A DNA stretch of 64,000 bases, from assembly GCA_963842525.1 (NCBI GenBank), contig CAWJGT010000025.1, positions 1 to 64,000 of the forward strand, in the 5' to 3' direction. Numbering within the stretch: the stretch's first letter is position 1; every line of letters starts with the position of its first letter. This stretch comes from an uncultured Holophagales bacterium (GTDB taxonomy: Bacteria; Acidobacteriota; Thermoanaerobaculia; Multivoradales; UBA5704). The notes under the pieces were generated by a model. The model searched no databases. It saw only the letters and a program-made list of their open reading frames with translations, and was not told the DNA's origin. A program made the translations under genes and the position numbers. Of this stretch, positions 1 through 64,000 are shown piece after piece.

Positions 1-125
1 TGGGGAAGCTGCGGACGGGCTTGTGGGGGTTGCGGAGAAGTTGCGGCGGCCGGGAAAATTCCGCAGTCCCTCCACAGGGATTCAGGGCTTCTCCTGCACA
101 GTCTTTTCACAGCTTTTCCAGGCCC
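1..125. promoter_or_regulatory. Cluster of degenerate DnaA boxes downstream of dnaA (probable part of oriC)
   Basis: Several TTATCCACA-like words (TGCGGAGAA 31-39, CCTCCACA 69-76, CTTTTCACA 103-111) immediately 3' of dnaA; position typical of a dnaA-dnaN origin segment. Confidence 0.5.
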
Positions 126-141
126 TCTCTTATCTGGGGAG

Positions 142-1440
142 TCAACCGAATTGGTGCTCGAGCCCCTGGAGCACGCAGTCGAGATCGGCGTCCCTTGCAC
201 GCCGGTCCTCGATGTCGCGGACCGAGTACATGACCGTGGAGTGGTGCTTGTCGTTGAAAAGCTTGCCGATCTCGGGATAGGAGAGGTCCGTCAGCTTCGC
301 GCAGCAGGTACATGGCCACCTTGCCGCGGGAAGACGATCTGCTGCGAGTTGCTCTTGCTCTTGATCTCCGAGACCTTCAGGTCGTAGTGGCCGGCCACGA
401 CCTTGATGATCTCGGCCGGGTCGGCTTCTTCCCCTCCTCGGGAGGATGTCCTTGAGCGTCTCCTCGGCAAGGTCGAGCGACAGCGGCTTGCCGGTCAGCG
501 AGGAGAAGGCGATCACCCGGTTGAGCAGCCCTTCGAGCTCGCGGATGTTCGATTTGACCTGCTGGGCGATGAACTCCGCCACATCGTCGGGGAGGTTGAC
601 GCTCTCGGCTTCGGCCTTGCGCTGCGAGGATCGCCACCTTGGTCTCGAGGTCCGGCGGCTGGATGTCGGCGATCAGGCCCCACTCGAAGCGGCTGCGCAG
701 CCGCTCCTCCAGCGTCGGGATGTTCCGCGGCGGGGAGTCGGTCGAGAGGACGATCTGCTTCTGGCTCGTGTAGAGCGTGTTGAAGGTGTGGAAGAACTCC
801 TCCTGCGTCCGCTCCTTGTTGGCGAGGAACTGCATGTCGTCGATCAACAGCACATCGATCGTCGCGGTAGCGCTCGCGGAACTGGCGGCATGCGGTCGAA
901 GCGGATGGAGTTGATCAGCTCGTTGATGAAGTGCTCGGCCGACCAGGTAGAGGACCCGGAGCGTTGCGGGCTGCTGCGCAGGATCTCGTGCCGATGGCAT
1001 GCATCAGGTGCGTCTTGCCGAGCCCTACGCCGCCGTAGAGGAACAGCGGGTTGTAGCTGTGGGACGGGTTCTCGGCCACCGCCTTGGCCGCGGCGTGGGC
1101 GAACTGGTTGGACTTGCCCACGACGAAGGTCTGGAAGATGTACTTCGGATTGAAGTGCCCCGGCGCCGGCACCTCGTCGGTGGACACCTCCTTGTCGTCT
1201 TCCTCCAACAAGAAGTGAACCTCAAAGGGGCGGCCGCTGAGGCCGGCCAGAGCCCGGTCCACGACGGAACGGTAGCTCTCTTCGAGCGTGTGCAGGAAAC
1301 GGGAATTGGGAGCGAGAAGGATCAGGCGGCCCTGCCCCTCCTTGCGTACCTTCAGGGGGAGGAACCAGGTCGCGAACTCCTCGGGATCGAGCTGCTTTCT
1401 GGAGCTGTTTCTGGAGGAGCGACCAGAGAGACTGGGGCAT
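142..1440 (-). CDS. dnaA: Chromosomal replication initiator DnaA (split by several frameshifts, probably sequence errors)
   Basis: Motifs spread over ORFs 1222-1440, 915-1262, 377-1000, 142-582: [54 protein letters not shown]. Confidence 0.95.
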
Positions 1441-1478
1441 GGGACCTCGGACGCGTGAAGCTAGTCAAATTCCGCAGG

Positions 1479-1499
1479 AATTCCACAGGGTGTGGAAAA
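1479..1499. promoter_or_regulatory. Inverted pair of DnaA boxes upstream of dnaA
   Basis: AATTCCACA (1479-1487) and TGTGGAAAA (1491-1499, reverse complement TTTTCCACA). Confidence 0.65.
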
Positions 1500-1565
1500 C
1501 CCTAACCCTGGAGGGTGGGGTCGTCAGTGCAGTGGAGACAGACGCTACTCGCTACGACTGGACGC

Positions 1566-1594
1566 ATCATAGCAACACCCATTCGTGCCCGCAA
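1566..1594 (-). promoter_or_regulatory. Putative sigma-70 promoter of dnaA
   Basis: Minus strand TTGCGG-17 nt-TATGAT with extended -10 TG (TGCTATGAT). Confidence 0.55.
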
Positions 1595-1833
1595 CCCCTC
1601 CGGCAGGGTGACTCCTTAGAAAGAACTTTTGGTGCGGTGTCCATGGGTCTACAAACTCTCTTCCCTTCCCAGGGGCAGCATATCCTACGCCTCCCGCGTG
1701 GTGAGTCTTGTAGAAATGCTTCGGGATCGAAGGAAGGATTTACACGAGAGAATATCTTCGAGATCCTCGCGAACCTCTTGCTTCAAGAAGATAAGCTGCT
1801 CGCAACAAAAGACTTACTCCTTTCATCCGAAAG

Positions 1834-1849
1834 TGGTACGTCTATTGCA
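1834..1849 (+). promoter_or_regulatory. Sigma-54 (-24/-12) promoter, unit 1
   Basis: TGGTAC-GTCTA-TTGCA matches TGGCAC-N5-TTGCW. Confidence 0.8.
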
Positions 1850-1859
1850 GAGAAGGAAG

Positions 1860-2073
1860 GGCAAGTTCATAGAGCGTTCAGGGGGAGGTGCCGTCCAGCC
1901 AAACGGAAGTTCCTGCCATCTCCAAGAGATCCTGAGATCTCGTCAACTTCTTTGATATCCCTTTCCCTCTCCCCTTCTACAGGGGTAGATCCCACAACCA
2001 ACCGTCCCAACTCAGGACCTCCCCCCTAACGCTCGGCTCAAATCTCCGGGAGCGAAAGCTCCCGTTTCCTTTT
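1860..2073 (+). ncRNA. Putative sigma-54-dependent structured small RNA, copy 1 (family not recognised)
   Basis: Promoter, closing stem 1872-1889/2017-2034 (16 of 18 bp), conserved CCCCT-loop-AGGGGTAGA and CCAACCG motifs, terminator; 5' end estimated. Confidence 0.7.
2047..2073 (+). terminator. Intrinsic terminator, unit 1
   Basis: CGGGAGC-GAAA-GCTCCCG followed by TTTCCTTTT. Confidence 0.8.
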
Positions 2074-2093
2074 AGTGCCCCAAGGAGAGGACC

Positions 2094-2109
2094 GGGCACG
2101 GCCATTGCA
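2094..2109 (+). promoter_or_regulatory. Sigma-54 (-24/-12) promoter, unit 2
   Basis: GGGCAC-GGCCA-TTGCA. Confidence 0.8.
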
Positions 2110-2119
2110 GTCTGAGAGA

Positions 2120-2315
2120 AGGCATACAGGAGAATGACCGAGGGGGAGGTTCCACCAGCCAACGACCAAGCCTACCGTATCCCGAGATCTCTAGATCTCA
2201 CCCTCTCATCCGACCTGCCGAATCCCCCTTCAACAGGGGTAGATCCACAAGGACCAACCGGAGAGATGGGCTTCCCCCCGTGACGCTCCCAGCCCCGCTG
2301 GGAGCGTTTTCCTTT
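2120..2315 (+). ncRNA. Putative sigma-54-dependent structured small RNA, copy 2
   Basis: Promoter, closing stem 2142-2151/2269-2278 with G.U pairs, shared motifs, terminator; 5' end estimated. Confidence 0.7.
2283..2315 (+). terminator. Intrinsic terminator, unit 2
   Basis: ACGCTCCCAGC-CCC-GCTGGGAGCGT followed by TTTCCTTT. Confidence 0.8.
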
Positions 2316-2350
2316 GAGGGGGAGGAGTGGGAGAGAAGGAATGAGAAACC

Positions 2351-2366
2351 AGGCACGGTTGTTGCA
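2351..2366 (+). promoter_or_regulatory. Sigma-54 (-24/-12) promoter, unit 3
   Basis: AGGCAC-GGTTG-TTGCA. Confidence 0.8.
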
Positions 2367-2376
2367 GGGGTTAGAT

Positions 2377-2570
2377 TCAGGAAATGACGAGGGGGAAGCT
2401 CCCACACACCAAAAGACTTCCCACCTAAAAACGAGGCCCTAGTGCCTCACCTTTGCAAAACATCCTCCTGATCCCCTATTGACAGGGGTAGAGCCAAATA
2501 AGCCAACCGGAGAGATGGGATGCCCCCCTCTTAAAGCCCTCTCCCCTTCGGGGAGGGGGATTTTCTTTTT
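2377..2570 (+). ncRNA. Putative sigma-54-dependent structured small RNA, copy 3
   Basis: Promoter, closing stem 2389-2404/2516-2530, shared motifs, terminator; 5' end estimated. Confidence 0.7.
2537..2570 (+). terminator. Intrinsic terminator, unit 3
   Basis: CCCTCTCCCC-TTC-GGGGAGGGGG followed by ATTTTCTTTTT. Confidence 0.8.
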
Positions 2571-2640
2571 CAGCAGACCTCTCTGCGCGTCGTGCTGAAA
2601 TCGCCATTCTTGCCTGCCAAATTGGCCGACCCGAGATAGA

Positions 2641-3786
2641 ATGACGCGGGTGCGGCATGCCCAGAACCTCCTCGCCTGGTTCGACAGGCACCGCCGCGAC
2701 CTGCCCTGGCGCCGAACGCGCGATCCCTACCGCATCTGGCTCTCGGAAGTGATGCTCCAGCAGACGCGCGTGGAGGTGGTGCTCCCCTATTACAAGAGGT
2801 TCCTGGAAAAATTTGCCACCGCCCAGGCCCTTGCGCAGGCAGACCTCGAAGAGGTCCTCGCCCTCTGGTCGGGCCTGGGCTACTACCGGCGAGCCCGGCA
2901 GCTCCATGCCGCGGCGCGGCGGGTCGCCGAGCTCGGCGGGTTCCCGCGGACCGTCGAGGGGCTGCGCGAGCTGCCGGGGATCGGGCCCTACACGGCGGCG
3001 GCAGTGGCGAGCATCGCCTTCGGCGTCCCCGAGCCGGTGCTCGACGGCAACGTCGAGCGCGTCCTCTCCCGCTGGCTGGCTCTCGACGCGGACTCGAAGG
3101 GGAGCGCCGCCCGCAAGGCTCTCCTGGCTGCGGCTTCGTCCCTGCTCGATCCGGAGCGCCCGGGCGACAGCAACCAGGCCCTCATGGAGCTGGGCGCTAC
3201 CCTCTGCACCCCGCGCCGCCCCAAGTGCCTCCTCTGTCCGCTCTCCACCGGCTGCCGGGCCGCGGCCGGGGGGAACCCCGAGCGGTACCCGCCGCCGCGG
3301 GTGAAGCGCGAGCCGGAACGGCACCGGCTGCTGGTCGCCGTGGTCGAGGACGACCGCGGCGTGCTGCTCTTCCGGCGGCCCGACGACAGCGAGCTCCTGG
3401 CCGGAACCTGGGAGCTGCCGTGGGTGCCCGTTCCCGCGGATGGCTCCCTGGAGCGGGCGGAGACGGACCTGGGCGCGCGGTATGGCGGCAGGTGGAGCCT
3501 GCGGGAGCAGGAAGCGGCGGTCCGCCACGGGATCACCTACCGGAATCTCGAGATCGCGGTGCACCGGGCGGAGCTGGCTGAGCGGCCGAAAGGCGGGCCG
3601 GTGCGCCATGGCTCGGAGGCTCCGGAGGCGGCGGCGGGGTGGTTCGACGAGGGGCGCCGGGCCGGGCTGCCGCAGTCGTCGCTGGTGGGGAAGGTGCTCG
3701 GGAGCCTGGCGGAGGGAGGAACGCTCAGGCGCGCTTCCGCGGGCGGTCCACCGGCCAGGAGATCCCGGTCCCGCCGGCGAGGATGA
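2641..3786 (+). CDS. mutY: A/G-specific adenine glycosylase
   Basis: RDLPWR, IWLSEVMLQQT, WSGLGYYRRAR, LPGIGPYTA, C-X6-C-X2-C-X5-C Fe-S motif. Confidence 0.95.
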   Translation: MTRVRHAQNLLAWFDRHRRDLPWRRTRDPYRIWLSEVMLQQTRVEVVLPYYKRFLEKFATAQALAQADLEEVLALWSGLGYYRRARQLHAAARRVAELGGFPRTVEGLRELPGIGPYTAAAVASIAFGVPEPVLDGNVERVLSRWLALDADSKGSAARKALLAAASSLLDPERPGDSNQALMELGATLCTPRRPKCLLCPLSTGCRAAAGGNPERYPPPRVKREPERHRLLVAVVEDDRGVLLFRRPDDSELLAGTWELPWVPVPADGSLERAETDLGARYGGRWSLREQEAAVRHGITYRNLEIAVHRAELAERPKGGPVRHGSEAPEAAAGWFDEGRRAGLPQSSLVGKVLGSLAEGGTLRRASAGGPPARRSRSRRRG

Positions 3787-4735
3787 ACCAGGTGATGATC
3801 TTGTCGTCGATCTCGCGCAGCCGGCCCGCCACCAGGTTGCAGAGGATCGAGAGCAGACGCAGGGAGGAGACCTTGTTGATGTCGAGGATCCCCTCCAGGA
3901 CGTCGCGCGGGATGGCGAGGACGACGGCTCCCTCGTCATGCGCCTTGGCGTCGGCCGAGCGCGGCGCGTTGTCGATGAGCGCCATCTCTCCGAAGTAGCC
4001 GCCGCGTTCGAGGAAGGCGAGGGCCTCCTCGCCCGCCCCCGGGATGAACTTGCTGATCATCACGCGCCCCTCGAGCACGATGTACATCTCGTAGGCCGTC
4101 TCCCCCTCGCGGAAGATGACCTGGTTGGGGGCGAACTTCTTCTCCTTCGAAAGGGTGGAGAGGAAGTTGATCTCCAGGTTGGAGAGCTTCTGTTCCTGGA
4201 AGAGCTTGCGCTTGACCGCCAGGTCGACGCGGAACTCCCCTCCCGGTTGGGCGTGGGTGATCGGATCGCCGGGCGGTGGACCGCCGGTCTCGGCGAAGAA
4301 CTGGCTGAGGTTGGCGTTCGTCTGGCGGAGCTTCCCCGAGAGGCTCTTCCAGAAGGTCCAGTAGAGGGCGAGTTGGAAGCCCGGGTCGCGCTCCTGCTGC
4401 GCCGCGAGCGCCGCCTGGTCGAAGGCGACGATCTCGGTCTCGGCGGTGGTGACCGCCGAGCCGGTCCGCGGCCCGTGGTCGACGATGGCGGTTTCGCCGA
4501 AGAGATCGCCGGGACCGAGGCTGGCCAGGGAGAACAGGCCGTAGGGGGTCTTCCTCTGGATGCGGATGCCGCCGCTGCGGATCATGTAGGCGCCGCGAGA
4601 CGCCTCCCCCTCCTGGACCACCAGGGTGTCGGCCGGATGCTGGACGAGGGAGGCGCACCCGGCGAGCTGAGACAACTGCTCATCGCTGAAGTGGGAGAAG
4701 AGATCCCACTGCCGGAAAAGTCCCTGGAGGCTCAA
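3725..4735 (-). CDS. Tandem cyclic-nucleotide-binding domain protein
   Basis: Two cNMP cassettes (GDLFGETAIV..GPRTGSA; GGYFGEMALID.APRSADA); TTG start inferred. Confidence 0.8.
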   Translation of the reverse strand: MSLQGLFRQWDLFSHFSDEQLSQLAGCASLVQHPADTLVVQEGEASRGAYMIRSGGIRIQRKTPYGLFSLASLGPGDLFGETAIVDHGPRTGSAVTTAETEIVAFDQAALAAQQERDPGFQLALYWTFWKSLSGKLRQTNANLSQFFAETGGPPPGDPITHAQPGGEFRVDLAVKRKLFQEQKLSNLEINFLSTLSKEKKFAPNQVIFREGETAYEMYIVLEGRVMISKFIPGAGEEALAFLERGGYFGEMALIDNAPRSADAKAHDEGAVVLAIPRDVLEGILDINKVSSLRLLSILCNLVAGRLREIDDKIITWFILAGGTGISWPVDRPRKRA

Positions 4736-4742
4736 GGTCCGC

Positions 4743-5420
4743 CTATTGTAGCGGAAGCGGACCGGAGTCGGTGAGCAGGAGCTCGGCGAGGCGGCTGGCC
4801 GGAGCCGAGGCCTGGCCTTCGCGGCGCGCCCATGCGGCCCGGTCGGGATCGCCGAAGGCGGCCCACAGGGCGGCAGCCTGGAGGAACCACTCGGCGAAGA
4901 GGGGCTCGCCGCTGCCCAGGTCGGAGCGCAGCTTGCTCTCGAGAGGCGCCTCGACCTCGTCGAAGAGGCGGCGGGCCGCCGGAGGATTTCCGCGCCGCAG
5001 CTCGAGCCAGGCGCGGTGGAGGTTAATGGACTCGGCGAGGTCGGAGCGGTTGGCGGCCGCCGTGGCGAAGGCCTGCTCGGCCGCGGCGTAGTCGCCCCCA
5101 TAGGAGGCGACGAGGCCGGACTCCAGCCAGGCCTCCCCGTCCTCCGGATCGTCGGCGAGGATCCGCCGCAGGAGCTCGCGGGAGGTTTTCAGATCGAGCA
5201 GGTGCTTGGCGGCTACGGCCGCAGCGTACAGCTCGTCCCGCCGGGCCCGCCCCTCCGTCCGCGCCGCCGCCAGGGCCGCCGCGAAGTCTCCCCGCCCCAG
5301 CGCTTCCATCGCCGGGCTCCCCTCCGACCGCCGCAACACCAAGAACAGCCCGATCGACGCCGCGGCGCCAAGGAGGGCCAGGAGGAAGATGAAGATCCCT
5401 TCGAAAGTGGGCATGGTCAT
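4743..5420 (-). CDS. Membrane-anchored TPR-like protein
   Basis: N-terminal TM helix, helical repeats (DPEDGEAWLESG...YAAAEQAF). Confidence 0.65.
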   Translation of the reverse strand: MTMPTFEGIFIFLLALLGAAASIGLFLVLRRSEGSPAMEALGRGDFAAALAAARTEGRARRDELYAAAVAAKHLLDLKTSRELLRRILADDPEDGEAWLESGLVASYGGDYAAAEQAFATAAANRSDLAESINLHRAWLELRRGNPPAARRLFDEVEAPLESKLRSDLGSGEPLFAEWFLQAAALWAAFGDPDRAAWARREGQASAPASRLAELLLTDSGPLPLQ

Positions 5421-5499
5421 CCGGGCTCGGCGCCATGTTAGCCGATCTACGCGCCGCCGTCAGAGGGTGTCTGGGGCGGGGCCGAGGTCAAGGAATCCC

Positions 5500-5830
5500 G
5501 GGAAAACGTCTCGCGGACCGTGGTCCTTAAAGCATTGACTGCAGGAAACGACCCGCGGACCCGGGTCCCTCAAGTACTGACTACAGGAAATGGGCCGCGG
5601 ACCGCGATCCCTCAAGCACGGAATAAAGCAAATGAGCCGCGGACCCGGGTCCCTGAAGCATTGACTACAGCAAACGTCGCACGGACCCGGGTCCTTGTAG
5701 CAGGGACTAAAGAAAAAGTCACGCGGACCGCGGTCCCTCAAGCATCGACTGTAGGAAACGGGCCGCGGACCGCGGTCCCTCAAGCACGGACTAAAGGACG
5801 CGGCACGTTGACTGCGGTCCTTTAGGCATG
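5500..5830. repeat. Degenerate 42-bp tandem repeat, about 8 copies, with palindromic core
   Basis: CGCGGACC(C/G)(G/C)GGTCCCTCAAGCA-like unit starts at 5512, 5554, 5596, 5638, 5680, 5722, 5764, 5806. Confidence 0.9.
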
Positions 5831-5892
5831 ATCCCGAGACCGTGGCGCGTTGTCCCGGGTCCATGGGCAGCGTCCCGATCTCGGGTCCTTCC

Positions 5893-6462
5893 TCACAGCA
5901 GCGGGAGCTGCACCGGCCCGAGGACGTGCTCCCAGACCTCCTGCTCGACCGTATCGAGCCAGGATGCGCGGCTGTCGGGGGCGAGGTGGAGGGCGGAGAT
6001 GCCGCGGCCGTCGAGCTCGCGGGCGAGGCGCTCCTCCACGGCGAGCTGGAACGCCGGATTGGCCGAGCGGATGCCGTCCGGGTTTGGCTGCTCCAGGACC
6101 GGCACGTGCACCAGGAGGTCGTAGGTGCGCATCCAGGACTCCACGAGCGTCTCCAACGCCTCCTGCCGGCCGGCGGAGAGCAGGAGGTAGACATAGTTGT
6201 CGAGGACGCTCCGGTCGCAGATCACCGCCGGATAGCGGGACTGGGCCACCAGCTCCTCGGTGATCTGGGCGTGGAGGATCCACGACTGCGCGGCGACCGA
6301 GGTCTCCTCGTTGATCGGCAGCGGACAGCGCCGCGCCACTTCATGCACAACCTCGACCGCCACGTCCCGAACCTTGAGGCGCGCGGCGAGACCGTAGCAG
6401 AGGGTGGTCTTCCCTACGCCATGGCTGCCAATGAAGGCAATCTTGTACCGCGGAGCGCTCAC
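5893..6462 (-). CDS. AAA_28/NadR-Ttd14-like P-loop ATPase or kinase
   Basis: KIAFIGSHGVGKTTL, EVAR, ICDRSVLDNYVY. Confidence 0.8.
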   Translation of the reverse strand: MSAPRYKIAFIGSHGVGKTTLCYGLAARLKVRDVAVEVVHEVARRCPLPINEETSVAAQSWILHAQITEELVAQSRYPAVICDRSVLDNYVYLLLSAGRQEALETLVESWMRTYDLLVHVPVLEQPNPDGIRSANPAFQLAVEERLARELDGRGISALHLAPDSRASWLDTVEQEVWEHVLGPVQLPLL

Positions 6463-7760
6463 GGACGTTTCTCCTCGAGCTCCTCTTCCAGAATCGTGAG
6501 CGCCGCATCGAGCAGCGGCTCAGGGATCAGGAGCGGCGGTACGATCTGGGCCACCCGCCCCTCCGGCCCGCCGGCAAGCAGGAGGAGCCCTCGCGCGAGC
6601 GCCTCCGAGGTGAGCCGCTTGGCGAGGTCCTTGGAGGCCAGCTCGACGCCCCAGAGGAGCCCCCGCCCGCGCACGTCCGAGACGGCCGGGAAGCGTTCCC
6701 GCCAGCCCGCCAGCCGCTCGGCCACTCCGGCGCCGAGGCGAACGGCGCGCGTTGTCAGATCCTCCTCTTCAAGGATGTCGAGCACGGCCAGGGCGGCGGC
6801 GCAGGCCAGGGGGTTGGCCACGAAGGTGGCGGTGTGGCGCGCCTCGCCGGGGGTCTCCCAGCAGCGGAAGAGGTCGCGGCGGGCGATCACGGCGGCGATG
6901 GGCAAGCCTCCGCCGAGCGCCTTGCCGCAGCAGAGCAGGTCCGGCCGCACCCCGTCGGCTTCGACCGCGAAGAGGGTCCCGGTGCGGCCGAAGCCGGTGA
7001 AGACCTCGTCCGCGATCAGCAGGGCGCCGACGCTCTGGCAGGCTTCGGCGAGGGCGGGAAGCCAGCCGGCAGGCGGCACCAGGACGCCCTCCCGGCCGAC
7101 GATCGGCTCGACGATTACGGCGCCGATCTCTTCCCGGTCGAGGACGGCTGTGATTTCGCCGGGATGGCAGCCGTAGGGGAGCCGGCGGACGTGGCCGTGG
7201 AGATGGGCGGCGAAAGGCGTGCGGAACTCGTCCCGCGAGGTGACGGCCAAGGCGCCCAGCGTCATGCCGTGGTAGGAGGGCTCGAAGGCGAGGACGCCGG
7301 GCCGGCCGGTGGCGGCGAGGGCCGTCTTGAGCGCGATCTCCACGGCTTCGGCGCCGGAGATGGAGAAGAAGACCTGGGCGTCGTCCACCGGCGCGAGGCG
7401 CGCCAGGCGTGCGGCCAGCTCGACCCGCAGCGGATGGGCGTGGACGTCCCCCAGCCCATGGAGGAGCCGGCCTGCCTGCTCGCGCACCGCCTCGACGACC
7501 CGCGGGTGCGCGTGCCCCACCGCGGCCACGCCGAAGGCGGCGGTGAGGTCTATATAGATATTGCCGTCGACGTCGCGGACGTTCGCTCCCCGGGCCTCCT
7601 CCCAGAGGAGCGAGGGAGCCGGTGGATCGCCGGGTCCACCTGGAGCCAAGGTGTTGATGCCGGGGGCTTCGACCGCGGCGAGGCACCGGGACAGCTCGCG
7701 GGCGCGGGGCCCCGGCGGCGGGACGACCATGCGGGGGAGGAGCTCGCCGAAGGCGGTCAC
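6459..7760 (-). CDS. Class-III PLP aminotransferase
   Basis: DVDGNIYIDL, SGAEAVE, LIADEVFTGFGRTG, GKALGGG, VRGRGL. Confidence 0.9.
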   Translation of the reverse strand: MTAFGELLPRMVVPPPGPRARELSRCLAAVEAPGINTLAPGGPGDPPAPSLLWEEARGANVRDVDGNIYIDLTAAFGVAAVGHAHPRVVEAVREQAGRLLHGLGDVHAHPLRVELAARLARLAPVDDAQVFFSISGAEAVEIALKTALAATGRPGVLAFEPSYHGMTLGALAVTSRDEFRTPFAAHLHGHVRRLPYGCHPGEITAVLDREEIGAVIVEPIVGREGVLVPPAGWLPALAEACQSVGALLIADEVFTGFGRTGTLFAVEADGVRPDLLCCGKALGGGLPIAAVIARRDLFRCWETPGEARHTATFVANPLACAAALAVLDILEEEDLTTRAVRLGAGVAERLAGWRERFPAVSDVRGRGLLWGVELASKDLAKRLTSEALARGLLLLAGGPEGRVAQIVPPLLIPEPLLDAALTILEEELEEKRP

Positions 7761-8341
7761 ATCTCGCGCCGGCCGGCCAGCGACCGCCCCAGGGTCACCT
7801 CGTCGGTATACTCGATGTCGCCGCCGACGGGCATGCCGAAGGCGAGGCGGGTGACCCGCACGCCCCGGGGCTTGAGCAGGCGGGCCAGGTAGAGGGCCGT
7901 GGCCTCGCCCTCGACGTTCGGGTTGGTGGCCACCACGACCTCCTCAATCCCTTCGAGGCGGGCCAGCAGCCCGGCGATGGCTAGGCGGTCGGGGCCGATC
8001 CCGCGGTGCGGCGAGAGGGCTCCGAGCAGGACGTGGTAAAGGCCGTGGTATTCCCCCGTCCGCTCGATGGGCTCGATGTTGAACGGCTCCTCGACGACGC
8101 AGATACGGATGCGGTCGCGCCGCTCGTCGTCGCAGTAGCGGCACGGGTCGATGGCGGTGATGGCATTGCACACCGAGCAGTGGAAGAGCTTCTCCTTCAC
8201 CTCGACGATGGCCTCGGCGAGGGCTTGGGCGTCGGTGGCGGGCACCTTGAGGAGATAGTGGGCGAAGCGCGTTGCGGTCTTGGGCCCGATGCCCGGCAGG
8301 CGCGCGAGCTCGCCGATCAGTCGGGCCAGAGGGTCGGGCAT
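7757..8341 (-). CDS. recR: Recombination mediator RecR
   Basis: LPGIGPKTA, C4 zinc finger, ATNPNVEGEATA. Confidence 0.97.
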   Translation of the reverse strand: MPDPLARLIGELARLPGIGPKTATRFAHYLLKVPATDAQALAEAIVEVKEKLFHCSVCNAITAIDPCRYCDDERRDRIRICVVEEPFNIEPIERTGEYHGLYHVLLGALSPHRGIGPDRLAIAGLLARLEGIEEVVVATNPNVEGEATALYLARLLKPRGVRVTRLAFGMPVGGDIEYTDEVTLGRSLAGRREM

Positions 8342-8364
8342 CGGTCGGACATCGAAGCAGTGGA

Positions 8365-8661
8365 TCAGAACAGGCCGGGCAGGCTCGACGCCATCGCGCC
8401 CATCTTGCCCTGCATGGTCTCTTCGACCTTGCGGCCCGCCTGGTTGACCGCGGCGACGATGAGGTCCTCGAGCATGGAGAGGTCGGATGGATCGATGGCT
8501 TCAGGGTCGATCTTGACGGAGACGAGCTGCTTGTGGCCGCTCATCTGGACGGTGACCATACCGCCGCCGACGCTGGTCTCCACGACGAGCTGGTTCAGCT
8601 CGCGCTGGAGCCGCTCCTGCATCTCCTGGGCCTGTTTCATGAGTTGACGCATGCTGCTCAT
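8365..8661 (-). CDS. ybaB: YbaB/EbfC nucleoid-associated protein
   Basis: MKQAQEMQ...GGGMV...LEDLIVAAVN; between dnaX and recR. Confidence 0.95.
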   Translation of the reverse strand: MSSMRQLMKQAQEMQERLQRELNQLVVETSVGGGMVTVQMSGHKQLVSVKIDPEAIDPSDLSMLEDLIVAAVNQAGRKVEETMQGKMGAMASSLPGLF

Positions 8662-10397
8662 CGGGTTGACTCCTCCCTGGAACGTCCGTGCTCTTCGACG
8701 GTCTCGACGCGCCCACCGAAGATATCAAGGAGCGCCTGGACCTGGGGCAGCTCGCTCACCTTGGCGAGCTCCACGGCGGGCTCGGCCGATCCTGCCCCCG
8801 CGGCCCCCGTGGCCCCCATGGCAGATACCGCCTTGCGGGTGCCGCCGCCGCGGACCAGCCGCCACGCCGTGCCCGCTCCCCAGACCGCGGCCAGCGCCTC
8901 CTCGACGGTCTGCTTGCTCGCCGCCTGCTGCAGGCGCATCTCCAGCAGGCCGTCGTCCGGCGGCGAGGCGATGTGCAGCGCGCCATCGGCGAAGACCAGG
9001 TCCGCCTCCGCTAGGAGGGCCGCCAGGGGCTGCCGGCGCTTGCTGATCTCTTCCAGGAACGCCTGGACCTGGTCCTGCTCGCTCAGCCCCTGCCCGCGCG
9101 GCCGGGCCTCGGCGACCGGCGGCGGGTCCGGTGTCCTCGCAGCCGGGGCCGGTGGCGAAGCCGGCGGTGGAACGGTATTTGCGGGCGCGGGTGCGGGTGC
9201 GGCGGAGCGGGCCGGCGGCTGGGCAGCGGGCGCCGGCCGCGCCTGGCGTGCGGGCTCCTGCGGCGGCGGATTCACGCCGGCGCCGGCCAGCAGGTCCTCG
9301 ACCCGGGTCAGCTTGGGCAGCTCGGCGGCGCGCAGCCAGGCGATCTCCACGGCCAGGGCCCCGGTCTCGCTGCGGCGGACGACCGGCTCGCTGGTGAGGA
9401 GCTGATGGAGCAGCCGCAACAGGTTCTCGTAGCCGGCCGCGCGCGCGGTGGCCGCGAGCGCCTGCGCCTCCTCGCCGGGAAGGTCGATCTGGTCGGGGTC
9501 GCCCCCCATGCCGAGGTGGAGCGCGTCGCGGCAGAAGGCGAGGAACTGCCCATACACGTGGCGCGGGTCCCACCCCTCGTCCTCGATCCGGCGCACGAAG
9601 CCGCAGACGGCCGGGCCGTCCCCCTGCAGGACCGCTTCGAGCAGCCCCTGGAAGAGGGCGGTGTCGAGCCCGCCGAGCAGGCGGATGGCGTCCTCGTCGG
9701 CGATCGTGCCGGAGCCGAAGGTGGCGAGCTGGTCGAGCAGGGCGACCGAGTCGCGTACGCTCCCTTCGCCGGCGCGGGCGATCAGCCGCAGGGCCGTGTC
9801 GCTCGCCGTGATCGCCTCGGCCGCGCAGATGGCGCGCAGGTGGGCGGCGAGGATCTGCGACGGCACGCGGCGGAAGTGGAACTCCTGGCAGCGCGACAGG
9901 ATCGTCGCCGGTACGGCGTCGATCTCGGTGGTGGCGAAGATGAAGACCAGGTGCGGCGGCGGCTCCTCGACGATCTTCAGGAGCGCGTCGAAAGCCTGGC
10001 GCGACAGGCGGTGGACCTCGTCGAGGACGACCACCTTGTAGCGGTCGCGCGCCGGGCCGTACTTCAGGCTCTCGGTCAGCTCGCGGACCTGCTCGACCTT
10101 GGAATAGGTGGCGGCGTCGACCTCGATGACGTCGAGGTCCGAGCCGCGGGTGATCTCGACGCAGGCGGTGCACTCGTTGCAGGGATCGGCGGCCGGCCCG
10201 CGCTCGCAGTTGAGCGTCTTGGCAAGGACGCGGGCGGCGGTCGTCTTGCCCACGCCGCGGATGCCGGAGAAGAGATAGGCCTGGGCGATGCGGCCTTCCC
10301 GCAGGGCATTGCGCAGGGCCGTGACGATCGGCTCCTGGCCGACGAGGCTGGAGAAGCTCTGCGGGCGCCACTTGCGGGCGAGAACCTGGTAGGTCAT
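8658..10397 (-). CDS. dnaX: DNA polymerase III subunit gamma/tau
   Basis: YQVLARKWRPQ, GIRGVGKTT, DEVH, TILSRC. Confidence 0.97.
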   Translation of the reverse strand: MTYQVLARKWRPQSFSSLVGQEPIVTALRNALREGRIAQAYLFSGIRGVGKTTAARVLAKTLNCERGPAADPCNECTACVEITRGSDLDVIEVDAATYSKVEQVRELTESLKYGPARDRYKVVVLDEVHRLSRQAFDALLKIVEEPPPHLVFIFATTEIDAVPATILSRCQEFHFRRVPSQILAAHLRAICAAEAITASDTALRLIARAGEGSVRDSVALLDQLATFGSGTIADEDAIRLLGGLDTALFQGLLEAVLQGDGPAVCGFVRRIEDEGWDPRHVYGQFLAFCRDALHLGMGGDPDQIDLPGEEAQALAATARAAGYENLLRLLHQLLTSEPVVRRSETGALAVEIAWLRAAELPKLTRVEDLLAGAGVNPPPQEPARQARPAPAAQPPARSAAPAPAPANTVPPPASPPAPAARTPDPPPVAEARPRGQGLSEQDQVQAFLEEISKRRQPLAALLAEADLVFADGALHIASPPDDGLLEMRLQQAASKQTVEEALAAVWGAGTAWRLVRGGGTRKAVSAMGATGAAGAGSAEPAVELAKVSELPQVQALLDIFGGRVETVEEHGRSREESTR

Positions 10398-10405
10398 GGG
10401 TGGAA

Positions 10406-10537
10406 GACAGTGGCCTACGAAGGGTTCCGGTGTGACTGCGGCACTCGACCGGATACCTTATCGCTGCTCCCTTCCGGGCCTGACGAGGTTCGGTAACGGC
10501 CGATGCACAGGACCCGAACCCTTCGTGCGCCACTGTC
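10406..10537 (-). ncRNA. ffs: Signal recognition particle RNA (small bacterial type)
   Basis: Minus strand TCAGGCCCGGAAGGGAGCAGC helix-8 motif; terminal stem GACAGTGGC/GCCACTGTC; upstream of dnaX. Confidence 0.92.
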
Positions 10538-10544
10538 GAGCCCC

Positions 10545-10573
10545 ATGCTAGCCGCAGGGGGCGGGGATGTAAA
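10545..10573 (-). promoter_or_regulatory. Sigma-70 promoter of ffs-dnaX
   Basis: TTTACA-17 nt-TAGCAT ending 7 nt before the RNA 5' end. Confidence 0.7.
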
Positions 10574-10708
10574 GGAGAGGAGCGCGAGGGATTATTCCGC
10601 CGGGAAGATCCGGCCCGCCGTTCCGGTTCTGATCGCCGGATTTGCCGAGGCCCGGGCTTCGGAGTAAGATAGCGCGCCTGTCCGAAAGGGCGCCGGGCGA
10701 GGAGAGGC

Positions 10709-11190
10709 TTGGAACGGCCGGACGACCGGTTCTGGATGCAGGAAGCCCTCGCCGAAGCGCGGCGCGCGGCCGAGATCGGCGAGGTGCCGATCGGCGCCGT
10801 GATCGTGCGGCCGGGCGAGACTTCGGAGACCCCGGAGATCATTGGGCGCGGGCACAACCGGCGCGAGATCGACCGCGACCCGCTGGCCCACGCCGAGATC
10901 CTGGCGATCCGGCAGGCCGCGGAGCGGGTGGGCGGATGGCGGCTCACGGGGTGCACGATGTATGTCACCCTCGAGCCGTGCGCGATGTGCGCGGGGGCCC
11001 TGGTCAACAGCCGCGTCGAGCGGCTGGTCTTCGGGGCGCCTGATCCCAAGGCGGGTTAGTGCGGGACATTGGGTAACCTGGTCCAGGACCCGCGGCTCAA
11101 CCACCGGCTGGAGGTGACGGCCGGCGTGCTGGAGAGGAAGAGAGCGCAGCGTTGCTGCGTGGCTTCTTCACTTCGTTGCGGCGCCGTTGA
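10709..11190 (+). CDS. tadA: tRNA adenosine(34) deaminase (in-frame TAG at 11057 and a frameshift near 11133)
   Basis: [38 protein letters not shown]; tail in another frame [11 protein letters not shown]. Confidence 0.9.
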
Positions 11191-11217
11191 GTTGTTTTGC
11201 GCTCTTTGCAATTCCTA

Positions 11218-11307
11218 GGAGAGATGTCCGAGTGGCTTAAGGAGCACGCTTGGAAAGCGTGTGTAGGGGAAACTCTACCGTGGGTTCGAATCCCACTCTC
11301 TCCGCCA
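11218..11307 (+). tRNA. tRNA-Ser (GGA)
   Basis: Cloverleaf with long variable arm, anticodon loop TTGGAAA, 3' GCCA. Confidence 0.97.
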
Positions 11308-11318
11308 ACGAACAATCC

Positions 11319-11408
11319 GGAGAGGTGCCAGAGCGGTTGAATGGGGCGGTCTCGAAAACCGTTGACCGGGCGACCGGTCCGTGGGTTCGAATCCCACCCT
11401 CTCCGCCA
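11319..11408 (+). tRNA. tRNA-Ser (CGA)
   Basis: Cloverleaf with long variable arm, anticodon loop CTCGAAA, 3' GCCA. Confidence 0.97.
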
Positions 11409-11546
11409 AATTTTGTGACCCTGGTTTGACGGCAGACCCGAGGATCATCTATCTTATGGGTTTCGTTCGACGTGTCGGGCGGGCCGGTCCAGGAGTGGAC
11501 GGCCCCGCGGTTCCATAGACTCTAGTGCTTGAGAAGGCGGGTCATC

Positions 11547-11681
11547 GTGAAACGGACCTTTCAACCGAACAACCGTCGCCGCAAGCGGACTCACGGCTTC
11601 CTGGTGCGGATGCGCACCCGTAACGGCCGGGCCGTCATCTCGCGGCGTCGCGCGAAGGGACGCAAGCGCCTGAGCGTCTGA
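11547..11681 (+). CDS. rpmH: 50S ribosomal protein L34
   Basis: Manual translation [44 protein letters not shown] (44 aa; absent from ORF track). Confidence 0.97.
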
Positions 11682-12262
11682 TGCCGGGCCCTCCGCGCGG
11701 GACGTGCGAGCGCCTGCCACCGGAGGAGCGGCTGCGGCAGCGGGCGGACTATCTCAGGGGTTATCGGACGGGCCGCCGGCGCCATGGAGCGCTGGCGATT
11801 CTCTACTTCGTTCCGAACCAGGTCGGGCATCCACGCCTCGGGATCACCGCCAGCCGCAAGGTCGGCAAAGCGGTGGTCCGCCAGCGGCTCAAGCGGAGGA
11901 TCCGAGAGATCTACCGGCGATGGAACGACCGTGGGAGTCTCCCAGCCCTGGACCTGATCGTCCATGTGAAGCCAGAGGCCGGCGCGTCGGATTTCCCGGC
12001 GATCCGGGAGGATCTTCTGCGGCTCCTCGGGGGCGTGCTCCGCGAGGCCGGCGCAACGGCCCGTGGCCTGATCTGGCTGCTCGTCCTGTACAAGAGAAAG
12101 GTCTCGCCGCTCCTGCCTCCCTCCTGCCGCTTCACCCCCACCTGTTCGGAGTATGCCCGGCTCGCCCTGTTGAAGCACGGACTCGCGCGTGGCCTCGTCC
12201 GGACCGCCGGCCGGCTGCTCCGTTGCCAACCCCTCCATCCGGGAGGGGTCGACCTGCCATAG
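11681..12262 (+). CDS. rnpA: RNase P protein fused in frame to a YidD domain
   Basis: RLGITASRKVGKAVVRQRLKRRIRE, then SPLLPPSCRFTPTCSEY...RLLRCQPLHPGGVDLP. Confidence 0.9.
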   Translation: MPGPPRGTCERLPPEERLRQRADYLRGYRTGRRRHGALAILYFVPNQVGHPRLGITASRKVGKAVVRQRLKRRIREIYRRWNDRGSLPALDLIVHVKPEAGASDFPAIREDLLRLLGGVLREAGATARGLIWLLVLYKRKVSPLLPPSCRFTPTCSEYARLALLKHGLARGLVRTAGRLLRCQPLHPGGVDLP

Positions 12263-12299
12263 AGGCCCGTGTGCCGGAACGCCAACCAGAGAGGAATTC

Positions 12300-13985
12300 G
12301 TGGACAATCGCCGGTTGATCTTTGCCGCCCTCCTGTCGATGGCCTTTGTCATCGCCTGGACCATCCTTGTTCCGCCGAAACCAGCCAAGAAGCCGCCGGC
12401 GCCTGTGCCGCGCCAGGAGGCCGCCGCCCCGGCGCCGGCCGAGCGACCTCCCGCGACCTCTCCGGCTGCTCCGGCTGCTCCGGCGGGAAGCCTCACGAGC
12501 GTCCCGAAGCAGCCGCCGGTCAGCGCCGGGAGCGAGGAGCGGGTGGTCCTCGCGGCGGGCGATGTGCGGGCGACCTTCACCAACCGCGGCGCCCATCTCG
12601 TCTCGATGACGGTGGCCGAGCCAGGGCGCACGCAGCGGCTGGAGCTGGTGCAGCGGCGTGCCGAAGACCCCTGGCCCTATGGCCTCACCGGCAAGGACCG
12701 CGGGCCGCACCCGCTCGGCCAGGCGCTCTTCCAGGCGGAGCGCGGCGCGGACGGCCGTTCGGTCGTCTTCCGCTACCGCGGCCCCGAGGGGGAGGCCGAA
12801 AAGCGGTTCGGCTTCGATCCGCAAAGCCTTCTCGAGACGCAGATCGCCCTGCCGGGCCAGGAAGGCTGGGGCGTCGTCCTCGGTCCGGGCATCCGCAATC
12901 TGACGCGCGAGGAGTACGAGAGCAGCTACGCGCGCCGCGGCGTGGCCTACAGGGCGGGCGGCGACATGACCGTCCTCGACCCCAAGAGCGAGGACGAGCC
13001 GCAGTCGCTGCCGGGCCAGGGGCTGGACTGGATCGGCGTGGAGGACAACTATTTCCTTGCCGCCACCATCCCTCGGAAGGGGCTCGGCCGCGCGGTCATC
13101 GAGCCATTCCTGGTGGAGGGGGCGGGCAGCGACAGGGCCCGCTTCGTTCCGCTGCCGTCCAAGGACGAGCTCTCCGATGCTCAGAAGAAGATGCCGCGCG
13201 AGCTGCGGGTGGTCCTCCTCCCCGAGGGGGACCGGCTCGACCTGCTCTCTTACTGGGGTCCGAAGCAATACAAGAGGCTTGCGGCGCTGCCCTACGGCCT
13301 GGAGGAGAGCGTCCAGCTCGGGATGTTCGGGTTCCTGGCGCGCCCGCTGCTCGCCGGCCTCCTCTGGATCCACGACCACGTGACCCCCAACTATGGCTGG
13401 GCCATCGTGCTGATGACCATCGTGATCCGCCTGCTGCTCCTGCCGCTGACCCATACCAGCATGCGGTCCATGAAGAAAATGCAGGAGCTCAACCCGAAGA
13501 TGCAGGCGATCCGGGAGCGCTACCGGAGCAAGCTCAAGGACAAGCAGGGCCGGCCGAACGTCGAGATGCAGCGCAAGATGAACGAGGAGGTCATGGGCCT
13601 GTACAAGGAGCACGGGGTCAACCCGGCGGGCGGGTGCCTGCCGCTCCTGCTGCAGATCCCGATCATGTTCGCCTTCTACCAGATGCTGATCTCGGCGGTC
13701 GAGCTGCGCGGCGCGCCATGGGCGCTGTGGATCCACGACCTCTCGGCGGCGGACCCCTACTACATCCTGCCGCTCGTGATGGGCGCCACCCAGTTCCTCC
13801 AGGTGAAGCTCTCGCCGCAGACGGGCGATCCGATGCAGCGGCGGATGTTCCTGTTCATGCCGCTGGTGATGACCATCTTCTTCCTCGGGGTCCCGAGCGG
13901 GCTGGTCCTGTACTGGCTGACGAGCAACATCTTGACCATCATCCAACAGTGGGTTTACAACCGTGTCCAGACGCGGAACGCGTGA
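12300..13985 (+). CDS. yidC: Membrane protein insertase YidC
   Basis: NYGWAIVLMT, NPAGGCLPLLLQIP, DLSAADPYYILP, PSGLVLYW; GTG start. Confidence 0.97.
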   Translation: MDNRRLIFAALLSMAFVIAWTILVPPKPAKKPPAPVPRQEAAAPAPAERPPATSPAAPAAPAGSLTSVPKQPPVSAGSEERVVLAAGDVRATFTNRGAHLVSMTVAEPGRTQRLELVQRRAEDPWPYGLTGKDRGPHPLGQALFQAERGADGRSVVFRYRGPEGEAEKRFGFDPQSLLETQIALPGQEGWGVVLGPGIRNLTREEYESSYARRGVAYRAGGDMTVLDPKSEDEPQSLPGQGLDWIGVEDNYFLAATIPRKGLGRAVIEPFLVEGAGSDRARFVPLPSKDELSDAQKKMPRELRVVLLPEGDRLDLLSYWGPKQYKRLAALPYGLEESVQLGMFGFLARPLLAGLLWIHDHVTPNYGWAIVLMTIVIRLLLLPLTHTSMRSMKKMQELNPKMQAIRERYRSKLKDKQGRPNVEMQRKMNEEVMGLYKEHGVNPAGGCLPLLLQIPIMFAFYQMLISAVELRGAPWALWIHDLSAADPYYILPLVMGATQFLQVKLSPQTGDPMQRRMFLFMPLVMTIFFLGVPSGLVLYWLTSNILTIIQQWVYNRVQTRNA

Positions 13986-13998
13986 TCCGAGCCACCCT

Positions 13999-15066
13999 AT
14001 GAGCGAACCGAACGAACCGATCGAGCCCAACCAACCGAACGAGCCCAAGAGACGATTCTTCTCGGGCGACAGCCTGCAGCAGGCCCTGGTGCAGGCGGCC
14101 AACCACTACAAACTCGACCCGTCCGAGATCGCCTACCGCAGCATCGAGAAGAAGCACGGCTTCATCAAGGTGCGGCGCAAGGTGGTGATCGAGGTGGACC
14201 CCGACGCGCCGCGGCGGGACCGGTCGTTCGTGCCGCCCGCGGCTCCCGCGGCTCCGGTGCCCTCGGCCGAGGCGGTCGCCGCGCGGCCGACGGCGCGACT
14301 GGAAGCGCCGCCGCCAGGCGCTCCCGCCGAGCAGCGCCCTCGCCTCCAGCTAGGAGAGCGGCCCGCGCGGGGAGAGAGCTCCCGCGGCGAGCGCGGCCCC
14401 CGCCGGGATGGTCGCCGGAGTGATCGCCGGGGTGATCACCGGGACGAGCGGCCGCGGATGGCGCCGCTGCGCCCCCGGCGCGAGCAACCCGATGCGGCGG
14501 CGCGGCCGGCGCACTGGTCGGACGCACCTCCCCCGCGGCCCGCCGCCTTCGGAGACCTGGTCACACTCCCGGACTCCCCGCGGCGGATCGCGGAGCGCTT
14601 TCCTCCGGCAGAGGGTCCACAGGCGGACGCGGCAATGAAAGGTGCGGAGCTCCTGCTGCGCGTAGCCGGCCTCGACCTCGCGCCGCGCGTCCTCCAGGGG
14701 GAGGAGCGGCTGGAGGTCGACCTGAGCGGCTCGGACGTCGACTGGTGCTTCGCCGACGACGGCGAGCTGGTGCTGGCGATCGAGCACCTGCTGCCGCGCC
14801 TCATCCGCAGCCTGAGCGGGGAGGCGGCCCTCGTGCGGGTCGACTGCGACAACTTCCAGGAGATCCGCGAGGAGAGGCTGCGCAGCCTGGCGCAGCAGGT
14901 GGCGGACGAGGTGCGCCGCCGCGGCAAGCCGCGTATCCTGGAACCGATGAACCCGGCCGACCGCCGGATCATCCACATGACCCTCGCCGACGACCCCGCC
15001 GTCTTCACCGAGAGCGAGGGCGACGGCTACTTCAAGCGCATCGCCGTCAAGCCGGCCGCGGTCTGA
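13999..15066 (+). CDS. jag: Jag/EloR (KhpB) RNA-binding protein with Jag_N and R3H domains
   Basis: Jag_N-like N-terminus and PMNPADRRIIH R3H motif; follows yidC. Confidence 0.85.
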   Translation: MSEPNEPIEPNQPNEPKRRFFSGDSLQQALVQAANHYKLDPSEIAYRSIEKKHGFIKVRRKVVIEVDPDAPRRDRSFVPPAAPAAPVPSAEAVAARPTARLEAPPPGAPAEQRPRLQLGERPARGESSRGERGPRRDGRRSDRRGDHRDERPRMAPLRPRREQPDAAARPAHWSDAPPPRPAAFGDLVTLPDSPRRIAERFPPAEGPQADAAMKGAELLLRVAGLDLAPRVLQGEERLEVDLSGSDVDWCFADDGELVLAIEHLLPRLIRSLSGEAALVRVDCDNFQEIREERLRSLAQQVADEVRRRGKPRILEPMNPADRRIIHMTLADDPAVFTESEGDGYFKRIAVKPAAV

Positions 15067-15080
15067 GAGCCCGCCGGGCA

Positions 15081-15096
15081 CGTTCCACGTGGAACG
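15081..15096. promoter_or_regulatory. parS site 1
   Basis: CGTTCCACGTGGAACG within a 30-bp perfect palindrome 15074-15103. Confidence 0.9.
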
Positions 15097-15117
15097 TGCC
15101 CGGTTCCCAGAACCTCT

Positions 15118-15133
15118 TCTTTCACGTGGAACA
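15118..15133. promoter_or_regulatory. parS site 2
   Basis: TCTTTCACGTGGAACA, one mismatch to consensus; overlaps the first base of the rsmG ATG. Confidence 0.8.
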
Positions 15134-15774
15134 TGCCCTTCGCCTTGCCATCGATCTCCCGCGACAGGTTCGGCGGGGAGATCGCAGCGTGCTCACCAGA
15201 GCCTTTGGACGGGCGGGCGATCGACTCCCTCTACGCGCACTACCAGGAGCTGTCGGCCTGGAATCAGAAGCTGTCGCTCATCGGCCCGGGCACGGCGGGC
15301 GAGATCGTGGAGCGCCACTACGGCGAGGCGCTCGCCGCGCTGCCGCTCATCCCTTCCGAGGCACGCCACGGGCTCGATATCGGATCGGGCGCGGGCTTCC
15401 CGGGCCTCGTTCTCGCCGCCGCCCGGCCTGGGCTCGAGATGACGCTCGTCGAGGCCCGCGAGCGCAAGTGGGCGTTCCTTCTCGCCGCCGCCCGCAAGGC
15501 CGCGTTGCCCTGCCGGGTCCTCAATGCTAGAGTGTCCGCTCCGCTCCCAGCCGGTCTGCCGGCGAGCCTCGACATCGTCACCGCCAGGGCTCTGAAGCTC
15601 GATCCGGCGACGCTGTCGGCGCTCGCAGAGCGCCTGGGACCGGATGGCCGGATCCTGCTCTGGTTGGGCGAAGAAGACGCCGACCTGCCGCCGGAACTGG
15701 CGCCAGCCGGGAGCCTTCAGCTCCCGGGGAGCGAACGGCGGCGCATAGTGCAGATCCAGCGCTCCCAGAGATGA
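15133..15774 (+). CDS. rsmG: 16S rRNA m7G527 methyltransferase
   Basis: WNQKLSL, LDIGSGAGFPG, VTARAL; upstream of parA. Confidence 0.92.
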   Translation: MPFALPSISRDRFGGEIAACSPEPLDGRAIDSLYAHYQELSAWNQKLSLIGPGTAGEIVERHYGEALAALPLIPSEARHGLDIGSGAGFPGLVLAAARPGLEMTLVEARERKWAFLLAAARKAALPCRVLNARVSAPLPAGLPASLDIVTARALKLDPATLSALAERLGPDGRILLWLGEEDADLPPELAPAGSLQLPGSERRRIVQIQRSQR

Positions 15775-15787
15775 CACCGGAATTTTG

Positions 15788-16549
15788 ATGAGCACGATCC
15801 TCGCCATTGCGAACCAGAAGGGCGGGGTGGGCAAGACCACCACCGCGATCAACCTCGGAGCCGGCCTGGGGGCCCTGGAGCGCCGCGTCCTCCTCGTCGA
15901 CTGCGACCCCCAGGGCAATGCCACGCGCGGGCTCGGCGCCACTGCCGCGCCGCCCCACCTCTATCAGGCCCTCACCGGCGAGGCGCGGATGGAGGAGGCG
16001 ATCCGCCCCTCCGGCTTCCCCAACCTGGACCTCATCCCGTCCCAGCGCGACCTGGTCGGCGTCGAGGTCGAGTTCGTCGGCGAGAAGGGGTGGGAGGCGC
16101 GGCTCAAGAGCGCCCTGGGCCAGGTCGCCGGCCGCTACGACACTCATCCTCCTGGACTGCCCGCCCTCCCTGGGCCACCTCACGGTGAGCGCACTCACCG
16201 CGGCCGACGGCGTTCTCGTCCCTCTGCAGTGCGAATACTTCGCTCTCGAAGGGATCAGCGAGCTGGTGTCCACGGTCAGGCGGATCCAGGGCGGGCTCAA
16301 CACCGCGTCTCGACATCGCGGGCATCCTGCTGACCATGTTCGACGACCGCACGAACCTCTGCCGCGACGTGGCCGACGAGATCCGCTCGCCACTTCGGGG
16401 CCAAGGTCTTCGAGACCGTCGTGCCGCGCAACATCCGTCTCGCCGAGGCTCCGAGCCACGGCCTCCCCATCTTCCAGTACGACATCAAGTCGCGCGGCGC
16501 CGAGGCGTACCTGGCGCTGGCGCGCGAGCTCCTGCGGAGGGCGGCGTGA
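15788..16549 (+). CDS. parA: Chromosome partitioning ATPase ParA/Soj (frameshifted)
   Basis: [49 protein letters not shown] across three frames. Confidence 0.93.
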
Positions 16550-17424
16550 ACGTGAAGAAACGCGGGCTCGGCCGCGGCCTGGACGCCTTGATCCAGCCCG
16601 CCGCGGAGGAGGCGCCGGCCGCGCCGGCGCCGGTGCAGAGCCTGCCGGTGGCGAGCCTCAAGCCCAACCGGTTCCAGCCCCGAACCCGGTTCGACGAGGC
16701 CGAGATCCAGGATCTCGCCGACTCGATCCGGGCGCAGGGGGTCATCCAGCCTCTCGTCGTGGCGCCGGACGACGACGGGGAGGGCTCCTACACGATCATC
16801 GCCGGCGAGCGCCGCTGGCGCGCCGCCCGCCGCGCCGGCCTCGACGAGGTGCCGGTCTTCGTGCGCGCGGTCTCCGGCGACCGCGAGCTGCTCGAGCTGG
16901 CCCTGGTCGAGAACCTCCAGAGGAGCGACCTGAACCCCTTGGAGGAGGCCGAGGCGTATCTTGCGCTCCAGGAGAAGTTCGGTCTTTCGCAGGAGGAGAT
17001 CGCAACGCGGGTCGGCAAGGCGCGCACCACGGTGACCAATTCCCTCCGCCTCCTGCGCCTGCCGGAGGAGGTCCAGGACCTCCTGCGCGCCGGCCAGCTC
17101 TCGGCGGGGCAGGCCCGTCCTCTCCTGGGCCTGGCCGCTCCCGAGGCGCAGATCGGCCTCGCCGGCCGAGCCGTGCGCGAAGGGCTCTCCGCCCGCGACA
17201 TGGAGCGGCTGTCGGGAGAGCCGCGTGAAAAGAAGCAGAAGAAGCCCGCCCGGCCGGTCGAGATCCATACCGCCGCCGCGGAGGAGAAGCTCACCCGGCG
17301 CCTGCAGACCCGGGTCGAGATCCGGCGGCGGGGCAAGGGCGGCTTCGTGCAGATCCATTTCCATTCCGAAGAGGAGCTGATGCGCCTCTACGACAGCCTG
17401 ATGGAGCGGGGAGACATCCGATGA
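16546..17424 (+). CDS. parB: Chromosome partitioning protein ParB
   Basis: [36 protein letters not shown]. Confidence 0.95.
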
Positions 17425-17837
17425 TGTTCAAGTCCGAAAGCAAGGCGAGCGACCTGAACGGCTTTCTCGACAGCGGCAGCCACATCCAGGGGGAGCTCCG
17501 GTTCCAGACCACCTTTCGGGTCGACGGGAAGTTCAGCGGCACGGTCGTCTCGGACGGCGAGCTGATCGTTGGGCAGGGCGGCGACGTCGAAGGTGATCTG
17601 CGCGTCGGCCAGGTCGTCGTCTCCGGTATCGTCCGCGGCACGATTCGCGCCGCCCGGCGCATCCATCTTTCCGCTACCGGAAAGCTGCTTGCCGACATCG
17701 ACACACCTTCGCTCGTCATCGAGGACGGCGGCTTCTTCGAGGGTCGCTGCACCATGGCCCGTGAGGCCCGCGACGCCGCCAAGGCCTCCGCGGCCCCCAA
17801 GCTGGTGGCCCAGCAGCGCCTCGCGCGGGAGGGATGA
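17421..17837 (+). CDS. Bactofilin (polymer-forming cytoskeletal protein)
   Basis: IQGELRF..FRVDGKFSG...IEDGGFFEGRC beta-helix pattern. Confidence 0.9.
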   Translation: MMFKSESKASDLNGFLDSGSHIQGELRFQTTFRVDGKFSGTVVSDGELIVGQGGDVEGDLRVGQVVVSGIVRGTIRAARRIHLSATGKLLADIDTPSLVIEDGGFFEGRCTMAREARDAAKASAAPKLVAQQRLAREG

Positions 17838-17852
17838 CCCCTCCAGTGAGGG

Positions 17853-19610
17853 CTACGGCCGGCCCGTCTCCGGCGCGCGTTCGAGAGATTCGTAGGACGG
17901 AAAAAACGTCACCGGATGGGTGGCGACGAAGGCCTTGTCGAAGGCATCGGTGAGGACGCGGCCGTCCAGGTCGCGGGCGACGGGAAAGCCGAGGGCATAG
18001 AGGAGCGTGGGGGCGAGGTCCACCAGCCGGGCGCCGGTCAGGAGGGCCCCGGGCCGGATCCCGGCACCATAGAGGATCAAGACGCCGTCCGGCGCACCCT
18101 CGATCGTCCCTCCCAGCGCGGCGCGGCGGGACACGTCGCCCCGCAGCCAGCTCCGGCCGCGGCCCTGCGCGCCATAGGCCGAGACCACGGCCAGGACGCG
18201 GGGTCCCTCCTGCTGCCGCCAGAGCTCTCCCAGGAAGCGGTCGGCCAGCTCGTAGTAGGCGGCGACCCGGTCCGCCGCCTGTTGCGTCTCCGGGTCGCGT
18301 CCGCCCTCGAACTGGGCCCGCTCGAACCCCCCGAAGCCGAGGCGCGACGCTTCCCGCAGGCCGGGGAGCATCACGAAAAGCACCTCGGTGTCGGGATGCT
18401 GCTCGAGGAGGGCGAGCGCCAGGGCCTGGCGCCAGGAGTCCTCCGCCTCGGCGGCGAGCAGACGCTCGGGCACCGAGGAGCCGAGCCGGGCGCGCAAGGC
18501 GGGATCGAGCTCCTGCGGGCTCGGCCGGAAGGAGCGCGCCCGCTCGGCGAGGTCCTGCGGCCGGACGCTGCCGGGCTCCGGACGCCCCGAGAAGAAGCGG
18601 TCCGACAGAGAGAACAGCGTGTCCGAAGCCGGTGCGGCCGCGGGCCAGCCCACGACGCCGGCCGGGATGCCGAGCCGCGGGAGGATCTCCCAGAGGGCCA
18701 GCGCCTCACGGGGGTAGATGCGCGGCTCCAGCGGGGCGTTCCCCAGCGTCCCCCAGAAGGCAAACGAGACCCCGGAGGGGATCAGGCGCAGCTCCGAGCC
18801 CGGGGCCAGCCAGCCGCTCGGGTAGATCCGGCCGCCGCTCACCCCGTGCTTGGACGGCCACTTGCCGGTGGCGAGCGTCATCCAGAGGGCGTCGCGGCGC
18901 GGCGGGAGAGATGGATGCGAGGCGGCCGTAGGCTCCGCCTTGGATCGCGGTGCCGAGGAATGGCAGCCGGCCCTGGCCGGCGAGCGGGAGGACGGCGTCG
19001 AGCGTCGCCGTCTCGACCCCGACCACCAGGAAGTGCGGGCGCTGCCCGGCTCGACCGCCGCGGGCCGGGGGGGGCCGCGGGCCGCGGCCGGAAGGCCTCG
19101 CGCCGCTCCAGCATCGCGTAGACCGACAGCACGGTCACGAGGGCGAGGCCGTAGCGGCTGCGCCAGCCGTAGCGCCGGCGTTGCAAGGTATGCAGCAGGG
19201 CGGTGTAGAAGGTGATCAGCGCGCCGAGCGACGAGCCAGAGGGCGGTGCGGATCAGCCGGTCGTTGATCCCGGAGCGGGAGGAAATAGGCATAGTAGGGA
19301 CGCATGAGTGCCGTCGAGGACCGCGGCGAGCGGCGAGGGCCAGGGTGAGGGCCCACGGGAGCCACCGTCGGGCGCGCCGCGGGCGTCCCCAGATGAAGGG
19401 GAGATGGAGGAACAGGCTCGCGAGGCCGAGGAGGCCGCCGTAGACGGCGATGCCGCGCAGCACCGGCAGGGGCTGGAAGGGCAGCTTCGGGTTGAGGAAG
19501 AAGATCAGGCCAGCGACATGGATCCCGAGCAGGACACCCGGGGCGAGGCCCGCCGCGGCCACGTCGAGCGCGCCGGGCCGGCGCCGCCCCGGTCTCTGCT
19601 CCTCAGACAA
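17853..19610 (-). CDS. Membrane alkaline-phosphatase/nucleotide-pyrophosphatase superfamily protein (internal frameshifts)
   Basis: N-terminal TM helices, WMTLATGKWPSKHGV, VDLAPTLLYALG..DLDGRVL; VVGVETATLD segment in another frame. Confidence 0.75.
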   Translation of the reverse strand: MSEEQRPGRRRPGALDVAAAGLAPGVLLGIHVAGLIFFLNPKLPFQPLPVLRGIAVYGGLLGLASLFLHLPFIWGRPRRARRWLPWALTLALAARRGPRRHSCVPTMPISSRSGINDRLIRTALWLVARRADHLLHRPAAYLATPALRLAQPLRPRPRDRAVGLRDAGAARGLPAAARGPPRPAAVEPGSARTSWWSGSRRRRSTPSSRSPARAGCHSSAPRSKAEPTAASHPSLPPRRDALWMTLATGKWPSKHGVSGGRIYPSGWLAPGSELRLIPSGVSFAFWGTLGNAPLEPRIYPREALALWEILPRLGIPAGVVGWPAAAPASDTLFSLSDRFFSGRPEPGSVRPQDLAERARSFRPSPQELDPALRARLGSSVPERLLAAEAEDSWRQALALALLEQHPDTEVLFVMLPGLREASRLGFGGFERAQFEGGRDPETQQAADRVAAYYELADRFLGELWRQQEGPRVLAVVSAYGAQGRGRSWLRGDVSRRAALGGTIEGAPDGVLILYGAGIRPGALLTGARLVDLAPTLLYALGFPVARDLDGRVLTDAFDKAFVATHPVTFFPSYESLERAPETGRP

Positions 19611-19974
19611 TGAAGATCGGTCGGTCCAATTCGTGGCGGAAATGCCAGTTGTACGTATAGCCCGGGAAGTCCACCGGCACCGTGTAGTCCACGATCATGC
19701 GCACCCGGTCTCGCGAGAGAGTGATCGTGATCCCCTCCTTGGTCACCGGCAGGTTGAGCTCGGCGGCCCGGGTCAGGATCCTCGCCTGCAGATCCTCGGC
19801 GGACTCACGGGCGGCGTTGAACCGGGCCAGCTCGTCGAGATAGTCCGCGAGCTCCGAGCTGTTGATCTTCACCGGGAGCGCCTTCCAGGCGATCAGGACG
19901 GCGATGCCCAGCACCAGCACCCAGAGAATACACCCCAGATTTCCCTCGCCGCGTTCGGCGGTTCTCCGTCGCAT
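19603..19974 (-). CDS. Small pilin-like or DUF4845-like membrane protein
   Basis: Basic N-terminus, ERGEG, TM helix, DYTVPVDF; downstream of lepB. Confidence 0.6.
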   Translation of the reverse strand: MRRRTAERGEGNLGCILWVLVLGIAVLIAWKALPVKINSSELADYLDELARFNAARESAEDLQARILTRAAELNLPVTKEGITITLSRDRVRMIVDYTVPVDFPGYTYNWHFRHELDRPIFIV

Positions 19975-20036
19975 CGTGACTCCCTCCTTGTCAGTGGGGC
20001 CTAGTGTAGCGCCCTGGCGCAGTGCCTGGAAGGGTG

Positions 20037-20738
20037 CTACCGCACCACTCGGAAGGTCCGCTCCCAGCGGGTGCGGGTGAAGAAGTGGGCGGCCACGGAG
20101 CCGAGCTGGCGGACTTTGCCGGCGATCCCGGGCCACTCGATGGGCTCCCCCTCGCTCTCGAACGACCAGTAGATCATGAACGCCCGTCCCTTGACGTTGG
20201 GGCGGGGCACAGGGCCCCAGAACCGCGAGTCGTTCGAATTGTCGCGGTTGTCCCCCATGCAGAAGTATTGGCCCGCGGGGACGACGAGCGGACCGAAGGT
20301 ATCGCGCTTCCGGTTGGGCTGGTAGTAGTCGCGCCGCGACACGATCTCGGGGTCGGAGTGGTAGGTGAAGGCGTCGTCGTGCACCTGCCGGCCGTTGATG
20401 GAGAGCACCTTGTCCCGGCTCTGGATCGTGTCGCCCGGCAGGGCCATGCAGCGCTTGATGAAGTCGCGGGACGGATCGTCCGGGTACTTGAACACCACGA
20501 TGTCGCCCCGGCGTACCGCGCGCACCGGCAGGAGCTTCCGTTCGAGCGCCGTCGCGGTGGGCCCATAGATGAACTTGTTGACCAGGATGTGGTCGCCGAT
20601 GAGCAGGTTCTTCTCCATGGAGCCGGAGGGGATCTTGAAGGCCTGGACCACATAGGTCCGCGCGAACGTCGCGAAGATGATCGCGATCAGGAGGGCCTCC
20701 AGGTATTCCCGGGCCAGAGACTTTTCGGATTCCATCAA
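20037..20738 (-). CDS. lepB: Signal peptidase I (copy 2)
   Basis: IPSGSME, GDHILVNKF, FIKR, GDNRDNSNDSRFWG. Confidence 0.95.
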   Translation of the reverse strand: MMESEKSLAREYLEALLIAIIFATFARTYVVQAFKIPSGSMEKNLLIGDHILVNKFIYGPTATALERKLLPVRAVRRGDIVVFKYPDDPSRDFIKRCMALPGDTIQSRDKVLSINGRQVHDDAFTYHSDPEIVSRRDYYQPNRKRDTFGPLVVPAGQYFCMGDNRDNSNDSRFWGPVPRPNVKGRAFMIYWSFESEGEPIEWPGIAGKVRQLGSVAAHFFTRTRWERTFRVVR

Positions 20739-20745
20739 AGCGTCG

Positions 20746-21438
20746 CTAGCGGATCAGCCGGAAGGTGCGCTCCCAGCGGGTGTTGGAGAAGAAACCCGCC
20801 GCCGTGCGGGCGAGGCCGCGCAGCGTATCGCCGAGGCCGCGGTACTCGCCGTCGGACGTCTCCCCGCCGTTTGACCAATAGATGAAGAGCGCCCGGCCCT
20901 TGACCAGGTGCCGGGGGAGCATCCCCCAGAAGCGCGAATCGTACGAGTAGTCCCGGTTGTCTCCCATGCAGAAGTAGTGATCGGGGGGCACCACCTCGGG
21001 CCCGAAGTTGTCGCGCCGCCGTCCCTGGTCCGAGAAGGAGAGCTCCGAGTAGGTGACCGGGTCGCGGTGGATGGCGTAGCTCGCGTCGTCCACCCGCTTG
21101 CCGTTGATCAAGAGCTGCTTGCCGCGCACGTCAATCGTATCGCCCGGCAGCCCGACACAGCGCTTCACCACGTCGATGTTCGCGTTCTCCGGCGAACGGA
21201 AGACCACGATGTCCCCCCGCCGCACATCGCGCAGGGGGAACAGCCGCCGCTCGATCCCGCTCTTCGCCGGCCCATAGATGAAGCGGTTGACGAACAGGTG
21301 GTCGCCGACCAGGAGAGTGTCTTCCATGGAGCCGCTCGGGATGTAGAAGGTCTGGAGGACGAAGATCTGGGTGAAGCGGAGGAAGATCACCGCGATTATG
21401 AGGGCTTCGGCGTACTCTCGGAAGATCGACCTCTCCAT
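20746..21438 (-). CDS. lepB: Signal peptidase I (copy 1)
   Basis: IPSGSME, VVKR, GDNRDYSYDSRFWG. Confidence 0.95.
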   Translation of the reverse strand: MERSIFREYAEALIIAVIFLRFTQIFVLQTFYIPSGSMEDTLLVGDHLFVNRFIYGPAKSGIERRLFPLRDVRRGDIVVFRSPENANIDVVKRCVGLPGDTIDVRGKQLLINGKRVDDASYAIHRDPVTYSELSFSDQGRRRDNFGPEVVPPDHYFCMGDNRDYSYDSRFWGMLPRHLVKGRALFIYWSNGGETSDGEYRGLGDTLRGLARTAAGFFSNTRWERTFRLIR

Positions 21439-21815
21439 GGCGGGCCTAATCTACTTGAAAGTTCGCCCCCCGCAAAAGATTGTGCACCCTGACCTGATTT
21501 TTTGACACGGCCCGAAATGGGCCTCCCACCGGGGTTTTCTCGCTGTTTTGGCCGTACCCCCCGCCTGATCACTGGACACGACCGCCTCGGGCCCCAACCG
21601 GGCCATCGAGAACAACTCACTTCTTTTCAGTGGCTTAAGCCATTTCGTCTCACCTGGCAGGGGACTTGATCTCTCCGGCTCGCCGTCAACCCCGGAGAGG
21701 AGGTGCCGAGGCCGACGGAACCAACCGCCCATCGCAAGGCAAGGGGAGCCCGGGGCCCCGAGGGCCCCGGTGCCAAGGACCTCAGCACCAACCCGGACCA
21801 CAAAAGGAGACGAAC

Positions 21816-22205
21816 ATGAGAAGAGTCCACTGCATCCCCGGCGCCCTCGCGCTCGCCACGATCCTGCTGACCACCCTCCCGGCCCGGGCGGCCGAGGCGC
21901 GGCGGGTGGTCAACGTCAACTCGGCCGACGCCGCGCAGCTCGCGCTGCTGCCGCGGATCGGTCCCAGCGTCGCCCAACGCGTCATCGACTTCCGCAAGGA
22001 GAACGGCCCCTTCAAGTCCCCCGAGGACCTGATGCTGGTGCCCGGAATCGGCGAGAAGACCTTCCAGCTCCTCAAGCCGTACGTCGCCGTCTCCGGGGAG
22101 ACCACCCTCAAGGAGAAGGTGAAGGCCGGCCGGAGCGCCGCCAAGGAGAAAGACAAGGCCAAAGACAAGGAGAAGGACAAAGGCGACGGGGAGGGCTCGC
22201 TCTAG
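21816..22205 (+). CDS. comEA: ComEA-family helix-hairpin-helix DNA-binding protein
   Basis: Signal peptide, VNVNSA, LPRIGPSVAQRV, VPGIGEKT; AAGGAG RBS. Confidence 0.85.
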   Translation: MRRVHCIPGALALATILLTTLPARAAEARRVVNVNSADAAQLALLPRIGPSVAQRVIDFRKENGPFKSPEDLMLVPGIGEKTFQLLKPYVAVSGETTLKEKVKAGRSAAKEKDKAKDKEKDKGDGEGSL

Positions 22206-22266
22206 GGACGGGTCGGAGGCGGAGCGGCTCCATCCGCTCCGCCTCCGCGTTCCCGGGAGGACGGAT

Positions 22267-22854
22267 ATGCGAAGCGAGCGAGGCTTCACCCTGATCGAGC
22301 TTGTCCTGATCCTGGCCCTGTCCTGCGTGCTTGTCGGCCTGGCGGCGCCTCCCCTGCTGCAGGCCGGCGGGGACCTCCGACTGCGCCTCTCGGCCGCCGA
22401 GCTGGTCTCTGCCCTGCGCAGCGCGCGTTGGCAGGCGATCCGGAACGGCGCCAACGTCGCCGTTCGCTTCTGGCCGGCAGCGGACGGGACTGCCACCTAC
22501 GCGATTTATCGAGACCGGGACGGCGACGGCGTCCTCAACAAGGACATCGCGGCTGGCATCGACACCATGGTCACGCCGCCCCGGCGCGTGGAGCAGACGG
22601 GAAACCAGATGCGGTTCGGGTTCCCGCCGGGCCGCCGCATACGCGACACATCCGGGCATCTCATGGACCGCCTGGACGATCCCATCCGCTTCAACGACTC
22701 GGACCTGGCCTCCTTCAGCCCCCTGGGGACCGCAACCCCCGGCACGGCCTACCTGACCGACGGCCAGAACCGGCTCGTCGCCGTCCGTGTCAACAACCGC
22801 GCCGGCAAGGTCCTGGTCCTCGTCTACGACGTCAAGACGGAGGTCTGGCGTTGA
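22267..22854 (+). CDS. GspH/FimT-like pseudopilin
   Basis: Prepilin motif RGFTLIEL plus hydrophobic helix. Confidence 0.85.
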   Translation: MRSERGFTLIELVLILALSCVLVGLAAPPLLQAGGDLRLRLSAAELVSALRSARWQAIRNGANVAVRFWPAADGTATYAIYRDRDGDGVLNKDIAAGIDTMVTPPRRVEQTGNQMRFGFPPGRRIRDTSGHLMDRLDDPIRFNDSDLASFSPLGTATPGTAYLTDGQNRLVAVRVNNRAGKVLVLVYDVKTEVWR

Positions 22855-22887
22855 CTCGCTGCGAAGCGGTGCGGTAATTTGGCGCCG

Positions 22888-23283
22888 ATGCGTGCAATCG
22901 TTGTCGTCACGACCGTGGGAACCGAAGAGCAGGCGAACCTGATTGCGCGCGAGATCGTCGCCCGCCGGCAGGCCGCCTGCGTCAACATCCTTCCCGGAGT
23001 CCGTTCGATCTATCGCTGGCAGGGGAAGATCTGCAAGGACGGCGAGCTCGTGCTTCTCATCAAGACCCTGGACCGCGAGTTCGAGGGGGTGATGGCCACG
23101 ATCCGCGAGCTCCACAGCTATGAGCTGCCGGAGATCCTCGCCTTCGACGTAACCCGCGGCGAGAAGGGCTTCCTCGAATGGATCGCGACCAGCGTCGACA
23201 AGGACGCCGAGCTCGCCGATGGGGACGAGGAGGACGACGAGGATGAGCTCGCCTACGCGGCCGACGAGGAGGGGGACTACTAG
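22888..23283 (+). CDS. cutA: Divalent-cation tolerance protein CutA with acidic tail
   Basis: AACVNI, SIYRWQG, HSYELPEI. Confidence 0.92.
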   Translation: MRAIVVVTTVGTEEQANLIAREIVARRQAACVNILPGVRSIYRWQGKICKDGELVLLIKTLDREFEGVMATIRELHSYELPEILAFDVTRGEKGFLEWIATSVDKDAELADGDEEDDEDELAYAADEEGDY

Positions 23284-23316
23284 GGAGGCCGGCAGTCCCT
23301 CCTCCCTGGTAATTCT

Positions 23317-24480
23317 CTACGGCACCGCGGCGAGAGCCTGCTCCAGGTCGGCGAGGAGATCGTCGACATCCTCGATCCCTGCCGAGATGCGCACCAGTCC
23401 GTCGGTCAGGCCGAGGGCGGCGCGCTTCTCGGCCGGTACGGAGGCATGGGTCATCGACGCGGGGTGCGAGATCAGGGTCTCGACGCCGCCGAGGCTCTCG
23501 GCGAAGCTCATCACCTGGACGCGGTCGAGCATCGCCTTCGCGTTCTCGAAGCTCCCCATCTCGAACGAGATCATCGCCCCGAAGCCGGAGGCCTGGCGCT
23601 TCTGCACCTCGTGCCCCGGGTGGTCCGGCAGCCCCGGATAGAGGACCTTCCGCACCTTGGGGTGGCCCACCAGGAAATCGACCAGCGCCCGCGCGTTCTT
23701 TTCGTGCCGATCCATGCGCACCGGCAGCGTCTTGATCCCCCGCAGCACCAGGAAGGAGTCGAACGGCGACAGGATCGCCCCCTGGGACTTCTGCACGAAG
23801 GCGAACCACTGCGAGTGCTCCTCGTGCGCCGCGACCAGCACTCCGCCGATCGAGTCGCTGTGGCCGTTCAGGAACTTGGTCGTCGAATGGACCACCAAGT
23901 CGGCGCCCAGCTCCAGCGGACGTTGCAGGTAGGGCGAAAGGAAGGTGTTGTCGACGGCCACCAGCGCCCCGCGGGAGTGCGCCAGCTCGGCGACGGCGGC
24001 GATGTCGCAGATGTCCATCATCGGATTCGTCGGCGTCTCGAGATAGACCATCTTCGTGCGCGGCGTCATCGCCGCCTCGATCGCCGCGAGGTCGGTGGTG
24101 TCCACCCAGGAGGAGGAGACGCCGTAGGGCTCCAGCAGGTGGGTGAAGTAGCGGTAGGTGCCGCCATAGACGTTCTGGGAAGCCACGCAGTGGTCGCCGG
24201 GCTTGAGCAGGGTCCACAGGCAGGCGATCGCCGACATGCCGGAGGCGAAGGCGTGGCCGGAGACGCCGCCCTCCAGCGAGGCCATGTTGGCCTCCAGCGC
24301 CTGACGGGTGGGGTTCTGGACGCGGGCGTATTCGTACTCCGCGGGCTCGCCGAGCCCCTTCTGCACGTAGGTCGAGGTCTGGTAGATGGGAACAGCCACG
24401 GCGCCCGTCCGCGGATCGGGAGGCTGGCCGGCGTGGATCGCGCGGGTGGCAAAGCCAAGCTTGGAAGGATCACCTTTCAC
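23317..24480 (-). CDS. Cystathionine gamma-synthase/gamma-lyase family PLP enzyme
   Basis: PIYQTSTY, ETPTNP, HSTTKFLNGHSD, AESLGGVE. Confidence 0.92.
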   Translation of the reverse strand: MKGDPSKLGFATRAIHAGQPPDPRTGAVAVPIYQTSTYVQKGLGEPAEYEYARVQNPTRQALEANMASLEGGVSGHAFASGMSAIACLWTLLKPGDHCVASQNVYGGTYRYFTHLLEPYGVSSSWVDTTDLAAIEAAMTPRTKMVYLETPTNPMMDICDIAAVAELAHSRGALVAVDNTFLSPYLQRPLELGADLVVHSTTKFLNGHSDSIGGVLVAAHEEHSQWFAFVQKSQGAILSPFDSFLVLRGIKTLPVRMDRHEKNARALVDFLVGHPKVRKVLYPGLPDHPGHEVQKRQASGFGAMISFEMGSFENAKAMLDRVQVMSFAESLGGVETLISHPASMTHASVPAEKRAALGLTDGLVRISAGIEDVDDLLADLEQALAAVP

Positions 24481-24551
24481 GGAAAGCCCTCTTCGGGAAG
24501 ATCCGGCCCGGAGCGGGCCGGCCTGGCGGGATTCTATAAGATAGCCCTCCC

Positions 24552-25622
24552 ATGACCGGACCCATCGAGACCGCGACCGAGCCCTTCTCCCCCATGCGCT
24601 GGGAAGGGGATCATCTGAAGCTCCTCGACCAGACCCGTCTCCCCGAGGCCGAGGCCTGGCTCGATTGCCACGCGCCGGAGCAGGTGGCGGACGCGATCCG
24701 CCGCCTCGCCGTCCGCGGCGCGCCGGCGATCGGAGTGGCCGCCGCCTACGGGCTGGTGCTCGGGATGGGTCCCGAGACCAATCCCGGGCAGCTCGCCGCC
24801 CGTTTCGACGAGGTCTCCGAGCTGCTCGGCCAGACGCGGCCGACCGCGGTAAACCTGCGGTGGGCGCTGAACCGCGGGCGGGAGGTGTTCGAGCGGAGCG
24901 CGGCCGGGGGGCCGGAGGAGGTCTCCCGCGCCCTTCTCGCCTGGGCCCGCGAGCTTCATGCCGAGGACGTGCGGATCAACCGCCGGATCGGCGAGCACGG
25001 CGCGGCCCTGTTCGGCCAGGGCGCGCGGGTGCTCACCCACTGCAACACCGGCTCGCTGGCCACGGCAGGCTATGGCACGGCACTGGGAGTCATCCAGTCC
25101 GCCTGGGGACAGGGGAGGGTGGGGATGGTCTGGGTGGACGAGACGCGGCCTCTTCTTCAGGGTGCCCGTCTGACCGCTTGGGAGCTCAAGCGTCTGGACA
25201 TCCCCTTCCGGCTGGTCACCGATTCGAGCGCCGGCACCCTGATGGCGCAGGGCCTGGTGGACCGGATCGTGGTCGGGGCCGACCGGATCGCCGCCAACGG
25301 CGACACGGCGAACAAGATCGGCACCTACACCGTCGCGGTGCTGGCGCACCGGCACGGCGTGCCCTTCTACGTGGCGGCGCCGCTCTCGACGATCGACCGC
25401 GCCACGCCGGACGGCGCCGCGATCCCGATCGAGGAGCGGCAGCCCGACGAGGTCACCGAGGTCTTCGGCCGCCGGATCGCGCCAGACGACACGCAGGCGC
25501 TCAATTTTGCCTTCGACGTCACGCCGAGCGAGCTGATCACCGCCATCATCACCGAGGCCGGAGTCCTGGAGCCGCCGTATACGGAGAGCATCGCAGCGGC
25601 GTTTGCGCAGGCGAGAGCCTGA
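24552..25622 (+). CDS. mtnA: Methylthioribose-1-phosphate isomerase
   Basis: VRGAPAIG, TRPTAVNL, THCNTGSLAT, ETRPLLQGARLT, NKIGT. Confidence 0.96.
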   Translation: MTGPIETATEPFSPMRWEGDHLKLLDQTRLPEAEAWLDCHAPEQVADAIRRLAVRGAPAIGVAAAYGLVLGMGPETNPGQLAARFDEVSELLGQTRPTAVNLRWALNRGREVFERSAAGGPEEVSRALLAWARELHAEDVRINRRIGEHGAALFGQGARVLTHCNTGSLATAGYGTALGVIQSAWGQGRVGMVWVDETRPLLQGARLTAWELKRLDIPFRLVTDSSAGTLMAQGLVDRIVVGADRIAANGDTANKIGTYTVAVLAHRHGVPFYVAAPLSTIDRATPDGAAIPIEERQPDEVTEVFGRRIAPDDTQALNFAFDVTPSELITAIITEAGVLEPPYTESIAAAFAQARA

Positions 25623-25629
25623 ACCGAGC

Positions 25630-25983
25630 TCACACCCCGTTGTCTTCTGCCAGAGCAGATTCCAACCCCCGGACAAGGGCGGGCAGATCGTCTTGGACCG
25701 TCGCCCAGAGGATGTCCAAGTTGACGTCGAAGTAGGCATGGATCAACCGGTTTCGCATGCCGACCAGGTCGGGCCAAGGAATTCCGCCGAGCTCGGCGCG
25801 AGTGCTGGGGCTCACCTTATTAGCTGCCTCCCCAATCAAGGAGACCAGGCGGACCAAAGCGTCTGGGAGCGGGTCGTCCTCGGCTTCGAGGTCTTCGCGA
25901 TGACGCCCTGCGGATAAGCGCATCGCCTTCCTTGCGGCGTCGAGCATGTGCTGCAGGCGGATCCTGTCATCGTTGGGAAGCAT
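25630..25983 (-). CDS. HepT-like (DUF86/HEPN) RNase toxin
   Basis: IGEAA, IPW..LVGMRNRLIHAY (RX4HXY motif). Confidence 0.9.
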   Translation of the reverse strand: MLPNDDRIRLQHMLDAARKAMRLSAGRHREDLEAEDDPLPDALVRLVSLIGEAANKVSPSTRAELGGIPWPDLVGMRNRLIHAYFDVNLDILWATVQDDLPALVRGLESALAEDNGV

Positions 25984-26992
25984 GCAGCTCCACAGCGTCC
26001 CGCAGGACCTCGCGCCGGAAGTAGCGGCTCAGGTCGCCAGCCGTCCGGAGGTCGACCTTGAATCCGGTCAGCTCGCTCAACTGCCGTTCCATGCGGGCCA
26101 TGTCCAGGAGGGTAACGCGCGTTCCGGGCTCGAACTCCACAAGCAGGTCCAAGTCGCTATCCTCGCGAAAGTCGTCGATCGTGTCTCCGAGAATGGTGCC
26201 GAATGTCTTGAGGTGACGGATGGAATTCTCGCGGCAGAAGCGGTCGATGTCCCGGAGCCGTTTTTTCAGATCCTCTTCGTCGGAAGCGCGGATCACCCCG
26301 AGCTGGAAATACGGCGACTCCCTACAGAGGATTCGCCCGTCATTCTCCACGTCAAGAAGGAGACCTAAGTCTCGGAGGATGGAGACGCGTCCGAAACGAT
26401 GCGCAGGCTTCTCCTGTGCATGCCACTCCTGGAGCCGCTGCTTCAGCAAAGGTGCTCCGCGCTCCAGCGGGAGCAACAGGCCGAGCCCTGTCAGGTCATA
26501 GATGAGGAGATGGTCAAGCTTGAAGCGGCCGCGAACAAGGCCCTCAGCCTTCTGGAGGAACGCGGAGAAGAGAATCTCTGCCCAGAGCTGCGTCGCCTCC
26601 TTCTCGGGAGTGTTGATGTCGCCGGGCAGGACCAGGTCATCCTCGCTCGCGCTCGCCGCAGACAGCCTTTTCTGGTATTCCTCCGTAGAACCGTCGGTCA
26701 GCTCGAAGGTCTCCTTCCGTCCGTCAGGCCACTCGAGCACGAAGTCGGGGGGATCCTCTCCCTTGAGGGTCTTTCTCAGGGTCACCGGGAGAGGCAGGAG
26801 ATCCTCTCCGGCGAGAAAACGCAGGTAACGCAGCATGCAGAAGTGTTCGCGATGATCCGTTGTCCTGCCTTCGTGTCTCGCGGGAACCCGCTGCTCGAGG
26901 CGGTCGAGCTTTTCCAGCAAGTCGTCACGATCCTCGAAGTGGATGGAGTCACCTGGCCGGAGGAGGACTTTGTCGATGTCGTGGGCGGCCAT
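25967..26992 (-). CDS. MntA-type minimal nucleotidyltransferase with a ~240-aa N-terminal extension
   Basis: C-terminal FGTIL...DFREDSDLDLLVEF...KVDLRT..DLSRYFR; overlaps the hepT start. Confidence 0.85.
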   Translation of the reverse strand: MAAHDIDKVLLRPGDSIHFEDRDDLLEKLDRLEQRVPARHEGRTTDHREHFCMLRYLRFLAGEDLLPLPVTLRKTLKGEDPPDFVLEWPDGRKETFELTDGSTEEYQKRLSAASASEDDLVLPGDINTPEKEATQLWAEILFSAFLQKAEGLVRGRFKLDHLLIYDLTGLGLLLPLERGAPLLKQRLQEWHAQEKPAHRFGRVSILRDLGLLLDVENDGRILCRESPYFQLGVIRASDEEDLKKRLRDIDRFCRENSIRHLKTFGTILGDTIDDFREDSDLDLLVEFEPGTRVTLLDMARMERQLSELTGFKVDLRTAGDLSRYFRREVLRDAVELHASQR

Positions 26993-27060
26993 GTCTCTGA
27001 TCATACCCGCATTCGCCGCCGGGTGATCCGGGTACAATACAGATCAACCGAGGGCTCGCG

Positions 27061-27297
27061 ATGAGAGCAACAGTGGCCGACAAGAGCTGCCTGAAACGCA
27101 AGAACCTGATCCTTGACCAGCACAAGATCGATCGCGCCAAGGAGATCTTCGGAGCTGCGACCGAGACGGAAGCCATTCACTGCGCGCTCGACGAAGCTCT
27201 CGAGCTCGCCGGCTTCCGCGAAGAGACGGAGGCTGGGCTCGACGACCTCCTTGGGCGCGGCGGCTTCGTGGACTACTTCCCACCGACAACCGGGTAG
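27061..27297 (+). CDS. VapB-like antitoxin (orphan)
   Basis: RKNLILDQ.KIDRAKEIFGAATETEAI..AL pattern. Confidence 0.6.
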   Translation: MRATVADKSCLKRKNLILDQHKIDRAKEIFGAATETEAIHCALDEALELAGFREETEAGLDDLLGRGGFVDYFPPTTG

Positions 27298-27312
27298 GTC
27301 GTGTTCGCTGCC

Positions 27313-27573
27313 ATGGCTCAACTGCTGGTTCTTCACCTCGAAGACGACGTAATGGTCAAGCTGCAGCAGCGTGCGCGGCTTCACGGTCGCAGCACGGAAG
27401 AAGAAGCTCGCGAGATCCTTGGTAAAGCGGTCCGGGAGGAAGGCGGCGGCCGGACACCGCTGGGCTCGCGGCTCGCAGCACGCTTCGCGCGCGTGGGTCT
27501 CACAGAAGAAATTCCGGAGCTGCGCGGCCAGCCGGCCCCGCGAGCCGGAAGCAGAAAAAAGTCTTTGTTTTAA
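27313..27573 (+). CDS. FitA-like ribbon-helix-helix antitoxin (orphan)
   Basis: MAQLLV..LEDDV..KLQQRARLHGRSTEEEAREIL. Confidence 0.8.
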   Translation: MAQLLVLHLEDDVMVKLQQRARLHGRSTEEEAREILGKAVREEGGGRTPLGSRLAARFARVGLTEEIPELRGQPAPRAGSRKKSLF

Positions 27574-27583
27574 GTGAGATAGA

Positions 27584-27939
27584 TGGTGGAGGCGGTGGGA
27601 GTCGAACCCACGTCCGAGAAACGCGTCCCGAAAGCTTCTACGTGCGTAGCCTTCTGCTTAAGATCTCGCCGCGCGCGCTGTGGGAGAAGGCCGCCGGCGC
27701 GCTTGGCCATCCTCGCTTAAATCCGGGTACGTCGCGAGGCCTCCGTACCCTTCGATCCACTTCAAGTGTCGTCCCGAAGAGCGCCGTGGATCAGGGCTCT
27801 CCGAGGGACGTCGCTAGCCTAGATTAGGCCGCGAGAGCGAAGTTATCGTTCGCAGTTAGTTTGGTTCCGTTTGAACGAGCGGAAACTCGACACGCTACTC
27901 TCGACCCGCCTTGTTCCCCGTCGAAACCGGTACGCCCCC
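27584..27939 (-). ncRNA. ssrA: Transfer-messenger RNA
   Basis: 5' GGGGGCGTACCGGTTTCGAC, tag ANDNFALAA*, 3' GGTTCGACTCCCACCGCCTCCACCA. Confidence 0.97.
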
Positions 27940-28019
27940 AAGTTTTGAAAGAACCGCCGACGTGCTTCGTGGCACCAGTATAAACCATGGAGCGCCTAAA
28001 GGCATTCCCCCCGGGCGCC

Positions 28020-28469
28020 CTATGCTGCGGGGGCGCCGCCGGCCTCGGCCGCCACGGCGGCCAGGAACTCGTCCGGCCCGCTGGTGCGCAGCCGCGACAC
28101 CACCAGGAACCAGCCTCCCAGCGCGAGGACGGCGCCCAGGGCGGAGACCGGCAGGAGCTGCGGGAAGAACGGCCAGAGCACGGTGAGGACCGCGCCGGCC
28201 GCGGCGAAGAGGAGGACCACCACGGAGACGATCTGGACGTACTCGATCGACTCCTCGGGACGGAACGTCACCCGCGATCCCCCCTCACCCGGTTCGACGG
28301 TCACCGGACCGGACATCAGCCCGCGGCGCAGCCCATGCACCACGGGCAGATGGAGCCTGCCGCCCGACCCCTGCCGCTCGAATTCCGCCCCCCACGCCTC
28401 CGCAGCCCGCGCCACGGCGGCGAGGGCCAGGTCCGGCGGCTCGCCCAGCTCGATCTCGTGCTCCGCCAT
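28020..28469 (-). CDS. Hypothetical protein with two C-terminal TM helices
   Basis: Clean ORF directly after dusB with hydrophobic segments. Confidence 0.65.
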   Translation of the reverse strand: MAEHEIELGEPPDLALAAVARAAEAWGAEFERQGSGGRLHLPVVHGLRRGLMSGPVTVEPGEGGSRVTFRPEESIEYVQIVSVVVLLFAAAGAVLTVLWPFFPQLLPVSALGAVLALGGWFLVVSRLRTSGPDEFLAAVAAEAGGAPAA

Positions 28470-28479
28470 GGCTGGAAGG

Positions 28480-29463
28480 TCAGGCCGCCTTCTCGACGAG
28501 GATCTCCTCGAAGAAGGACTCGACGGCGGCGAGGAAGCTCTCGACGTCCGGCAACTGGTTGATGTCCTGCCGCAGGCGGCGGCCGTTGGGCAGGCCGTGG
28601 GTATACCAGCCGGTGAACTTGCGGAGCTTGTGGAGGGCGTAGAGCGAGGGCTCGCGCTCGGCCACTAGGCGGAAGTGCGTGAGGATCAGGTCCCGCCGGT
28701 CCTCGACCGTGGGCTCGCTCAGCCGGCCGCCCGAGAGGCGGGACGCGATCTGCCGGAAGAGCCACGGGTTGCGGGTGGCGCCGCGGCCGATCATCACGCC
28801 GTCGCAGCCGGTCGCGGCGAGCATCCGCTCCGCGTCCTCGGGCTCGCGGACGTCGCCGTTGCCGATCACCGGGATCGAGAGGGTCTGCTTGAGCTCGGCA
28901 AGGTGGGACCAGTCGGCCTCGCCGCTGAACATCTGGCGGGCGGTGCGCGCGTGCATGGCGACCGCGTTGACCCCGTTGGCCTCGCAGATCCGTCCCAGCT
29001 CGAGGTAGTTGCGCCGGCAGTCGTCGAGGCCGAGGCGGAACTTGACGGTCAGGGGGATCGAAATCGCGTCCCGCACGGTGCGGACGATCCGCTCGGCCAG
29101 CTTGAGGTCGCCCATCAGGGCGGCGCCGGCGCACCCCTTGAGCACCTTGTTGGCCGGGCAGCCCATGTTGATGTCGCAGATGTCCGCGCCCAGCTCCTGG
29201 ACGACCAGGGCCGCCTCGCGCATGGTGGCGGCGTCCGAGCCGTAGATCTGGATGGCGAGCGGACGCTCCTCTTTGCTGAAGTACATCAGGTCGCGGGTTT
29301 TCTGGTTGCCCGAGACGATGGCCTTCGACGAGATGAACTCCATCGACACCACACCCACGCCGCCGATCCGCCGGACGATCAGGCGGAAGTCGCGGTCGGT
29401 CACCCCCGCCATGGGGGCGAGCCAGAGGGGCGGGTCCACGCGGACGGAGCCGAGCTGCACCAT
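28480..29463 (-). CDS. dusB: tRNA-dihydrouridine synthase B
   Basis: LAPMAGVTD, DINMGCP, HART, GNGDV, VMIGRG. Confidence 0.93.
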   Translation of the reverse strand: MVQLGSVRVDPPLWLAPMAGVTDRDFRLIVRRIGGVGVVSMEFISSKAIVSGNQKTRDLMYFSKEERPLAIQIYGSDAATMREAALVVQELGADICDINMGCPANKVLKGCAGAALMGDLKLAERIVRTVRDAISIPLTVKFRLGLDDCRRNYLELGRICEANGVNAVAMHARTARQMFSGEADWSHLAELKQTLSIPVIGNGDVREPEDAERMLAATGCDGVMIGRGATRNPWLFRQIASRLSGGRLSEPTVEDRRDLILTHFRLVAEREPSLYALHKLRKFTGWYTHGLPNGRRLRQDINQLPDVESFLAAVESFFEEILVEKAA

Positions 29464-29493
29464 ACGGGGGATTGTAACGCGCGGGGTGAGGCG

Positions 29494-29775
29494 CTATTCC
29501 CGCCCCTCTCCCCTTGCCAGCCGGCCGACCAGCAGCGTCAGTAATCCGGCGATCAGCGCCCACTGAATCCCGCCGGCGACCAGGCTCCAGGCGAGCAGCG
29601 GCTCGCCGTCGAGGTGCATGTAGGCGAGCGACGCCGGGAAGTCGAGCCAGGCGAGGACGTTGCCCCGGCCGAAGAGCCCCCAGGTGCGCCACACCCAAAG
29701 CACGGTCAGGGTGTGGAGGACGACGCCAACGATCAGGGCGCCCAGGGCCGCACGCCGCGACGGCCGCCGGATCAC
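29494..29775 (-). CDS. Small membrane protein
   Basis: GTG start overlapping the upstream stop; two hydrophobic helices. Confidence 0.6.
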   Translation of the reverse strand: MIRRPSRRAALGALIVGVVLHTLTVLWVWRTWGLFGRGNVLAWLDFPASLAYMHLDGEPLLAWSLVAGGIQWALIAGLLTLLVGRLARGEGRE

Positions 29776-30470
29776 GACGCGCCTCCAGGGACATCCGCTG
29801 CGACCCGGAAGCCATAGTCGCTGTAACGCAGGTGGGGAGCGATGGCCGAACGGGCGGCGCAGCGGCTCACCTTGACGTGGTGGCGCCACGAGCCGCCCCG
29901 GGAGGTGCGCCGGGAGCCGCTCTCGGGCCCCATCGGATCGTCCGCCGGGGAAACTCTGTAGTAGCCCGCGTCGTACCAGTCCGAGCACCACTCGTGGACG
30001 TTCTCGCCCAGGCCGAGGAAGCCCAGCGGGTGGAGGGAGGGATAGGCATCGACAGGCTCCGGACCGTCCAGCCAGCGCCGCTCGTACTCGGGGAGCGCCT
30101 CGGGCGGCTCGTCCCCCCAGGGCCAGGCGACCTCGCGGCCGGCCTTGGCCGCATGCTCCCACTCGGCCTCGGTGGGCATGCGCACGGCGCTCCCCGACCG
30201 CTCGCCCAGCCAGGCGCAGTAGGCCGCGGCGTCGTCCCAGGAGGGCCCTACGGCCGGCATGCGCGGATGGGAGAAGGCAGGATCGTCCCAGAACGGAGGG
30301 GTGGGATGCCCGGTGGCGTCCAGGAAGTGCTGATAATCTTCCCGCGTCACCTGCGTCCGGGCGAGGAGGAAGGACCTCACCCGCACTTCGTGCCGCGGGT
30401 TCTCGTTGTCCCGCGGCCCGCCTCCCATCCAGAACCGGCCTCCAGGGACCGCGATCCACTCAAGCTTCAT
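29772..30470 (-). CDS. Formylglycine-generating enzyme (SUMF1/EgtB-C) domain protein
   Basis: GGRFWMG, RMPTEAEWEHAA, NVHEWCSDWY, RGGSW, GFRVA. Confidence 0.9.
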   Translation of the reverse strand: MKLEWIAVPGGRFWMGGGPRDNENPRHEVRVRSFLLARTQVTREDYQHFLDATGHPTPPFWDDPAFSHPRMPAVGPSWDDAAAYCAWLGERSGSAVRMPTEAEWEHAAKAGREVAWPWGDEPPEALPEYERRWLDGPEPVDAYPSLHPLGFLGLGENVHEWCSDWYDAGYYRVSPADDPMGPESGSRRTSRGGSWRHHVKVSRCAARSAIAPHLRYSDYGFRVAADVPGGAS

Positions 30471-30502
30471 ACCCGATAGCATAGTGGAGGAGATCCAAGA
30501 GC

Positions 30503-32158
30503 GTGACAGCGAACGCCTCAACCTCATCGGTCATCAGCCGGCCTGAACGGGCCCTTGAACGGGCCAACCTGCCGCGGGTCGACCTCGCGGCCGCCGGCCT
30601 CCTGCGGGACCTGCCGGCCACCTTTCTTGCGGGCCGCGACCTCGATCTGCTCGCCCCGCTGCGCTTCGCCCCTCCCGGCGAGCTCCCCTCCGGGCCGCCC
30701 CGGACCGGGGAGCGGCGGGAGCTGGCGGAGGCCCTCGCGGTCGCCAACCGCGGCTACGGCCACGAGCGGGCCGATCAGCTCGCGCGGAAGCTGGCGGATC
30801 CGGCGACCCGCGTCGTAGTCACCGGGCAGCAGCCGGGGTTGCTCGGCGGCCCCCTCTACTCCTTCGCCAAGGCCGTGGCCGCGGCGCGCTGGGCCGCGGA
30901 GCTGGAGGCCCGCGGCGAGCCGGCGGTGGCGGTCTTCTGGGTGTCGACCGAAGACCACGACTGGGCCGAAGTCTCGGCGGCCGTGGTGCCCACGAAGGAA
31001 GGGCCGCGCAGCTTCGATCTCGGCCCCGACCCCGAGCCTCTGATGCCGGTCGGGATGCGGACCTTCGGCCCCGGGATCGAGGAGGTGTTGCGCAGCCTCG
31101 CCGAGGCGGTGCCGGGCGATCTTTATGCCGGATGGCTCGCCGAGGTCGGCCGCTGGTACCGGCCGGACGCCCGCTTCGGCGAAGCCTTCTGCCGGCTCAT
31201 GGTCCGCATGCTCGGGCCGCACTGTCCGCTGCTGCTCGACGCCATGCTGCCGGCGCTCAAGGTGGCGCAACGCCCCTGGCTGCGGCGGGTGGTCGAGAGC
31301 CGGGCTCCGTTCGATGAAGCCCTGGCGCGGCGCGAGGCCGAGATCCAGGCGCGCGGCCATGCGCTCCAGGTGACGCCGCAGCCGGGGCTGAGCCCGCTCT
31401 TCCTCCTCTCCCGCGGCGAGCGGCGGCGGATCGAATGGCGGGACGACGACGGCTGGGTCTTGCGCGGCCGGCCCGACGTTGGCGGCAGCACCGCAGACCT
31501 GCTGCGGATCATCGACGAGAACCCCGGCGTGGTCTCTCCCGGCGTGCTCGCCCGCACCGCTCTCCAGGACGCGGTCCTCGGCTCGTGGCTCCAGGTGATG
31601 GGACCCGGCGAGCTCTCCTACATGGCGCAGGTGTCCGCCGTCTACCCCGTCCTGGAGGTGGAGGCGCCATGGACCTCCCTGCGGCCGCAGACCCTGGTCC
31701 TCGATCCGCATCAGGCCGAGAAGCTGGGCGACCTCGGCCTGCCGCTCGAAGACCTGCTCGGCGACCGCCACCATCTCGACCACGTCCTCGCGGTGCGGGA
31801 GGATGGCGACTTCGTGGCCCCGGTGCGGGCGCGGGTGGAGGCAATCCTGGACGAGCTGCGTGCGCCGGCCCTGGCCATCGATCCCAACCTGGAGAAGCCG
31901 CTCGACAAGACGCGCGAGCAGGTCCTCCGCGCGCTCGACCTGCTCGGCGAGAAGGTGGTCGGAGCGGCGGCGCGGCGCAACGAGGTGCTCGACCGGAGGG
32001 TCCAGCAGCTCCGCGACGCGGTCCTCCCCCTGGGCCGGCTGCAGGAGCGGGTCGTGGCCTGCGCTCATTTCCAGGGAAAGTACGGCCCGCGGTTCGTCGA
32101 GAGCTATTGGGAGCAGATGGACCTCGATCCGAGGTTCCTGCAGGTGATCGTGCCCTAA
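30503..32158 (+). CDS. bshC: Bacillithiol cysteine-adding enzyme BshC
   Basis: VVTGQQPGLLGGPLY, FWVSTEDHDWAEV, SPGVL, GPGELSY, LQERV. Confidence 0.92.
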   Translation: MTANASTSSVISRPERALERANLPRVDLAAAGLLRDLPATFLAGRDLDLLAPLRFAPPGELPSGPPRTGERRELAEALAVANRGYGHERADQLARKLADPATRVVVTGQQPGLLGGPLYSFAKAVAAARWAAELEARGEPAVAVFWVSTEDHDWAEVSAAVVPTKEGPRSFDLGPDPEPLMPVGMRTFGPGIEEVLRSLAEAVPGDLYAGWLAEVGRWYRPDARFGEAFCRLMVRMLGPHCPLLLDAMLPALKVAQRPWLRRVVESRAPFDEALARREAEIQARGHALQVTPQPGLSPLFLLSRGERRRIEWRDDDGWVLRGRPDVGGSTADLLRIIDENPGVVSPGVLARTALQDAVLGSWLQVMGPGELSYMAQVSAVYPVLEVEAPWTSLRPQTLVLDPHQAEKLGDLGLPLEDLLGDRHHLDHVLAVREDGDFVAPVRARVEAILDELRAPALAIDPNLEKPLDKTREQVLRALDLLGEKVVGAAARRNEVLDRRVQQLRDAVLPLGRLQERVVACAHFQGKYGPRFVESYWEQMDLDPRFLQVIVP

Positions 32159-32172
32159 GGAGAAGGAAGATC

Positions 32173-32907
32173 ATGCTCGACGTCCTCGCCATCGGCGCCC
32201 ATCCGGATGACGTGGAGCTCGGCTGCGGCGGCACTTTGGCCCTGCTGGCGCGCCAGGGCCGCCGGACCGGCATCCTGCACCTGACCCGCGGTGAGCGCGG
32301 CACCCGTGGCACCGAGCAGGAGCGGAGGTCCGAGGCCGAGCGTGCCGCCGAGGCCCTGGGCGCCGCCGAGCTCGACTTCCTCGACTGCGGCGACGGCGGG
32401 TTGCGGCACGGCACGGCCGAGGAGGACGCGTTGATCGAAATCCTCCGCCGCTGGCGTCCGGAGGTGGTGCTGGGGCCGACGCCCGAGGACCGGCATCCGG
32501 ACCATGGCCGCTCGCACCGCCTGGTGGCCGATGCCTGCTTCTACGCCGGCCTGCGCAACCGGGGGTCCGGAGAGGCGTACCGGCCGGCCGCGGTCTTCTC
32601 CTACATGCAGCACGACCTCTTCGAGCCGAGCTTCCTGGTCGACGTTTCGGCTACGTGGGACGCCAAGATCGCGTCCCTCGCCGCCTACCGCAGCCAGCTC
32701 TATCAGCCGGGTCAATCGGATCGGGAAAAGGAGGACCAGGACCAGCCGAAGACCAAGATCGCGTCGCGGGAGCTCTGGTACGCCCTCGAGGGGCGGGCGC
32801 GCCACTTCGGCCTGCTCATCGGGGCGGAATTCGCCGAGCCGTTCTGGAGCCGCGGGCCGCTGGCGGTGCGCGATGTCCTTTCCCTTGTGCCGGGAGGCAT
32901 CCGTTGA
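32173..32907 (+). CDS. bshB1: Bacillithiol deacetylase BshB1
   Basis: GAHPDDVELGCGGT, LTRGERGTRGT, DRHPDH. Confidence 0.92.
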   Translation: MLDVLAIGAHPDDVELGCGGTLALLARQGRRTGILHLTRGERGTRGTEQERRSEAERAAEALGAAELDFLDCGDGGLRHGTAEEDALIEILRRWRPEVVLGPTPEDRHPDHGRSHRLVADACFYAGLRNRGSGEAYRPAAVFSYMQHDLFEPSFLVDVSATWDAKIASLAAYRSQLYQPGQSDREKEDQDQPKTKIASRELWYALEGRARHFGLLIGAEFAEPFWSRGPLAVRDVLSLVPGGIR

Positions 32908-34031
32908 GGATCGGCATCAGTTGCTATCCGACCTATGGCGGCTCGGGGGTGGTGGCCACCGAGCTGGCCATGGCGCTGGCCCAAGGCGGGGATGAGGTCC
33001 ACGTCATCAGCTACGCCCTCCCGACGCGCCTCTCCTTCCTCAACTCGCGGATCTTCTTCCACGAGGTGGTGACGCCGACCTATCCGCTCTTCGAGGCCTA
33101 TCCGCCCTATTCGCTGGCGCTGTCGACCAAGATGGTCGAGGTGGCCCGCCACGCCCGGCTCGACGTGCTGCACGTCCACTACGCCATCCCCAACGCGGTC
33201 TCGGCCGTGCTCGCCCGGCAGATCCTGGCGCCGCGGCCGCTGCCGGTGGTGACCACGCTCCACGGCACGGACGTCACCCTGGTGGGAGTCGACCCCAACT
33301 ACCTGGAGACCACGCGCTGGGGGATCACCGAGAGCGACGCGGTGACCGCGGTCTCGGAATCGCTTCGCCGGTCGACCATGGAGCAGCTCGGGATCCACAA
33401 CCGGATCGAGGTGATCCCCAACTTCATCGATCCGGCGCGCTTCGAGCAGGTGCGCGACTCCCCCGGCGCCCGCCGCTGGGCGCGGGAGGACGAGCGCATC
33501 CTGGTCCATATCTCCAATTTTCGGCCGGTCAAGCGGATCCTCGACGTCGTCGAGGTCTTCCGGCGGGTACGCCAGCAGGTCCCCTCCCGCCTGCTGATGG
33601 TCGGCGACGGACCGGAGCGCGGCCGGGCGGAGCAGCACTGCCGCGAGACCGGCATCTGCGAATCGATCACCTTCATCGGCAGCCTGCCGGTGGTCGAGGA
33701 GGTGCTGGTGGGGGCCGACCTCTTCCTGCTCCCTTCGGAGACCGAGTCGTTCGGCCTCGCGGCGCTGGAGGCCCTGGCCTGCGAGGTGCCGGTCGTCGCC
33801 ACCACGGTGGGCGGCATCCCGGAGGTCGTGGAGCACGGCACGAACGGGTTCCTCTGCCCGGTCGGGGACGTCGAGGGGATGGCCGCCGCGGCCGTGCGGC
33901 TGCTGACCGACCCCGAGCTGCGCCGCTCGTTCGGCGCGGCGGGGCGCCGGTGGGCAGTCGAGAGGTTCAGCCAGGACGCCGTGGTTGCCCGCTACCGGTC
34001 GGTCTACGAGCGAGTGGCCGGGAGGACCTGA
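32904..34031 (+). CDS. bshA: GlcNAc-malate synthase BshA
   Basis: IGISCYPTYGGSGVVATEL, HVHYAIP, TTLHGTDVTLVG, SNFRPVKR, ESFGL. Confidence 0.95.
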   Translation: MRIGISCYPTYGGSGVVATELAMALAQGGDEVHVISYALPTRLSFLNSRIFFHEVVTPTYPLFEAYPPYSLALSTKMVEVARHARLDVLHVHYAIPNAVSAVLARQILAPRPLPVVTTLHGTDVTLVGVDPNYLETTRWGITESDAVTAVSESLRRSTMEQLGIHNRIEVIPNFIDPARFEQVRDSPGARRWAREDERILVHISNFRPVKRILDVVEVFRRVRQQVPSRLLMVGDGPERGRAEQHCRETGICESITFIGSLPVVEEVLVGADLFLLPSETESFGLAALEALACEVPVVATTVGGIPEVVEHGTNGFLCPVGDVEGMAAAAVRLLTDPELRRSFGAAGRRWAVERFSQDAVVARYRSVYERVAGRT

Positions 34032-34610
34032 ATCCCCTCGTACCTGAGCCCCGCGGGCGAGGCCCGGGCCGAGATCCGGGAGAAGGGCTCTCGCTTCCTC
34101 GCCGTGATCGGGCCGGCCGATGGCGAGGAAGCGGCCCGGGCCGCCCTCGCGGCGCTGGCCCGCGAATTCCCCGACGCCACCCACCACTGCTGGGCCTGGA
34201 GGCTCGGCGCGGCACCGAGCGAGCGCAGCGCGGACGCGGGCGAGCCCGCCGGCACGGCCGGGATGCCGATCCTCCAGGTGCTCCGCGGCGCCGGCCTGTC
34301 GGACGTGCTGGCGGTGGTGGTCCGGTGGTTCGGCGGCACCAAGCTGGGCAAGGGCGGGCTTGCCCGGGCCTACGCGGCGGCGGCCCGCGAGGCGGTCCAG
34401 GGTCTGCCGGTGGTCGCCAGGGTGCCAACGGTGCGACTCGCGTTGCGGGTCCCCTACGAGCGGGTCGGCGCGGTCAAGCGCCTGGTCCACCCGCCCGAGG
34501 TCGAGCTGGAGCTGGAGGAGTACGGCGAGGACGCGCGGCTGACGCTCGTGGTGCACGAAGAGCGGGCCGCGTCCCTGCGGGAGGCTCTGGCAGACGTGGG
34601 TGTGTTGTAG
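34032..34610 (+). CDS. YigZ/IMPACT family protein (start appears to be ATC)
   Basis: EKGSRF, ATHHCWAW, DAGEPAGTAG, VVRWFGGTKLGKGGL. Confidence 0.9.
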   Translation: MPSYLSPAGEARAEIREKGSRFLAVIGPADGEEAARAALAALAREFPDATHHCWAWRLGAAPSERSADAGEPAGTAGMPILQVLRGAGLSDVLAVVVRWFGGTKLGKGGLARAYAAAAREAVQGLPVVARVPTVRLALRVPYERVGAVKRLVHPPEVELELEEYGEDARLTLVVHEERAASLREALADVGVL

Positions 34611-34653
34611 ACTGCGCCTGACCGTCGTTCTTTTTGGAAAGGAGACGCCTGCG

Positions 34654-35067
34654 ATGAGCGAACCCGGCGCCCCGCCTCCACCCCCGTCCTACACTCCGCC
34701 GCCGCCTCCGCCTCCCATGGGCGGAGCTCCCGGCAGCCCCGGGGTCAGCCCGAACCGGAACCTGATGATCATCCTCTCGTACATCTGGATCCTGTTCCTG
34801 GTCCCGATGATCACCGAGAAGGACGACCCCGAGGTGCAGTGGCACGCCAAACACGGCGCCGTGCTGTTCGTCGCCGAGATCATCCTGTATGTCGCCTCCT
34901 GGATCATCACCTACATGATCAGCAGCTTCAGCAGTTGCGGTTGCTTCTCGCCGTCGTTCTTCGTCTGGGCAGCGTTCCTGGTGGTCCGCATCCTCTGCAT
35001 CGTCAAGGGTGTCAGCGGGCAGCGGTTCATCATCCCGGGCATCAGCGACTTCGTGAACCGTTTCTGA
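34654..35067 (+). CDS. DUF4870-like membrane protein with Pro-rich N-terminus
   Basis: LSYIWILFLVP...VQWHAKHG, three TM segments; GGAG RBS. Confidence 0.75.
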   Translation: MSEPGAPPPPPSYTPPPPPPPMGGAPGSPGVSPNRNLMIILSYIWILFLVPMITEKDDPEVQWHAKHGAVLFVAEIILYVASWIITYMISSFSSCGCFSPSFFVWAAFLVVRILCIVKGVSGQRFIIPGISDFVNRF

Positions 35068-35086
35068 TCGGCGGGAGTCTACGACT

Positions 35087-35386
35087 ATGGATCCGATCAC
35101 CGGAGCACCGCAGGAGTCGGCCAGCAGCCAGGCGATCACGGCGCTGGTGCTGGGTATCCTTGGGTTGCTCGCCTGTCAGCTCCTGGGGCCGTTTGCCTGG
35201 TATCTGGGCAACCAGGAGCTGCGGGCGATCCGCGAGGGACGGTCTCCCAGGGCCGGAGAGGCCCTGGCGATGGCCGGGAAGGTCATGGGCATCATCGGCA
35301 CGGTCCTCATGGTGGTCGTGCTCGTGGTGATCTTCTTCTTCGGGGGCCTGGCCTTCCTGATGGCCGTCTTCGAGGGCTCGAGGTAG
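35087..35386 (+). CDS. DUF4190-like membrane protein
   Basis: AITALVLGILG...GPFAWYLG...AMAGKVMGIIG. Confidence 0.75.
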   Translation: MDPITGAPQESASSQAITALVLGILGLLACQLLGPFAWYLGNQELRAIREGRSPRAGEALAMAGKVMGIIGTVLMVVVLVVIFFFGGLAFLMAVFEGSR

Positions 35387-35397
35387 GACACGCGACC

Positions 35398-35793
35398 GTG
35401 TGGCGCAGGGCGGGCGCCGCGAGCTGGTTCGCGGCGGGGCTGGCAGGGGCGGCGGGGTTCCTCCTCCTCCGCTCCTGGGTCCCGCCGCCCGGGGCCCGCT
35501 TCACCATCTGCGTCCTCCGCCGGCTGACCGGCCTCCCGTGCCCGGGTTGCGGCCTGACCCGGGCCTTCGCGCATCTGGCCAAGGGGGAATGGGCCGTGGC
35601 CGCGGTGGACCACCCTTTCGCCTTCGTCCTCGCGGCGGAGCTGGGCCTCGCTTGGCTCGTCTGGGGGACTGCCCTCGCCCGCGGCCGGCCGGTCACGATG
35701 CCACCCTGGCTCGAGCATCTCGTCCTCGCCCATATCCTGGTGGTGGCCGCCTTCTGGCTCGGCCGCCTGTCCACCGGGACCCTTCCCTGGTGA
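35398..35793 (+). CDS. DUF2752 family membrane protein
   Basis: C..RRLTGLPCPGCGLTRA. Confidence 0.85.
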   Translation: MWRRAGAASWFAAGLAGAAGFLLLRSWVPPPGARFTICVLRRLTGLPCPGCGLTRAFAHLAKGEWAVAAVDHPFAFVLAAELGLAWLVWGTALARGRPVTMPPWLEHLVLAHILVVAAFWLGRLSTGTLPW

Positions 35794-35800
35794 GGAGCAA

Positions 35801-36109
35801 ATGACTCGTCGAAAGAAGGCTGCGGCCGTGGCTCTCGGGGTGCTCCTGCTGCTCGCGCTCGATCTGGCGCGCGCGCCCGCGGACCAGCTCTCCGCGCGTG
35901 CCCTCCTCGGAGGCATCCACCTCTACCAGGCCACCCTCTCGCAGCTGATGCCGCGCGCAGGCGTCCGCTGTCGTTTCCACCCCACCTGCAGCCATTACGG
36001 CGAAGGGGCGATCCGCAAGCGCGGCGCCCTCGTGGGGAGCCTGAAGGCGGCCTGGCGGATCGCCCGCTGCGGTCCCTGGACCCCCCAGGGGACGGTCGAT
36101 CCGCCGTAG
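35801..36109 (+). CDS. yidD: Second YidD (membrane protein insertion efficiency factor)
   Basis: CRFHPTCSHY, RIARCGPW..G.VDPP. Confidence 0.88.
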   Translation: MTRRKKAAAVALGVLLLLALDLARAPADQLSARALLGGIHLYQATLSQLMPRAGVRCRFHPTCSHYGEGAIRKRGALVGSLKAAWRIARCGPWTPQGTVDPP

Positions 36110-36170
36110 GTGCGCCCGGCGGTTGACAAGCCCGGCGCGGACCCACCATGCTCCAGGGCAGGGAGGGATC

Positions 36171-36650
36171 GTGGAGACCGACAGGATCGACTATCCGGCC
36201 ATCCTCCAGGAGGCGCTGCGTGGTGCCGTGCGCCAGGTCTTGGCGCAGGTGGCCGAGCACGGGATGCCCGGCGATCATCACTTCTACGTCGAGTTCCGCA
36301 CCGACCATCCGGGGGTGGAGGTGCCGCGCTTCCTTCGCGACATGTATCCCGAGGAGATGCGGATCGTCCTCCAGAACCAGTACTGGGACCTGGCGGTGGA
36401 CGACGAGGTGTTCTCCGTGGCCCTGAGCTTCAACGCCGCCCGCCACCGGCTGACCGTCCCGTTTGCCGCTCTCACCGCCTTCGTCGATCCCGAGGCCCAG
36501 TTCGCGCTGCGCTTCGAGCCCCACGGCGTCAAACCGGGTGACAGCCGCGGTCCGTACCCCGCTGAGGTGCTGCCGCCCGCCGAGGACGAAGAGGAGAAAC
36601 CCGGGCGAGCCGCGGAGGTCCTGCGGTTCGACCCGTCACGGCGTAAATGA
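36171..36650 (+). CDS. SspB-family ClpXP adaptor (alphaproteobacterial type)
   Basis: PGDHHFY..FRT.HPGV, YPEEMRIVLQNQYWDL, C-terminal VLRFD..RK. Confidence 0.85.
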   Translation: METDRIDYPAILQEALRGAVRQVLAQVAEHGMPGDHHFYVEFRTDHPGVEVPRFLRDMYPEEMRIVLQNQYWDLAVDDEVFSVALSFNAARHRLTVPFAALTAFVDPEAQFALRFEPHGVKPGDSRGPYPAEVLPPAEDEEEKPGRAAEVLRFDPSRRK

Positions 36651-36780
36651 TCCCCGACGGGGCACGATCGTCCTCTCCAGGGGACGATTCGCTCGCTCCG
36701 AGGTGCGTTTCTCCCCGGGTGGAGCTTCCAGCGAGGTGGCATCCCCCTTGCTCCCCAAGGATGAGACGAGGAGCCCGACC

Positions 36781-37812
36781 ATGCGAAAACAAGATCTGCA
36801 CAGCCTTTCGATTGCACTGCTCAGCGCCGCGGCGCTGTTCACTTTCGCCTGCGGCCGCCAGGCCGAGGAGCCCCAGGTCGCGACCGCGACCCAGGAGACC
36901 CGCCCGTCCGAGCCCTACACGGTCGAGGACGAGCACATTCCGCAGGCCACCGTCCCCAAGAGCCCCGAGCTGCTGCCGGAGCCCCCGCCGATCGTCGTTC
37001 AGGAGCCCGAAATCCCGCAAGAGGATGCTGCAGCCTCCCTCGAGGCACGGGAGCGGCGGCTGCAAGAGCGCCAGGCCGAGCTCGAGGCCCGGGAGCGGCG
37101 CATCCGCGAGAAGGAGCGCCAGAGATTGACCCCAAGACCGGCCCCGAGACCTGAAACGCCGAAGCCCGACGAGCAGGTCGCCGAGACCCTGCCCGCTCCC
37201 GTCGAGCCGGAACCCGAGCCCGAGGTGGAGGAGGTCGAGCCGGCCCCTGAACCCGAGCCGGAGCCTGAGCCGGAGGTGCGGACCGTGTCCGTCTCCGTGC
37301 CGGCCGGGACCACCTTCGCGGCCGAGCTCCAGGGGACCCTGTCCAGCGCCTCCAGCCGGGTCGGCGAGACCTTCCGCGCCCGCATCGTCGACGACGTGGT
37401 GGACGGCGGCGAGGTCGTGATCCCGGCCGGCTCCGAGGTGGTGGGCGAGGTCACCGAGGCGGTGCCGCTGCGCAAGGTCGGCGGCCGGGCCCGGCTCGCC
37501 GTCCGCTTCACCGACCTGGTGCTTCCCTCCGGGTCCACCGTGCCGATCCGGGCGACCCTCACCGAGCAGGGCCGTAGCGAGACCGGCCGCGATGCGGCCA
37601 CCATCGGCGGCGGTGCCGCGGGCGGTGCCGTACTGGGCCGCGTCCTGAGCCGCAAGGACCGGTCCAAGGGTGCTCTGATCGGCGCCATCATCGGCGCCGC
37701 CGCCGGGGCCGTGATCGCCTCCCGCACGCCGGGCGAGGAGGTCACCATCCCCGAGGGCACCATGGTCAACGTCGAGCTGAGCGATTCGGTCGAGGTGCGG
37801 GTACGGCGGTAG
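36781..37812 (+). CDS. Putative lipoprotein with coiled coil, Pro/Glu linker and C-terminal glycine-zipper domain
   Basis: Lipobox-like TFAC, VPAGT..LSS, IGGGAAGGAVLG..GALIGAIIGAAAG. Confidence 0.75.
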   Translation: MRKQDLHSLSIALLSAAALFTFACGRQAEEPQVATATQETRPSEPYTVEDEHIPQATVPKSPELLPEPPPIVVQEPEIPQEDAAASLEARERRLQERQAELEARERRIREKERQRLTPRPAPRPETPKPDEQVAETLPAPVEPEPEPEVEEVEPAPEPEPEPEPEVRTVSVSVPAGTTFAAELQGTLSSASSRVGETFRARIVDDVVDGGEVVIPAGSEVVGEVTEAVPLRKVGGRARLAVRFTDLVLPSGSTVPIRATLTEQGRSETGRDAATIGGGAAGGAVLGRVLSRKDRSKGALIGAIIGAAAGAVIASRTPGEEVTIPEGTMVNVELSDSVEVRVRR

Positions 37813-37891
37813 GGCCTCACCGGTCCGCCGGGTGGCGACCTGCCCTTCCGGGCGGGTCGCTTCTCCGGTCCAGGTGCTATCCTGGACCGCT

Positions 37892-39901
37892 ATGTTGCGA
37901 GAAGTGACCGTCCCCGCGCCCGCCTCTGCACCTCCGTCCTCCGACCGCCGCGCCCGCTCCGGCCTCTTCGGCGGGCGCGTCTCGTCCAGGCCGCGGACCT
38001 TCAGCGAGCCCGGCGACGTGCCGGGGGCGCCGCCCAAGAAGCCGCTCGGCTGGCGCGTGGTCCTCGCCGACGCCATCGAGCTCGTCAAGGCGCGCAAGGG
38101 GCGGCTGGCCCTGGGGCTGCTTCTGATGGGGGTCAGCCGCCTCGCCGGCCTGGTGCTCCCCGGCACGACCAAATTCCTCCTGGACGAGGTCATCGCCAAG
38201 GGGAACCGGGCCATGCTCACCCAGCTCGTCTTTGCCGCGGGCGCGGCCATCCTCGTCCAGGCGGTGACCGGCTTCGCGCTCTCCCAGGTCCTCGGCAAGG
38301 CCGCGCAGCGGTCGATCACCGAAATGCGCCGCACCGTGCAACGGCACGTCAGCCGGCTGTCGGTCCGCTACTTCGAGCAGACCAAGTCGGGCGCACTCCT
38401 CTCCCGGGTCATGAACGACGCCGAAGGTCTGCGCAACCTGGTGGGCAACGGCCTGGTCGAGATCGTCGGGAGCGTCCTCACAGCGGTTCTGGCGCTCGGC
38501 ATCCTCCTCTACCTCAACGTCAAGCTCACAGTCATCGCCCTGAGCATCCTGTCGCTGTTCGCGCTGATCATGCAGCGGGCGTTCAAGACCCTGAGGCCGC
38601 TCTTCCGCGAGCGTTCCAAGATCAACGCCGATATCTCCGGCCGGCTCACCGAGTCGTTCTCCGGCGTGCGGGTGGTCAAGGCCTACGGCGCGGAGCGGCG
38701 CGAGGCGCTGATCTTCGCCAAGGGGGCGCACCGCCTCTACCGCAACGTGGCCCGGACCATCACGGCGTTCTCGGCTATCGGCTCGGTCTCCACGCTCCTG
38801 CTGGGCGTGATCGGCGTGGTCATGATGTCGGTTGGGGCCAACGAGGTGCTCGCCCAACGCATGACGGTCGGAGACTTCTTCGCCTTCACCCTGTATCTCG
38901 GCCTGCTGGTCGGTCCGGCGGTCCAGATCGTCCATATCGGGAGCCAGATCACCGAGGCCTTCGCCGGGCTCGAGCGGATCCGCGAGATCCGCAACGAGAT
39001 TCCGGAGGACGCGGAGGACGCCGCCCGCCGGCCCATGCCGTACATCAGGGGAAGGATCGAGCTGCGCGACGTCTCCTTCGAATACCAGGCGGACACGCCG
39101 GTCCTGCGGAACATCTCGCTCTTGGCCGAGCCTGGGACCTCGACCGCCCTGGTGGGGCCCTCGGGCTCGGGCAAGAGCTCCCTGATCGGCCTGATCGCCG
39201 CCTTCCACGGGCCGACCACCGGGACTCTCCAGGTGGATGGTCAGCACCTTGCGGACCTCCGGCTCCACGACTACCGCTCGCACCTGGGGGTCGTCTTCCA
39301 GGACAACTTCCTCTTCGACGGGACGGTGTTCGAGAACATCGCCTATTCGCAGCCGGACGCCACCGACGAAGAGGTGCTGCGAGCCGCGGAGATCGCCCGC
39401 TGCGATGACTTCGTCCGCAAGCTGCCGCAGGGATACGACACGATCGTCGGCGAGCGGGGCGTCAAGCTTTCCGGCGGCGAGCGCCAGCGGGTGGCCATCG
39501 CCCGGGCCATCCTGGCGGACCCGCGCATCCTGATCCTCGACGAAGCCACCTCCTCGCTCGACAGCGAGAGCGAAGCGCTGATCCAGGAAGGCCTGGCCGA
39601 GCTGATGCAGGGCCGGACCACCTTTGTCATCGCCCACCGGCTGTCGACCATCCGGAAGGCCGACACGATCCTGGTGCTGGAAGATGGGCAGATCGTCGAG
39701 CGTGGCCGGCACGAGGAGCTGCTCGCCCTCGGAGGCCGGTACCACGCCCTCTACACGCGGCAGTACAACCTGGAGTCGAACCTCTTCCGCAATCCCGGCG
39801 AAAAGGTCGATGAGGACGAAGAGGATCCCAAGCCCGCCGCCGGCGCCGACACCGCGGTCGGCCGCGCCGGGCGCAGCCCGCTCCCGACCCTGTCGGCCTG
39901 A
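37892..39901 (+). CDS. ABC exporter, fused permease/ATPase (MsbA-like)
   Basis: TM domain, GPSGSGKS, LSGGERQR, ILDEATSSLD, IAHRLST. Confidence 0.93.
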   Translation: MLREVTVPAPASAPPSSDRRARSGLFGGRVSSRPRTFSEPGDVPGAPPKKPLGWRVVLADAIELVKARKGRLALGLLLMGVSRLAGLVLPGTTKFLLDEVIAKGNRAMLTQLVFAAGAAILVQAVTGFALSQVLGKAAQRSITEMRRTVQRHVSRLSVRYFEQTKSGALLSRVMNDAEGLRNLVGNGLVEIVGSVLTAVLALGILLYLNVKLTVIALSILSLFALIMQRAFKTLRPLFRERSKINADISGRLTESFSGVRVVKAYGAERREALIFAKGAHRLYRNVARTITAFSAIGSVSTLLLGVIGVVMMSVGANEVLAQRMTVGDFFAFTLYLGLLVGPAVQIVHIGSQITEAFAGLERIREIRNEIPEDAEDAARRPMPYIRGRIELRDVSFEYQADTPVLRNISLLAEPGTSTALVGPSGSGKSSLIGLIAAFHGPTTGTLQVDGQHLADLRLHDYRSHLGVVFQDNFLFDGTVFENIAYSQPDATDEEVLRAAEIARCDDFVRKLPQGYDTIVGERGVKLSGGERQRVAIARAILADPRILILDEATSSLDSESEALIQEGLAELMQGRTTFVIAHRLSTIRKADTILVLEDGQIVERGRHEELLALGGRYHALYTRQYNLESNLFRNPGEKVDEDEEDPKPAAGADTAVGRAGRSPLPTLSA

Positions 39902-39986
39902 TTGGTGAACCGCCCTTCCTTTTTCTCGCTCTCCTTGACGTGCTCGTACTGGTGCTCGTCCTTGCCGATATACGGCTCCCGAGCCC

Positions 39987-42266
39987 CTACCGCCGCTTGA
40001 CCTTCTGGGGCCTGTCCGGCGTGCCGAACCAGCCTTCGTGGCCGGAGATGTCGGTGGCCACGACGTAGAAGTCGACGGTGCCGTTCCGGTGGTAGGAGGA
40101 CGGGATCTCGACGTCGTAGCCGAAGGTGGACTTCTCGAGCGGCATCTCCCGCATCTTGCCCCCTTCCGGCCTTGCCATCATCTTGATGCTGCGGATCATG
40201 TAGTCGTCCTTGACCCGGAAGCTCAGCTCGACGACCCTGCTCTGGTCGTAGTCGAGGTAAAAGCCTTCGCGGAGCGAGACTTGCGGAGGGGCCTTGTCGA
40301 GCTGCGCGAGCTGGGTCTCGAATTTCTTCCGGACCTCGGCGAACTGGGCTGCGAGGTGCGGCGTCGGCTCGACGCCCTCCAGCCGCTCCAGGGCTTCGTG
40401 CGGCTTGCGGCGGCGCTCGGCCGCCGGTAGCAGGCTCAGCAGGGACGCCTGTTCGAGCTCGGCCTTCTGGTAGCGCTCGTAGTTGGCGACCCGCTCCCGC
40501 AGGCCTTCGCGGTCGGGCCAGGTGCGGCGCAACGGCTCGAGGCGGGCAAAGGCATCCGCATAGCGCCCTTCCCGGACCAGGGCCTCGACCTCGTTCTCCA
40601 GGACGGTTGCGGCGCCGCTCCGCAGGCCCAGCGGATCGCTCGCCTTGGGGAGCTTGGCGGTCAGCGCGGCGAAATGCTCGAGCACCCCGACCGGGGCCTT
40701 GCTCTCCGCGGCGGCCTCGGCCTGGGCATAGAGATCCGCGGCCTCCCGTGCCCGCACGAGGTCGGCGCGGACGGGCTCGGGGAGCGAGGCCTCCTGGCCG
40801 GTCGCGGCGGCCACGACGAAGCGGAGCCGGCCGAGGTCGCCGGTCTTCAGCCCCTTCACCAGGTCCTCCGGCAGCCGCTCGAGAGCCGCGAGCGCGAGCG
40901 TCTCCTGCAGGCTCTGGAGCGCCCGGCAGCCATCGGGGGAGAGGCTGGCCTGGTCGGCGGAATTCAGGGTCCGGAGCACTTCGAAGGCGTGCTCATCCTT
41001 CCCGTCGGCGAGCGCGAGCTGCGCCTCGGCGAGGACCTCGGCCGCGGGGCGGCGCGGCGGCAGCGGACGCGGTGCGGGAGCCTTCGCGACCGGCGGCGGG
41101 GGCGGAGGCTCTTTCCGGCCGAGCCACCAGACGCCGGCCAGGATGATGACCGCGAGGAGCGCCGCACCGGCACCGGCCAGAAGGGCGAGCCGCTTCTGCG
41201 CCGGCGTTGCCGCGGGCCGGTCCTTCTTCCGCTGGAAGGGCACCACCTTCTGGGACGTTGGTGGAGTCGCTGCACGCGGCGGCGGAGCGGGAGAGGTCAG
41301 GAGGTCGTCGTCGAGCGAGGAGAGCAGCTCTCCCAGGTCCGACGGCTCCGGCTCGCTGACAGGCGCGGCTGGCGCCGGGTTCCGAACGGGCGCTGTTGGC
41401 GATGGCGGTGGAGGCGGGACGACGACCAGGCGGGGCGTGGCGGCAACGGGCGACGGAGCTGGAGGCTCGGCGGCGGCCGGCGCCGGGATGCTGCCGCCGA
41501 GCGCCAGCCTTAGGGCGTCCCGGACCTCCTGGTGCGACGGACGCTCGCCCGGATTGCGCCGCAGGCAACGCTCCAGGATTTCGTCGAGGGCGTCGATGCG
41601 CTCCAGCTCGAGGGTGAGCGCGAAGGGCATCTGCACCTCCGGCGGCTCTCCAGGCTGCACAGTGGCGCCCAGCAGGTGACAGGCGACGGCGGCGAAGGAG
41701 TAGAGGTCGGCCCGCCAGTCCGCGCTCTCGCCGGGAGCAGCGATCTCCGGAGCGCGGAAGCGGACGGTCTCGGCCGGCGCGGGCCCGGGCTGCCGGAACA
41801 GGGCGCTGGCCAGGCCGAGGATCTTGGCCTGCTCCCCCTGCGGCCCGCTCACCACGAAGATGTTGTCGGGCGTCAGGTTGTGGTGGGCGAGCCCCCGGCG
41901 GGCCAGGACCTCCAGCCCATCCACGACCTGGAGCAGCAGCGCGAGGAGGCGCTGGGGCGAGCCGTCCAGGGTGTCGAGGGTCCGCCCTTCCAGAAGCTCC
42001 ATCACCAGGAAGGCGCTCCCTTCGGTATCGAGCCCGGAGTCGATCACCAGGGGGAAGCTCGGATGGCGGAGCCCCTCCAGGGCCGCGCCTAGGCTCTCGA
42101 GCTGCGGAGCCTTCTGGGCCAGGGCCGCGGGGGCAGCGACCGTGATCAGCTTGATCGCGACGTCCTGGCCCGACCGCGAGTCGACCGCCCGCAGGACGGT
42201 CCCTGTCCGGGCCGACCGGAGGATCTTGTCCAGACGGTAGCGTTCGGTGAGCTCGCGGAAATGCAT
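39987..42266 (-). CDS. Membrane Ser/Thr kinase-like protein (probable pseudokinase)
   Basis: VAIK, FLVMELLEG, APE, ADLYS retained; HRD read as HHN and DFG as GLA; TM and helical extracellular region. Confidence 0.8.
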   Translation of the reverse strand: MHFRELTERYRLDKILRSARTGTVLRAVDSRSGQDVAIKLITVAAPAALAQKAPQLESLGAALEGLRHPSFPLVIDSGLDTEGSAFLVMELLEGRTLDTLDGSPQRLLALLLQVVDGLEVLARRGLAHHNLTPDNIFVVSGPQGEQAKILGLASALFRQPGPAPAETVRFRAPEIAAPGESADWRADLYSFAAVACHLLGATVQPGEPPEVQMPFALTLELERIDALDEILERCLRRNPGERPSHQEVRDALRLALGGSIPAPAAAEPPAPSPVAATPRLVVVPPPPPSPTAPVRNPAPAAPVSEPEPSDLGELLSSLDDDLLTSPAPPPRAATPPTSQKVVPFQRKKDRPAATPAQKRLALLAGAGAALLAVIILAGVWWLGRKEPPPPPPVAKAPAPRPLPPRRPAAEVLAEAQLALADGKDEHAFEVLRTLNSADQASLSPDGCRALQSLQETLALAALERLPEDLVKGLKTGDLGRLRFVVAAATGQEASLPEPVRADLVRAREAADLYAQAEAAAESKAPVGVLEHFAALTAKLPKASDPLGLRSGAATVLENEVEALVREGRYADAFARLEPLRRTWPDREGLRERVANYERYQKAELEQASLLSLLPAAERRRKPHEALERLEGVEPTPHLAAQFAEVRKKFETQLAQLDKAPPQVSLREGFYLDYDQSRVVELSFRVKDDYMIRSIKMMARPEGGKMREMPLEKSTFGYDVEIPSSYHRNGTVDFYVVATDISGHEGWFGTPDRPQKVKRR

Positions 42267-42342
42267 GATCGCGATCCTCCCTCCTCGGAGACCATGAAAC
42301 CCGGCACTTCGACTTTCAGGCCACGTTAGTATAGACGAGGCG

Positions 42343-43770
42343 CTATAGCGAGTCCTTAATTCGGCGGTGGAAGACGACAACCGGCTTGCTGTGCCCCCAC
42401 CGGTATTCGCCAGAGGCCCTGTATCCGTGCTGCTCGAGAACCGCGGCGATGCGTGGGTCTCGCCGGAAGTCCTCCTCGTACAGAGCGATGACCGCACACT
42501 GTGCCAGATCACGAAGGAGCGCCTCCGCCGACAGCGGGTATGGCAGGTCGTGGAGGCCGGCGTCGCGCCCGAGATGGAGGCTCCCGCCGTAGGCCCAGGC
42601 TTGCGAAAGGCAGATCGCTGGTCGTGGTGAGGACGCCGCGAGATGCCGCGCCGCGACCACGGCGGCCATGGATTTTTTGCCGAGGAACGCCACGCCGCTG
42701 AGCCCGATCAGGAAGGATAGGGCGACGAGCACGGCCACGAGACGCCGCCGGCCGACCGTCCCGATCGTCCAGTACGACCACGCCCCTGCGGCCGCAAGGA
42801 TGATGAGGAAAGGGATGATGCCCTGGAGATAGCGGAGCTGTTTGTGGTGGATCGCCGAGAGGGCGAGGAGCGGCAAGAGCACGAAGAGTGCCCGCGTGAG
42901 CGAGCCCGGCACCGTCCGCGCCCTCCAGAGGAAGGGCAGGAGCGTCAGAGGGAGCCATTTCGGCAGCCGCCACAGGAACCAGAACCACGGCTGCACCGGC
43001 TCGAGCGCCGACGCCTGGCGCTCGACCAGGGTGTAGCGAGCGAACGCGAGAAGGCTCGCAAACGGCCTGCCCCAGGTGAGCCAGTCTTCAAGCCCGACGG
43101 TGAGCAGGCTGCCTGCCGCGAAGCCACCGAGGAGCGCCGCGCTGCAACGCACCCGGTCTCTTAAGGGCTCCTCCCGCAGCCAGAGCGATGCAAGCAGTGG
43201 CAGGAGGAAGACAGCTTCGCTGTAGCGAAACGCCCAGGCGAGCGCGATCAGGCCACCCGCCAGCGCCGCCCGCCAGGCTCCTGCGCTCTTCCTGCCGAGG
43301 AGCAGGGCGGCGAGAAGGACGCATGTCGTCGAGGCCGTGCGCGGGTAGACCATGCTGCCATAGCCCAGGGGCAGCCAGTGAAAGGCATAGAGAAAAGCGG
43401 CGAGGAGCGCCGGCTCGACACCGGTGAGCCACTGGCGCGTCAGGAGGCAGACGAGCCAGATGTTGCAGGACGCGAGGAGGACGAAGGGGACGCTCGCCAG
43501 CCACGCCAGGGTCTGTGTCGAGCCCACGCCGAATGCCGAGGCGAGCGCGAGCGCTGGAGCTGCGAGGAGATCCGAGACGAGCAGGTTGCGGATCTCGAAC
43601 GGCTGGTACGGCCAGCCGAGCGCACGCAGGAGCCCGGCCTGGAGGATCTCGACGTCATCGCCGGTGTGGAACCCGAAGAAGACGAAACCCAGGCACAGGC
43701 GCACCACGGTCGCCGTGAGGACGATCGCGCCCAAGTAGATTCGAACGCGGGTCTCCGTCCGTGTACGCAT
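42343..43770 (-). CDS. GT-C polytopic membrane glycosyltransferase
   Basis: GDDVE acidic motif in first loop, many TM helices, PWFWFL, HKQLRYL. Confidence 0.75.
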   Translation of the reverse strand: MRTRTETRVRIYLGAIVLTATVVRLCLGFVFFGFHTGDDVEILQAGLLRALGWPYQPFEIRNLLVSDLLAAPALALASAFGVGSTQTLAWLASVPFVLLASCNIWLVCLLTRQWLTGVEPALLAAFLYAFHWLPLGYGSMVYPRTASTTCVLLAALLLGRKSAGAWRAALAGGLIALAWAFRYSEAVFLLPLLASLWLREEPLRDRVRCSAALLGGFAAGSLLTVGLEDWLTWGRPFASLLAFARYTLVERQASALEPVQPWFWFLWRLPKWLPLTLLPFLWRARTVPGSLTRALFVLLPLLALSAIHHKQLRYLQGIIPFLIILAAAGAWSYWTIGTVGRRRLVAVLVALSFLIGLSGVAFLGKKSMAAVVAARHLAASSPRPAICLSQAWAYGGSLHLGRDAGLHDLPYPLSAEALLRDLAQCAVIALYEEDFRRDPRIAAVLEQHGYRASGEYRWGHSKPVVVFHRRIKDSL

Positions 43771-43888
43771 CAAAAAAAGTGACGGCCAAGCGGCACTCTG
43801 AGCCAGGGTTCCAGGTTATTATAGATGCGTCGCTATACAGCAGGAATAAACCGGGCCCCGTTCGAATTCCCAGCAGAGAGCCCGAGCC

Positions 43889-46057
43889 ATGTGTTGTATA
43901 CCAAAACGCGCCCTGCCAGCCCTCCTCGCCCTTGTCTTCGCTGTGGCCCTGGCGCCGCGTCCGGCCGCCGCTGTCGAAGCTTCGCCGTTCGGCGTCAACA
44001 TCCATACGCCCACGGGAGAGGAGCTGGTGTTCCTGCTCGACCGGCTGCAGGAGGCCGGCATCGGCTGGGTGCGGATCGACTTCCTCTGGACCTGGATCCA
44101 GCCGGCGCCGAACGTCTGGGACTGGACGGTCTACGACGCCCTCGTCGCCGCCGCCCAAGTGCGAGGGATCGAGATCTATGCCTCGATCGGCGAGACGCCG
44201 GACTGGGCCACCTCCGGTGTTCCGCGCTTCGGCGTGCCGGACGATCCGGCCGTGTGGGCCGACTTCTGCGGGCGCGCGGCCAGCCGCTACCGCGGCAAGA
44301 TCCGCTACTGGGGGCTGTGGAACGAGCCCAACCTGCCCAAGTTCTGGACGGGGAGCCGCCAGCAGTACATCGACGTCATCCTCAAGAGGGGCGCCGATGC
44401 CATTCACGCCGCCGACCCGGCCGCCCAGGTCGGGGGGCCTGACCTGGCCCACCTGACCGCGGGGAACGCCGACTGGTACGACTGGCTGCGGGACGTGATC
44501 CGCCAGGCCGGCGGCCGGCTCGACTTCGTGACCCATCACGTCTACGACGAAAGCGGTCCGGCCGACGTCACCGACCGCCTCGACGGCTCCACCGTGTTCG
44601 GCAACAGGCCCGATTTCTGGGATGTGGTCAACCCCTCGCTGCGGGAGGTCCTGAAGGAAGCCGGCTGGTCCGGGAGGCCGGTCTGGCTCACCGAGACCGG
44701 CTGGGAGTCGGCCCGGGTGGGCGAGGGCTCCCAGGCCAGCCATGTCCACGGGCTCCTCGACGCGTGGTTTACCGGCCGGCCGAACCGGGGCTGGATCAAC
44801 AAGATCTTCTTCTACGAGCTCAAGGACGGCACGACGCCGGACAGCCCGAGCTGGGGCCTCCTGCGGCCGGACCGCTCCGCCAAGCCGGCTTTCGACGCCT
44901 ACAGCGACTTCATCGCGGACAACCAGCCGCAGGGCGTGGACGACGCCGTGCTGGTCAGCTCCACCTTCCCCGACACCGTGGAGACGGGCCAGACCCTGAA
45001 CGTCCTCCTGACCTTCGAGAACACCGGCACCACGACCTGGACCGCGGCGTCCGGCTACAAGCTCGGCGCGGTCGATGACGTGGATGCGTTCGCCGAAGCG
45101 CGGCAGGCCCTCGCCGCGGGCGATGCGATCGCCCCCGACCAGCGGAAGACCTTCTCCTTCCCGATCACCGCGCCCGCGCTGCCCGGCACCTACACCATCC
45201 GCTGGCGCATGCTGCGCGAGGGGGCCGACCGCTTCGGCGCCGTCTACCAGAAGCAGGTGGTCGTCACCTTTGCGCCGCCGCAGCAGGAGCGCGCCCTGGC
45301 GCTCCTCGGCGGGCGCTTCGACGTCGAGGTGAGCTGGCGCGATCCCGGCAGCGGCCGGGCGGGCTTCGGCCGCGCGGTGCCCGATACCGACCGGAGCGGC
45401 TTTTTCTGGTTCTTCGGCGCGAACAACCTTGAGCTTGTCGTCAAGGTGCTCGACGGCCGGTCCTTCAACCAGCACTACTGGGTGTTCTACGGCGCTCTCT
45501 CCAACGTGGAGTACTGGATCAAGGTGACCGACCTGCGGACGGGCGCCGTGAAGGAGTACCACAATCCGCCGGGGAGCTTCTGCGGCCGGGGCGACACCGC
45601 GGCCTTCCGGGAGACGGCGGCGGCTACGGCCTCGGACGAAAGGACAGCAACGACAACATCCTCGTCCTTGGAGTCCCTGGACTTCTTGCCGTCCCTGCCT
45701 CCGGTCCTGGGGGCGGCTGAAACCTGTGCCCCCGACGCCCAGACCCTCTGCCTCCTCGGCTCCCGCTTCCGGGTCTCGGTCGAGTGGCAGGACCATCAGG
45801 GGAACGCCGGCAATGGGTTCGCGGTGCCGCGGAGCGATGCGAGCGGCACCTTCTGGTTCTTCGGCGCGGAGAACACCGAGCTGGTCGTCAAGGTCCTCGA
45901 CGGCCGGGTGCTCAACAACAAGTTCTGGTTCTTCTACGGGGCCCTGTCGGACGTCCAGTACACGATCACCGTGCGCGACCTGGAGACGGGCGTCCGCAAG
46001 CGCTATCGCAACCAGGCGGGAAACCTCTGCGGGAAGGCCGACACGGCTGCATTCTGA
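43889..46057 (+). CDS. Secreted GH-A clan glycoside hydrolase with Ig-like domain and two C-terminal repeat domains
   Basis: Signal peptide, WNEPN, WLTETGW, FENTGTTTW, two GxFWFF..N.ELVVKVLDGR repeats. Confidence 0.8.
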   Translation: MCCIPKRALPALLALVFAVALAPRPAAAVEASPFGVNIHTPTGEELVFLLDRLQEAGIGWVRIDFLWTWIQPAPNVWDWTVYDALVAAAQVRGIEIYASIGETPDWATSGVPRFGVPDDPAVWADFCGRAASRYRGKIRYWGLWNEPNLPKFWTGSRQQYIDVILKRGADAIHAADPAAQVGGPDLAHLTAGNADWYDWLRDVIRQAGGRLDFVTHHVYDESGPADVTDRLDGSTVFGNRPDFWDVVNPSLREVLKEAGWSGRPVWLTETGWESARVGEGSQASHVHGLLDAWFTGRPNRGWINKIFFYELKDGTTPDSPSWGLLRPDRSAKPAFDAYSDFIADNQPQGVDDAVLVSSTFPDTVETGQTLNVLLTFENTGTTTWTAASGYKLGAVDDVDAFAEARQALAAGDAIAPDQRKTFSFPITAPALPGTYTIRWRMLREGADRFGAVYQKQVVVTFAPPQQERALALLGGRFDVEVSWRDPGSGRAGFGRAVPDTDRSGFFWFFGANNLELVVKVLDGRSFNQHYWVFYGALSNVEYWIKVTDLRTGAVKEYHNPPGSFCGRGDTAAFRETAAATASDERTATTTSSSLESLDFLPSLPPVLGAAETCAPDAQTLCLLGSRFRVSVEWQDHQGNAGNGFAVPRSDASGTFWFFGAENTELVVKVLDGRVLNNKFWFFYGALSDVQYTITVRDLETGVRKRYRNQAGNLCGKADTAAF

Positions 46058-46070
46058 CCCGCCGCCAACT

Positions 46071-46086
46071 TGTGATACTTTTCACA
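46071..46086. promoter_or_regulatory. CRP/FNR- or Rex-like operator
   Basis: TGTGA-TACTTT-TCACA in the intergenic region upstream of hppA. Confidence 0.6.
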
Positions 46087-46210
46087 GGTTTCCGACGGGT
46101 GTCGGAGGTTTTTCCCTAATTCTGTGTCAGCGCGGGTGCCTCGACACGGCCCGGGAGGGGTCGCGGGTCTGCGCGTGAAACTGCGTCTTCTTCGGATTCG
46201 GAGGCTATTT

Positions 46211-48823
<2,613 letters not shown>

Positions 48824-50570
48824 TCGAAGGTCATGGGCGGGCCGTCGCCTTTCGGGTGGAGGGTCTCGCGGAAGTGGACCGGCTGCACGGCGGCCTGCAG
48901 CTCCTCGATCTCGGCGAGCTGGAGGTCGTGGGTGGAGACAACGCCGATCGCTCCGTGGTGGATCAGGTGGAGGAGGATCCGGCGCACCGCCACCTGGCGC
49001 TCCTCGCTGTTGGTACCGCGCAGCACTTCGTCGAGCAGGTAGAGGAGGATCCGCCCCTCGGCATGGCTGCGGTCGGCCGCCTCGACGATCTTCTTCACCC
49101 GCTGCAGCTCGGCCATGAAAAAGGAGATGCCGTCGACGAGCGAGTCCTCGATCAGGATGCTGGTCGCGAGATCGAGCGGCGGCAGGCGCAGGTCTTCGGC
49201 GCAGGCCGGGCCTCCCGCCTGGGCGAGGACGGTGTTGATCCCGATCGAGCGCAGGAGAGTGCTCTTGCCCGACATGTTGGAGCCGGTCACCAGCACGAAC
49301 GTCCCCGGCGGGCCGACCTCGATGTCGTTGGCCACCCGCCGGGCCTCCGGGATCAGCGGATGCCCCAGCCCGATTGCCGCGAAGCGGTCGCGGCCTCTGG
49401 CAACCTCCGGGAAGCACCAGCCCGGGTTGTCGTACCGCAGCCCGGCCAGGGCGCAGAAAGCCTCGAAGTCGCCCAGGGCAGCGAGCCACCGCCGCACGTG
49501 GGGGCCGGCCGCCCGTTGCCAACGCTCGAGCAGCCAGAGAGTGTGGAAGTCCCAGAGCAGCAGGTTCTGGAGGAAGAAGTGCAGGAGGGTCGAGTGGCGG
49601 GCGTCCGAGAGCACGACCCGCTTGTGGAGGAGTTTCATCCATTCGGCGGCGGTCTTCCCCTTGGGGGCCAGATCCACCGCGATCTGCCGGAGCAGCGGGG
49701 TCGTGAGCGGTTTTTCGGCGACCGCGGCCAGAGCCTCGGCGTAGAGCTGAAGCTCGTCCTCGCGCGCCTGGAGCCGGTCGAAGCTTTGGGTGAATCGCTC
49801 CTGGTAGCGGCTGCTCAGGAGGTAGTTGATGGCGAAGAGGAGGAGGAACGGCCTCGACTCTCCGTCGGCTCCGAGGAGGCTCGCGATCGCGAAGGGCAGC
49901 GCGGCCATCGTGAGGACCGGGAGGATCCGGGTGAGCCAGAGAAGCGCAGTGCGGCCGAGGAGCCAGGGCTGGTCCTCGGCCCAGCGCAGAAAAGGCTCGC
50001 AGTCGGGCGGGACTTTTTCCATGGGGCGGGCGCGGACCTCGAGCTGCTGCCGCAGGTCCAGCTCGGCGGCCAGCTCGGCCACGGCCTGCTGCCGGAGCGC
50101 GATCTCCTCCGGCGCGGCGAGCCCGAGCAGCCAGCTCGCCAGCCGCGTCTTGCCCGGCGGCGTGTGAGCCGTGCCGAGGAGGTGGAAGAGCGAAGCGCGG
50201 CCGAACAGGCTGAGGTCGCGCGCCAGCGGGCCGTCAACCCCCGGCCCGGTCACCTCCGGCAGCGGCACCCGGTCCCAGTCCCGCGCGATCCGGTGGAGAG
50301 CCTCGTCGTTGATCGCGACGAGATCGGCCGTCCGCCGCTGCTGCCGGAGGACCCGGTCGTGGACCGGCAGCACCAGGAGGAACGCGACCAGCAAGGCCGC
50401 TGCGCCGAGCCACCACCCGACCTCTCGCGCAGACGCCGTCACCAGGACCGCCATCAGGCAGGCGGCGAAGCCCAGGAACAGCCCGCCGCGAAGGAGGGAG
50501 AGCCGGAACGAGGTCCGCACCAGCCGGCGTTCCTCGACCGCGAAGGCGGCGCTGCGTTGCTCGTAGACGC

Positions 50571-52436
50571 TCATCCTCTGCTTGCGGCGAGCGGAAGCCC
50601 GACCAGCTCCATCAGCTTGAGCGCGTTGGTCGTCGTGGCGACGCCGGGGTGCATCTTGTAATCGAACGTCATGGGTGGACCGCCGCCTCCAGGATGCAGT
50701 GTCTCGCGGAAGTGGACGGGCTGCGAAGCGGCGCGCAGCTCCGGGATCTCGGCGATCCGCAGGTCGTGGGTCGACACCGCCCCGATCGCCCCCTGGCGGA
50801 GGAGGTGGAGGATCACCCGCCGCACCGCCGCCTGCCGCTCCTGACTGTTGGTGCCGCGCAGGATCTCGTCCAGGAGATAGAGAAGGGTTTTCCCCTCGGC
50901 CCGGCACCGGTCCGACCGCTCGACGATCCCCTTCACCCGCTGCAGCTCGGCCATGAAGAAGGAGACGCCGTCGACCAGCGAGTCCTCGATCAGGATGCCG
51001 GTGGCAAGCTCGGCCGGCGGCAGGCGCAGCTCCGCGGCACAGACCGGCCCACCGGCTTGAGCGAGGACCGCGTTGACTCCGATCGAGCGCAGCAGCGTGC
51101 TCTTGCCCGACATGTTGGAGCCGGTCACCAGCAGGAACGTCCCCGCGGGACCGACCTCGACGTCGTTGGCCACCCGCTGCGCTTCCGGGATCATGGGATG
51201 GCCGAGCGCCCACGCCGCGAACCGGTCCTCGCTCCCGGCCACGAGAGGGAAAGCCCATCCGGGGTTGTCGTACCGCAGCCCGGCCAGGGCGCAGAGCGCC
51301 TCGAAGTCACCCAGGGCCGCAAGCCACCGCCGGACGTGAGGGCCGGCTTCGCGCTGCCAGCGCTCCAGCAGCCAGAGCGCATGGAAATCCCACAGCACCA
51401 GGGCCTGGACGAGAATATGAAGGGAATTGCGGCGGGCGTCCGAAAGCACGACGCGGTCGTGCAGGAGGCGCATCCACTCGGGAGCGGTCTTCCCCTGTGG
51501 CGTCAAGGCCTCGGCGATGCGCCGCAGCCGTGGCGCCGTGGACGGCCGCTCCGCCACCACCTTCAGCGCTTCGGTATAGATCTGGAGCTCATCCTCGCGT
51601 GCCTGGACCCGGTTGAAGCTCGCTGTCAGCCGCTTCCCAAACCGGGCGGTCAGAAGAACGTTGATCACGACAGCGAGAGCGAACGGCCACCAGGGCCTCG
51701 TCGCAGGCGGCCCGATCGCGAGCCGGCCGATCCAAGAGGCAAGGGCCCCGGCCGTGAGAACCGGCAGGATGCGGGTGAGCCAGACCAAGCCGGTCCGAGG
51801 CAGAAGCCAGGGCTGGTCCTCGGCCCAGCTCAGGAACCGCTCGCAGTCGGGTGGGGTCTTCTCCATGGGACGGCCTCGGACCTGGAGCTGCTGCCGGAGG
51901 TCCAGATCCGATGCGAGCTCGGTGACGGCCTCCTGCCGAAGAGCGATCTCCTGCGGCGCGGCCGGCTCGAGCAGCCATTCCGCCAATCGCTCCTTGCCAG
52001 GTGGTGTATAGGCAGTGCCGAGGAGGTGAAAGAGCGAAGCCCGGCCGAACAAACCGAGATCGCGCGCCAGAGGACTCTCGATCCCGGGCCCGGTCACGGC
52101 AGGCAGCGGCACACGGTCCCACTCCCGCGCGATCCGATGGAGGGCCTCCTCATTGATGGCCGCGAGGTCCGCCGCCCGCCGCTGCTCCCGAATGATCCGG
52201 TCGTGGACCGGCAACACGAGCAGGAATGCGACGAGGAAGATTGCCGCGGCGATCCACCACCCGGGGGTTCTCGACGACGCTGTCACCAGGACCGCGATCA
52301 GGCACGCAGCGAAGCCCAGGAACAGCCCGCCGCGAAGGAGCGAGAACCGGAAGGATATGCCTGCCAGCCGGCGCTCCTCGGTCGCGAAGCCGGCTCGGCG
52401 CTCGGCGTATACGTGCGTACAGTCCACCCGCTCCAT
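50571..52436 (-). CDS. Membrane-anchored MutS-family ATPase, copy 1
   Basis: TGSNMSGKST, SFFMAEL, DEILRGTN, STHD; N-terminal TM helices. Confidence 0.9.
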   Translation of the reverse strand: MERVDCTHVYAERRAGFATEERRLAGISFRFSLLRGGLFLGFAACLIAVLVTASSRTPGWWIAAAIFLVAFLLVLPVHDRIIREQRRAADLAAINEEALHRIAREWDRVPLPAVTGPGIESPLARDLGLFGRASLFHLLGTAYTPPGKERLAEWLLEPAAPQEIALRQEAVTELASDLDLRQQLQVRGRPMEKTPPDCERFLSWAEDQPWLLPRTGLVWLTRILPVLTAGALASWIGRLAIGPPATRPWWPFALAVVINVLLTARFGKRLTASFNRVQAREDELQIYTEALKVVAERPSTAPRLRRIAEALTPQGKTAPEWMRLLHDRVVLSDARRNSLHILVQALVLWDFHALWLLERWQREAGPHVRRWLAALGDFEALCALAGLRYDNPGWAFPLVAGSEDRFAAWALGHPMIPEAQRVANDVEVGPAGTFLLVTGSNMSGKSTLLRSIGVNAVLAQAGGPVCAAELRLPPAELATGILIEDSLVDGVSFFMAELQRVKGIVERSDRCRAEGKTLLYLLDEILRGTNSQERQAAVRRVILHLLRQGAIGAVSTHDLRIAEIPELRAASQPVHFRETLHPGGGGPPMTFDYKMHPGVATTTNALKLMELVGLPLAASRG

Positions 52437-52534
52437 GCCGCGCAGTATAGCGAGCGGCCAGAGGCCGGTCTTACCACGTCAAACTGCTCCACGAGCGGCT
52501 GAGAACGGCACAAGCAGACTATGATGCGCGCGGT

Positions 52535-52870
52535 ATGGGAAAGAAGAAGACTGAGGCGGTCGACGCGGGAAGCGGCAACGTGCTTGTTGATCTTGGCTTC
52601 GCGGACGCCGACGAACGGAAGCTGCGCGTGCAGCTCGCGATGCGGGTGAATGAGCTGATTGCCGCCCGCCGCCTGACACAGGCGCGTGTGGCACAGTTGT
52701 TCGTTATTCCGCAACCGCACGTCTCCGAGCTCAAGCACTACAAGCTGAGCCGGTTCTCCTCCGAGCGGCTGCTGCGTTTCGTCACCCTTCTTGATCGTGA
52801 CGTCGAGATCATCATCCGGCCGAAGGCCAAGGGGCACTCTTCAGGAGTTGTGTCCGTGTCGGTCACCTGA
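52535..52870 (+). CDS. XRE/HTH_37 HigA-like antitoxin (orphan)
   Basis: GSGNV..DLGF, LTQ..VA..F.IPQPHVSEL, FSSERL..F...LDRDVEI.I. Confidence 0.85.
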   Translation: MGKKKTEAVDAGSGNVLVDLGFADADERKLRVQLAMRVNELIAARRLTQARVAQLFVIPQPHVSELKHYKLSRFSSERLLRFVTLLDRDVEIIIRPKAKGHSSGVVSVSVT

Positions 52871-52904
52871 TCCACGCAAGGGCCTCCTGGCGCTGCGAGG
52901 CACC

Positions 52905-53619
52905 TCAGTCTTCGACGCGCAAGCGGTACAGCCCCTGCCCGGCCGTCCCCGCGTAGAGGACGTCGGCGCCGCGCGGGTCGGCGGCGAGCTCGAGGACCAC
53001 GCCCCCGGGCAGGCCGTCGCTCATAGCCTCCCAGTGGTCGCCTGCGTCGTCGCTGCGGAACACCTGGCCGGTCCCTCCGGACTCCCCTTCGCGGAAGACC
53101 TCGAGCGCGACGTAGATCCGACCGGGACGGGACGGATCGACGAGGAGGTCATGGACGAGGGTCAAGAGGGCCGTGCGGGGGTTCTTGCGCCTCCAGGTCC
53201 GCCCGCCGTCGTCGCTGCGGAAGACGCCGTTGTAGCCGCCCGTGCCATAGAGGCGGTTCGGCTCCAGGGGATCGACCTCGATGTGCGAGATGTCCTTCGC
53301 CGCGTCATTTGCCGGCACGCGCGACCAGTGCACACCGCGGTCGGCGCTGCGATTACACGCCGAGGATGCGCACGCGCTTCCGGTCCGGTCCATAGGCCAC
53401 GAAATGCCAGCTCTCGCCGCTGTCGGTGCTCCGGAACAGGCCGGCCGTCGGGGTTGCCGCATAGAGAGTCGACGGCCGTCCTGGAGCCGCCGTCACCTCA
53501 ACATCGCCGCCATAGAGCGGCAAGGGCTCCCAACGAGCCGCGGCCCCGGCCGGCAGCGCAGGAATCGAGAGGAAGATCGCGAGCAGGGTCGGGAAGACAA
53601 AGCGCCGGTGTTGCGTCAT
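52905..53619 (-). pseudogene. Secreted BNR/Asp-box beta-propeller protein, broken and short
   Basis: Signal peptide ORF 53353-53619 with RSTDSGESW; further RSDDGGRTW boxes in another frame. Confidence 0.65.
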
Positions 53620-53751
53620 CGCCAGCTCCTCCTACGTGCAGCACCTTCTAGCATGCCACTACGAGCCTTCGGCCGGAAGCCCTCCAGCGCCGGAGGCGTC
53701 TCTGCGTTCCTGCTTTTCGGGCATGATGTACACTCTGAGAGAGGGTAAAGC

Positions 53752-54021
53752 ATGAGCGAAAGGGAAGAGCCTATCCAGGAAATCCGACTAAGGCTACCCA
53801 GGAGTGTTGCTCGGGAAGCGGAAGCCCGCGGTCTCCTCAAGCCTGAAGTCTTGGAGTCCCTGCTTCGCGACGAGCTGCGGAGGCGCCGAGTAGACCGCCT
53901 TTTCGAAGCCGCGGATCGATTGGCTTCCGTGCCCCTGCCTCCCCTGACCGAGTCCGAGATCGAGGCCGAGGTCCGGGCTGTCCGTTCACGGCAACGCGCC
54001 TCCCATGCGGGCGGTCGCTGA
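53752..54021 (+). CDS. Putative antitoxin
   Basis: Small ORF overlapping the PIN gene; LRLP..VAREAEARGLL..., EIEAEVRAVR. Confidence 0.7.
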   Translation: MSEREEPIQEIRLRLPRSVAREAEARGLLKPEVLESLLRDELRRRRVDRLFEAADRLASVPLPPLTESEIEAEVRAVRSRQRASHAGGR

Positions 54022-54409
54022 TACCAATGTCGTAGTCTCCGGCCTGCTGTGGTCGGGCCATCCGCGTCAGCTCCTGGATCTCGCAAGAAGCGGTCAGATT
54101 GACCTCTTTACCAGCCCGGCGCTCCTGGCGGAGCTCGAAGATGTGCTGTCTCGCAAAAAGTTCAGGCGCCGCTTGGATCACGCTGGAGTGGAGCTGGAGG
54201 AGCTGGTCCTGGGATACGCAGCACTGGCACGGGTTATCGTGCCGGCCGAGATTCGCTCAGTTATTGCCGAAGATCCTGACGACGATGAGGTTTTGGCCTG
54301 TGCCCTGGCGGCGCGAGCCGACCTGATCGTCTCCGGAGACAGACATCTGTTGAAACTCGGGGATTATCAGGGTATACGTATTGTGAGGCCTCTCGAAGCG
54401 CTAGAATGA
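54005..54409 (+). CDS. PIN-domain toxin
   Basis: VADTNVVVSGL, DPDDDEVLACA, IVSGDRHLL. Confidence 0.92.
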   Translation: MRAVADTNVVVSGLLWSGHPRQLLDLARSGQIDLFTSPALLAELEDVLSRKKFRRRLDHAGVELEELVLGYAALARVIVPAEIRSVIAEDPDDDEVLACALAARADLIVSGDRHLLKLGDYQGIRIVRPLEALE

Positions 54410-54468
54410 TCGCCGTCATTTGCTCTGCATGAGAACCTTCTGTGAGCGGCTGGCTCAAACAGCCATCT

Positions 54469-56305
54469 TCATTCCACCGTCACACTCTTCGCCAGATTCC
54501 GCGGCTGGTCGACATCGGCGCCGCGGCGCACTCCGATGAAGTAGGCGAGGAGCTGGAGGGGGATGACGTTGACGATCGGCTGCAGGAGCGGCGAGACGGT
54601 CGGGACCTGGATGACCTCGTCGCAGACGCCTCCCAGCTCCTCGGGGTCGCGGTCGGTCAGGGCGATGACCCTGCCGTCGCGCGCCTTGACCTCCTGCATG
54701 TTGCTCTTGGTCTTCTCGAAGACCTGGTCGCCGGTGGCGATGGCCACGACGGGCATGTTCTCGTCGATCAGGGCGATGGGGCCGTGCTTCATCTCGCCCG
54801 CGGGGTAGCCCTCGGCGTGGATGTAGGAGATCTCCTTGAGCTTCAGGGCCCCTTCGAGCGCGATCGGATAGTTGATGCCGCGGCCCAGGTAGAGGAAGTT
54901 CTGCGGCGCGGTGATACTTGCGCGGCCAGCTCCTCCATGTGCTTCTCCTGCCGTCGCGATCACGTCGTCGACCGCCTGCGGCAGGCGGGCGAGGTCGTCC
55001 AGGTAGTGCTGCTCGAGGCTGCCGAAGCGGCACTGGCGCAGGTAGAGGGCGAGCAGGTAGAGGGCCACGAGCTGGGTGGTGAACGCCTTGGTCGAGGCGA
55101 CGCCGATCTCCGGGCCGGCGTGGGTGTAGATCACCCCTTCGCTGATACGGGTCGCCTGGCTGCCCTGGACGTTGCAGACGGTGAAGAGCCGCGCGCCGCG
55201 CTCGCGCGCCGCTTCCATGGCCGAGAGGGTGTCGGCCGTCTCGCCCGACTGCGAGATGCCCACGGCCAGCACCCGGTCGCTGACGATCGGGTCGCGGTAG
55301 CGGTACTCGGAGCCGTAGTCGACCTCGACCGGCAGGCGGGCGATGTGCTCGATCAGGAACTTGCCGACCAGCCCGGAGTGCCAGGAGGTGCCGCAGGCCA
55401 GGATGTGGAGGCGCTCGATCTTGCGCGACCTCCTCGTCGGTCATCTGGACCGTGTCGAAGAGGATGCGGGCGTTCTCGAAGTCCACGCGGCCGGCGAAGG
55501 TGTCCTGCACGGCCTGGGTCTGCTCGTGGATCTCCTTGAGCATGAAGTGCTTGTAGCCGCCCTTCTCCGCCTGGATGGGGTCCCAGTTGAGGCGGTGGAC
55601 AGGGCGCTGGACCGGCTTGCCCTGGCGGTCCCGGATCTCGACGCCTTCCGGGGTGAGCCGCGCGATGTCGCCGTTCTCCAGGAAGCTGACGTCCTTGGTG
55701 TGGACGAGGAGCGCCGCCGGATCGGAGGCCAGGAACTGCTCGCCCTCGCAGAGGCCGATCACCAGCGGCGGGCCCTGGCGGGCGGCGACGATCTCCTGGC
55801 CGTCGGTCTCGGTGGTCACCACGGCGAAGGCGTACATCCCTTCGAGCTCACCGACGGCGCGGGCCACGGCAGCGCGCAGGTCGCCATCGTCCAGGTAGGA
55901 GGAGATCAGATTCGCCACCACCTCGGTGTCGGTGTCCGAGTTGAAGGTCCACCCCTCGGCCAGGAGGCGCTTCTTGAGCGGCAGGAAGTTCTCGATGATG
56001 CCGTTGTGGATCAGCGCCAGCCGGCCCGCGCGAGTCGACCATGGGATGGGCGTTGCGCTCGCTCGGCGCGCCGTGGGTGGCCCAGCGGGTGTGGCCGAGG
56101 CCGTAGCGGCCCGTGAGAGCGGCTGCTTTGCCAGCTTCTCCTTCAGGCGCTCGAGCTTGCCTTCGGCCTTGGCGGTCTGGAAATGGCCGTCGAGCACGGC
56201 CACGACGCCGGCCGAGTCGTAGCCGCGGTATTCGAGCCGCGACAGCCCGTCGATCAGCAGGGGGACCACTTCACGGGTGCCCACGTAGCCCACGATTCCG
56301 CACAT
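54469..56305 (-). CDS. glmS: Glutamine-fructose-6-phosphate aminotransferase (frameshifted)
   Basis: [51 protein letters not shown]. Confidence 0.96.
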
Positions 56306-56307
56306 GC

Positions 56308-57719
56308 TCAGCCTTCCTCTCGCGAATCCTTGCGCCGACGCAGCCCGCCGGCCCGGCCTTCCAGGTTCTTCTGCCGCACGCGCCCGACCGCCAGCGCCCC
56401 GTCCGGGACGTTCTTGGTGATCACGGAGCCCGCCGCGGTCGAGGCGCCGTCGCCGACCCGCACCGGCGCGACCAGCATGGTGTCGCTGCCGATGAAGGCG
56501 CCGCGGCCGATCTCGGTGGGGTTCTTGCGCACCCCGTCATAGTTGCAGGTGACGACCCCGGCCCCGAGGTTGGCCCCCTCGCCCACCGTGGCGTCTCCCA
56601 CGTAGGCCAGGTGGTTGACCTTGCTCCCCTCGCCCAGGACGGAGGCCTTCACCTCGACGAAGTTGCCCACCCGCGCACCTGCCAGCAAACGGGATGCCGG
56701 TCGCAGCCGGGCGAAGGGTCCGACGCGGCAGCCGTCTGCCACCTCGGCGCCGTCAAGCACGCTGTACGGCTCGACGGTGACGCCCTCGCCGAGCCGCGTG
56801 TCGCGCAGCCAGGCTCCCTGCTGGAGAGTACAGCCCGGACCGACCTCGGTATTCCCCAGGAGGGATACGTCGGGATGGACCACGGTGTCTAGACCGACCC
56901 GCACCCCGGGCTCGATCACGGTCCGCGAGGGCTCCAGGATGGTCACTCCGGCGTCCATCAGAGCCGCCAGGTGCCGGTCGAGGAGCCGGCGGTGGACGCG
57001 CGCCAGCTCGGCGCGGGTGTTGACCCCGAAGGCCTCGGACGGGTCGGGCAGCGGCACGATCTGCACCGCCCGTCCTTCGGCCGCGGCGGCGGTCACCGCA
57101 TCGGTCAGATAGAGCTCGCCCTGGGCGTTGTCGGTGCGCAGCCGGCGCAGGTAGTCGAAGATCTCGGGAGCGGGCAGGGCATAGATCCCGGCGTTCACCC
57201 GCTTCACGTCGAGCTCTTCGGGCGAGGCGTCGCGCAGCCTCCACGATGCGCCGCAGGTGCCCGTAGCGCCCGGCCAGCACGCGGCCGAGCGAGCCCGGCT
57301 CGTCGAGGTCGGCGACGGCCAGGGCGCCCCAGCCGGCGGACGCGTCGGCAGCGAGCTGCTCCAGGGTCGCGGCGGTGACCAGCGGCACGTCGCCGCTCAA
57401 AACCAGCAGGGTGGCGCCGTGCGGGAGGCCCTGGAGATGCGGCTCGGCCTGGGCGAGCGCATGGCCGGTGCCCCGCTGCTCCTCCTGGATCACCCATGTC
57501 GATCTCGCCATTCCCGACGGCCTCCTGGACCTGCTCGGCGCCGTGGCCCACGATGGCCAGGATCCGCTCGCAGCCGGCGGCGCGCGCGGCGTCCACCACC
57601 CAGGCGAGGAGCGGGCGCCCGGCGGCGCAGTGGAGGACCTTGGGGAGCGACGAGCGCATGCGCGTCCCCTTGCCGGCGGCGAGGATCACTGCAATGCGGG
57701 GACGGGTGGAATCAGGCAT
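56308..57719 (-). CDS. glmU: Bifunctional GlmU (frameshifted)
   Basis: [48 protein letters not shown]. Confidence 0.95.
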
Positions 57720-58779
57720 CTCGCCGCGCCTTCTCCCTTTCTGCCAGGCTCAGCACGGCCTGGGCGAGCTTGGCCGAATCGTGGCGGATGAGGTCGCCCT
57801 CGGCGAGGAGGTCGGCCTCGACGACCTCGAGCCCCATCTCCTCCAGGACCTCGCGCTCGGTCTCGACGCACTCGGAGCCGGTCCCGGCGTAGAGCTCGAG
57901 CTGGTCCTCGGGGATGCGTTGCGCGTTGACCAGGACGATGTCGACCAGCCCCTTGCCGGCGTGGCGCTCGATCGCGCGGAGGTGGTCGGCGCCCATCATG
58001 CCGTCGGTCTCCCCGGGCTGGGTCATCAGGTTGAGGAGGAGCGCCACCCGGGCGTGCGCCTTCTGGACCGCCTGCCGGATGGCCGGGATCAGCAGGTTGG
58101 GCAGGATCGAGGTGTAGAGGGAGCCGGGCCCGAGCAGGATGAGGTCGGCCTTCTCCAGGGCCCGGACCGCGGCCGGGAAGGCCGGCGGCGCCGCCGGGTC
58201 GATCTCCAGCGCCTCCAGCCGCTCGCCCGAGAGCCCCACCGCCGACTCGCCGTCGTAGACGCGTCCCGAGGCGCCGCGGGCGCGCAACACGACGTCCTGC
58301 AGGGTGGCCGGGTAGATCTTGCCGCGCACCGACAGGACCTGCTCGGCGGTGAGGATCGCCTGGTGGAAGTCGCCGGTGATGCCGGTGAGCGCGGTCAGGA
58401 AGAGGTTGCCGAAGGAGTGGCCGAGCAGGCCGCCGCCGTTGGGGAAACGGTACTGGAAGAGCCGCGTGAGGAGGTCCTCGTCGTCGGCCAGGGCGGCGAT
58501 GCAGTTGCGGATGTCGCCGGGCGGCAGCACGCCGAATTCGCGCCGCAGCCGGCCGGAGGAGCCGCCGTCGTCGGTGACGGTCACCACGCCGGAGATCTGG
58601 CGCAGGCGGTCGGTGCCGACGTGGTGCTTGAGGCCGCGCAGCAGGGCGGACAGACCGGTGCCGCCGCCAACGGCGGCGAGGGCGCTTCCCGCCGAAGTAG
58701 AGCTCTCAGGAGAGGCCGAAGATCTGACGATGGTTCGGGTTTCCGCGGAGCTCGGCGAAGTCGGAGTCGTGGAAGGCAT
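57712..58779 (-). CDS. yvcK: YvcK/GlmR (UPF0052) UDP-GlcNAc-binding protein; start uncertain
   Basis: [44 protein letters not shown]. Confidence 0.93.
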
Positions 58780-59188
58780 GGATGCGATTCTTGGAGTTCA
58801 GCTCGATCGCCCGGGCCAGGACCTTCGCCGCCTCGTCCGTCCGCCCCTCGGCGGCATGGATCGACGCGGCGAGATAGGCGAAACGTTCGTCCTTCTGGTC
58901 GCGGCCTCCCTGCCGGCAGGCCTCCAGGGCCGCGGCCAGGTTGCCGTGGTTCTTTTCGATCAGGGCCCGCAGGAAGGGATCTTCGTCCCCCTGGGCCTGG
59001 CCGTCCTTTTCCTCCAGGTGCTGGCGGCACACGGCCAGGTATTGGCGGGCGCGCTCCCGCACCTCGGGGAGGTCGGTGCTCTCGATGACGTTCTCGAACA
59101 GCTTCGCCGCCTTCGCCCAGCTCTTCTTGTGCAGGGCTTCCAGCGCCTGGGTGAAGGTCTTGAGGACCGGGTCCGCAGCCGTGGCCAT
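58706..59188 (-). CDS. TPR protein
   Basis: Helical repeats, YLAA..A..G..DEA...L.RAIELN, DSDF..LR tail. Confidence 0.75.
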   Translation of the reverse strand: MATAADPVLKTFTQALEALHKKSWAKAAKLFENVIESTDLPEVRERARQYLAVCRQHLEEKDGQAQGDEDPFLRALIEKNHGNLAAALEACRQGGRDQKDERFAYLAASIHAAEGRTDEAAKVLARAIELNSKNRIHAFHDSDFAELRGNPNHRQIFGLS

Positions 59189-59201
59189 ACCGTCGTCCCT
59201 C

Positions 59202-59786
59202 CTACCGCTTCTTCAGCTCGATCAGGATCTGCTTCGCCACCGACTTCAGCGTGTCGAACACCCCGAGCCCGGTCGTCGCCACCGCTTCGAAGGTCGGCTC
59301 CCGCTTGTAATTGAGGCTCCGATACATCTCCTCGACCGCCACCACGTTGCTCAGGTCCCGCTTGTTGAACTGCAAGGCGTAGGGGATCGTCGCCAGGTCG
59401 AATCCGTGCTCCTTCAGGTTCTGTTCCAGGTTGCGGATCGACTCGATGTTCGCCTCCATCCGCTCCTCCTGGCTGTCGGCGACGAAGATGACGCCGTCGA
59501 CGCCCTTGAGGATCAGCTTCCGGCTGGCGTCGTAGAAGACCTGGCCGGGGACGGTGTAGAGGTGGAACCGGGTGGTGAAGCCGCGGATGCTCCCCAGGTC
59601 GAGGGGCAGGAAGTCGAAGAAGAGCGTCCGGTCGGCCTCGGTGGCAAGGGAGATCATCTTGCCCTTCGACTCGGGTGCCGTCTTGTTGTAGATGTACTGC
59701 AAATTCGTCGTCTTACCACACAGGCCGGGGCCGTAGTAGACGATCTTGCAGTTGATCTCCTTGCTGGCGTAGTTGATGAAAGTCAT
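59202..59786 (-). CDS. mglA: Small GTPase MglA
   Basis: [50 protein letters not shown]. Confidence 0.96.
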
Positions 59787-59849
59787 CGTCTAGGCCTCTG
59801 GCGTGCGCACCGCGCTGGGCGCCTCCTTTCCGCTCGGCGCGCTCCGCGG

Positions 59850-60341
59850 CTATTCGCCGAAGAGGGCGTCGATGTCGTCGTCGGTAATCTCGGAGAAGGG
59901 GCTCGCGTGACCCGCGGGCACCCCTCGTTCGCCCTTCTGGGCCATGACGTCAAAGATCTTCTCCAGATCGACGCTGGCCCGCTTGACCCGCAGCCGCACC
60001 AGGCCCAGCGAAGAGCGGTCGTCGAAGATGACCACCAGGATGGCCCGCTTGGCGACGATGGAGATGTGGATGTGGTCCTGCTGGCCCTCGTGGAACAGCA
60101 CCGAGAACTCGCGCTCGCCGATCAGCTTGGCCAGGCCGTCCGTGGCCGCCACATTGCCGGCGGTGAGCGAGGCGAGCGACGTGGTGTCGAACTGCTCGAT
60201 CTCGCCCGCGGCGGCGATCTGCTGGCCGTTCTTGTCGATCAGGAAGACAGCCTTGGCATTGGCCTCCTGGCGCAGACGGCGCAGGGCCTCCTCCAAATGT
60301 TTGAACTCCTCTTCGTAGAGCACGAAGTCGGCTGAGGACAT
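59850..60341 (-). CDS. mglB: Roadblock/LC7 GAP MglB
   Basis: DKNGQ, TTSLASLTAGNVAA, FHEG, SSLGLVRLR, EITDDDID.LF. Confidence 0.95.
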   Translation of the reverse strand: MSSADFVLYEEEFKHLEEALRRLRQEANAKAVFLIDKNGQQIAAAGEIEQFDTTSLASLTAGNVAATDGLAKLIGEREFSVLFHEGQQDHIHISIVAKRAILVVIFDDRSSLGLVRLRVKRASVDLEKIFDVMAQKGERGVPAGHASPFSEITDDDIDALFGE

Positions 60342-60435
60342 GGCTAACCTTTCCGAACCGCGCGAAGATACACCATCGGGGGCTGGGCCGTCAAAGCGCT
60401 GATTCCACGTCAGTTGGCCCGGCAGGTATCGCCGG

Positions 60436-60912
60436 TTACCGGAAGAGACGCCACCCTTGCAGCACGTCGGCTTCCGAGATCTGCAGCTCGTCGCCGCGGA
60501 GCTGGTGCTCCAGCGGCACGGGTTTGCACCCGCCGCCGCCGGCATTCACCTCCGCGAGCCGGAAGGACTTGTCGCACTTGTTGCAGACCACCCAGTCGCC
60601 CTCGCTGCGGTAGCCGCGCTTCATCTTGGCGCACTCTTCGTTGGCGTCGAAGGCGACCTGGAGGTGGCCGGCGCTGTCGCGGCCCACGAAGAAGCGGACC
60701 TCCTGGTTGCCGGTATTCAAGAACCGGAAAAAGCGGACCTGCTGCGGTTGCAGGTCGGCCACCTCGATGTGGACCATGCCGCTCCGGTCGGGAGACACCC
60801 GCTCGAAACCCTGATCGCCGAGCCGTCCTTCCAGGGCCAGATCGGCCACCAGGACAGCCCCTACGAAGAGGAGGACCAGGAAGAGCCCATGGATCGGCTT
60901 GAAGCGGCGCAT
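60436..60912 (-). CDS. DUF2318-like Fe-S membrane protein
   Basis: VRFF, VAFDA..EC, GY...GD.VVCNKC, GGCKPVPL. Confidence 0.75.
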   Translation of the reverse strand: MRRFKPIHGLFLVLLFVGAVLVADLALEGRLGDQGFERVSPDRSGMVHIEVADLQPQQVRFFRFLNTGNQEVRFFVGRDSAGHLQVAFDANEECAKMKRGYRSEGDWVVCNKCDKSFRLAEVNAGGGGCKPVPLEHQLRGDELQISEADVLQGWRLFR

Positions 60913-60927
60913 CGGGGTATTGTGGAC

Positions 60928-62160
60928 TTAATCGCCCGGAGGGGGCAAGTCGGGGGCCTCGGGGATCAGCCCGCAGACCCATCCTGCCATTTCGGCAGCA
61001 GCCGCGGCATGGCCCCTCTCGTTCCAGTGACCCTCGCCCGGAGCGGTGTTGGGGAAGCCGTGGAGGAAGGCCTTCTCCCTCTCGGCGATCCGCTGGAGGG
61101 CCGGGGCGAGGGCCAGCACCGGGATCCCCTCCCGGCTCCCGAAGGCGGCCAGCCGCTCGTCCGGGTAGAAGAGGGTGTCGATCCCCAGCTTCTTCATGAA
61201 GTCGCGGCGCACCCGCGGGTCCGGGTGGGCCTGCGTGCCGGTCGTCAGGCTGACCACCGCGAAGGGGGTATGGTGCGCCGCGGCCTCGTCGCGCGCCGCC
61301 CGCAGCAGGACCTCGGTCGCCGCCCATGCTTCCTGCCACTGGAGGTCCACCGGCACCTGATAGACCGCGGTGTCGAGCCCCAGCTCGTGGACCGCGGCCG
61401 CGGCCTGCACCCGGCTCGCCCTGCGAGCACCGACCCAGCCGTCGAAGGCGCTCTTGGCCTGCTTGCCGAGCTGCAGCAGCCGCGAGTGGTCGAAAGCCCG
61501 GTAGAGCAGCCGGCCCGCGGCGCTCCGCCGCAGCTTGTAGCCGCGCGTCGCGCGGAAGGAGTCGTCGAGCGCCAGGCGGCCGTCCGGGCCGGGGACGAGG
61601 TAGGGCCGCGAGGGGTCGAGGTCGAGGGCTCGGTCGTTGTTGCGCACGTCGTTGCCGGTGTAGAAGGCCAGCAGCACCAGGTCCGGTTCGTACTTCCAGA
61701 CGCGGTGGCGCAGGGTCAGCAGCTCCTGGGCCGTGCCGTACCCCGAGACGCCGAAGTCGAGCGCCTCGACGTTTCGGCCCCCCCGGGAGCCCCGCCTCAA
61801 TACCGCCGGGCAGCGGGCCAGCTCCTTCTCGAGCAGCGACCAGAAGGTCTTCTCCACCGGCACCTGGAGAGCCTCGGCGCAGGAGTCGCCGAGGACCGCG
61901 ATGCGCACCTCCCCGGCGGGTTTGGCGACCGGATGCTCCTCGTCCCGCATCCCGTCCTCGTTGATGGACACCCAGGCGTTTCCCTCCGAGCGCCACCACC
62001 CCCGGGCCCCGGGCCTCAGCTCCCACCCCCGCACAGGGTCCGGCTGGTAGAAGTTGGGATGCGAGACGCCGGCGATGCGCAACACCACCTCGACGAGCAG
62101 CAGGGTGACCGCCGTCGAGACCAGGAGGAGGATCAGCTTGGCGCGCTTGGAGGGAGGCAT
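60928..62160 (-). CDS. Membrane-anchored SGNH/GDSL hydrolase
   Basis: INEDGMRD, LGDS, GVSGYGTAQE, GND, GHWNERGH. Confidence 0.88.
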   Translation of the reverse strand: MPPSKRAKLILLLVSTAVTLLLVEVVLRIAGVSHPNFYQPDPVRGWELRPGARGWWRSEGNAWVSINEDGMRDEEHPVAKPAGEVRIAVLGDSCAEALQVPVEKTFWSLLEKELARCPAVLRRGSRGGRNVEALDFGVSGYGTAQELLTLRHRVWKYEPDLVLLAFYTGNDVRNNDRALDLDPSRPYLVPGPDGRLALDDSFRATRGYKLRRSAAGRLLYRAFDHSRLLQLGKQAKSAFDGWVGARRASRVQAAAAVHELGLDTAVYQVPVDLQWQEAWAATEVLLRAARDEAAAHHTPFAVVSLTTGTQAHPDPRVRRDFMKKLGIDTLFYPDERLAAFGSREGIPVLALAPALQRIAEREKAFLHGFPNTAPGEGHWNERGHAAAAAEMAGWVCGLIPEAPDLPPPGD

Positions 62161-62346
62161 GGATCGCAGGGGACGGCGTCCCGATTCTGGAGGAGCGGGG
62201 GCTGGATTGCAACGCCTCTCCTGAAGTGGTCGCGCAATTTTAGGTGCCGGCGCAGGAAACAGACGTCACACTAGAGATCTGATCTGTCACCCCGGACGCA
62301 GCGGCCAGTCCCGGCCCGCCCCCGGTCCGTGGGGAAAGGAGGAAGT

Positions 62347-62595
62347 GTGTTGCGGATACGCAGACGGCCCTTCGCGGCGGGGATGGTCCTGGCGGCCGTG
62401 CTCCTGCTGGCGGCCACCCCCACCACCGCGGAGGAGCGGCAGCCGGAGGTCACCCTGGCCACGCAGCTTTGGGAGTGGATCGGATCGCTGTGGCGCGATC
62501 CGGCCGCTCCGTCCGCACCGGACACGATGGGTGGGAGCACCGACCCCCTGCGCCAGGTGCGCGACAAGGGCGGCGAGATCGACCCCAACGGGTAG
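62347..62595 (+). CDS. Small secreted peptide ending in GGEIDPNG
   Basis: AGGAGG RBS, GTG start, Sec-type signal peptide (RRR, hydrophobic core, TTA), C-terminal DKGGEIDPNG*. Confidence 0.7.
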   Translation: MLRIRRRPFAAGMVLAAVLLLAATPTTAEERQPEVTLATQLWEWIGSLWRDPAAPSAPDTMGGSTDPLRQVRDKGGEIDPNG

Positions 62596-62667
62596 CTTCT
62601 CCGCCGCTCGCTCGTGCGAGAATGGATGTGTCGATTGCAGGCTTTGCTGCCGTAGGGGGGAATCTCC

Positions 62668-64000
62668 TTGAACGATCACCTGACCGATCCGGAGATCGAG
62701 CGCTTCATCCTCGGCGAGCTGACCGCCTCGGAAGTGAAGCGGGTGGTCCGCCACCTCCTGCAAGGCTGTGAGGCCTGCGAGGAACGGCTGCAGCCGTTCC
62801 TCGACCTCGTCCTGCAGCCCGAGAGGATCGCCGTGCCGACCGCACCGCCGCCGACTGACGAGGACTACGACGACGCCATCGCCCGTGCCATGGGCTCGGT
62901 GGTCGGCCGGCTCCCCGAGATCCGGCGGGAGCGGGAGCGGATCGAGCGAGGGTGCGCGCTCCTCCGTGCTCCCGCGGGGCTCGCCGGCCTGTCGGACGAG
63001 GAGGCCGAGAGCCTCCGCGGCGGCCCCCTCGTCGAGGCCCTGCTCGAGCTCAGCTTCGAGGAGCGCTACCGCGATCCCGGAGAGATGCTCCAGCTCGCCC
63101 TCCTCGCCCGCACCGCGGCCGAGGGCCTCGACGCCGAGGTCTACGGCCACGGGCTGGTGGCCGACCTCCAGGCGCGCGCCTGGGCCGAGCTAGGCAACGC
63201 CTACCGCGTGGCCGACGACCTCGACGAGGCCGGGGCGGCCCTCGACGAAGCCGAGAGGCGCCTGCGCCAGGGCACCGGCGACCTCTACCTGCTGGCCCGC
63301 GTGGCCGACCTCCGGGCCTCCCTCTGCTGCGACCGCCGGGAAGCTCGAGCAGGCCTGTAAGCTGCTCGATGCCGTCCACCGCATCTACCGCGAGCTGGGG
63401 GACGACCACCTCGCCGGCCGCGCCCTGATCTCGCGCGGGATCTACACCAACCGGCGCGGCGCGCCGCAGGAGGCCCTCGGCTTCCTGCGCTCCGGACTCG
63501 CCCTGCTGGAGCCGGGCCGCGACCCGCGGCTCGCCGCCTCGGCGCTGCAGAGCCTCCTCTGGGTCCTCGTGGACTGCGGCGCCTGCCGGGAGGCCGGAGC
63601 CCTGCTGCTCGAAAGCGGCCTGCGGCAGGCGCTCGCCGGCGAGCCGCTCAGCCTGATCAAGGTCCGCTGGCTGGAGGGGAAGGTCTTCGCCGGCACCGGC
63701 CGCGCCGCCCGCGCCGAGCGGGCCTTCCAGGAGGCGCGCGCCGACTTCCTCGCCGCCCGGCAGCACTACCACGCCGCCCTGGTGGGGCTCGACCTGGCCG
63801 AGGTCTGGCTGGACCAGGGGAAAGCGCCGGAGGTCCGGGAGCTGGCCGGCGAGATGCTCGCCATCTTCCGTGCCCTCGGCATCCACCGCGAGGCGGTGCG
63901 CGCCCTCGACCACCTGCACCGGGCCTGCCGCCATCAGCGCGCCACCCCGGCCACGGTCCGCCACGTCAGCCGCTTCCTCGCACGCCTGGAGCAGGAGCCG
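62668..64000 (+). CDS. Large TPR protein with N-terminal zf-HC2-like motif (frameshift near 63345; runs off window)
   Basis: HL....IERF..., RHLLQGCEAC, ARAWAELGNAYRV; continues in another frame GDDHLAGRALIS...LEGK. Confidence 0.75.

Follow-up and report, generated by a model that had tools for sequence, protein, structure and literature searches.

The 64,000-nucleotide stretch of DNA that we analyzed (the window) comes from an uncultured acidobacterium and carries, between dnaA and mutY, an array of three diverged paralogous units (positions 1834 to 2570). In each unit, a sigma-54-type promoter with the GG-N10-GC arrangement precedes a core about 145 nt long, which is followed by an intrinsic terminator (Table 1). 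The units start 260 and 257 nt apart, and their conserved blocks follow each other in identical order: (C/G)AGGGGGA(G/A)G and CCCCTTC(T/A)ACAGGGGTAGA(T/G)CC (at 1971, 2225, and 2474) are present in all three, and CCAACCGGAGAGATGGG is common to units 2 and 3. A sequence-only reading had described the region as three promoter-led units with this spacing and with conserved blocks in a common order, lying in a geneless stretch of lower GC content. The spacing was recovered exactly, the blocks were seen in all three units, and every listed feature of the array was found in place or at most 1 nt away.

The GC content is 53.4% in the spacer that precedes the array (1441 to 1833) and 56.1% in the array itself, whereas it reaches 68.8% across the window and 73.7% in mutY. 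None of the four tested open reading frames overlapping the array region had a match in a Pfam search. We rejected a coding role on the basis of these Pfam-negative frames and of a leader ATG that is not conserved. The dnaA gene, which is fragmented here, has an intact 445-aa frame in the overlapping contig C5. A seemingly second copy of the array (98% identity) on C5 turned out to be an overlapping contig end rather than a true duplicate, and the genome thus holds one array.

Table 1. Features of the array and its flanks (positions in the window; helix coordinates are taken from the covariance-model alignment)
Feature	Position	Strand	Details
dnaA	142..1440	-	Upstream, divergent; split into several frames in contig end; Pfam Bac_DnaA and Bac_DnaA_C on two fragments
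Candidate distal upstream element	1705..1752	+	Bipartite: TTGTAGAAATGC, about 20 nt, GGATTTACACGA; about 126 nt upstream of unit 1 -24 GG
Putative sigma-54 promoter, unit 1	1834..1849	+	TGGTAC-N5-TTGCA; GGTACGTCTATTGCA from 1835; deduced start about 1860
RNA 1 (type A)	1860..2073	+	P1 1881-1892/2014-2025; P2 1926-1931/1936-1941; P3 1971-1974/1982-1985
Terminator, RNA 1	stem 2047-2064, then T tract	+	Terminator-like hairpin search
Putative sigma-54 promoter, unit 2	2094..2109	+	GGGCAC-N5-TTGCA; GGCACGGCCATTGCA from 2095; 11 of 12 consensus positions; deduced start about 2120
RNA 2 (type B)	2120..2316	+	P1 2142-2153/2268-2278; P2 2184-2189/2194-2199; P3 2225-2228/2236-2239
Terminator, RNA 2	stem 2282-2308, then T tract	+	Terminator-like hairpin search
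GGAAT element	2338..2342	+	14 nt upstream of unit 3 -24 GG
Putative sigma-54 promoter, unit 3	2351..2366	+	AGGCAC-N5-TTGCA; GGCACGGTTGTTGCA from 2352; deduced start about 2377
RNA 3 (type B)	2377..2570	+	P1 2392-2403/2517-2528; P2 2433-2438/2443-2448; P3 2474-2477/2485-2488
Terminator, RNA 3	stem 2537-2559 (10 bp), then T tract	+	Terminator-like hairpin search
mutY	2641..3786	+	Downstream, co-directional; HhH-GPD, HHH, and NUDIX_4 domains

The consensus for sigma-54 promoters is TGGCAC-N5-TTGCW, with exactly 10 nt between the GG and GC doublets, and the start sites of the units were deduced from the usual -24/-12 geometry. All three elements of the array have the correct spacing. The bare pattern GG-N8-TTGCA is not rare (7 occurrences in the window versus 5.0 expected, with 28 of 100 shuffles reaching 7), and a chance origin of the promoters is excluded because of their periodic arrangement and because the promoter is conserved in the homologues. 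A TGGCAC-N5-TTGC(A/T)-type promoter, matching at least 9 of 12 consensus positions and keeping GG-N10-GC, lies 34 to 63 nt upstream in 76 of 77 matches to our covariance models, R1 and R2, which comprise the RNA only and do not include the promoter. The positions GG, A, T, and GC are invariant in the 76 promoters. Unit 1 departs from the family in its -24 element, which is GGTAC in each of the two assembled copies; the other 75 promoters have C at the position of its T. In a first look at distant members, the promoter was present in nine out of nine. These conserved elements in relatives argue that the family is under sigma-54 control, as had been proposed.

The units had also been said to end each in a hairpin and T tract of their own, and a search for terminator-like hairpins located a Rho-independent terminator directly 3' of P1 in the units. 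The array region contains seven terminator-like sites versus 1.4 expected. Across the RNA family, a terminator was recognized in 59 of 77 units, being strong in 37 and weak in 22; the other 18 have no recognizable one. Traces of transcripts may be present in soil RNA libraries from two studies, in which read-length contigs, possibly including DNA, match the bodies of units 1 and 3; they derive from a near relative with a similarity of about 97% and with indels. These contigs cover positions 1876 to 2035 in unit 1, and one record spans 2392 to 2528 in unit 3 with adaptor sequence at both sides; the cover is confined to unit bodies, and the gaps at promoters, spacers, and dnaA carry no weight.

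Each unit begins with a short variable leader, followed by the core, which is closed by a G/C-rich helix of 12 bp, P1 (GGGGGAGGUUCC with GGGGCCUCCCCC; duplex energy of -22 to -39 kcal/mol). P1 encloses a large junction with the small hairpins P2 and P3 inside it, and the strands of this junction carry four to six C-rich CCNNCC motifs per RNA that are predicted to be single stranded (unpaired probabilities of 0.6 to 0.8 for the C-rich strands). The minimum free energies are -72 kcal/mol for RNA 1 (z = -3.7), -73 kcal/mol for RNA 2 (z = -3.0), and -65.4 kcal/mol for RNA 3 (z = -1.6). RNA 2 is the top model match in the genome (120.5 bits with R1).

Evidence for the fold comes from an alignment of 78 units. 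Changes on both sides were seen in 19 of the 22 pairs. Double-sided changes amounted to 116 cells versus 28 in shuffles (0 of 500 shuffles reached 116) and 93.2% of cells were paired versus 87.0%, although kinship of the sequences inflates these covariation counts relative to shuffles. When partners were slid, at most 68.5% of cells were paired. P2 includes 20 G-U cells, which fits pairing in RNA rather than a DNA palindrome. The pairs with the highest mutual information are in P2 and P1, inner P1 pairs that lie outside model R2 still covary (pair 11-203: UA 40, UG 18, and CG 9), and covariation of P3 is seen in the weaker-scoring paralogues described below. Sequence conservation in the loops exceeds what pairing needs (e.g., ACAGGGGUAGAUCC and CCAACC). 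A fourth helix, P4, pairing (A/U)CCCUCU after P2 with GAGA-U-GGG before the P1 3' strand, reached 77.5% pairing on an alignment fitted to it (model R1 included P4). We dropped P4 as part of the main fold because a shifted register scored 62% and because in other families its GGR is fully Watson-Crick paired with the 5' strand of P1; in type B units, P4 may form as an alternative. For a candidate pseudoknot found by eye (CUACC/GGUAG), some rows covary (CACC/GGUG) and equally many do not. Paralogy, a conserved fold with covariation, and the units' own terminators bear out the earlier proposal of a diverged paralogous RNA family, and we consider it very likely that the units are genuine RNA genes that are driven by sigma-54 and belong to a new family.

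With the RNA-only model, the family was found in 90 of the 92 genomes searched in this taxonomic family and, at the level of the order, in 108 of 151. Covariance-model searches outside the order gave no match in 114 genomes of the class or in 147 sampled genomes of the phylum. As far as sampled, the RNA is confined to one order of Thermoanaerobaculia (Acidobacteriota), the named members of which that we encountered are uncultured metagenome-assembled genomes. The sequence-only reading had thus pointed to the correct phylum when it suggested a search of Acidobacteriota. It is near universal in most families of the order and lacking in two, f7 and f8. Loss of sigma-54 as the cause of this absence was rejected, as rpoN is present in 20 of 21 and 21 of 21 genomes of the two families. 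Nine pattern matches outside the Acidobacteriota (Herbaspirillum, Streptomyces, and others) had no model match and were set aside as chance.

Copy number in the family varies from one to three. Copies are orthologous by position across genera, with unit 1 clustering with the first units of other genera; unit 1 would represent a distinct old subtype, and two old subtypes, types A and B, coexist. The weaker-scoring paralogues retain the core and have promoters that are not of the sigma-54 type, which argues that the core is the functional module. At four second loci of these paralogues, a putative CRP/FNR-type box overlaps a sigma-70 promoter. In family f5, a co-directional FeS_assembly_P gene follows four of the weak paralogues, directly in three cases and after an intervening PALP gene in one.

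We then considered what might activate the promoters. Of 19 family loci, 13 have both halves of the distal element ahead of their single or first unit, at -95 to -200; seven genera are represented. With a weight matrix trained without the window, the element ranked first in the 9.9-Mb genome (score of 30.2), and the runner-up (24.3) falls within a coding region and lacks a promoter. The same scan of the organism's own genome found no further copies that would indicate a regulon. The bipartite element may be an activator site (UAS). Of the 76 family promoters, 18 have GGAAT at -14 or -15, compared with a background of 5 out of 308 45-nt windows with GGAAT anywhere. No upstream motif common to all families was detected; the only enriched words were DnaA-box words and the family f1 element.

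The genome has one rpoN gene (Sigma54_DBD; C34:61948-62424), and rpoN is present in 146 of the 151 genomes of the order. It also has 37 Sigma54_activat genes, none of which could be singled out by its presence pattern: in a comparison that used the AAA domain alone, 0 of 37 were both conserved in three genomes with the RNA and absent from two without it. Only C3:976652-978043 (REC-AAA, 464 aa) and C6:16131-17039 (AAA and HTH_8 only, 303 aa) had reciprocal-best orthologues in all three RNA-positive genomes, and both also occur in one RNA-negative genome. Activator genes were absent within about 7 kb of the RNA at 11 loci and, among the open reading frames searched, within about 2.5 kb on each side at 10 further loci.

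The explanation that we favor overall, with modest confidence, is that the array consists of independently transcribed structured RNA genes, restricted as far as sampled to the order and driven by sigma-54, the products of which act by base pairing in trans. The three genes would each yield a structured noncoding RNA of about 195 to 215 nt. Transcription would depend on RpoN together with an enhancer-binding protein bound at a distance, which would limit production of the RNAs to a specific signal, and the array would raise and perhaps diversify their output. As regulatory RNAs acting in trans, they would most likely pair through their exposed C-rich strands with G-rich mRNA stretches, such as ribosome-binding regions, with the help of Hfq (hfq is present in the genome). 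We propose base pairing as the mode of action tentatively and by analogy; repeated short single-stranded motifs suit a protein sponge as well as seed regions.

In a sponge or decoy, likewise transcribed from the sigma-54 genes, the four to six exposed CCNNCC motifs on a rigid P1 would titrate an RNA-binding protein, and subtypes and copy number would tune the capacity. Comparable cases are CrcZ, which acts on Hfq/Crc, and GlmY, which acts on RapZ. The coexistence of two old subtypes is reminiscent of the mimicry between GlmY and GlmZ described in PMC4152352. The repetition of CCNNCC in predicted single strands, the loop conservation beyond pairing needs, and the occurrence of the same core under different promoters in paralogues also point this way, as does the lack of detected complementarity to mRNA: long antisense matches in the genome were a few 15- to 17-mers, about the chance number by our own arithmetic, and junction strands compared with the downstream gene start at 51 loci gave mean z values of -0.06, 0.03, and 0.30 (1, 2, and 1 loci below -2). 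However, our search turned up no candidate protein. The C-rich loops do not resemble those of a CsrA/RsmA sponge, which bear many GGA motifs, and a search of the genome (96% complete) gave no CsrA match. CCNNCC is not of the A-rich Hfq/Crc type. We regard a sponge as rather unlikely. A broader variant, speculative and unlikely, takes the 145-nt core as a modular effector, a rigid P1 scaffold displaying CCNNCC sites that would be wired to differing inputs by lineage. The inputs would be sigma-54 and an activator at the origin-proximal mutY locus, the CRP/FNR-type box and sigma-70 at the second loci, and other promoters at the SufT-like Fe-S gene. The core would serve as a sponge for an RNA-binding protein or for G-rich RNA and couple both the repair of oxidative damage and Fe-S homeostasis to these inputs (MutY, too, is an Fe-S enzyme), with types A and B in a hierarchy like that of GlmY and GlmZ.

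The neighborhood of the array suggests two further explanations. The mutY-proximal unit could be a structured 5' leader or attenuator that places mutY under sigma-54, with the upstream copies as duplicates. In 12 of 13 annotated sigma-54-type loci (families f1, f4, f5, and f9), the RNA is directly upstream of and co-directional with mutY, and the weak paralogues of f5 precede their Fe-S gene in a comparable way. Recognizable terminators are missing from 15 of 53 last or single units adjoining mutY versus 3 of 24 inner units, and read-through into mutY is therefore possible. Yet most units, including unit 3, have their own terminator, and in the inner units both promoter and terminator are complete. 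A sigma-70-like promoter separates the array from mutY. Riboswitches and cis leaders are typically single elements in the 5' UTR of the gene under their control, in which terminator and aptamer helix form in alternation. P1 is probably too stable for a ligand-switched helix, the mutY start region does not pair with the junction strands, and in genus g9 the RNA gene is not next to mutY and is followed by no gene in the same direction. A cis-acting leader is quite improbable on this balance. The conserved mutY adjacency upholds one half of the dnaA-mutY location to which the sequence-only reading had drawn attention; the other half did not hold, as sppA or rimK genes lie between the array and dnaA in many relatives. 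This separation also weighs against the idea that the array is a DNA-level element of the replication origin region (protein-binding or transcription-activated origin DNA with a functionless RNA product), even though it adjoins dnaA here, has the DnaA-box-like words TTCCACA and TGTGGAA directly upstream, and has relatives with such words upstream at 9 to 11 of 53 loci versus less than 1 expected. Compensatory changes and G-U pairs maintain RNA helices on one strand, and promoters and terminators are kept unit by unit, which makes origin DNA very improbable.

To our knowledge, regulatory RNAs of Acidobacteriota are essentially unstudied. The suspicion that the family is undescribed was strengthened by scans against the covariance models of Rfam 15, which gave no match in the units (window positions 1 to 6000, E ≤ 1, with weak matches outside the units only) or in 10 further family members (E ≤ 0.1). 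Insofar as Rfam 15 covers them, this negative result extends to Qrr, GlmY, GlmZ, CrcZ, 6S, CsrB/Rsm, Acido-1, and Acido-Lenti-1. Full-text literature searches likewise yielded no description of it, one of them judged by its 8 top-ranked matches out of 129. With its clear fold, near-invariant sigma-54 promoter, and near universality in most families of this soil order, the RNA is a concrete candidate for Rfam. It offers an entry point to a sigma-54 regulon in these bacteria, and the natural series of one to three copies, old subtypes, and possibly swapped promoters could show how sibling small RNAs arise by duplication, drift apart, and acquire new wiring. Until a function is assigned, the family is a solid rather than a startling find.

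Several known RNAs share parts of this design. Qrr1-5 of Vibrio are multicopy small RNAs that depend on sigma-54, an activator, and Hfq and whose copy number shapes the response; they are about 100 nt long, dispersed, and built around a conserved 32-nt seed, and the RNAs described here have no Rfam match to them. CrcZ, CrcY, and CrcX of Pseudomonas depend on sigma-54 and CbrB and sequester protein with repeated single-stranded motifs. Those motifs are A-rich and carried by RNAs of 400 nt, whereas the motif here is CCNNCC, again with no Rfam match. Small RNAs with C-rich seeds such as RsaE/RoxS of Firmicutes, which bind G-rich ribosome-binding regions through single-stranded C-rich stretches, provide the model for the pairing that we propose, but they have sigma-A promoters, a different fold, and no homology.

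Among the parallels that the sequence-only reading had named, Pxr proved the closest; the GlmY/GlmZ pair had been overlooked. Passages of PMC5568312 describe Pxr as a noncoding RNA with a predicted sigma-54 promoter, multiple stem-loops, and a fixed chromosomal locus and report tandem pxr paralogues in Cystobacter that each have their own sigma-54 promoter and have diverged in sequence and effect. On that description, Pxr of Myxococcus and Cystobacter resembles the present family in promoter, multistem fold, and tandem diverged paralogues. It differs in being about 108 nt long with three stem-loops, as opposed to a 145-nt core closed by a long P1, and in adjoining an activator gene, nla19, on its downstream side, where the 11 loci examined here to about 7 kb have none. 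Pxr belongs to a different phylum, and the Rfam scan, which may not cover Pxr, detected no relationship; length, fold, and the description of neighbors set it apart. GlmY and GlmZ of Enterobacteriaceae are not arranged in tandem and have a known target and partner protein; there was no Rfam match to either, and an informal look noticed no sites of their TGTC-N10-GACA type. For that pair, a sigma-70 promoter is reported to replace the sigma-54 promoter in some lineages (PMC3045617) and one paralogue to be a decoy for the other (PMC4152352), and the present family likewise has weak paralogues with non-sigma-54 promoters and two coexisting old subtypes. Sigma-54-driven multicopy small RNAs are thus a known kind, represented by Pxr, Qrr, GlmY/GlmZ, and CrcZ, to which this array adds a family that is itself new to Rfam.

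Judged by sequence comparison, the window array is three genes of a family of structured small RNAs that is real, conserved, and driven by sigma-54. Three successive units lie in a stretch between dnaA and mutY, with start-to-start distances of 260 and 257 nt. This 1.2-kb stretch has a lower GC content (53.4% in the spacer and 56.1% in the array, versus 68.8% in the whole window), and its open reading frames gave no Pfam match. Column-by-column identity among the units is 67%, and the blocks that the sequence-only reading had listed in the same order in all three were seen again in our unit comparison. In the predicted fold of each transcript, a 5' GGGGGAGG pairs with a 3' CCUCCCCC. Terminator-like sites in the region number 7, versus 1.4 expected. 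The bare promoter word is common by chance (7 in the window versus 5.0 expected), and the case therefore depends on arrangement and conservation.

Positions of features in the window
Feature	Position	Remark
DnaA-box-like word CCTCCACAGGG	69-79	
dnaA	142-1440	minus strand
AsdA match, sub-threshold	962-1037	plus strand; 24.4 bits, E 0.095
DnaA-box-like word TTCCACAGGGTGTGGAAAA	1481-1499	
Bipartite element, candidate	1705-1752	matrix search
Array, units 1 to 3	1834-2570	
Unit 1 promoter, GG-N10-GC	1835	motif scan, within (T/G/A)GG(T/C)AC-N5-TTGCA
Unit 2 promoter, GG-N10-GC	2095	same
Unit 3 promoter, GG-N10-GC	2352	same
Unit 1, RNA-library contig	1876-2030	depth 26.9
Unit 1, RNA-library contig	1889-2035	depth 3.9
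Unit 1, RNA-library contig	1889-2032	depth 5.7
Unit 1 G+C-rich hairpin, then T tract	2047-2064	terminator prediction
Unit 2 G+C-rich hairpin, then T tract	2282-2308	terminator prediction
Unit 3, RNA-library contig	2392-2528	adaptor sequence on both sides
Unit 3 G+C-rich hairpin, then T tract	2537-2559	terminator prediction
Sigma-70-like promoter match	2614-2642	
Palindrome GCCAAATTGGC	2616-2626	
mutY	2641-3786	
Gene with two cyclic-nucleotide-binding domains	3725-5101	minus strand, convergent with mutY
Origin-proximal gene cluster	11681-15774	
R3H-domain (Jag/KhpB-like) gene	13963-15066	

A genome search also returned an array on contig C5 that is 98% identical to the window's. Positions 1 to 8836 of C5 are the reverse complement of positions 1 to 8849 of the window's contig, C25 (98.5% identity, 29 gaps), and the window begins at the contig end; the contig ends therefore overlap, and there is one array locus, not two. 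On C5, dnaA is an intact 445-amino-acid frame, so the several frames into which the window copy is split are assembly errors and not a pseudogene. The window's RNA genes may also hold small indels, and unit 1 differs from RNA-library contigs by three single-base indels. Those contigs, about 97% like the window, come from three soil RNA libraries of two studies; being of read length, they indicate presence only, not ends or strand, and could reflect DNA carry-over. mutY was covered in these libraries by diverged fragments only.

Within the window's own family, BLAST matched 21 of 24 genomes besides the own one; in the order's other families it matched 0 of 16. An HMM built on the three units gave 50 non-redundant units, with one to three per array. 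A pattern scan of a species-level genome collection found 45 loci, 36 of them in MAGs that bear the label Thermoanaerobaculia, Acidobacteriota or 'Holophagales'; the remaining nine, in unrelated taxa, had no model match and were put down to chance. The covariance models R1 and R2 describe the RNA core alone, with promoter and terminator left out. R1 matched 90 of 92 genomes of the own family (own genome included) and 0 of 114 in other orders of the class, and R2 matched 108 of 151 genomes of the order (own genome included) and 0 of 147 in the phylum outside it. The two own-family genomes without a match are each split into 910 contigs, at 93% and 88% completeness. With the own genome left out, R2 matches in the order's coded families were 21/21 (f1), 6/6 (f2), 7/8 (f3), 8/8 (f4), 19/22 (f5), 1/1 (f6), 3/21 (f7; weak), 0/21 (f8), 21/21 (f9), 10/10 (f10), 10/10 (f11), and 1/1 (f12). 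These order tallies count one unpublished genome (G333), on which no claim depends. Whether copy number varies among Acidobacteriota had been asked from the sequence, and it does: in the own family, each genus has a constant number of copies, 1, 2, or 3. Since rpoN is kept in 146 of 151 order genomes, including 20/21 in f7 and 21/21 in f8, sigma-54 loss is ruled out as the cause of the missing RNA in these two families.

Because R1 and R2 hold no promoter sequence, the DNA upstream of their matches is an independent promoter test. The GG-N10-GC spacing, whose conservation the sequence-only reading had made one of its tests, was kept at 76 of 77 model matches (53 loci), with at least 9 of 12 positions of TGGCACG-N4-TTGCW, which we take as the sigma-54 scoring consensus; the one unit without a match is a degenerate third copy. 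The element lies 34 to 63 nt 5' of the model start (mode, 44 to 46), and every copy keeps its GG, the A in GGCA, the second T in TTGC, and the GC. Window unit 1 is the only family member with T for C in GGCAC, identically in both contig copies. Two motifs farther upstream are leads as candidate upstream elements. The bipartite TTG(T/C)AGAAATGCCA ... TTG(T/C)AC stands before 13 of the 19 f1 units that are first or alone in their locus, in 7 genera, 95 to 200 nt 5' of the -24 GG; with a matrix trained without the window, the genome-wide top site was the window's own (30.2, versus 24.3 for a coding-region match). Of 76 promoters, 18 have GGAAT exactly 14 to 15 nt 5' of the GG (background, 5 of 308 windows); most of these belong to inner and single units.

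The own genome carries a single rpoN along with 37 activator genes. Pfam annotation covered 11 loci and then 10 more; no activator gene lay within about 7 kb of the RNA at the former or within about 2.5 kb to either side at the latter, and none of the 37 activators has a distribution that follows the RNA's across three RNA-positive and two RNA-negative genomes. Only two of them have reciprocal-best orthologues in each of the three RNA-positive genomes that were compared: G000:C6:16131-17039, after obg and nadD, with AAA and HTH_8 domains only (303 aa; PspF-like architecture), and G000:C3:976652-978043, a REC-AAA protein of 464 aa encoded after an HtrA-like protease gene.

The fold was tested on 78 units aligned to R2, with helices P1 (12 bp), P2 (6 bp), and P3 (4 bp). 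Paired cells amounted to 93.2% (shuffles, 87.0%), and both-side changes occurred at 19 of 22 pairs and in 116 cells (shuffles, 28; reached by 0 of 500), although kinship alone lets related sequences beat shuffles, so that slid controls and untrained inner pairs are fairer tests. With slid partners, pairing falls to at most 68.5%, and four inner P1 pairs omitted from R2 covary (the first as UA 40, UG 18, CG 9). P2 and P1 pairs also rank highest in an unguided mutual-information scan. P2 occurs as GAGAUC/GAUCUC, GAGGCC/GGCCUC, and GAGACC/GGUCUC, with 20 G-U cells that a DNA palindrome would not need, and outside P1, complementary words that differ between lineages lengthen the helix (e.g., AGCGU/ACGCU and AAGUAUG/CAUACUU). 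P3 is CCCC/GGGG, with very little variation across the main family; weak paralogues have CCCUGG/CCAGGG, CCGCU/AGCGG, and CCCCGG/CCGGGG. The strands between helices, with a predicted unpaired probability of 0.6 to 0.8, carry CCNNCC words (CCAGCC, CCUACC, CCUGCC, and CCAACC in unit 2) and a near-invariant ACAGGGGUAGAUCC. First units of multi-copy genomes (type A) lack the ACCCUCU and CCGGAGAGAUGGGG blocks of later units (type B). In a weakly resolved tree of 77 units and 143 columns, the first units of four genera cluster (SH-aLRT, 93), and window units 2 and 3 cluster with their congeners' units 2 and 3; this position-wise grouping places the duplications before the genera arose, with every copy retained.

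The proposed dnaA-mutY location stood on one side. In 12 of 13 cases (f1, f4, f5, and f9), mutY is the next gene after the sigma-54-type RNA, on the same strand, whereas dnaA adjoins the RNA in the window and in f9, with sppA or rimK-type genes between elsewhere; genus g9 has the RNA at another place. DnaA-box-like words flank dnaA in the window, and relatives show an excess of TTCCACA and TGTGGAA 5' of the RNA gene (9 to 11 of 53 loci versus <1 expected), so the RNA locus borders the dnaA promoter/origin region in many genomes. The window's classical origin-proximal cluster includes an rnpA-yidD fusion frame, yidC, gidB, and the R3H-domain gene, whose product is an RNA-binding candidate. Matches to Rfam AsdA, an antisense RNA of dnaA mRNA, within dnaA coding sequence here and at locus L081:2409-2476 (28.9 bits; E, 0.037) fall below the gathering score of 52 and probably reflect conserved dnaA sequence. 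The palindrome past the last terminator and 5' of mutY, which falls within a sigma-70-like promoter match, has similar words (GCCAAATTGG and TGCCAAATTGAC) at the same place in several aligned relatives and may be a mutY operator. A cNMP_binding gene lies just past mutY in 11 of 12 annotated mutY-linked loci.

Among ten extra loci, eight hold weak second matches in f5 and f3 (38 to 54 bits), candidates to be confirmed, and two are mutY-linked copies (L146 and L151), which have a sigma-54 promoter. At L145, L150, L152, and L153 (f5 and f3; 38 to 52 bits), that promoter is replaced by CTTGTGA-N6-TCACAAG and then a -10-like hexamer (TATGAT, TATACT, or TAGGCT), presumably a box of the CRP/FNR type that overlaps a sigma-70 promoter. 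L144, L147, L148, and L149 (f5) have no sigma-54 promoter and stand 5' of an FeS_assembly_P (PF01883) gene on the same strand, which is directly next in three loci and beyond a PALP gene in L144; the shared word (G/A)TTT(T/C)CTGAC(A/G) lies in between. MutY itself is an Fe-S enzyme, and an Fe-S link of the RNA family is conceivable, if speculative.

Terminators are strong, weak, or absent in 13, 8, and 3 of 24 inner units, 7, 3, and 6 of 16 last units, and 17, 11, and 9 of 37 single units. Transcription may therefore run on into mutY in some lineages, as expected if the RNA were a mutY leader; window unit 3, however, ends in a 10-bp stem plus T tract, its sequence does not suggest read-through, and we rank this reading third, as improbable. 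The reading we rank first, tentatively and at somewhat less than an even chance, is that the RNAs would act in trans, base pairing through their C-rich strands. We found no pairing of the junction strands with the downstream gene start, and no long antisense site stood out in the genome. A role as a protein sponge ranks second and seems rather doubtful. In the own genome, hfq is present and csrA was not found.

The units, which the sequence-only reading had not recognized, matched no Rfam 15 family (E up to 1), nor did ten other family members (E up to 0.1). Full-text literature searches joining Acidobacteria or Thermoanaerobaculia with sigma-54 or RpoN and small or non-coding RNA returned nothing relevant, for the broadest query among its best-ranked matches. 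The RNA is new as a family, and its kind is already known. The nearest described systems are Pxr, reported to have tandem paralogues each with its own sigma-54 promoter (PMC5568312), and GlmY/GlmZ, reported to use sigma-54 plus GlrR, with sigma-70 in place of sigma-54 in some species (PMC3045617).

Follow-up and report, generated by a model that had tools for sequence, protein, structure and literature searches.

In Vibrio, the paralogous small RNAs (sRNAs) Qrr1-4/5 are under the control of sigma-54 and LuxO; they act by Hfq-dependent pairing, with effects of gene dosage and partial redundancy. CrcZ, CrcY and CrcX of Pseudomonas and GlmY and GlmZ of Enterobacteria are also sigma-54-dependent sRNAs, and occur as homologous pairs with divided roles. 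CrcZ and GlmY act wholly, and the others partly, by protein titration through repeated motifs or a shared fold. CbrB is named in the literature for its control of sigma-54 promoters. In Firmicutes, sRNAs of the RsaE/RoxS type carry several C-rich single-stranded motifs that could pair with the G-rich ribosome-binding sites of many mRNAs. For the Myxococcales, the report on Pxr describes a 108-nt sRNA that forms two or three stem-loops. It has an apparent sigma-54 promoter, is restricted to its lineage and keeps a fixed intergenic place between nla19, the gene of a sigma-54 activator lying directly upstream, and a NADH dehydrogenase gene (PMC5568312). Pxr is described there as single copy in most species; one genus has three paralogues in tandem, every one behind a sigma-54 promoter of its own, and paralogues within a genome are more diverged than orthologues across species (PMC5568312). 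A shorter processed form of Pxr also exists according to the same report (PMC5568312).

The window, that is the whole 64-kb stretch of DNA that was analysed (64,000 nt), carries three repeats, which descend from one small non-coding RNA gene by old duplications and have since diverged. Each unit is a full gene, with a sigma-54-type promoter followed by a structured body of ~150 nt and an intrinsic terminator, and the true gene limits of the three-unit array are about 1835-2570. The RNA family is uncatalogued and was found in one order of soil Acidobacteriota. It is a new RNA family of a known kind of system; its function we infer, most probably as a trans-acting regulator that is induced through an enhancer protein and sigma-54 and offers the C-rich single strands of its clamped multiloop either to G-rich mRNA sites or to a protein that they would titrate. 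Compared with Pxr, the sigma-54 promoters, the lineage restriction, the fixed place, the tandem paralogues with their own promoters, the greater divergence among paralogues than among orthologues and, as it seems, a shorter processed form are alike, whereas the length of ~150 nt, the end-to-end clamp, the dnaA/mutY flanks, the lack of an adjoining activator gene and the phylum are different; no sequence or Rfam-level similarity to Pxr was seen. The -24 GG/-12 GC promoter elements found in the window and in the homologues would place the RNA in the class of sigma-54-dependent sRNAs. As judged from sequence, it resembles Qrr in having several paralogous sRNAs with sigma-54-type promoters. However, the Qrr genes are dispersed, their RNAs are ~100 nt long and have a long invariant seed, while the genes here are in tandem and have no Rfam match; a long contiguous invariant single-stranded seed was not seen in the conservation of this RNA. 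The motifs of CrcZ are A-rich and GlmY/GlmZ have a specific stem-loop, whereas the repeated words here are C-rich, and no homology was detected. Like RsaE/RoxS, the RNA has C-rich single-stranded motifs that could pair with G-rich ribosome-binding sites, but those sRNAs are not sigma-54-dependent, lack the end-to-end clamp, have CCCC/UCCC loop motifs and show no homology to it.

The bodies of the three units, all on the + strand, were delimited by their fold and by the covariance model R1. The body of unit 1 (type A, 1872-2034) scored 90.6 bits (E 1.3e-20). In its closing stem P1, GAGCGTTCAGGGGGAGGT (1872-1889) pairs with ACCTCCCCCCTAACGCTC (2017-2034), the MFE fold having 7+9 = 16 pairs in this 18-position stem; P2 pairs 1926-1931 with 1936-1941 and P3 pairs 1971-1975 with 1981-1985, and a CU-rich tract, CCCTTTCCCTCTCCCC, lies at 1959-1974 (+). 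None of 200 shuffles was equally stable (z = -3.47). Unit 2 (type B, 2142-2278; 121 bits, E 4.1e-28 for 2133-2286) has P1 at 2142-2152 with 2268-2278, P2 at 2184-2189 with 2194-2199 and P3 at 2225-2229 with 2235-2239 (z = -2.92; 0/200 shuffles equally stable). Its ends pair as GGGGGAGGTT (2142-2151) with GGCTTCCCCC (2269-2278), three of the pairs being G.U, and the helix is one pair longer (C2152-G2268) than had been noted before. Unit 3 (type B, 2389-2530; 104.2 bits for 2383-2536) has P1 at 2389-2403 with 2517-2530, made of GAGGGGG/CCCCCTC plus GCTCCC/GGGA(T)GC, and P3 at 2473-2477 with 2484-2488. Its P2, GAGGC (2433-2437) with GCCTC (2444-2448), is compensatory relative to units 1 and 2. 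By itself the fold of unit 3 is weak, with z = -1.55 and 14 of 200 shuffles equally stable.

The pairing of the two ends, which an earlier sequence-only reading had proposed for every unit, was recovered in all three, as was its CCCCT/AGGGG hairpin (1971-1985, 2225-2239 and 2473-2488, with loops TCTAC, TCAAC and ATTGAC). A third hairpin common to all units, P2 (GAGATC/GATCTC), was absent from that reading, which also overlooked the sigma-54 promoters, the terminators and, because of these two omissions, the true gene limits. The overlooked sigma-54 promoters are the clearest clue to regulation.

Compensatory changes across 117 homologous units bear out the proposal that selection acts on the RNA structure of the + strand. 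In P1 and both hairpins, 93.4% of the cells were paired and both-side changes were seen in 22 of 23 pairs, values reached by 0 of 500 shuffles, in an alignment fitted to the covariance model, which favours structure somewhat. When the 3' partner was slid by 1-3 columns as a control on the 117 units, pairing fell to 42-73%. The P2 and inner P1 pairs ranked top in mutual information. Compensatory changes are seen, for instance, at column pair 76-105 in P2 (UA 85, CG 21, UG 9) and column pair 26-220 in inner P1 (UA 51, UG 43, CG 14, GC 6). The G.U pairs are frequent and, as had been claimed, strand-specific, since the opposite strand would have A.C mismatches. The description of the RNA as a closed rod with C/A-rich unpaired parts held for the closure and the composition, but the shape is a three-way multiloop and no rod: the consensus consists of P1 plus two hairpins of 5-6 bp with long single strands. 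There is hardly any variation in the outer 8 bp of P1 (GC in 101-113 of 117 units at four pairs), which suggests sequence-specific recognition and not a mere clamp. RNAalifold on the raw MAFFT alignment gave only 13 pairs, since this alignment had put the G and C runs of P1 out of step with each other, and the structure for model R1 was therefore set by hand. An extra helix adjoining P3, CCUACC/GGUAG, was rejected; inspected by eye in alignment A2, many units can form it and many others cannot, and it was not among the top covarying column pairs by mutual information. A pairing of ACCCUCU with AGAG(AU)GGG co-varies only as a block between the paralogue types (columns 113/119 with 210/219), and outside the family it does not occur. 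It was kept out of the model and may be a lineage-specific alternative pairing.

Each unit is preceded by a match to the sigma-54 promoter pattern on the + strand: GGTACGTCTATTGCA at 1835-1849 for unit 1, GGCACGGCCATTGCA at 2095-2109 for unit 2 and GGCACGGTTGTTGCA at 2352-2366 for unit 3. Transcription would be expected to start near 1859-1861, 2119-2121 and 2376-2378, respectively, positions placed by the usual spacing from the sigma-54 -12 element. The form GGYACG-N4-TTGCA precedes 3/3 units, and GGYACG-N4-TTGCW has three matches in the 64-kb window against 0.09 expected. The strict motif GGYAY-N5-TTGCN was found 26-55 nt upstream of 110 of the 117 units, which had been collected with a covariance model of the body only, and in none on the opposite strand; one-base variants occur in 5 of the 7 units that lack it. 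Genome-wide, the strict motif has 28 occurrences against 3 for a reversed control. rpoN is present in the genome.

Further upstream, an inverted repeat, TGTAGAAAT-N20-ATTTACAC (1709-1745, +), is a candidate enhancer (UAS) for a sigma-54 activator. In degenerate form it was found at 24 of 44 loci of the family, whereas none of 19 loci from other families has it. In 19 of these 24 the distance to the GG of the first promoter, downstream of it, is 131-136 nt (whole range -95 to -144; -126 in the window), and its sole occurrence in the genome is at the RNA locus. It could, alternatively, be part of the divergent dnaA promoter. No activator (enhancer-binding-protein) gene was found beside the RNA in the window or at 20 loci of other families. 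At one of these 20, L092, where the RNA match is weak, a response-regulator receiver is encoded nearby, the sole such case among them.

Downstream of each body an intrinsic terminator was found on the + strand. That of unit 1 (2047-2075) has the stem CGGGAGC/GCTCCCG followed by TTTCCTTTT; that of unit 2 (2282-2316) has a 12-pair stem at 2282-2308 followed by TTCCTTTG; and that of unit 3 (2537-2570) has a 10-pair stem at 2537-2559 followed by ATTTTCTTTT. A simple test detected a terminator in 75 of 115 homologues. In contigs from soil RNA libraries of two studies, cover was confined to the P1-to-P1 bodies: 1876-2030, 1889-2032 and 1889-2035 in unit 1, and 2392-2528 in unit 3, the last with adapter letters at both sides. 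Such contigs are a hint of expression in soil; they cannot prove RNA ends, RNA libraries can hold DNA, and uncovered stretches are no evidence of absence. The spacers between the RNA bodies were covered by a DNA run. In sequencing runs, the sampled words were present in small shares only, 0.17 at most, from which no conclusion on habitat or strain was drawn.

The array lies between dnaA and mutY. dnaA (142-1440, - strand) is broken across several frames in this copy, with the Bac_DnaA domain in ORF 377-1000. The mutY-like gene (2641-3786, + strand; Pfam HhH-GPD, NUDIX_4 and HHH) lies outside the RNA and has a promoter-like site, a sigma-70-like match at 2614-2642. A second, 98%-identical copy on contig C5 proved to be an 8.8-kb overlap of two contig ends and no true duplication. 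The place between dnaA and mutY is the usual one, also within the family; in other families dnaA/dnaN and/or mutY flank the RNA at 13 of 20 loci, and in some the RNA is located elsewhere (L088, L092, L096 and L097). There is one RNA locus per genome, kept across the order, and the tandem copy number is 1-3, depending on the genus. With the covariance models, the RNA was detected in 90 of the 92 family genomes and, at the level of the order, in 109 of 151, but in none of 114 genomes from the rest of the class and none of 147 from the rest of the phylum. Within the searched sets, family f8/genus g18 lacks it (0 of 19 and 0 of 21 genomes in two scans), as does most of f7 (4 of 21 with a match). 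An apparent confinement to one family with BLAST alone (21/24 family genomes, 0/16 in other families) was a limit of sensitivity, as judged by the covariance model. Full-text searches of the literature found nothing on this RNA. At permissive thresholds, Rfam 15 gave only three chance-level matches in 1400-2700 of the window, the best with 17.3 bits against a cut-off of 49 bits, and no match at the RNA position in six homologous loci of other families. Weak rows for RAGATH-25, ctRNA and AsdA were at chance level and located on terminators or in dnaA.

The units are rich in C (32-38%) and poor in G (17-19%). About 100 nt of each fall into C-rich, G-poor linkers, which hold the words CCNACC and CCANCC, ACCCUCU or a CU-rich tract, and ACAGGGGUAGAUCC, which is conserved. 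A unit has on average 2.68 copies of CCNACC and its shuffled versions 0.58, an enrichment of ~4.6-fold; CCANCC occurs 2.77 times per unit, and three or more words are present in 67 of 117 units.

The best explanation of the locus as a whole is a sigma-54-induced regulator acting in trans, in which the multiloop linkers pair with mRNAs; its probability we put at roughly 0.45. Transcription of the three paralogous genes, on the + strand, would in each case run from a separate sigma-54 (RpoN) promoter to a separate terminator. Sigma-54 promoters depend on an ATP-driven enhancer-binding protein; the RNAs should therefore be silent unless induced, and all three would be switched on together once one activator, probably bound to the inverted repeat ~130 nt upstream of the first promoter, is triggered. 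The transcript is predicted to form the three-way multiloop, with its ends clamped by the G/C-rich P1 (GGGGGAGGUUCC with GGAACCUCCCCC) and with P2 and P3 as short hairpins, and seems to accumulate as a species of ~140-155 nt trimmed to P1. The clamp would keep the ~100 nt of C-rich linkers open, and these may serve as trans seeds for G- or purine-rich sites, e.g. ribosome-binding regions, in several mRNAs, with Hfq possibly helping. The old, separately conserved types A and B may have diverged in targets or in dose. The results show the gene anatomy, the promoters, the fold, the distribution and the paralogy; the activator, the trimming and all that follows downstream are proposals. Of the features of Hfq-dependent pairing sRNAs, an hfq gene in the genome and the terminators are present, while the seeds are short words that recur, and the RNA that accumulates may be without a terminator; the trimming to P1, if real, would mean that the terminator U-tail of classical Hfq-dependent sRNAs is lost. 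CCNACC is not complementary to the GGAGG Shine-Dalgarno (SD) core implied by the 16S 3' end, which counts against this explanation, as do the near-invariance of the outer P1 and the lack of an enhancer-binding-protein gene beside the locus. Duplexes of each unit with the dnaA and mutY leaders were no better than with shuffled targets (z from -0.86 to +0.96).

Short words of 6-7 nt, present more than once, are conserved in the single strands; a protein-binding array fits them at least as well as a seed. It is also possible, if less likely, that the RNA is a protein-titrating decoy in the manner of CrcZ/CrcY, RsmY/Z or GlmY, where the clamped multiloop would show three to five CCNACC/CCANCC sites to a C-rich-binding protein or to Hfq and more gene copies would give more titrating capacity. 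The repetition of a short word in variable context, well above the level of the shuffles, the tandem amplification to 1-3 copies by genus, the hint of a compact body accumulating without its terminator, the nearly invariant P1 and the C-rich, G-poor linkers speak for such a decoy. However, the analysis yielded no candidate protein. A search for CsrA (PF02599) in the genome, which is 96.4% complete, was negative and GGA loops, the motif of the CsrA/RsmA-titrating RNAs (CsrB, RsmY/Z), are few, the words here being C-rich and also unlike the A-rich motifs of Hfq/Crc; moreover, the linkers differ between types A and B, which suits separate targets better than simple dosage. More doubtful is a decoy built of SD/anti-SD look-alikes and C-rich strands, with which up to three RNAs would flood the cell upon a sigma-54 signal. 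The almost invariant P1 reproduces the SD:anti-SD duplex, GGAGGU with ACCUCC (the 16S 3' end of the genome is GGAUCACCUCCUUUCU), and further anti-SD-like tracts lie in the linkers, namely ACCCUCU, which follows a hairpin, and, in unit 3, CCUCCU. The RNAs would then compete with ribosomes for ribosome-binding sites genome-wide or, alternatively, bind up a factor specific for C-rich RNA or for the 16S 3' end, such as Rho or a factor of 30S maturation or initiation. If true, they would be a global brake on translation or termination and no gene-specific regulator. A sponge and a display of anti-SD sequence had also been suggested by the sequence-only reading, and both stay hypothetical.

A local role near the replication origin appears improbable. 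Strong sigma-54 transcription away from dnaA could activate a nearby origin or the dnaA promoter, or read-through into mutY could make the array a leader controlling that gene; the conserved position between dnaA and mutY, a perfect DnaA box at 1491 and a GC skew that goes from slightly negative values on the C5 side to slightly positive ones on the C25 side agree with such a role. Yet each unit has its own terminator and mutY its own promoter-like site, the RNA lies elsewhere at the four loci named above, and selection on RNA structure and sequence would be needless for a pure transcription effect. The perfect DnaA box is the sole one and the skew change is weak; an origin at the locus is therefore not claimed. 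The sequence-only reading had also considered a 6S-like RNA, an open-promoter mimic that would sequester RNA polymerase holoenzyme. 6S RNA has a comparable size and paired ends, but its long irregular rod with a large central bubble differs from a multiloop with two small hairpins, and no Rfam 6S (RF00013) match was obtained in 1400-2700 at E up to 10. A canonical 6S RNA is located elsewhere in the genome (contig C12, 84103-84290; 73 bits against a 46.4-bit cut-off), and with it the 6S-like reading fails almost entirely. It is just as hard to believe that there are no RNA genes here and that the units are a DNA repeat (a mobile-element relic or a protein-binding array) or small protein-coding genes. 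The P2 arms do form a DNA palindrome (GAGATC..GATCTC) and an ORF, 1439-2029, overlaps unit 1. This ORF has no Pfam match, however, and no conserved ORF was found in the units (median longest ORF 24 aa, 0.74 ATG per unit); the strand-specific G.U pairs and compensatory changes, the single locus per genome kept across the order and the promoter and terminator at each unit also argue against both.

Acidobacteriota are abundant in soil, and nearly all that is known of this order comes from metagenome-assembled genomes. We know of no regulatory small RNA from Acidobacteriota that has been characterised in experiments. The covariance model, with which almost all genomes of the order give a match, offers a defined entry point: the regulatory input seems clear, with sigma-54 and probably a dedicated activator having a candidate binding site, the old paralogues can be compared with each other, and there are hints of expression in soil RNA libraries. 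After Pxr, the array is a second, independent example of how an sRNA gene with a sigma-54-type promoter has multiplied into tandem paralogues that keep a promoter each, and is useful for the study of sRNA paralogue divergence. Across genera the paralogues cluster by array position; type A stands first and type B behind, and the two types differ in their linkers.

The 1.2-kb gap between the divergent dnaA gene (ending at 1440, minus strand) and mutY (2641-3786, plus strand) contains three tandem units at 1872-2034, 2142-2278 and 2389-2530. The sigma-54 -24/-12 signature GGYACG-N4-TTGCW has three matches in the 64-kb window, where 0.09 would be expected, and the three sites (1835, 2095 and 2352, plus strand) are each upstream of a unit, 37-47 nt from its closing stem. 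G+C-rich hairpins followed by a T-run are found downstream of units 1, 2 and 3 (2047-2064, 2282-2308 and 2537-2559 respectively); terminator-like sites in the region number 7, compared with 1.4 in shuffles. As read from the sequence, each unit is one gene with a predicted sigma-54-type promoter and terminator of its own. The genome has one copy of rpoN, and the strict motif TGGCAY-N5-TTGCW was counted 28 times genome-wide versus 3 for the reversed control. The units are non-coding, with a median longest ORF of 24 aa, 0.74 ATG per unit and no conserved start; an ORF at 1439-2029 had no Pfam match.

The sequence-only reading had described a closing stem and an internal CCCCT/AGGGG hairpin in these units, and every pairing that it listed is present. 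The closing stem (P1) of unit 1 has 16 pairs across 18 positions, 1872-1889 with 2017-2034; unit 2 pairs GGGGGAGGTT with GGCTTCCCCC, three G.U pairs among them, and unit 3 pairs GAGGGGG..GCTCCC with GGGA(T)GC..CCCCCTC. The CCCCT/AGGGG hairpin (P3) is found in all three units. Because G.U pairs are many, the RNA strand is fixed as plus, as had been proposed. A third common hairpin, P2, was absent from that list; its arms are GAGATC/GATCTC in the first two units and GAGGC/GCCTC in the third, a compensatory change within the window itself.

The fold was analyzed on an alignment of 117 units with consensus helices of 12 (P1), 6 (P2) and 5 (P3) pairs. Standard pairs make up 93.4% of 2658 cells, in an alignment that is fitted to the model and whose related units are not independent. 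Changes on both sides are seen at least once in 22 of the 23 pairs (110 cells in total), and none of 500 shuffles matched the observed values on any of five measures. When the 3′ partner was slid by 1-3 columns, pairing was 42-73%, with at most 34 double-change cells. Covariation is clearest in P2, where columns 76-105 hold UA 85, CG 21, UG 9 and GC 1, and columns 75-106 hold AU 100, GC 11 and GU 3. The inner part of P1 also covaries (columns 26-220: UA 51, UG 43, CG 14, GC 6; columns 27-219: UG 47, UA 39, CG 13); P2 and inner P1 pairs also lead the mutual-information ranking. The outer eight pairs of P1 show almost no variation. In P3, the fifth pair (U-A) is not retained, being unpaired in 57 of 111 cells with letters; P3 is really CCCC/GGGG.

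Since the 117 units were located by a model of the body only, their promoters could be counted free of circularity. GGYAY-N5-TTGCN precedes the model match by 26-55 nt (median 36) in 110 of 117 units, and no unit has it on the opposite strand; of the seven exceptions, five carry variants with one base changed, e.g. TGGCACGGCGCATGCA. By group, the strict promoter was found in 93/97 units of the family and 17/20 of other families. A simple test for a hairpin and T-run downstream was satisfied by 75 of 115 units.

A BLAST search detected the region in 21 of the 24 family genomes searched and in 0 of 16 genomes representing the order's other families. Two covariance models were then available: R1, with three hand-set helices, was built on 47 units excised from 22 relatives' loci, each after a sigma-54 motif, and R2 on 117 units from across the order. 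With all large genome searches run under Infernal's stricter filters, R1 matched 90 of 92 genomes of the family, 109 of 151 of the order (one unpublished genome, G216, included) and 0 of 114 of the class outside the order; R2 matched 0 of 147 in the phylum outside the order. The RNA is distributed order-wide, its matches spanning all 12 sampled families, but 4/21 genomes matched in family f7 and 1/21 in f8. Copy number in the family is 1-3 per genome and characteristic of the genus; among the matches listed, those from one genome share a contig at spacings of a few hundred bases, except at duplicated contig ends such as those of the present genome. Public records with the core motif of type B (units 2 and 3) are metagenome-assembled genomes, labelled by their depositors as Thermoanaerobaculia, Acidobacteriota, Holophagales or Acidobacteria gp7. 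No Rfam 15 family matched in the window region or at six homologous loci, and full-text searching on small RNAs and sigma-54 in these bacteria, with subscription journals outside its scope, gave no account of this RNA among the papers listed. The RNA family is real, well supported and new, and its kind is a known one: predicted sigma-54-dependent regulatory sRNAs with tandem paralogues, here in uncultured organisms.

Identity among the three units is only 66% per aligned column, flanks counted. In a maximum-likelihood tree of the 117 units (~158 columns, no support values, indicative only), first-in-array copies of genera g1, g4, g5, g6, g10 and g11 mostly cluster together, and second and third copies make separate cross-genus groups; the exceptions are the first copy of locus L024, placed elsewhere, and one f7 unit nested in the first-copy group. 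From this grouping by array position, the duplications are older than the genera, with the copies maintained as separate lineages, which accounts for the divergent sequence on a common fold noted earlier. In type A (unit 1), P1 is extended (AGCGU...ACGCU) and P3 is preceded by a CU-rich tract; in type B, ACCCUCU follows P2 and GGAGAGAUGGGG precedes the 3′ arm. Conserved across the order are the P1 arms GGGGAGGUUCC and GGAACCUCCCCC, the P3 3′ arm with its flank (ACAGGGGUAGAnCC), and several single-stranded words CCNACC/CCANCC, which follow P1 or precede P2 or the 3′ arm. Units average 2.68 copies of CCNACC, versus 0.58 in mononucleotide shuffles, with three or more in 67 of 117 units; in the three window units, C makes up 32-38% and G 17-19% of the unpaired cores. 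In family f5, several genomes (loci L088, L148, L147/L144) have two RNA copies at separate loci, not in tandem, and the L088 copy is without a recognisable sigma-54 motif and without P2.

Expression was assessed by comparing contigs from three RNA-labelled runs (X5, X11 and X12; two studies) and one DNA run; the sampled-word share was at most 0.17 in every run. RNA-library contigs, 95-99% identical to the window, cover the stem-to-stem body of unit 1 (1876-2030 in X11, 1889-2032 in X12, 1889-2035 in X5) and that of unit 3 (2392-2528 in X5). The letters flanking the latter on both sides are presumably Illumina adapter ends, and the contig is therefore a complete 137-nt insert. An X11 contig of a relative ends in GCCUCCCCC followed by adapter letters. 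DNA-run contigs cover the spacers instead (2046-2177, 2209-2358 and 2590-2700). These contigs hint weakly at production of the RNAs in soil and at their accumulation as ~140-155-nt species with ends trimmed back to P1; ends, depth and strand cannot be proven from contigs, and RNA libraries may carry DNA. The predicted 5′ leaders from start site to P1 (1860-1875, 2120-2140, 2377-2388) are purine-rich, as in many homologues (e.g. AGACAGGAAA), and the RNA-library contigs lack them; before trimming, these leaders could base-pair with the C/U-rich linkers.

The locus is fixed. R1 detected the RNA at all 20 loci examined from eleven other families; as lower bounds, since crude ORF choice may hide genes, mutY was just downstream on the same strand at 9, dnaA or dnaN on the opposite side at 11, one or both at 13, and neither at seven (L083, L088, L092, L095-L098). 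Behind mutY in the window (3725-5101, minus strand), and likewise at seven other-family loci (L080, L082, L084, L086, L087, L091 and L099), is a protein with two cyclic-nucleotide-binding domains; L080, L081 and L091 also have an AAA_28 protein. From these recurring neighbours, the gene block around the RNA is conserved. A sigma-54 activator gene adjoined the RNA neither in the window nor at the 20 other-family loci. At 1709-1745, -126 from the first promoter, lies an inverted repeat, TGTAGAAAT-N20-ATTTACAC. The form TGTAGAAAT-N19-20-ATTTGTAC is present at 24 of 44 family loci, 19 of which place it 131-136 nt before the first promoter (overall range -95 to -144), and at 0 of 19 other-family loci; it has no second occurrence in this genome. 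We infer that the repeat may be an enhancer for a dedicated activator; the distance fits, but the site is also in the dnaA upstream region.

Within that region, TTCCACAGG and then a perfect DnaA box, TGTGGAAAA, are seen at 1478-1499, just upstream of dnaA; other-family relatives have two or three TTTCCACA boxes in the same place. These could serve dnaA autoregulation or be part of an origin, and GC skew has a weak sign change near the junction of the window's contig with contig C5. In this copy, dnaA (142-1440, minus strand) is split into at least four overlapping ORFs. Window 1-8849 recurs reversed at the start of C5 (C5:1-8836) with 98.5% identity, apparently because two contig ends overlap in error-rich sequence; neither a broken gene nor a real duplication is indicated.

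In the proposed mechanism, an enhancer-binding protein would induce the RNAs, the transcript would be trimmed back to P1, and the C-rich linkers would act in trans. Pairing of the RNA with G-rich mRNA sites is our tentative first choice (probability about 0.45), because the genome encodes Hfq, the units have terminators and linkers differ between the paralogue types. Titration of a protein, which we consider less likely, would be consistent with the short, repeated words, the amplified copies, the almost invariant P1 sequence and a terminator that may be lost. Titration of the CsrA type is unlikely because CsrA was not found in the genome, and the 6S-like decoy suggested by the sequence-only reading is rejected: the window region has no Rfam 6S match, and a canonical 6S RNA gene lies elsewhere (contig C12:84103-84290, minus strand; 73 bits against RF00013). 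A role restricted to the neighbourhood of dnaA, mutY or the origin appears very improbable; the dnaA and mutY leaders were tested as targets of the RNA and nothing was found.

Qrr, CrcZ/Y, GlmY/Z and RsaE/RoxS each have single features in common with this RNA. In gene organisation, Pxr of the Myxococcales is the closest analogue: it has an apparent sigma-54 promoter, a lineage-restricted distribution, a fixed locus, long and short forms, and a single copy in most species, with three tandem paralogues in Cystobacter, each with its own sigma-54 promoter (PMC5568312). Pxr is different in size, fold, flanking genes and phylum, and this RNA is therefore not a member of its family.

P1 holds GGAGGU paired with ACCUCC, the letters of the Shine-Dalgarno/anti-Shine-Dalgarno duplex; the 16S 3′ end in this genome is GGAUCACCUCCUUUCU. 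Elsewhere in the genome, 13 bases perfectly complementary to the 16S 3′ end stand directly before an ATG (AAAGGAGGTGATCCCATG) at C3:748993, C11:48968 and C11:49075 (-). These three Shine-Dalgarno matches are unusually long, and two of them are ~100 bases apart.
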